Position numbers and translations under genes: made by a program | Assembly: GCA_003568945.1 (NCBI GenBank) | Contig: BDIP01000060.1 | Coordinates: 1 to 35,224 of the forward strand | DNA length: 35,224 nt | Direction: 5' to 3' | From: Kipferlia bialata | Lineage: Eukaryota | Shown here: positions 1 through 35,224 of the stretch, piece after piece | How positions within the stretch are numbered: the stretch's first letter is position 1 | How the letters are laid out: each line of letters opens with the position of its first letter | Notes under the pieces: model-generated | What the model saw: only the letters and a program-made list of their open reading frames with translations | Told to the model about the DNA's origin: nothing | Database searches by the model: none

Positions 1-15
1 CCAGACCCCCACATT

Positions 16-17
<2 letters not shown>

Positions 18-46
<29 letters not shown>

Positions 47-52
47 GCCCCT
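18..52. repeat. Poly-C tract (low complexity, possibly poor-quality sequence)
   Basis: Near-pure C run at the window start. Confidence 0.85.
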
Positions 53-177
53 TCTTCTCTCTACTGCCCTGGTACCACCTCAACACGATGTTTTTGGTAC
101 TACACCCTTTGGAGTTTTTGTCTCTACACCCTTTCTTTGGTTCATTCACTTAAGATGAGTGACTAATCTCACCCCAG

Positions 178-3100
178 TGTAAGTTCCCCAGCGCTTGGAG
201 GGACTATGTATCTGAGGCTGACCAGTGCCATCCCTTCATGTCAAAGAGGGACGGCCACCCCAACAGGTATTGACATACAAATTCTATTCCATGCTTTGTG
301 GGACAGTACGTCTTCCTTTGGTTCTACCTCCCTTCCCTTTTACTCACTCAGGTACATGCACCTGAAGCAGGCAGACATCTACTTGGGCTCTGTCAACAAA
401 CCCTCCACGTGGGCTCCTAAGCATGGTACAGGCGTCAGCAACGAGAGAGTAGCTGTGCTGGTGGCCACTGCCATGAGGTATGGTGACATATACTGATGTC
501 GGCCAGGACTCTATAAGGAGGAATCTACTTGCTTCACAGTGTACCCCAATGAGGTGTGATTTCAACGTTCCAGCACCTATCGTCTTACCTCAGGTGGTTC
601 TCCGACAGACGTGGACTGCGTGCCTGTATCAAGAGGCTGACCAAGAACAACGGCTACTTCACCTGTCCCTCCACCAGACCCGTCTTCCCACCCCCTCTCC
701 CCGGCATCCACGAGCACTACTCCATCTCGGATGCGTGTAGGGGTCTGGACATGGAGGGTGTGCCTGGAGCAGTGGCCAGAGCAGGGGTGTACCAGGGCTT
801 TGAGGCAGCGGACCTCTTTGCCGCCGAGACACTACCTACATGTGACGCATATACTGCGATTGCGCTCTCAGACCGCAACACTCTCGCTGGTCTCTCTAGT
901 GTGTCAGCCTGTGGCCTCGCACTCTACGTCACTGTGGCGAACAGCAGGCGGCACTGGGGAAGCCAGTCGTATCTACTCGATGAGGTACTTTGACTTCTAT
1001 GTTCTCTATACACCTTGCTGTGTGCTGTCCATCCATACTTACGATTCAGGTCTCCAGGATGGTGTCCCTGCCTCGACTGGGTGAGATTCCAGACGACACT
1101 GCCACTGCCCTTGGTCTCCTTGTCGTCAAGTCCCGGCCTACCAGTACTCAGTCAATTCAAGTACTATCTGGACTCGTCAGTGTCGTGCCTGCATCATTCT
1201 GGTCTCCAATCATAGAGGTATATATCCTACTATTACACTGCTCCAGATATGATGCGTATTCACCCCATCACCAATCCCTTGCGTATTCTCCCTGGTGCAC
1301 AACTAACCCCAGCATTGGAGTAGCTGTGGGAGGGCCGCTGTTAACGCAGGGTTCTCCTTCGTGTCCTCCCTCCCTACTGCCGTGCATCCTGGCGAGTGTG
1401 CAGCCATTCTCGACATAGCAAGCAGATGTACCCTCTTTAGCCCTGGCTGGTCTCTCTCCCAGGTCCTCCAGAGACCAGCTCTCTGGGAAAGGTCGGGTGG
1501 CAGGATCCTACTCGATAGAATCCACTCGGTGCACGAGCTGACTCGCCTCAAGGAGAGGGTACCACTATCTCTGCTGGTGAGGCAGTCAGTGGAACCCACC
1601 AGCGTGCTTGGGCCCCTCTCCCGGCTCCTCACTGCTCTGAACCTGGGTAGTAGTGTGCCTGTCTTCACTGCCGCACTCGAGAGGCTGGCAGAGGCATCCT
1701 CCCTGCTACGTACTCTTCAGACCGAGCACCACGAGATAGCCTTACTTGGCGGTGTCTTCGCAGAGCCCCTTAAGGAGTGCGTCGACTCTCTCCAGGCTGC
1801 CCTAGTGCGGGCCCCTACGACCTCTGTAGTGGATGTACCCTCTCTGCTGGCCAGGACTCTCGAGCAGCTACGTGTTGTTGGTGAGTGTGCTGGGTCTCCT
1901 CTGTTCAGATACCTGATGGCACACCCTCAGCAGATAGGGATTGGCATACCTCCTGAAGTAGATGATGATGGTGTAGAGACCCCCGAAACTGAGGGCAGCA
2001 TTCCAGATGAGGGGGAGGAGGAAGACGCCACCCTAGAGGTACAGCCAGAGCCACTGCTACCTCCACCCCCAGTGCCTGTCGTTGACGACCTCGTAGCTGT
2101 AGCCACTTGCGTCCAGGACGCCAACACCTCTCTCTTGAGCCGTGGTGTCGACACCAAGACCGCAGATATGCTGGCGAGAGTGCCTCTGTATACACTGGAG
2201 AGGCACGTGGACGCCATCTGCCCCAACACTAGGAGGGGTGTCGCAGACGCTGCTGACACCAAGGTGTATGTGCGGATCATCACCGCTATGCCGGTTCTCA
2301 GGCCCTTTGCCACGGCTCTACAGGAGACCATGAAGTGCGCTGGCAACCCTCTCTCCGACACCGACAAGGCCAGTGTGGATGGCATCATCGACCAGATCCA
2401 GGCCTTCCAGGAGGGCGGCATGACTCTGCCTCGTGGGCTGTCTACCCCTGTAGCCTCACACCTAGCAGCACTCTGCCGCACGCCAGAGAGCCTGGCCTTC
2501 TATCAGTGTGCGGCAGGCCCTGCCAAGCTGGGTATGGCCTTTGCAGCAGCACAGTCCGACTCTACGTCGCACCTTCTCAACCCACGGAGCAACAGGGGAG
2601 CCATCGTCCCCATCAAAGTCGTCTCTGACTTTACGTGGCTGATTGCAGACGCCGCGTCCCCCATGTTTCTCCTCAAGAGTGACAGGCCTCTGGAGGAGAA
2701 GCTGCAGCAGTTGGCTGGCATTGACTACGGGAAGAGCAGAGAGAACCTGGTGTCTGTGGACCAGAACCACGAGAACCTGAAGAAGTTCATTCTTGCTAGC
2801 CAGGGGTCTGGCCAGGAGGGGCTGAACTACGATGCTGGCTTCATTCTCAAGCAGGGGTGAGTATATGCACTATATACTCTATTCTGTTGATGCAGTGTTG
2901 TGACTAGTGACTATCCATCTGTTATGGTTCTATGAAGACACCAAGACTAATCATCCATTGACCTTCAGCTTTGTCATGACACTGAGTGGGGAGGGGCCTC
3001 AGATCACTGTCGGCAAGGACAAGACAGCGCAGAAGTGGGACGTGCATGACCTACAGTTGCTGAAGAACCAGGTACTTTTCCTATGAGACCACACATATTC

Positions 3101-6100
3101 ATTCAGAGTGTAGTATTTGTGTGTCATGCCGAACGTTAACCTCAGATCATCTTCAGTACCAGTGACGACCCTGCGCCCAAGCTGTTGGTCCTGCTCTTAA
3201 GTACGTGTCATATGTAGCTAGCATCTATATATATGATACATAAGACCATCATATTGACTCTTACCATCAGGGACTGCCCAAGAGATATGCGCTAAGGAGG
3301 CCAGCACCCTGCAGTCTCTCACGGGACACGATGTCACTAGGAGTGTGCAGTTCGCTCCCTGTGAGGCAGACGAGGCCCTGGCAGAGGGTATGCTGCAACA
3401 ACTGAAGGAGGTGCGAGGGTTGATAGCAGACGAGATCGCTAACCAGAGCCTGATCGCTCAAGAAGTGCGTAGGGATGAGACTTGTGCCTATATGACCACC
3501 AGAGACATACTCTCCCAGGAGACAGAGATGGGGAGGAGGATCCACACTCTGCACTTTGCAGATATCGAGAGGTTTCAAGTCAACCCAATCAGCAACCCTG
3601 TCCCGCTGAAGGCCTCTACTGTCAGCTCTGTAAAGGTCACGGCCAGTACCGTTCTCGACACTGTCCAGGCCCTCTGCCGATCAGCACAGAGGCCTGTTCT
3701 CAGTGTGCGTAACGTGCACCTTGGCAGCGCCGAGTCCACTATCGAGGACATCAAGGCCCTTGTCGCTCATGCGGCTGCCTTTCCCAATGTGTGTCATGTG
3801 GTGGCCCTACCATGTCAGATGCCACAGGGTGTCCAGGCCCAGATGCGGCAGTACCTTCTTGGTACTGAGGCCCCACTGCCTAACAGCTTTGGACCCATTG
3901 TCCTCTGTGACGTGACAGGTAGTACGGCCACTTCGTTCCCTGCCCTTGTAGTGGATAGGGCCTGTATTGACAGCCTTGTCCCTCTCAAGGCGGCAGAGGC
4001 CAAGATCAGACCTGCATTCCTGGTCACCAGTGCCCAGGCCGGCCAGGGCAAGACCACACTTGCCATGCAGCACCTAGGCCCAGACCCCCTCCACCTACAC
4101 GTCTCTGGCCCTGCCAAGTACTCCACGCTCTGTCAGTCGATAGCAAGACAGCTACCTGACTCGACCGCTGGCGTTGATCTCCACATCGATGTTGGTAGGC
4201 CACTGGGAGACGGAAAGTATACCTCAGGGCAGTGGGTAGCAGAGAGTGCTGTGTTCTCCCTACGCTGGCTGGGTGGCCTAAGGGGACCAGGTATAGTGGT
4301 GCCTACTCCTCTGAGACTAGCAGTAGAGGTGGCCTCCGACATATACCCCCAGGCCGCTGTCTACTCAGGCATTATGGGATGCCCGGCAACAGAGCTTAGG
4401 TTTCCAACTACCTGCAGTCAGTTTGTAGCGGAGTACCGAGTGACAGAGGCGTCAGCACAGGCATATGAAGCTGCGTGTGCACTATATATCCTAGCCCACA
4501 ACAAGGATAAGAAGGTTATGGGTGCCGACCAGAAGGACGAGGAGGACGCCCCTTGTGACGTCTCAGCTCTGGTACACTCCCTACACCCTGCAAGTGGCAG
4601 CGACCCAACCCCTGTCCTTAAGTACGCCTATGAGCAGATAAGCAAGGGTAGTGACAGCCTGTCGTGGTCGGCGGTCACTGGCGTCCTGGTCTGTCTTCAC
4701 CCAACACTGATGCGTCTCGGGCGGTGTCCCCATATTAATGAGTTGGGGGACAATGTTGCCGAAGACCGGGACGCTTTGGCCGCTAGGGCTGAGGTAGTTA
4801 CCAGGGCTGTTGACTTTGCCAAGCAGTACCATGTCAAGGCAGTCTCCCAGAGTGTACAGTGTCAACGGACAGTGATTGAGAACGGCACCAGGGAGACTGG
4901 TGCTGTAAAGGAGGTCCAGAACGAGCATCAGGTCGGTTATGCCAATCTCAAGTCCACCTACATCACTCTGGATGCCGGTGACGGTCTTCTTGTGTTCAGT
5001 AACTCTGGATTTGAGTGGCCACCTGCCTTCAAGGCACTTCTGAAGCAAAGGGGCGCCAAGCCATCGACAACTGACAAGTTGACATCCGCTCAGCGGAAGG
5101 TTCTGATGGCCGAGTACTGTATCGGACCTGATGCTGCCAACAAGTGCGCTGGGTTCCAGTCGAGCGTAGCAGGGTTCGAGTACCGTTCCGATGCCGCTTT
5201 CAAGATGAGTATGCTCCACGCTAGAGTGTCCCAGGGTCTCCCTGTTGTCCTGATAGGTGACGGTGGCACAGGCAAGACAGCACTTGTCACCACCTATCTA
5301 GAGATGAGGGCGGCTCTCTCTGCTGAGGGTACCTTCGAGTACAAGGCATCCACCGTCAATGCTGCCACCTCTGAGACCGATATTGAGGCACTGTTCTCAG
5401 CTGCTTGTGCGAAAGCGGCAGAGGAGCACTTAGCCGACTACCAGTATGTTCTCTTCTTCGATGAGATCAACGCCTCTCCCCACAGTACAGAGATCATGGC
5501 AGGCGTACTCTCTGGGAAGTTCAGGGGGACCTCACTACCCCCATGCGTTAGCGTCGTTATGGCCGTCAACCCCCTCCGCACCTGCCACAAGGAGAATGCT
5601 ATGCTGCGTAGCATGACGCACAAGGTCCCCTACGTGTTCAGAGTCAACCCTATGCCTGAGTCTATGCTGCAGTGCATGATAGACTTCGGGGGTCTTGCTG
5701 CTGAGGTAGGACTGATGGACGTCAGTATGTGATACATAGTACACTGCATACTCTCCAAACTCTGCTCATATCCAGGACGAGAAGGACTATGTCCTCGAGA
5801 TGCTGAAGACCGCTGCAGCTGCTAACCCCACTCTTGGTATTGACGACCGCCTCATTCAGAAGGTGGTAGCCACACATCAGGCTGCCAAGGAGAAGTCCAG
5901 AGGATACTCGTTCTCTGTCTCCCTCAGGTAGGTGCCCCCATAATACATATATCTTTTGATTGTCCTTAATCTCAGGGATATCAACAGATTCGTCAGCCTC
6001 CTGAAGGTTGCTAGAGTGGTCTTTGCCCCAATGGTCGAGGACAGGAGAGGAAGTGCCTCTGAAGTCGAGGCATTTGTTCTACACCTCACCTATGTGCTCC

Positions 6101-9100
6101 GCATTCCTGATCCGGCTAGCAGGCGTGGAGTAGTGTCTAAGATAGGTGGAGAGACAGGGGTGGGTCTGTGTCAGGCAGAGTGTATGGGCTGGCTGGATGA
6201 GGCAGCAGGAGCCGGCAAGACATCTGACGTCACTGGTATGGTTGTCGCTAGAAACAGAGCCTACTCTGAGAACGCCCCTGCCCTACTGATGTGTATATGG
6301 GCCAAGGTATTGATAGTGTGCACAACCATACATACATATTACATCTCCCGATACTGTCACTGACCCAGGTTCCGATCATCATCATTGGAGAGCCCGGTAC
6401 CTCCAAGTCCCTAGCCTTGAGGGTCTGCTATGAGTTCCTAGCGTCCGCCAAGAGCCACGAGGTCTTCCCCACCAGGGTATTGGAGACAGTCTATCAGGGC
6501 ACCACACAGAGTACCTCAAGTGGTGTACAGAGAGTGCACAGAGAGGTGCTGGCCAACGTTCCCAAGGTACTGTAGTGGTCTGTATCGCCACCTCTATTGC
6601 GTGACTAATGTGTGCACTTACCTCCAGGATGGGTCATCAAAGATCACTTCCATGTTCGTCTTTGATGAGCTTGGCCGTGCTGCCCAGGCCCCAGGCAACC
6701 CCCTCAAGGCTCTGCACTCTATCCTGGAGCCACACGGTGGCCAAGAGAACCTGACATTTGCCTTTGTAGGACTCTCCAACCACAGCGTAGACTCTGCACC
6801 CACATCCAGGGCACTGGTGGTATACAGGTAGGACCATGTATTAGGAAGGGTCCTGCTTGTCTTACAAGTAGTGTATATCAACTGTGGGCTGTAGTGTTAG
6901 ACTCCATTTACAACCAGGCTCGGGACCAATGATGGTCTCGCAACCACTGTACGTGACATTCTGCACAAGCGTGTCACCACCCACCAAGCGGAAGCACTGG
7001 CTTCGGCACATAACGCCTTGGTAGCCAAAATGAACACAGAACTGGAGAAAGGTGTCGGCAAGTCATATTTTGGACTCAGGTAGGGTGTGACGATTGTATA
7101 GTGTTCTTTTGTGGTGCTGATCTTCACTGACCTTCAGAGACGTCTTCTTCCTTGCCCACCGTGCTCTCTCTGAGGGTAACGTTGGTATAGGCGACCCCCA
7201 GACTAGGGCTGCCACCCTTGTCGCCAGGTGCTACAGCATAGGATACGCCAGCGAGAACACCCGCCTCTGCCAGCAGATGGTCGATGCCACTCACAGCATA
7301 TTGGCAAGCCTAAACCAGGAAGCTGAGTGTGGCCCCCCCAAGCCCCGTCTAACCTGGAGGGGATGGGGTAGGTACGCGGGTTACAGGCGCAGGGCAGATA
7401 CTGACAGGTGCACAGCCTACCAGGCTCTCAAGGACGCCTTGCAGGACACCCATGAGTGTGCTAGGTGGGTAGTATATTCGTGGATAGGGGTTCGACCTCC
7501 ACTCTGTTTGCAGAAGGAGCTAAGTGTGTTGGCTACCGCTCTATAGATGAGCAATGTACTGTTGACCTCAGGTACCTCCTTGTGCAGACTGAGTCCCCTG
7601 AGTTGATAGTAGACACTATCCTGAAGGAGGGTAGAGACCTGCTGGGTGCAGATAGGGGTATCGAGGTTCTGAGTGGGTCGCACTTCAGGGGAGACTCTGA
7701 CGTCGCTACCTCCATTCAGACCCTCTCTGCCCTCATTGAGGGAGCAAGAACCGGCAAGTGAGTTCAATACGTGTATAACTACATAATAGTTTCAATGATG
7801 TTGCTAATGTTCAGGCTAGTTGTACTGCTCCACCAGCAGCGTGTGCTAGACTGTCTGTACGATATGCTCAACAAGAACTATGCCCGTTTCAGCAACGGTG
7901 GCGTGACAACCATGAGATGCAGGTTCGAATCCCTCCCTCTCTCTCTTTCGATACATATCTGCCAGCATCTAACATTCAGGGTATCCCTCGGTAACTGTGC
8001 CGACAGCTTCGTTCCAGTCGCCCCTACCTTTAAGCTTGTCATCTGTCTGTCTGCCACTGAGGTAGCTGCAGAGGAGCCTGCTCTACTGCAGAGACTGGAG
8101 AAGGTCAGGCTGGACATACAGGATATGGGGTCTGTCGCAGAGGGAGCCAAGGCACTGCTGCAGCAGCCATCCAACTCCAAGGCTCTTCGGGAGGTAGTCA
8201 AGGCGGTGCCGAGACTGGGGTCTCTAGCAGAGGTGCACGATGGTTTGCTTTGGCTGCACTCCACAGATGGACAGACAGGGGAGGAGACTAACGGTCACAC
8301 TGCCAGTATCCTTGAGCTGGGCGCCTACTTAGTGTCACCCACCTTGCTCCTCACCCACACCCTTCGTGCCGCAGAGATGCGTTCCGGTCATAGACAGAGC
8401 AGGTCTCCACTCCTTGATGGATCTATGTTCCATGGGTGCGTGGACGTCCTGGACTTTGTCCAGAAGCTGCTGAGGGAGAGAAATGGGGGTGCCTTTACCC
8501 TAGGTGGCGTGCCCGTTGCCCTCTATCGCAGTGGTGTTGGCAGCATAGGGGGATCTGTCGACAACCTTGTTGATGCCGCAAGGGCAGCAGGGATATCCGT
8601 GACCCCACTTGTCGTGTCTGTCTATGAGAAGCAGAAGGACTTCAAGAACGCCGTTGCGCAGGTACCCCAGGGTGATGTCGTGCTGTGCCACTTGGGTTCT
8701 ATGACAGAGTTCATACCCCAGTGCCAGTCCATTTTGATGAAGAGAGAGGGACTGAGTGTGATAGCTGTCGATAACACCACTGATACCAACTCTATCAGGG
8801 TTGGTGTTGCCTCAGGAGTGTGTGTGGTGGACTGCCTGATCAAGCCCCAGCACCTACCCATTGAGTTCAACCCGATGCCGGTGTTGACTCTCTCCCTCAC
8901 GGACACGCCTACTGCTGCCGCAGATCATGCTGATCTACAGCTGAAGGGTCTCATAGAGGTATCTCTACAGAGAGGCCTACACGCTGCGCTATCTACAGTG
9001 GCGGCAGGAGGTGATGTAAAGCTGAGTCCAGAGAGGGCTAGAGACCTCTCGAGGTTTGTGTCCAGCCACGCTGACAAGCTGGCGTCTCTCTCCCTCAACC

Positions 9101-12100
9101 ATGTGAAGGCTCAGCTGCTGGCGCGGTACGGCTCTAGAGGTATCCTCAGTTCAACAACACTGGGTCTATACACCTCAGTGGTGCAGGCCACTGACGAAGT
9201 GCTGATGGCCGCTACCTGTGAGGCTCTGGTTCCTGTTCTGAGGCTCCTTGCCTGCCGGGGTCTTCTTGACGGGTACCTGGATGAGGACCCAGCCTCAGAC
9301 GCAGCACAAGGCTACGCTGCTGCGGTACTGGCACAGATAGGAGGGCTGACTGTGAGGGAGTACCATGGCGAGATAGTCAGGCACCCACAAGACATGGCAG
9401 ATGTGACAGCTGAGCAGATACGTGCGGCACACTTCCAAGAGGCAGAGACACGTCACACACTGGCACCACTTGTCGAGTGCGACATGTCAACCACACCAAC
9501 ACTGCTGATACACGCTGTTAGGACTACTCTCCTTGGGTCTCTCAACCTGCCAGAGAACATTGCTTCCCTCACTGACGCTGTGCAGTACACTGTCAGTGTA
9601 GCAGTGGAGGCACTCGCAGAGAGCTACCAGGAGGAGGTTTCCAGGGACGCACTCCTAGTCCTCTGCAAGGTGGCTCTCTCACAGCTCTCCCTTGCTGCAC
9701 TAAGGGTGTCCTCTCATGGGCTCTCTGGTGCAGTCAGTGCTGCTAGTCATGCACTGGAGGGCATGTCCCAAGACGCAGATGCATTTGGGTGTCTGTCACA
9801 GATGCTGGTCAGTGGCATAACCTACATGGGCTGTGAGTACTCCAGATTCGACCACACTACTCCTTCTGGGGCCATGGCACTTAGTACGTCACCTGCGGAG
9901 CTAAACGATGCGGTGGTGAGGTCTCTACCCGATGCCACTCTGAGTCAGCGCCTAGCCTTCATGCCAATCGGTGAGGTTGGTGATGAGAGCTACATGAGTG
10001 TGTGTGCCACAACATCCCCCGAGAGTTCTGACACTGCCGCCTGTCATGTCTTCACAGCCAGACTATGTGGGGAGGTTGGTGTGCGGAGTCTCCTGTCGGA
10101 TATCAGAGTGGTTGATGCTGGGCTGTCTGTCATGATTACCCATCACGCAGAGCAGGTGATCAGTACCGACACCACAGTGCTACTTGGTGCTGGAACCACC
10201 CACAATGACATCCTGTCTCGTGTTGCTGGTGTCCTGCTAGGAAACACACTCACAGTTGGATGGTCAGTGGCAGCTGCAGTGTTTAGAGTCATTGCTAAGC
10301 AGGCCAGTAGTGACACGGGGAGTGACCTACCTGCAGCAGCCCTAGCCACACTCTTCAACTCTAGCAGACTGTGTCAGATGGCATTTGTATGGCACTGCAG
10401 ACAGGGGAGAGAGAACGACACAGAGTGGGTGGAGACACGGGTAACGGCAGTGCTTGGGGAAGTTGTTGCATCCACTATCTTTGTCGGTAGCTATGTGGAG
10501 AGGTACCCTCTAACAGGGCTTGTTGACTGGGCCTTGCACTCTAGGCCTGCATTTGGGATAGGGTCTACCGGGGTAGACAACCCTGTGGCGCTCTTCAGGA
10601 GACAACTTGTCACAGCTACGAGCAGCGGAGACACCAACACAGGTCCTGATGATCTCACTGCACTTCATGACGATATAGGTCTTGAGGGTATTGCCCTCAT
10701 AGGTGAATTGGCAGGTTGGGACACTACAGCACCCGGCAGTCTAGTACATGCTGTATCAAGCAACCCCTCCAACCACCTGTTGCCCTTCGAGTGGCTGAAG
10801 GCTGAGTATGCCTTCTTTGCCACTGCATATAAGGAGGTGTCGGGGTCCTCTATCTATCTCTGGCGCTGCCCATGTGGGGGTATCCTGTTTGTAGGGGACT
10901 GTGGAAGAAACTCACACAACGTAGCTGGTGGCTTTGGGTTCCGAAAGTGTGACAGGTGCAACGTCAACCAAGCTGAGGCAACGTGTACAAGAGTGGCTCA
11001 CGGAACAGCACCTAGTGCCACTCGTGTAGCCAACAGTGTCTTCTACACGGGTGTGGAGAGAGGTTTCGTTGCCAACAAAGACACGGTGCCGCCTTGCGAT
11101 GGATCATTCGCGTTCACCTCCCACATGCGATCACACGTCCAGGAGACCATCTTCGTCAGATGTGTGCTGGCGGCTCTGCACCTCAAGGAGAGGTTACGGA
11201 GTGGGACCCTTGGGGCCCTCTCCGAGGAGGAAAGAGAGGTACTGGTGGGGCGTGTCAACATGGGTGTCGCTAGGATTGGAGACAAGCTTCTACCTCTTGT
11301 CAGGCGCACTGCTGACACCATACTGGGTCTGCCTGCCACAACTGATGTGTGTGCCAGGTTTGCCCAGGAGACAAGGCTGTGTCAGACCCTTCGGCTCTCA
11401 GATGCAGCAGCCCCCGTACACCCACCTGCTGCAGATACTGATGCCCCTGCGTTCCCTCTCACTGCCGCCCATGCAGTTTCTGCTGGCCTTGACACCAAGT
11501 ACGTATCACTACTGCAGCCCCAGACCCCAGCTCAGATAGTGCTGGGTGAGGCCTCTGCCGCACACAGAGGGGGACGGTACATGGAGACACAGGAGCAGGC
11601 TGCGGCGTGGTGTGAGGCCCTTCGTGTACTGCCACAGGTGCTCTCTCTTCCTAGGGTGGTGTTCCAGCCACTGAGGTACACCGCTCTCACTGCCTCACAG
11701 GCGGTGCTGGACCAGCCTCTACAGTCTGTGCTTCACAGCGTTGGGGCTGATGTGCCTGCTGCAAAGACAGCAGTGGATGCATGGAACACAGTGTCTCTCG
11801 CCTTCTTCACAGAGCACTTCCCATTCGTCGATGACTGTCATTCTGTGGAACTGAGAGATATCGACTGGGATGACATTAGCTTTGGAGAGTTTATGGCCTT
11901 TTGCTCTGACTGCGCCATCCCGGCTCAGGACCCGACTACCGACCAACCTACACGTACCACTGTCAGCAGTGTACTACGTGAGATGGTTCGTGTGCACAAT
12001 GCCATTGCACAGGCTATTGTACAGGAACTCGGTATCCAGGGAGTGACCCTGGAGACTGTCGGTGTGTCTGGATTCTCCATCCGCAACACCCCCTCAGTAC

Positions 12101-12870
12101 TGGATGTGTACTCGTTGGATGGAGTACCAGCCCTCTCCCGTGAGGCATCGGTGCTACTCTCCGGCACCCGTGTTCTGTCTGCCCTCCCCTCGCTTGTTCT
12201 CATAGATGATGCAGAAGCAGCCCTGGAGATCAAGAGGTCAGGGGGCACTGGCAGCCTGCAGTGGGTACAGAACTATGAGGGGTATGATGACATCCCACGG
12301 CATGTGCCTTTCCTCCGGTGCGAGGAGAGCATAGATGCCATGCCAGTGGAATCCATAGGAAGGGCTGTTGCCGCTTGTTCTGCGGTGCAGGATGCCGTGT
12401 CTACCCTAGCTAGCCCTGAGGACGGATCAACATCTCTGAGGGCGTTCCTGGAGAGATGGGGAGTGTCACAGCATGTCACAGTACTGAGTGAGCACAACCT
12501 CTTGGGAGTGGAGGTACGGCAGGTACTGAGACTGACGTACGCCCTACAGGTCCGGCTAGGGTGGGAGAGCATCAGTACCAGGATTATGGAGGGAGTGAGA
12601 GCCAGGAGGCAATGGTCTCTCTCTGCCTCTCAGGCGGCAACTGTGGGTGCTCTCACAAGGGATGAGAGGGAGAGACTAGAGGGCATGGTCAAGGTGGTGT
12701 CACACCGCATGGACAGGAAAGAGATCCACAAGGGAATGCCTGGCCCTAGTGACACATACTGCACTACATACGAGCAGACAGAGGCGGGCGAGGCAGTGTG
12801 TGGGGTCCTTGATTCAGTATCTGTAATCGCACTAGTCATGCACTTTACTGGGATAGAGGGAGTGTATTAG
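178..12870 (+). CDS. RNF213-like: RNF213/mysterin-like giant AAA+ ATPase / E3 ligase with RZ-type zinc finger; 5'-partial, >=3821 aa
   Basis: Phase-consistent GT-AG exons: 178-266, 352-477, 594-984, 1050-1217, 1313-2856, 2969-3071, 3146-3200, 3271-5705, 5776-5927, 5976-6306, 6369-6566, 6628-6827, 6918-7079, 7138-7464, 7572-7757, 7815-7922, 7980-12870 (11,466 nt, a multiple of 3). Motifs occur in RNF213 order: AGQGKT, GDGGTGKT/LFFDEIN, FRVNPMPESM..DFGGL, VSLRD, GEPGTSKSLA/FDELG, YFGLRD, RYLL, CLYDMLNKNY, then an RZ-like CPCGGILFVGDCG..CDRC. No start codon is identifiable. Confidence 0.88.
10852..10990 (+). other. RZ (RNF213-ZNFX1) finger-like motif within the RNF213-like CDS
   Basis: IYLWRCPCGGILFVGDCGRNSHNVAGGFGFRKCDRC resembles the RZ pattern CPNGH-x3-G[ED]CG-xn-CxxC and lies in the C-terminal E3 region. 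Confidence 0.75.
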
Positions 12871-13642
12871 GTGCTAGACCAACGTTAGTTTGGACAGAAG
12901 AGATATCTGTAAATAATAGATAATATCTATAATAGACTATTATGGTCTGGGGGCAGGCATGGGTGAGATGAATAGATACATAATTATTGAACGTCGATAG
13001 AGAGGTGTATATGCAAAAGAAGACAGGTCACGAGGCCAGAGTATATATTCTCACTAGACAATTTGTGTCTAATAGTGTATCAAACTATAGTCTCTGCATG
13101 GGTGTTACGAGGATAATGCAGCACTGTGCCCTCACTAAGAGGATACATGAGGCAGCTAATCGCAAACCTTCAGCACTGGCTCCAGCTGTCCGCCACTGAA
13201 TCATACTCAGTATACTCCACTAAGAAGAAGGATTGCTACGCCAGGACTGTCTGAAATGACCCTCGTGGTGCTTGAGATTCGTCAGACCCGCAGTGTCCAC
13301 CATATTCGCCCGAAATAAGGTGAGAGACAAGGATCCTGGTGCCACTTGCAATGAGCTGACCTGCGAATAAGGATCTTTAGTGGGTCCATGTCTCACTCGA
13401 AGCAGCAGAGCCAGAGAGAGAGAGAGAGACGATTCATTGGAGCGAACCCTTTCTAGCCATGGAAGACGAGTATACCAGGTGGGCATGCCTTCGCAGGGTT
13501 GTTGGTGCCTATGATGTGCACATGTCCACGTACTTCTGACATAGACACCTGACCAGTCTGAGGCAGACTTTGTGTAAGACTCTAGGAAGACCCATCTATA
13601 CAGAGAGTGAGGAGCATCCTTTCTTACCGGCATGATGTGCCC

Positions 13643-15860
13643 TTATTCTCTCCTGGGGACGCTGTACCCCCACTTCATGTCTGGGTGGGGGTAAAACACC
13701 TTAGGCTGGAACTGACACACGGAAGTGCGGTTGTGGGCCCCAGCTGAGTCAGAATATTAGTAGTATATTGTCTGAATACATAGTGTACACTCCTGCTGAG
13801 TCAGAATAACAATAATAGAGAGAGAGAGAGGTTTCGATGGTACTTTCCTTTAGAAATAGTCCGCTTTGCAGAATCATAAGTTATGATTCTGCAACATGTG
13901 AGTGTATGGTTATCCGACAAAGCTGAATATCATATATAGTCATATATATAGTGTGTGTGTGTGTACATATAGTGTACATATAATCACTACACATATAGTG
14001 TATTTATAGTGTATATATAGTGTACATATAGTGTGTAGTATATACTTAGTGTATATATAGTGTGTATGTAGTACATATATATTGTGTACCAGTATATATG
14101 TATACATATACTAGACCTAGCACTTAAAACTACCTATAAGGGCCGTGTTCTCGTTCTGCATCACGCCATGGGGGCTGAAAATCTCTCCTTCCCACTCTTT
14201 CCACACCTCGACAACCCCGCACACTGTGTCAAATGCAACAACCATCGACCTGCCTGAGGTTAAGACACCATGACTTCTAGAGTGATTCTACTTGAATCAG
14301 ATTGAGAAGCAGATAGACGACATTCCTCATACCTGGTATTGAAGAATAATAGAGAGAATTAGAGAGAGAGAAGAGAGAGAGAGAGAGACCTCTGACGCCT
14401 ATGACTATGTACTGCCCCACAGCGAGGGCTGCTCCGGGGCAAAGGCAGTACCGACAGATAGGGAGGAGAGCACTAGGTACCGCTATGTCACCCTCCACTA
14501 CCCACCCTCTGGCCTTGCGGAATGTGATGTGGCGGGGATCCCTGTCCACACTGCTATTAATATATATATATATATAACTATATATATATATATATATATG
14601 ACTAGTTAGCAGAGAATGAGGTGGAATCCAGCGTAATCCTTGACCTAGGAGAGGATATGTACATTCTCTTGATTGCCAATTATATAGTCAACTATCTTCA
14701 GTATCAGTACCTGATGAAGTGCACTGTGTCTCCCATCAGCGCATGTGCGTATTCAAAGAGTGGCGCGGGGCTATCGGCAAGTGGGGTGAACCCACCACTC
14801 AAGGGGTCTAGCATCCAGGCCTTCTTGCCACTCCTCTTTGGGGTCCATCCTCCTATGTAGAAACCCTCACAGACAAGAACCTGAGGGGGTGGATGGATAT
14901 ACGAGAATATAGTCTATTATATATAGATGTGTCAAACTATGGAGTAAGAGAGAGAGAGAGAGAACATGATACCTCTCCCTCCAGCGCTACCAATGGACCC
15001 CAGTGATGCTCGATGCCGTCTTGCTCTCTCTCGGATGGGTCAGTGGGTGTCATGTAGTCTATTCTGCCTGGTGCACATCGCCCTGCCAGTGTGCTCTGTC
15101 TACCCTCAGTATCAGCATCAGTAACAACATCTTCAGTATCAGTATCAGCATGAGTAACAACATCTTCAGTATCAGTACCTTGCCGGCGCCCTCTCCCTCT
15201 AACCAAGTGCATAGGTCACACCCGAGGAAAGTGTGTGTCTTGGTGCTATATCCCACAAGAATGCCCTATGATTAGTTACTTAACACAGGAGGTATCACGT
15301 AGGTGTTCCATACTTGAACCTCAGGTACCCCTAAGCCCCAACATAGGTAGCAAGTGTGTTACCTGTGGTAGTACCGCATTCTCTTTGTCTACACCCTCTA
15401 GCGGCCCTGGAGAGTCGCCCAATAGAGGTGCACCGGAATAGTCGAGCTTGGCCTTGAAAGAACCAGACTCATCCTCCTGCCTATCACTCAAAGACATGAA
15501 TCTGCTACAGTCCTATTAGGCAGGATGTGTGGATATACGTATACATACATATACTTAGTATAGTTGAGCCTTTCTAGTGTATCTATACACACATACTTGT
15601 ACCTCTGTCGTGACACCTACTACTTGGGGAGTCTTAGGGCCCCTCGAGGGTCTACTGAAGTACTTGTTCTCACTTGGGGCCGTGTATACCGCATTCCTAT
15701 ACAGCTGAAGGCGGGGGAGCAGAGTAAAGCCAATCTCGCTGGTCTCAACTGCTCTCTCTCTCTCTCCCATCCTCTCCCTCTCTCCCTCTCTCTCCCCCAT
15801 CCTCTCCCTCTCCCTCTCTCTCCGTGTCTCTCCGTGTGGCAAGATTGACGATTCCTGGTG
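13643..15860 (-). CDS. Kelch-like beta-propeller protein; 5' exons unresolved
   Basis: Phase-consistent 3' exons: ...-14973 (HWGPLVALEGE); 14880-14711 (VLVCEGFYIGGWTPKRSGKKAWMLDPLSGGFTPLADSPAPLFEYAHALMGDTVHFI, a Kelch-like repeat); 14550-14390 (HITFRKARGWVVEGD..ALAVGQYIVIG); 14253-14134 (MVVAFDTVCG..); 13743-13643 (..VFYPHPDMKWGYSVPRRE*). Candidate upstream exons between ~15100 and 15860 could not be fixed. Confidence 0.6.
13866..13894. repeat. Perfect 14-bp inverted repeat with 1-nt spacer
   Basis: TTGCAGAATCATAA-G-TTATGATTCTGCAA. Confidence 0.95.
13930..14110. repeat. AT-rich degenerate (TA)n/(TATATAGTG)n simple repeat, intronic
   Basis: Repeated tatatagtg/tagtgt units inside the predicted last intron of the Kelch-like gene. 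Confidence 0.85.
15106..15177. repeat. 33-bp tandem duplication (~2 copies)
   Basis: tcagtatcagcat[c/g]agtaacaacatcttcagta starts at 15106 and 15139; reads DTDTEDVVT[H/D]A on the minus strand. Confidence 0.85.
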
Positions 15861-16036
15861 TTAGGAAAAGACACATGCTACTGAAGTAGTTTCAATCATG
15901 TCACATACCACTCTATCTCTATATATACTTCCAAAATGGATACATGTCAGAGTATGATTGCTGTCAGTGCCAGTGTCCATAAAGAAACTGGTGGTGTTAC
16001 ATCTATGAGATGTTGTGACACGGTAAGAGAGAACAC

Positions 16037-16125
16037 GGGGGGGGAGAGAGGGTATAGAGAGGGAGAGGGGGGGGAGAGGGAGACGGGGGCGGGGGGGGGG
16101 GGGGGGGGAAAAAAAAAAAGGGGGG

Positions 16126-16161
<36 letters not shown>
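16037..16161. repeat. Poly-G/GA low-complexity tract; probable assembly junction or poorly sequenced stretch
   Basis: Long G runs interrupted by an A run. The kinesin gene stops here and an unrelated gene continues on the other side. Confidence 0.75.
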
Positions 16162-16163
<2 letters not shown>

Positions 16164-16293
16164 TGTATTCTAGTAACCCAGCCCAGCCACATGTCCTCCT
16201 ATGACGGAATACACACATAGTAACACAAAAAGAGACATAATGATTAACACAATATGGATGTGAGTGTATTGACTTATATACAATACCCTGTAC

Positions 16294-16647
16294 CTGGTAC
16301 ATGTCCTCCTGGGATGCATCTGTCATGACCTTGTCCAGCGTGAAGTGCATCGTCTTGGCATGGTGGTCCAGATACTCAGCCTTCCTAGGTATTAGTGCAT
16401 ATATATATATATGACTGTGTACACATAGACCAAGTGTTACCTGCCCAGCTCCACATTGACAGTCTTGCCATCGGACACAGTCACCTGGCAGTCAGTCCCC
16501 AATCAAAATACACATACATCAGAGCATATCAGGTGTCTCATATGCATACAACATGCAGAATGTGGACAGTCGTACCTGGTCATTTGCATTGCTCGTGGGG
16601 CGCAGACGCACGAACACATTCACAGTGCTCTGCTTAGACCCGCCCAT
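16294..16647 (-). CDS. Kinesin motor N-terminus, kinesin-9 (KIF9/KIF6)-like; 3'-truncated
   Basis: Exons 16647-16576, 16484-16441 and 16384-16294 give MGGSKQSTVNVFVRLRPTSNANDQ-VTVSDGKTVNVELGR-KAEYLDHHAKTMHFTLDKVMTDASQEDMYQ. It has the kinesin beta-1 motif V.VRLRP and the F.LD.V..DASQ..Y motif typical of KIF9. No P-loop exon (GQTGxGKT) is visible downstream. Confidence 0.8.
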
Positions 16648-16848
16648 AATAGTACTTACTGGCCTCTCTCTGGCACAGGGGGTGTATGGGAGTGCAGGGG
16701 GACGGTAGAAGCAGTGAATGACAGCACGAGAGAGAAATCCTTGTTTTTTGGCCTACACCCTTCACCGAGTGTTTTTGAGGTCTTGGCAAAAGAGGGTGTA
16801 GGCCCTGGATCAGTATATAGCTTCTACTCGCCTGGCCTTGTGTGCACT
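16648..16848. promoter_or_regulatory. Putative bidirectional promoter region (~200 bp) between the divergent kinesin and GCKR-like start codons
   Basis: ATGs at 16647 (-) and 16849 (+) point away from each other; no specific motif is supported. Confidence 0.5.
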
Positions 16849-17347
16849 ATGGGGCTCAGGATCACCGAGCAGCGCAACCCCATTACGGATGACATAGATA
16901 TAGTGACCCCAGCTGAGATTTTCCGGTTACTTGGGAAGGTGAGGGACTGGTGATAATTGGTACATAGGTGCATCTGATACTGTGTTGTCTTACTGCACCA
17001 CAAGTGTATTCAGTGCTCAATATCTTCGCTTGGAAGAAGTATTCGTGCTAGCGAGTAGCACTCGTTGTGTGCAAGAGCACCATCTCTATTACGACCTGGT
17101 GTATCCACCCCCCATATCTTGACTCTAGGTCTCTGATGGTCTTGTTACCTCTCTATACATATACATATGGATATATACATACACACCAAATACCCATTCC
17201 CTCACGCTGCATTGACCCGCCCTGCCCCTGACTGTCAGGTTGATGCCCAGCTCTATGCCTCCCCCTCCCTGGCTGACCCTGGGGTCAGGGCCAGTATCCA
17301 GAGGGTGGCAGACTGGGTGGCAGAGCAGGGGGAGGATGGGAAGGTAT

Positions 17348-17393
<46 letters not shown>

Positions 17394-20300
17394 ACGTGGA
17401 TGTGTCTGCACATGTCGCATGGAAAGGCATGACCCACTGGCTGCTTGGTCTCTCTCTCTCTCTCTCTCCCCCTCCCCCCCAGCCTGTGTCTGTGACCATG
17501 GGTGGGGCCGGCACCAGTGGCAGGCTGGCATACTTCGTAGCAAGGTATATTTTCTCTAGGTTTCTCTGATCTATATTTTCACCTCCTCTCTTTCTGACCC
17601 AAAGGGCCTGCCTTCTTCCAGCCTTCTCTCTCTCCCTCTCATTCTGCTATCCTTCACCTAGCATCTCTGTCTACTATAAGAGTATGTATATGCCCTGACC
17701 CCCAGGTGTCTTACCGAGAGACTGGCTGGTACCGACGCTGCACCCTCCCTCTCCTTCCACTACCTGATAGCAGGGGGGGACAGGGCACTCGTCAGGGCTC
17801 AGGTACGGGTTGTGTATGTATATACATATATACTCTATGCATGTACACTAGTATACACCCCCCCCCCCAGGAGAGTGCCGAGGACAGCAGTGTCCTGGCA
17901 GTCCAGGACTATGCCAGGGTGGCAGCAGGCCCAGCGGCAAAGGCATACATCGGAATATCAGCAGGTGTGCTACTTAGATATATACTATATATATACTTAC
18001 TGGCCCTAACCCCTAGGCATGAGTGCCCCCTACGTGTCTTCTCTCTCTCTCTCTCTCTCTCTCTTTATGTATATATATATGTGTGTATATATATACTAGC
18101 ACTAACCCCTAGGCATGAGTGCCCCCTACGTGGCTGTGCAGGCTGTGGAGGCCATGCACCAAGGGGAGGGGGAGATACCAACACCTAGACATGTGTGCAT
18201 ATTCGGATGCAACCCTCCATCCCAGGTAGGCATAGATGTTAGTATACATGTATGTGCTGTATATCTACAGTGTGCACACCCCTCAGCCCTCACCCCTCCA
18301 GGCCAGGGCCATGCCCATCGAGTACCTGAGGACAGAGGGTGGGGAGGAGAGGGGGTTCAGAGACATCCTGCAGGAGCTGCTGACCCTCTCCCCCTCCCCC
18401 TCCCTCTCCTCCTCTGTCATCAACCCCATTGTCGCACCGGAGGGTATCGCAGGCAGCAGTAGGATGAAGGTGAGTATACATATAGATATATACTTGCTGC
18501 TGTTTGTATACTATCCCTCACTCTGCCAGGGCGGCACCTCGACCCTCATTGCCATGTATGCCGCCCTTCTCCCCCCTGTGCTACAGAGGCTAGGGGGTGC
18601 CGAGGCCTCAGTCACCTCAGAGCATGTGCTGGACGCTGTGGAGAGGGGGGTGGGTGCACTCTATGCGGCAGAGGGACATGCAGATGCCATGGCCACTCTG
18701 ATAGAGGGGGCAGCTGAGGCCCTGGCAGGAGGTATCCCTCACTCATAGATATGATATGGATTACAGTCACCCCCCAATCCCAGACCACTCCATCGTGTAC
18801 TGCTGTGAGGACATTGACGACTCAATCGTGGCATTTATCGACGCAAGGTACTCTATGTGTGTGTGTATAGCTACCGTCATTGTTTCTTTACAATACAGAT
18901 GTATGTATATCCATGGTGTTTGTGGATGTATTTGATTGATGACTGCTTCATTTCAGATTCATATACGCCATGTATAGATACAATTCTTTCAGGTTCGCAA
19001 TGTGCGTCGCATACATGCATACATAATCCATATTGATACCCCCTAGAGGGTACCCTCCACGTGTAGAAGTTGGTGTCATATGGATGTGGTCATTCATTCT
19101 ATATTCCATCACTCGCTCACCGCCAGCGAGTGCCCCCCCACCTTTGGCAGTGGGTGGCATGACGTCAAGTGCCTGATAGAGGGTGGGTGGGACAGGGTGC
19201 TGGAGGGCATGGGAAAGACAGAGGCAGAGAGAGACGGGCTCAGGGACTACCACCCGCTCAGGTACAGTCCAGTATTGATACTCCTCTACACTTCACTGTA
19301 TCTATGATTGATATGTATACTTTAGTAATAGTGGTAATTAGTGGAGTGTATGTATAAGTATCTCACCCTAGGTACACGTCTGGCGATGTCGAGGGAGAGA
19401 CCGCCTCCGTGTCAGAGGGAGACCTGGTGATACTGATACCACAGGTAGATATGTCCATATGCATCTAGGCCATCCTCAACCGATACTGACACCAGACCCC
19501 TGGGTGGGTCCCCCAGTGGCTGAGGGAGAGGCGCAGCACTGAGGCTGGCAGGAGTGAGTCCCTCTCTGTTGTGTCTCTGGAGATAGGTGTTGACACTGAC
19601 ATGGATGTGAGGGTATCGGTCAGGGCAGGTGCAGGAGGCGATACCCCCAGCGTGTGCTGCCCACCCCCCTCTGCCCTGTCTGCTGTGGTCAGACATGTCT
19701 GCACCAAGCTGTGCCTCAATGCTATCACGACAGGGGCACACATATGCCGCGGCAAGACACTAGGTGGGACACACAAACATACATACCTCACACGCAATCT
19801 CTCTCTCATTCCAGGCAACCGCATGATCGACCTATCTGTCTCCAACAGTAAGCTGTATGTGCGTGCCTGCAACCTGATCACTGAGATAGTGGGGGGGGCA
19901 GGCCTGACCCTTGGGGATGGCGAGGCAGAGGCAGCCCTGCTCAGAAGCATATACATCACAGACAACATCGAGGTGGGGGTCAACATTGGCCTACATACCA
20001 CATTTGTCATGCCCTCTCTCTCCTCCTATCGTTGGACCAACCTCATGCTGTCTCCCTCTCTCTCTTCTCCCCTCCAGCCCATGCTCTCCCTACCAGTGGA
20101 GGACCACATTGCTAAGGCAGTGCGCATGCACAAGGTATAGTGCCCAACCACTACATGTTATTCATTGTGAAGTGAGTATATACACTCTGTTGTCTGTCAC
20201 TATTTACTAGATTGGATAGTTAGTCCACAGGCTTTCTGCATAATGCCGTATTCCATAATACATATAGGAAGAATGGTTAATGGAGGATAGTGGGTGAATT

Positions 20301-20514
20301 AGTATGCTATAGTACTCATCACAGGTTCTCTTTGATTTCCTCTGTGTATGCACTCTCCACTTCACCACTTCACTGACACCAGGTCCTCCCCGTTGCGGTG
20401 TGTCTAGCCCTTCTGCAGGCCAAGGGAGAGACTGTGTCTGTGCAGGGGGTCAGAGACACCATACTCACAGAGCCAGTGGTCAGAAACGCAGTCAAGGCGC
20501 TTATGAAGCACTAA
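16849..20514 (+). CDS. GCKR-like: Glucokinase regulatory protein-like / MurQ (MurNAc-6-P etherase)-derived double-SIS protein, ~605 aa
   Basis: Exons 16849-16938, 17239-17343, 17483-17544, 17706-17802, 17871-17964, 18113-18225, 18302-18469, 18530-18731, 18784-18847, 19127-19261, 19372-19444, 19496-19763, 19815-19972, 20078-20134, 20383-20514 (1,818 nt). Motifs: ITEQRNPITDDID, GAGTSGRLA, YLIAGGDRAL, ESAED, IGISAGMSAPYV, APEGIAGSSRMKGGT, IDASECPPTFG, KLCLNAITTGAH..GK..GNRMIDLSVSNSKLY.RA. Confidence 0.9.
17349..17391. repeat. (CT)n microsatellite, intronic
   Basis: Pure CT run after the donor at 17344. Confidence 0.9.
18006..18132 (+). repeat. 31-bp exact direct repeat spanning a branch point, acceptor AG and exon start
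   Basis: ctaacccctaggcatgagtgccccctacgtg at 18006-18036 and 18102-18132, separated by (CT)n/(AT)n. Confidence 0.9.
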
Positions 20515-20781
20515 AGACTCGATTGTGTGTATTGTGTGTTTAAAGGTCATGGCTTGAATAATTGTATTTGGGCTAAAGAGAGACCGAGTATACCATTTCA
20601 AAATGGAGCTATCATCCATCTCGTGCTCCTTCTCAGTGAGTGAGAAGCCATCCACCAGAATCTGGCGATCCCTGGAGTGTAGGGAGAAGGATGCTGCCAC
20701 AGCTACACCCTTCTCTCAAAAATCCCTACACGCTCCAATCATGACTTGACAAGTGAGACTTCTCCTCTCAGTATTCAGAAG

Positions 20782-23700
20782 ATGAGGGCCGCTCTGCTGC
20801 TCTGTCTGTTGATACTGGTCTTTGGGACCCTGTACACGAGTGCATCTCCTTCTGATGTCCTCGATGGACGTTCTAGCGCCTCAGAGAGCCGGTTTTCGAG
20901 GCACAATCCCTTTTCTGCCAGAAGAGGTGGGCAATCCGACGCCCTTCCCGACTCCGACCCTCTGCTGCAGCTGGATGATACCCCTGTACCCTCTACTAAT
21001 GTGAAGACAGAGGATGACGAGCCCCTGCCCTTCGATGGCGTCCTCCCCCTCCCCGTCTACTTCTCACCTGTTGAGGTGGGGGAGACGCTCCTGTATGTGG
21101 ACCTCATGGGTAGGGCAGAGGATTGGTTCAGGGTGACCTATGACTGTTATGGCGGCACCAACAACTGCAGCACCAGCAAGGAGATGAGTGTCACTGTCCA
21201 GCAGCCCTACACACCGATACTGGCCATATACCCCCAGGTACCAGCTCTACACGCTTTCCGTACACTGATTGTATTGTAGCCCACCTCACACATAGGGTTC
21301 AGACACTGCCACCACCACTCCTGAGCCTGTCTCTATTACGTTGGACCCTGAGACTGGCCTGTACACCGTCCCTCTCCCTACTGGCCTGGAGAGAGGCATC
21401 CTCGACATAGAGGTCACAGTCAAGGTGGGGGGAGTTTGTACTCCTTGTGTATCCACAGTTCCCACTTAGGAGTCCTAGCTGGTCATATACCCCTGTCCTC
21501 CCCTGTCCCCCCAGTCCCTGACCCCAGGACTGCACTGTCACCCACCCCGAGACTGACTCCTACCCCATCAGCATGGTCACAGAGGTGATGGACGTCACAG
21601 AGACACTCCAGACATACGTCTACACAGACACAGTCCCCTTCAACCACGACTCCTTGATCCATGGTGCGGCACTACTTACGATATTGTAGTCTACAGCAAG
21701 CAGTATACAATACATCGAGACTTGAGTCAAGGAAGGCATACTGCACCCTTATGACATTTCTTGGTACTAACTGCACCCTTATGTCCCACTTTTTGTTGTA
21801 TCATCATTCTAACCTCATGCCTTCCCTCCGAGACAGACTTCTGGGACGGGTCCTCTGTGTCAGTAGATGGTCTGTACGCCGCCTTTGGGGTCCCCTACAG
21901 GTACAATATTTGGTTTTCGGTTACTGTATCCCTCATTTCAGTTGCTATGGGTAAGGAATGCTACTGACACAGGTGGGAAGAAAGGTGTTACCACTGTAGC
22001 TACGTGCTTGACGAGACCTTCGCCGGTAGTGTGCATCTCTATGGCAGGCCTACCGCCATGGCCCCCTGGGCACTGCTGCAGACCATCACTCCCTCTGAGA
22101 CACTCTCCGGCACTGAGTTGCTGCAGTTTGGAACCTCTATTGCACTGCGGGTGGATGAGAGTGGGGGGGTGACCCTAGCCGTGACTGCGCCAGGTGCCCA
22201 GGGAGAGGGTGTGGAGGAGGGGCAGAGCGGCAGGGTGCTGGTGTACACCGGGACACCCGGTGCCTCCGTGCTGGATCTCTCTCTCTCCCTCTCGGACTCA
22301 GTCCCCTGTCCCCTCTCCACCCCTGTTCCGTCCTCCTCCTCTAACTCCGATACTGTCCTTCACATGGTACGTGTGATTGTTATACTCACATATATACCCT
22401 TCATGACTACACATATATCCGGAACCCATTCAGGCTGATTCTCATTAGCCTAATTGACCCACGTCTCCTCCATTCTAGATATGTGTGTACTCATCATCTC
22501 CGTCCCCCTTCCATGCCTACCTGTCTATCTATCTATCTATCTGTCTATCTGTCTATCTAACCCCCAGTCCATGACCGAGTCCCTCATCGCCATAGCAGAC
22601 GTGGCCTATGTCAATGCAGATGAGTCCTTAGGTGCTGTACACATGCTGCATAGGGATGAGGCATCCCTCGAGTGGGCTGTCAGCAGGAGCCCCAAGCCAG
22701 TGGACCACCCCACAGGTGCCCTCCCTCTCTGCCTAAGTATACCTCAGTATATCTACCTCCCTCTCCCGTCCCCCTCTCCCCCTTCATACTGTTGACAGCA
22801 GGTCTCTCCTTTGGCGCACACTGCTCCCTAGACCCCTCTGGCACTAGGCTGGCAGTCAGCACCAGTCTAGCGGAGGGCAGGTGCAGTATATGCCTTCTCA
22901 TCCCCTCTCTGTATATGGTTAAGTGTACACTGGTGACCACATGTTTGTGTGGATGTATGTACTCCAACATTCAGGGACGTGGAGCTACAGACGGCTGCGT
23001 ACCTCTTCACCCCTGTGCTGAGTGGGGGGGACGTGGTGTGGATGCAGCACAGTGAGATCAGTGTCACAGACATGTCGTGGATCGAGTACAGGACCGAGGA
23101 CTGGGACTATGAGCCATTCCAGGTGTCAACTGATGCGTACAGGTACAGTTCATCAAACCTTGGTGTTTGTGTCGATATATAGTGCTCTATTCTTTCCCTT
23201 CTACGACGCTTGCGAACCTCTGGGTTATCGGTCATCTCCACTACATATGTGTCTCTCTGTGACTGGGGCTAACTCATAGGTTTAGTGTGTCCGTCTTTGA
23301 TGGCACCCTGGCCCTTCTTAGTGCTGGGCTGGACCTGGACCAATACTCCAGTACCAAATCCTACTTAGACCTCCTGTCTATCGACGACGAGGGAGGTCTC
23401 ACCCACGTCTGGACTCTGTCACGCTATAGTGCCCTGCGGAGTGTGACGTTGGCAGAGACCTCAGACGGTACTCTCTATGCGGCATACTCTGGCTGGTCAA
23501 ACCAAGTCTCCCTCGCCAAGGTTGCTGAGAGTGGCAGTTACGTCGACATTGAAGGCACCAGCTACGAGGTATTCACCGGAGGTGACGTGTTTGCCTTCGA
23601 TGGAGAGACGGTGGTAGGGGCGGGGGGTAACAACCAGAGTGAGATCACCACAGTGGAGACAGGTTAGTGATGATGAGCTGCAGGGGTTGGCTAGTAATTG

Positions 23701-26700
23701 CATGTTGCAATCTAGCGTCGTATTGCATATACACTTTGACTCTGTGTCCTATTGGTTCATGTTACCCCTCACCCTCAATGTCTCCTCACCCCCAGGCCCT
23801 GACTACCTACGTGTTGTCGAGGTCACTGAGTATGTGCACAACCGATCCACCTCTACCATCGTGGCACACTTCCACGATGACTCTAGGGATGCGGATGACC
23901 AGGATGGGGGGAGAGTTAAGATTCAGCTGTGTGATGGCGATGGTGTGTGCTCTCGTGTTGGTTACTTGCGTTCCTTTGATGCTGAGGTGTCAATAGTAGT
24001 AGACGTGACGGATCTAGACTCCTCAATCTACGTGGAAGGTTCGGTATTCTATCTTCTCTCTTTCTCCATCTAATCGAAGGCACTGAAACGGTTCATCGGC
24101 ATTGTTCTCTCTGATACTCACACCCAGCATATCCGGAAAGCGCGTGTGACGCAGTATACTCCAACCGATATGTCCCTTCCATGAGGGTGTCTGTCCAGAT
24201 CAGGGAGGCTCGGCAGGTGAGACTACTGTGTGTTCCTATTGCAATGTCTAGTACACCTGTCTCGCTGTGGCCTACACCAGTACCCCCCTCACCCCAGATC
24301 CCCTCCGAGCTCCGAGTTGACCCCGTTGCCGCTGGTGCCGACACTGTTGTGCTCTCCCTGGTGGATGCAGGGGGGTGGACGGTGGGGTCTTCCCTCTCTG
24401 TCAGCCTCACCTCCTGGGACGGGGAGGACTATGCCTCTCTGGCCACATACGACCCAGCCACGGGTGCCTTCTCGGCTGCCATCCCTAGTGATACCCCTGC
24501 TGGCCCGTGCCCTCTCTCTGTGACAGTGACCCAGGATGGGGAGGAGGCCATCACCCTGGAGGCTAGCACCACTGTATACACCAACCTCGCCCTGTCCAGC
24601 CTCACAGTGACAGACCTACTCCCTGGGTACGACAATCTCCCCTACCTGACGGCCGCATCTGGGAACTGGGCAGCAACAGTCATCATGAGTGAAGACAACG
24701 GCGAACGCCACTTGCTCATGTACCGCAGGCCGACATTCCACATGCCTTACACGTATGAGCAGCGGATTCCGATTGATGGTGAGTGTCTAGTACTCCATAC
24801 AGTTTGCTGTGAGTTGTGTCTCTCTCACACCAGGCATGGTAGAGGACGAGGTATTCCCATCCGTTGCTCTTGATGGAGAGTGGATGGTGCTGTCTGTGCC
24901 CGAGCATGACGGGAGTACCGTCGGTGACTTAGATGTGACCGGAGTCTCTTTACGGTTCTATAAGGTTAACGCCGCGACTGGCAGGTGGGAGATGGTTCAA
25001 ACAGAGGCAGTACCTCAGTCCCATATGTCGTTTGCGAGTTTCGAATGGGTGAGTTACAAGTAGTGAGATGCTATCGGTACCCTGCTGTGTTTGCTGTAAA
25101 TATCATTATTCAGCCACAGTGTTTGTATGCACATTCTTCACCTAACATTAGGAACCCATACTTTACCAAGGAGGTGTTGTGCATGTGTCCATGGCTTCAG
25201 GGACTGTGGTCTACTCATCGGGTGTGGGTGAATCCAACTGTGCCCATGTCTACAACCTCACTGATGAGGGTGTGTGGGAGCACCAGCAGACGCTAGAGGT
25301 CTCTGACATCCCGTCTGGCCTTAGCCTTGGCCTGCAGTCCAGTCTCAATGAGTCTGGTACCCTCGTTGGCCTCTCCACCTATGTGAACAACGCCTCAGAC
25401 CTTGAGGACATTGGCACTACCATCCCTGGCGCATACGAGTTCTCGTATGATGCCGCATCTGGCCTGTGGACCCAGACGGGTGTTGTCACATCCCCCTTCT
25501 CAGAGACACTCTACACAGACGAGTGGGTGGTTGTGCACTTTGTCTCCATCCACGATGACACCATTGTTGTGACATCTGCCACAGAAATAGTCACCGGGGA
25601 AATCCTGGGAGTAGTAAGAGTGTATGACAGGACAGAGACCGAGGAGGGGACTTCATACACCCTCTCGATGACCCTACCTCAGAGCAGTACAGATGGCTAC
25701 TTCGGTATGGGGGCCAACGTTGTGATTACTGATACGATGATGGTAATTGACGACCTGTTTCACTGCAATGGCGCTGAGTCTTACGGGCTTGTCTCTTTCT
25801 ACGAGAGGCAGACGGCCGACTCTCAGTGGACTATGTTCTCTACATTGACAGCCGCTGATGTAGTTGCTGATGAGGATGTTGATGCCGGGGTTGAGTCGTA
25901 CATCGGCTTTGGCCTCTGCCACTCTGTGGACCCAGTATCAGGAGAGGATGCAATCATCATTGTGAGCATACTGTTTGGCTGGGGCGAAGAGGATGACGAC
26001 GACTTTGAAACTGCCCAGATCCACGTTCTCTCCCCGTCCCCCTCTCCTCTCTCTGTTACCTCCTATACCGACCCCCTCCTCGTGGGATCCAACACAGTGG
26101 AGGTGACCCTGCAGGATAGTGATGGCCTGCCTGTCTCTGACGCCACAGTGTCCCTGCTAGGCCTGGACTCTACATACACTCTGGTGTCTGAGGGAGACGG
26201 ATCCTACACCGTCGACAGTGTGTCTGTCTCTGACGATAGAGCCGACATCTCTCTCGTGGCCACATCTGCTACTGCTCCAGAGGCTGCGACCTACTTATAT
26301 GGAGATACGCCTGTTGTTAAGTACGACAGCCTGGTTCCTGTCTCGGTATCAGTGTACCCTAGTGTGCTGGTGCCCGCTGATGCCACCCCAGACTCTGTGT
26401 CTGTGCACTCTGTGTGTACTGCATCCTCCCTCCTCTACCTCGCTGTCCTCAACCAGTACGGGTCTGTGGTCGAGGGGGCTAGCCCAGTGACTGTCTCTAT
26501 CGATAGTGGTGCTGCAGCATCTGCCTCCTATGACGACACCCTCCATCTCTACACGGTGCCTGTCACAGCTGGGTCTCTCTCTGTCGGCACCCACCAGGCA
26601 GTCGTGTCTGTGTCGGACCCCACCTACCCTGCTATGACAGACACAGTATCCTTCCAGGTGCACGGAGTACTGTCATCCCTCACTGCCACTCCCTCTGCCT

Positions 26701-29700
26701 CCTCTTCCGTCGCTGGAGAGAGTAACTTAGTCTCAGTGGCGCTCAGTGATGCTGATGGTACCCCACTGGTACCTGGCAACCAGTATGAATGCTCTGTCAC
26801 TCTCTACTCCGACTACGGTGTCGCTACTATTCACGGTGGCTTGGGTACAGCAGTAACTGCCCACTGGGATGCTCGCGAAGATGCCTACGTGGCATCTGTC
26901 ACTTCAGTGTCCACTGCTACCACAGAGATCCTAGTCACTGCCTCCTGTTCTGCTGGGGTAGAGGCTGACTCTGTCTCCGAGAGTGTCCCCTACACGGTAA
27001 CTGCAGCTGCTATGGTCCTGGACTCCTGCACACTTACACTCGTGTCGGGGGAGAGGCAGGTGGAGGAGTACTGCTACTGGACATCCATCGACAACGAGGA
27101 GTGCCACCGCACTGTATACGCCGGCGAGGGCCTTGTCGTGTCTGCCTTCCTGTCTGATGAGTACCTCAACCCTATCACAGACAGAGACGTGCCTCAGCTC
27201 TACCTGGACTCGACTGATGAGTCCTACCCCCTGACCCTTGACACAGAGACCCAGGTGTACACATACACCTTCGGTGGGGCAGACCACACCTCTATCGAGA
27301 CGCTGACATTCGGTGTGACTGTTGGTGAGGGTGTGGTGCTAGGGGTGGAGGCGTACGATGTTGACGTCGTGGCCAACCCCAACCCTGACCCTGATCTGTC
27401 TGTCTTCACCTATGACACCACAGCTACGGTCGGTACATACATGCGGGTGACGGCTCTGTTCAAGGATCAGTATGGTAACACCATTCACTACTCGTACGTT
27501 AGATGTGGGTTCCTGAGTGAAGACACGTCGCGTAGGTACATGGGGTGGGAGTACATAGGGGATGAGACAATGCCAGGCACCTCCACCTTCTACGGAAGTG
27601 TGCGCGTCCTCAACACTGCTGGTGAACTTCCCATATACTTCGTTGGTTCCTACCGCTACTACGGGTATTACTATGACTACTATTACGGATCCCACTGGTA
27701 CTACGATGGCTACAATAGCAACTCCTACACGATGCAGCCTGGCACTGTCACCGCCACCCCAGGCCCTGCCTCTAGACTGACTGTGGACGAGCCTGCCTAC
27801 CTCAAGGCCGGGGGCGAGGTGTCTCTTTTGATGCACGTCACAGACTGGTACGGCAACACGGTTAGCGGCGAGACCCTCTCAGTATCTACTGAGAGTAGCT
27901 CCTCAACCGGCTCAGAGTGTGTGTCTGCTGGCGGTGCCTACACCTGTGACGTCACATACACTGTGGAGCCCCAGCGCGTTGCCCCAGTGTATGCCTGGTA
28001 TGACTCGAGCTGGCTCCCCCCCTATACCCTCCGTGTGGTGGGAGACGATGCCGATGGGGCTGCCTCAACTGTGTCTCCTGACAATGCAGTGATGGGGGCC
28101 GATGTGACCGTGGAGGTATCCCTGGCCTCGGCTAATGGCATCACAGTCCTCTGGGAGCCCAAGCACCCCCTGGTGTATGTTGGGTGGTCCTCTGACCTAG
28201 CCGATGCCACCCAGGCTGCATACACACCTAGCGTCAAGGGATGGCTGACGACAGTCACCGCTCCCGACAGTGCCGGCACAGACATGACAGGTGGGGGTGT
28301 ATATGTATATGTCTTTAGCATCACTCTCATTGATTCTCCCACCCCAGGCACCCTGCATGTGTTTGTCAATGACGGGGAGGATGGAAGCTCGGCCGAACTG
28401 CTCAAGACACACTCTGTGTCGCTGGAGGACCAGACCCCTCGGGAGTCCACCACAGCAGTCTTCCCTGCCCTGGCAGCTGTGGATACCTCCCAGAGGTACA
28501 CTGTACAGCTACGCAACATCCTCGACACCCTGATTGTCGAGCCCTCTCTGTCTGTATCTGTAGGATGGGAGTCCGAAGACCCCGAGACAGCTGTCTTCGA
28601 CCTTGGCACCGGCTCTTACTCTCTCTCTCTCATGGCCCCTCCCGATGCTGGAGAGATGCCTCTCGAGGTGTATGTCGACGACGAGCTGTTGCTGTCCCAC
28701 TACGTGACCCTATATGCCCCGCAGGCTGCGGCGTCTGGCAGTGCGGTTGAGGTGTCTGATGTGGACGAGGACTCAGGGTATGGAGAAGTGGTGGCCATGG
28801 CCGGGGACTGGACAGTGATAGCAGCCCCCCGGTATGGCGACAACGACTCCGGCAAGGTGTTCTTCATGGAGTCGACAGACGAAGGGTTCACCGAGAGAGA
28901 CGCCGTGACCCCCCAGACCGACACGGACTACGGCCTCTTCGGCTCCTCTCTCTGCATGGCCGGGGATGATGGTGCCTATGTCGCCTACATCGGGTACCCG
29001 GGGGCTGGGCAGGTCGAGGTGTACAGCAACGATGGGTCAGGATGGGTATACACCGCTGTGCTGGGAGAGGACGACTGGGTGGACGGGAACGGGTATGGTG
29101 ACAACCTCGCTTGCACCATCGATCGTGTGATGGTCGGGGCGCCCTCGGCATTCACGTACAATGTGCCCAACTCAGGTGCGGCATATGTGTATGCCTGCGG
29201 TGCCGGTACGTGTACCCTCCAGGCCCAGCTTGTGTCCAACCCTGTGGAGGGCTCTCTGCTGGGTACCGGTGTGGCACTGAGTGGTGACACCGCCTCGCTG
29301 ACCTCTGGGGGTGACGTGTCCCAGACCACGGTGTATGAGTATGACTCTGACCTAGAGAGGTGGGAGCTGGTGTCTGCCCTGCCCTATGGCGGGGGGGACC
29401 TCGCTCTGTGCGATGGGACGCTGGTGATAGAGACACCCGCCTTCCCTGATGGGTTTGCTGTCTTCACCGCTGCCTCTGGGTATGGGTCTCTGGAGAGAGA
29501 GGACTCCAGCGGCACAGAGACCAAGACCCTGCCGCTCTCTGCCAAGGACACTGCCGCCGACGCCCTTTCTCTCTCCCTCTCCGGCTCCACCCTCGTTGTG
29601 TCCAAGGCCAATGCCTCTACCAACATCGGCTCAGTCACAGTGTACAAGGAGAGCTCTGGCGTGTTTGTGGGGTCGCCCCCCATCCCCACCACCGGTTCTG

Positions 29701-31144
29701 AGCCGGCGCCAGTTGCCATAGATGAGAGCGGGAACCTGCTGGTTGGGTCGTCAGGTGGGCACTTAGGGCTGGATTATGCACACTATCTACATATCTACAT
29801 ACATCTCATACTGCTGACCCCAAGGGGATGACAGTGCCGGGGTGACTGCCTTCGACCTAGCCTCCCCGGCTGCGCTGGTGCTAGACACCAACCAGGTGCA
29901 TGCATCAGTATTCCATATACATCCTATGTAGATGTGCTGGTACCCCCTCACCCTAGGCCACCTACGTGCAGGGCACAGCGGATGTCGGGGTGCAGTTCCA
30001 CTTCATGGACACTCTTGGCGAGTCTCTCCCCCCTCTTGCCGGTGGTGTCTCCTTCTCTGTGGGCTCTTCTGCAGCAGTGACTGCCTTACCCCATGCCTCT
30101 CTCTCTGTGTATGATGTGACCATGAGTGTGCCTGAGGCCGTGGGCCACACCACCCTCAAGGCCGAGACAGCCGAGGACAGCCTGACCACGGGTATTGTCG
30201 TGGTGGCTGGGCCCCCCTCCCCCATCAAGTCGTCTCTTGTGGCACCCAGCGCCACGGCTGGTGCTGACACAGAGATCTCAGTCATGCTCCGTTCCTCCTA
30301 CGATGATGTCAACTACGATTCCCATGACGTCACCATCACTTGGACCTCGGATGCCGGTTCTGTCTCAGGCAGCCCCTCTATCGATGAGACCAGTGGGTTA
30401 TACGCCGTGACCCTGGCTGCTGGGACAGTGAGTGGGACCTCCACGGTCACGGTCTCTGTCGGTGACGAGCCCACCTTCCTCCAGACATCTGTGGCCATTG
30501 CCCCAGACACCCCGTCTGGAGACACGTCCTCTCTCTCCCACCCCGAGGAGCTACAGGCAGAGCAGACGGTGCGTGTGGTGGCTACTGTACACGACCAGTA
30601 CGGTAACACCTGTTCTGGCAGGGACGTCTCTGTCGCCATCAGTGAAGTCTCTAGCGTCGCTGCCTGGGATGCAGCAACCTCCACCTATGCCGCCAACATC
30701 GCACTGCCTGCCAAGGGAGACACCACTCTGTCCCTCATTGTAGACAGCGTCTCCCTCCTATCCGTTCCTGTGACTGTGGAGGGTGGGTCAGACCTGCTAA
30801 TCTACGCGATTGCAGGTGGGGCTGGGCTACTCCTGACTGTTGTCGTGGCCACCTGTATTGGGATGCGTTGCAGAAGGAGGAAGCACAAGGATGAGGTTGA
30901 CATGACCCCAGAGGAGGAGGTGGAGGAAGGGACTGTCGATGAGGCTGTGGAGGTGGAGCAGGAGCAGGAAGTGGGCCCTGTAGTGACTGAGGGCACAGAG
31001 GGTACAGAGGGTGTGGATGCCACAGACTACGAGGACACACGCAGTGACATGCCGGAGACAGGGGAGTATCGTGTAGAGTACCCCGTTGTGGTGGTACCCG
31101 TGTGTGTGCTGCCAGGCGGGGCTGCTGGCAATGGTCTTGTGTGA
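20782..31144 (+). CDS. Very large type-I membrane surface protein with FG-GAP-like propeller repeats and Ig/invasin/filamin-like beta-sandwich repeats (multi-exon, roughly 2,800 aa)
   Basis: Signal peptide MRAALLLCLLILVFG at 20782. FG-GAP-like repeats (GSSVSVDGLYAAFGVPY, FGTSIAL..LAVTAPG, YGEVVAMAGDWTVIAAPRY, FGSSLCM..YIGYPG, YGDNLAC..VMVGAP). Repeated D.YGN / V.L.D Ig-like motifs (KDQYGN, TDWYGN, HDQYGN). C-terminal TM helix LLIYAIAGGAGLLLTVVVATCIGM followed by RCRRRKHK and an acidic tail; stop at 31144. Not every internal exon boundary was resolved. Confidence 0.8.
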
Positions 31145-32221
31145 GGTGTAGCAGGGACTGGTTACTTCAGTCAGTGAGTGTGTGAGAGAATTAGTAAATT
31201 GTGTGTATTGTGTGTCTTTCGGAGAGACAATGGTTGCCATTTCTGGAACCTAGTTATAGGTGTATAAGAAGTCTTTGTGTCTCTTCCTAGGTGACCTCCG
31301 ATTGATAGTAGCCAACCGAGCTTCGAAGCGGATTCCTTCGACAACGTAGAGTAACAGCAGTCTTTGAGGCAATTGTACCCTAATCCTTTGCTCAATATTT
31401 GAAGGTGGTATTGTATTGAGCAAATATTTGTGTTTTAGAAAGCTTGGTCCAGTAAACGTATCTCTGAAGAGAGTGAGCGCGTCAAACCCGAACTGTCGTC
31501 GAGTTTGCTTTGGGATTCTTAAGTTACAGCTCCATAGCCTCGGGCATAATGGCAAACACTCGAGATTCTATGAGTTACGGCTGCAGTCCCCATGTAATGA
31601 GTAACACCATTCAGTGAATAGCGTTATGAGGTATATGCAAACCGATGCTGGTGGCACACCTGGATAGGGAGGTGTCCGCACGCAACAAAACACGACCATC
31701 GACTGTCGCGCGACAGGTAGGGTGGGGGATGGCTACCAGAGAACAGAGGTACCACCTGGTACACACAGGCCAGCACTTGAAGCAGCTGGGAGTTCTCTCT
31801 TCTAACAAGAACTCTCAGTGAGAGTCTCTCACATATGTGTAGTTTGATATCTGATATTGGAATCCAATAATAGGATGCCAAGTAGACACACTTGGGCCAA
31901 GTAACTAGACGACTGCCGGAGCTATATAGTCCTCAAGTCAATAGCACTTCAGCACTGGTGTCCTTAGTAGTGAGTCACTACTAGTGACATGCCCCACAAT
32001 AGTTACAGTGATAGATCTTCATGGATGGAACCAAATGACTATAATAGAGACACAGAAATGCAAGTTGCATTATGCAACTGTTGTTTGCTTAAGCACTGCT
32101 TGAGTCTTTTGAACTCTTCTCCTTGGGGACAGCCATATACCTGCTTAGCTGTAGTTGTCAGAACTCCGCATGGAGAATGTATAGCAAATGCAGCTCATCA
32201 ACATAGTCCGGCCTACACCAT

Positions 32222-32512
32222 CTATTCCTCCTCATCCAGATGTGCACTCAGAGCAGTGGCCCACAGGTATGGGTCTCCCTCCACCAGCATGTACCACACC
32301 CTGTCAGGTGTGATGACACGCATGCAGGGCATGTCCTGAGAGGCAGGTGAAGGTGGAGAGAGAGCTATCTAAGAGAAGCCGTACAAGTCAACGACACCCT
32401 TCGTATTACGTGACTCTTCTGAGACGTAGTATCGCACCAGCTTGTCACTGAGACTAGTAGTGAACCACCTACGCTTCCAGTTCTTGCGCAGCCCTCCCTG
32501 CTTCACCATCCC
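32222..32512 (-). other. Pleckstrin homology (PH) domain, not in the ORF track
   Basis: GMVKQGGLRKNWKRRWFTTSLSDKLVRYYVSEESRNTKGVVDLYGFS*IALSPPSPASQDMPCMRVITPDRVWYMLVEGDPYLWATALSAHLDEEE*: it has KxGG..KNWKRRWF, YY, KG..DL, TPDR.WY and the terminal helix Trp. Confidence 0.88.
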
Positions 32513-32719
32513 CCTAGATGTCCAGCGTATCTAACCCGTCTGGCCTCAGGGCACTCGGGGTCAAAAGGAGCGAAGTTGAGTAGTGCGGGGTCGACAGGCA
32601 CGGACGGTCTAGCAGGGGTACGGTCAGAACTAGAACTGCTCTTTGAGCCGGGGCGCTTAGCATTCCCCCCAACCTGTGCACGGCTTCGCCCAGCGGCATA
32701 CTCCTGCACACCTCCTGCG

Positions 32720-33217
32720 GCTAGCATCCTGTAGAGTAGCTCAACCCCCTTACCACTCTTAGCAGATACCTCAGCAAAGTAGGCAGAGCGCTCCTGGGCA
32801 AGCGAGCACCCATCTATGTATGGTACCTCACGGGCTTTGGGAGTGGCGTCACACACGTCACTCTTGTTTCCGACAATGGCCAGGAAGGGGCTGTCAGAGT
32901 TCTTGGACACCCACTCAAGGTGCTCCCCAAGCCTCTTGAACGTGCCTTGATCTGTGATGTCATACATGACAATGACCACGTTGACACCTCGGAGGTACTG
33001 GCGGTTGATGGTGCGGAAACTATCCTGACCTGCAGTGTCCCACACTTGCAGAGAGAGAGTGGCACCAGGGGGGCCATATTGGAGTCTCTTGCTCTTGAAA
33101 TCGACACCGATTGTGGATATGTAGCCCGCTGCTGAAGGAGTTCTTGGCAAATCGTTCTATCATACAAGACTTGCCGACTGAACTATCGCCAATGACAATG
33201 AGTTTCAGCATATGGTC
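32720..33217 (-). other. Rab-family small GTPase domain
   Basis: G1 GDSSVGKS, switch I YISTIGVDF, G3 WDTAGQ, G4 GNKSD, G5 EVSAK. Split across two ORFs by a 1-nt insertion. No C-terminal prenylation cysteines. Confidence 0.92.
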
Positions 33218-33584
33218 ACACTCCCCGTCTCTCTCCCCCTGGTCTGTCTCCACTACACTACTGGCCTCGACTGCGTTATCAACCGGGGCGGCCAGTTGCC
33301 GCATGACAGTCTGTAGCTGTGACTGGAGAGCAGCCTGCATGTGGAGCACCTCCTGATGTCTGCCCTGAGCTGCCTCCTCTGCCACACTGAAGTGGGCCTC
33401 GACTGCCCCCAGGATACCAGCATACTCACCCCCTGCCTCACGCAGGGCTGCCTCTGCCTCCCTCACCTCCTGGCTCCCTCCCCTCCCCTCCATACGCATG
33501 GCTGTCAGTTGGTCACCCATGCGGTTGAGAGCGGCTTGCACAGCTCTCACCCCCTGTTCTTGCAGGAACAGAACACGAGAACAG

Positions 33585-34106
33585 GTATCCAGTGTCAGTT
33601 GTCCTGTGAGAGAGGTCAAGTCACGCTGCAGATCCATGAAGGCGGTGTCAGCCGTCTTGCAGGCTAGGATGCGTCTAAATGTCCCCATACCAAAATACTT
33701 GTCGAGGTAAGTACTAGCTCTCTCTCCACACAAGAGGTGAGGAGAGGGAGAGAGTGGCAGTGTTCAGAGGGGAGGTCACACACGGTCTTGTCTAGAGAAA
33801 CAATCTGAACTGTGAGGCTTGGGGAGTCCAGTTACCACATCATATATCACGTTTACTAGTTTGTGACCCTCATGTATTCACAAGTTCTTCATATGGTACA
33901 TATAATCATTAATGCGACTCCTAAGATAGTACTCAGTCGGGGCCTTTGCCGTCGTAATCTCATTCATACATGAGAGATTTACAATTCTTTGAATATTTGC
34001 GTACCTGATCCAACACGAGCACGCACTTGGCGTCTGCGTGTCTCTTGGTGTCGTGTCTGCTCTTGATGGCCATGATGGCAGAGGCCACCTGTTTAGCAGT
34101 GTCCAT
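33585..34106 (-). other. MLKL N-terminal (4HB/HeLo-like) domain
   Basis: Reconstructed MDTAKQVASAIMAIKSRHDTKRHADAKCVLVLDQ|IVSLDKTVCDLPSEHCHSLPLLTSCVER/ASTYLDKYFGMGTFRRILACKTADTAFMDLQRDLTSLTGQLTL keeps register with MLKL residues ~1-120 as recalled (K5, I14, R17, C28, L38, K40, L45, PSE, E-x-A, K-aromatic, R-x-L, F-x-D, R-x-L). Confidence 0.68.
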
Positions 34107-35224
34107 CTGAGTGGTAGCTGTCAGAGTTTCTATGTCTAGAGGTGAGAGCCAGAAACGCTGAAAGTGCGGATTTGGAGGTAACAACAATAATAATACACTG
34201 AAAGGTGGGGCCATCATGAGTAAGAGATACATGCTAAAGGGAAAGAGAGAGGGCCAAAAGGACAGAGAGAAGGACACATAGAAGATGAGGAGATGTAGTA
34301 TGCGGGGGAGGGGGGGGGGATAGAGAAATAGTGCTCTAGTATGAGAATGTCAGGGATAGAGTTGGTAAGGCGGTGGAAATACATTTCATGTTGTGTGAAA
34401 TGCCAGTGACACCAAGACCCAGGGCCAGACCCCTCACCCAATGCAATATATATATATATGCACGTTGCTTCTAACGCGAACAAACCACAAGGCTATGTAG
34501 GTATGGTAGTCTCCCAACATTGAGAGGTCAAATAACTATATCAGTACCATAGTATACTGACTGGTATGGCCATGCATGAGTCCTTGAAAGATCGTGATAT
34601 TACTGAAAGGAAGGAAACTATATTGACACCGATACCTTTTGGGACGTGTTTGTACCACTGGGGAAGCAAGGTCCCTTCCTTAGATCTAGACACGGAGATT
34701 TCAGTCCAAACTCTAGAAGGTTGCCAACATCAGGATCGGTCTGAGCAAAAAATGGAAAAGGGTCTAGGCTAGTCTTGGGAAGTCATATGTATGAATACTA
34801 CACAGATAAAGGCACCCTATACTGGACACATGGTGTTAGAAGGGTGTCCTGTTTCTAAGTGACCAGATACCTCATGAATCCGAAGATTGGAACAAAAATG
34901 AGCACAACATGGATAGCAACCGGATTCGGTGCAGTTTCGTCAAACTGAAACGTCCTGGCGTATCACATCCCTCTCACCATCTTAATGGTTGGCCCCTAGC
35001 ACTCTCCTGGTATCTATTCAGCTGATCGCATATGAGTCCTGTTAGAGTGAGTGATGTGTAATACGATAAGTGTGGAAGACACTCACACCGACAATTTAGG
35101 TGTCATTCACTCAACTGACATTTATGTCGGTACTACACTGCATGCTGCTAAATAGAGTACTTGACGGACTGCTGTGGTGGGACCTTGACATGAGCCTGGG
35201 TCAGGTGTTTGTGTGCTGAACCCT

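Follow-up and report, generated by a model that had tools for sequence, protein, structure and literature searches.

Near one end of contig BDIP01000060.1 of the free-living protist Kipferlia bialata, whose full length of 35,224 nucleotides was analysed (hereafter the window), a minus-strand locus at 32222-34106 appears to join a helical domain resembling that of MLKL to a PH domain, with a Rab GTPase between them. Does this locus encode one protein, and could a small GTPase act in it as the switch of a membrane-permeabilising domain? The original prediction had proposed both, following a single reading path through one GT-AG intron after correction of small indels.

Three-frame translation places the start codon at ATG 34106 on the minus strand, from which a 34-codon exon, an intron, the helical region, the Rab domain, a Ser/Pro linker and the PH domain follow in changing frames down to a final stop at 32224-32222. 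The transcript was traced in run X2, taken as RNA, which comes from the same sample as the DNA run. An X2 contig of 2119 nt covers 35197-34870, 34673-34636, 34135-34005 and 33804-32210, skipping three GT-AG introns, and agrees with the window with no differing letter and no gap; it behaves as spliced RNA, since two introns of the neighbouring gene are also spliced in it. The locus is laid out as follows.

About 34870-35197, minus strand: 5' exon 1, non-coding, with short upstream ORFs only; from the spliced contig
About 34636-34674, minus strand: 5' exon 2, non-coding; GT-AG joints in the spliced contig
34005-34135, minus strand: start-codon exon, amino acids 1-34; likely helix 1 and part of helix 2 of the bundle
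33805-34004, minus strand: GT-AG intron of 200 nt; joint 33804/34005 in run X2
33560-33804, minus strand: remaining N-terminal helical domain, likely an MLKL/HeLo/RPW8-type bundle; split by frameshift 1
33715-33729 (about 33726), minus strand: frameshift 1, in a GA dinucleotide run
33214-33560, minus strand: helical linker of ~110 aa, placed where MLKL has its brace; aligned with both paralogs
32720-33211, minus strand: Rab G-domain, G1-G5 present, Rab1-like switches; split by frameshift 2 between G1 and G2
About 33122, minus strand: frameshift 2, within the Rab G-domain
32535-32720, minus strand: Ser/Pro-rich linker; the paralogs conserve a short motif ahead of the PH domain
32222-32535, minus strand: PH domain carrying the basic motif; interrupted by frameshift 3 and an in-frame TAG; no prenylation motif at its end
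About 32511, minus strand: frameshift 3, within the PH domain
32371-32369, minus strand: in-frame TAG, inside the PH domain

The predicted coding intron (junction 34005/33804) is spliced in the X2 contig, and two further non-coding 5' exons, missing from the prediction, precede it. Because one spliced contig spans all three modules and two open-frame paralogs share them, the modules belong to one gene and not to separate genes. The helices assigned to the start-codon exon follow from a paralog whose MLKL_N match begins at profile position 32. The public model of the locus, GIQ79817.1 (332 aa, Kipferlia bialata), begins at an internal Met and places an intron at about 33165-33031 (minus strand) that removes switch I and G3, a stretch that the X2 contig retains. 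A short repeat (35176-35218) with ~10x the depth of neighbouring DNA contigs lies at both the transcript's 5' end and the contig's end, and transcription may begin within this repeat or next to it.

Elsewhere in the window, the plus strand carries a very large gene (1307-12870) with weak AAA+ matches in 3258-5729, for which PDB sequence searches gave no matches; a Cys-rich motif in its 1702-aa ORF presumably recalls the RZ finger of RNF213. One or more multi-exon genes at 20683-31144 (plus strand) encode a large surface protein whose Ig-like repeats give weak matches to Invasin_D3 and Big_1; this protein has a hydrophobic stretch followed by a basic and acidic tail, and the 3' end of its coding region lies in an 8114-nt spliced contig. 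The stretch 19490-20137 (plus strand) matches a GKRP-like C-terminal domain (E 8.8e-12) and, judged by this match, could be part of a GKRP/MurQ-type sugar-phosphate protein, notable in a bacterivore.

The reading path of the locus is interrupted four times. The small indels had been treated in the original prediction as errors to correct, and the in-frame TAG had gone unmentioned. All three frameshifts and the TAG, however, recur letter for letter in the spliced contig, which comes from a separate run, so the breaks are not assembly slips and the single corrected path has to be given up. Translation from ATG 34106 ends after 80 aa at a stop at 33666-33664, nine upstream ATGs precede that start in the spliced transcript, and the transcript has no open frame through all domains. 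The genetic code is standard: in-frame TAA and TAG are absent from five long ORFs found elsewhere in the window, one of which terminates at a TAG. In the material sequenced, this is a transcribed pseudogene, and a full-length protein is very likely never made from this copy. It is highly improbable that the gene is intact in the organism, with the breaks being assembly errors or with an open frame in a second allele or in other strains. This copy retains undamaged G1-G5 and PH motifs, implying that its lesions are recent, and contigs drawn from one sample, DNA and spliced alike, drop rare variants; yet all four lesions are identical in the separate run, and every sampled word of the stretch is present in the DNA run.

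The original prediction had suggested a search for intact paralogs of the same architecture, and K. bialata has two with open frames, GIQ83754.1 (549 aa) and GCA62393.1 (553 aa). The window path, written as 562 aa with X at the breaks, is collinear with both over more than 500 residues (E about 1e-96; 33% and 36% of residues identical). All three follow the order helical domain–linker–Rab–PH, and the N-terminal domain of the window copy is 50% identical to that of GIQ83754.1 over 60 aa. When the helical part was compared with 1.84 billion representatives (phmmer), 26 matches were returned, 22 of which were run against Pfam. Three are from K. bialata, namely GCA62393.1, GIQ83754.1 and the locus's own model GIQ79817.1, whose database names all hide the architecture. 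The remaining 23 were set aside: in 22 the match is confined to the Rab part of the query, and the last, a peptidase-S74 protein, is spurious. When the Rab piece was used as query against longer proteins, two of 1,339 candidates matched, one of them GCA62393.1; an EFCAB4B-like large Rab also came up with this query. Relatives outside K. bialata were not found by these sequence searches, which are weak for a divergent 110-aa domain. The first coding exon of GIQ83754.1 is probably missing, because its MLKL_N match starts at the point of the exon junction in the window copy and the 34-codon exon is close in size to the missing 31 profile positions; residues 1-13 of this model look like a translated intron end, with the match running from residue 14.

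Both paralogs are open at all four sites at which the window copy is broken. This bears on the idea that the broken frame is translated by programmed ribosomal frameshifting and stop readthrough, an idea that we regard as scarcely credible. The transcript is indeed spliced and present, and a perfect 15-nt inverted repeat has its arms at frameshift 1 and just after the TAG, but four events of different kinds would be needed with no common signal, and the nine upstream ATGs weigh against translation of this kind. Such 15-nt repeats are moreover not rare here, occurring in 9 of 67 equal-sized overlapping window tiles and in 8 of 300 Markov shuffles. The repeat pairs 33715-33729, the GA run of frameshift 1, with 32353-32367, an arm that begins one base past the in-frame TAG; as both arms touch lesions, a template switch may be one possibility.

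What kind of domain, then, is the N-terminal one? Against 24,736 Pfam models, MLKL_N, a hypothesis named before the search, is the only family that matches residues 1-129 of GIQ83754.1 at E up to 10. The alignment places residues 14-110 on profile positions 32-125 with 15.4 bits (E 0.013), below the curated cut-off of 27 bits, and in two of the three N-terminal stretches of the family Pfam gave no MLKL_N match. In the ESM Atlas, the features of residues 1-125 of GCA62393.1 lie nearest to clusters bearing MLKL_N, MCAfunc and RPW8, the best of which scores 0.91 with 174 shared features; MLKL_N is carried by 10% of the members of the top cluster and by up to 62% in other clusters. The ten best matches having a family all fall in one family or clan, an agreement that a third of shuffled proteins also reach and that is uncalibrated for protein parts. 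The best structural row for the same stretch is a plant NLR (TM 0.61, residues 4-115).

An AlphaFold2 model of the N-terminus, built from a three-sequence input, shows three of the four helices, at 30-53, 61-79 and 83-108 (pLDDT about 65-72; mean pLDDT 61), with residues 1-33 below pLDDT 50 and helix 1 without resolved structure. Fold searches with this mediocre model did not find MLKL, and they are not decisive because residues 1-33 were left unresolved. In amphipathicity, the first 18 residues do not stand out from shuffles, 25% and 12% of which score as high. The window's own N-terminal pieces match MLKL in no search, so that support for the predicted MLKL-type N-terminus comes from the paralogs, through the sub-threshold MLKL_N match and the Atlas clusters, and not from the window copy or the fold searches. 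Collectively, these comparisons make it likely that the bundle belongs to the MLKL/HeLo/RPW8 superfamily. The linker that follows it is helical at 126-215 of GCA62393.1 in a model of mean pLDDT 36, and at 124-145 in a better model.

As sequence matches, the Rab and PH assignments are secure for the family. Pfam Ras is found in the window in two frames, at E 7.8e-6 for the P-loop piece and 1.9e-30 for the remainder, and all five motifs G1-G5 are present in GIQ83754.1, whose Ras domain (residues 206-368) lies above the Pfam cut-off, as well as across the frameshift in the window copy. The complete Rab G-domain of the prediction is thus present, in split form. GCA62393.1, by its motifs, looks like a pseudo-GTPase: its P-loop is one residue short and DTAS replaces DxxG, so that the G1 and G3 consensus is lost. 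The basic motif is also absent from its PH domain, and because of both losses a simple GTP switch is not valid for every member.

Phosphoinositide-binding PH domains carry the basic motif K-xn-(K/R)-x-R. The corresponding K-Q-G-G-L-R-K-N-W-K-R-R-W motif was found in the window translation, as anticipated. The PH domain of GIQ83754.1 (residues 449-545) scores 34.3 bits against a cut-off of 25.1 and also has the basic motif. In the window copy, the first half of the domain matches Pfam PH at E 5.5e-4, under the cut-off, and the second half is 74% identical to GCA62393.1 over 43 aa; the predicted PH domain is therefore recognisable, but not as one uninterrupted frame. A C-terminal prenylation cysteine motif is absent from the window copy, GIQ83754.1 and GCA62393.1, bearing out the proposal that prenylation has been lost. 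Pfam gives Ras/Roc and PH only, with no kinase or pseudokinase domain, and no COR domain match after the GTPase in either paralog.

In MLKL, according to the available text of PMC10603135, brace helices restrain the bundle until they are released by a change in the pseudokinase and form a coiled coil, which clusters the bundles, and the membrane is permeabilised. HeLo and RPW8 domains are described in the available text of PMC12881547 as homologous and as also being fused directly to an NTPase switch. By analogy with the MLKL brace and with these HeLo/RPW8-NTPase fusions, we tentatively favour, as a possibility open to real doubt, that the open-frame members are Rab-switched, PH-targeted membrane-permeabilising proteins, likely with an MLKL/HeLo-type bundle. 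The helical linker would hold the bundle in check, as the brace does in MLKL, and the PH domain would dock the protein on a phosphoinositide-rich membrane, replacing the lipid anchor. The bundle would then be released and clustered once the Rab domain is loaded with GTP or its switches are bound by a partner, and would breach an endosome, phagosome or plasma membrane or make it leaky. The family is seen in one species only, and the membrane-damaging role is a candidate function; as the Goodbye-like domains illustrate, a shared fold does not establish killing (PMC9815663, available text).

A non-lytic role in trafficking is nearly as likely as that of a Rab-switched membrane effector, which makes it a serious contender though itself rather doubtful. 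Here the family would be unprenylated large Rabs held at the membrane by the PH domain, and the N-terminal helices would serve as an adaptor, tether or dimerisation module, whether derived from MLKL or merely a generic bundle with a coiled coil. A Rab5-like GTPase with a basic PH domain is a typical endosomal combination, and GIQ83754.1 combines a complete Rab5-like GTPase with exactly such a PH domain. Animals have large Rabs that contain coiled coils; no MLKL match reaches curated level, and helix 1 is not clearly amphipathic. On the other hand, two separate methods applied to two different paralogs both point to MLKL_N, and with one of three copies dead and one degenerate, the family would seem to fit fast-turnover defence genes better than housekeeping genes.

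The Rab domains themselves differ within the family. The best PDB matches are Rab1A for the window copy (best 11 rows), Rab5 and kin for GIQ83754.1 (best 21 rows) and Rab6 for GCA62393.1 (best 9 rows). The window copy has ISTIGVDFK in common with Rab1A, and in GIQ83754.1 both TIGAAF and the switch II stretch agree with Rab5, so the switch types are Rab1-like in the former, Rab5-like in the latter and degenerate in GCA62393.1. In a tree, the three family Rab domains nevertheless form one group (100/99) against 18 other Rab domains, which were cut by pattern from search matches and include neither an identified Rab5 nor a canonical Rab of K. bialata; left out were P0004 (the own model), the near-copies P0029 and P0030, P0017 and P0025. 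The three domains also have a two-residue insertion in common. Between G1 and switch II, identity to the window copy is 56% for the closest ordinary Rabs and 36-37% for the paralogs, whereas past switch II it is 39-54% for the paralogs and at most 40% for outside Rabs.

This pattern allows a further reading, an improbable one in our view, in which the Rab domain is an integrated decoy. It would bait a bacterial effector, by mimicking host Rab1 in the window copy and host Rab5 in GIQ83754.1, and binding, loading or modification by the effector would trip the bundle, rupturing the vacuole or killing the cell. A bacterivorous metamonad would thus maintain a necroptosis-like executioner family with Rab in place of the pseudokinase, PH for aiming, and Rab1-like, Rab5-like and dead switches as bait for Rab-tampering bacteria, the dead copy showing birth-and-death turnover; this would amount to decoy-based immunity in a unicellular eukaryote. 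The grouping of the three Rabs combined with a window G1-switch II region nearer to ordinary Rabs, the two distinct switch signatures and the member that looks like a pseudo-GTPase would all suit such a decoy. Only three sequences are at hand, however, the outgroup is restricted as described, and different switches may equally reflect different normal compartments.

The preferred reading, a Rab-switched and PH-targeted membrane effector, concerns an architecture that is real in three members, two of them open-frame, and apparently undescribed. Among the matches listed, a search of full texts outside subscription journals found no MLKL-like–Rab–PH protein described in titles or abstract openings. 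Neither "Rab" nor "pseudogen" occurs in the available main text of the K. bialata genome paper (PMC5874029), nor "GTPase" in the available text of PMC9815663. If the bundle is of an active MLKL type, the executioner module would extend to metamonads, with a new mode of control in which a small GTPase switch and a lipid-reading PH domain stand in for a kinase or an NLR. Follow-up is better directed at the paralogs than at the window copy: GIQ83754.1, with its complete Rab5-like domain, makes a direct test possible in yeast or liposomes, and the decoy model can likewise be tested through the switch surfaces, which differ among family members.

Compared with known systems, the family resembles MLKL, the executioner of animal necroptosis with counterparts in plants, in its N-terminal helical domain (a weak MLKL_N match), its helical linker and its nucleotide-binding-type switch, degenerate in GCA62393.1. 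The layout of bundle, helical linker and switch domain parallels the 4HB, brace and pseudokinase of MLKL (PMC10603135, available text), but Rab takes the place of the pseudokinase, a PH domain is added at the C-terminus, and the match lies below the Pfam cut-off. With the HeLo, HeLo-like, Goodbye and RPW8 (CC-R) effectors of NLRs, it would share the all-in-one combination of a membrane-targeting bundle and an NTPase switch (PMC12881547 and PMC9815663, available text), and the feature neighbours of GCA62393.1 include RPW8 and MCAfunc clusters. Unlike the fungal and plant NLRs, it has a small GTPase and not NACHT or NB-ARC, lacks sensor repeats and occurs in a fornicate protist. The G1-G5 motifs and switch sequences are those of canonical Rab1 and Rab5, from which the family differs in having no prenylation motif, in having the GTPase flanked by a helical region of 200 aa on one side and a PH domain on the other, and in a family-specific C-terminal half. 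A Rab-like domain behind a helical or coiled-coil stretch in a multidomain protein is also found in the large Rabs (CRACR2A/EFCAB4B, RASEF, Rab44) and in ROCO proteins; the K. bialata family differs from these in that Pfam gives no EF-hand, COR or kinase domain and in that a PH domain follows the GTPase.
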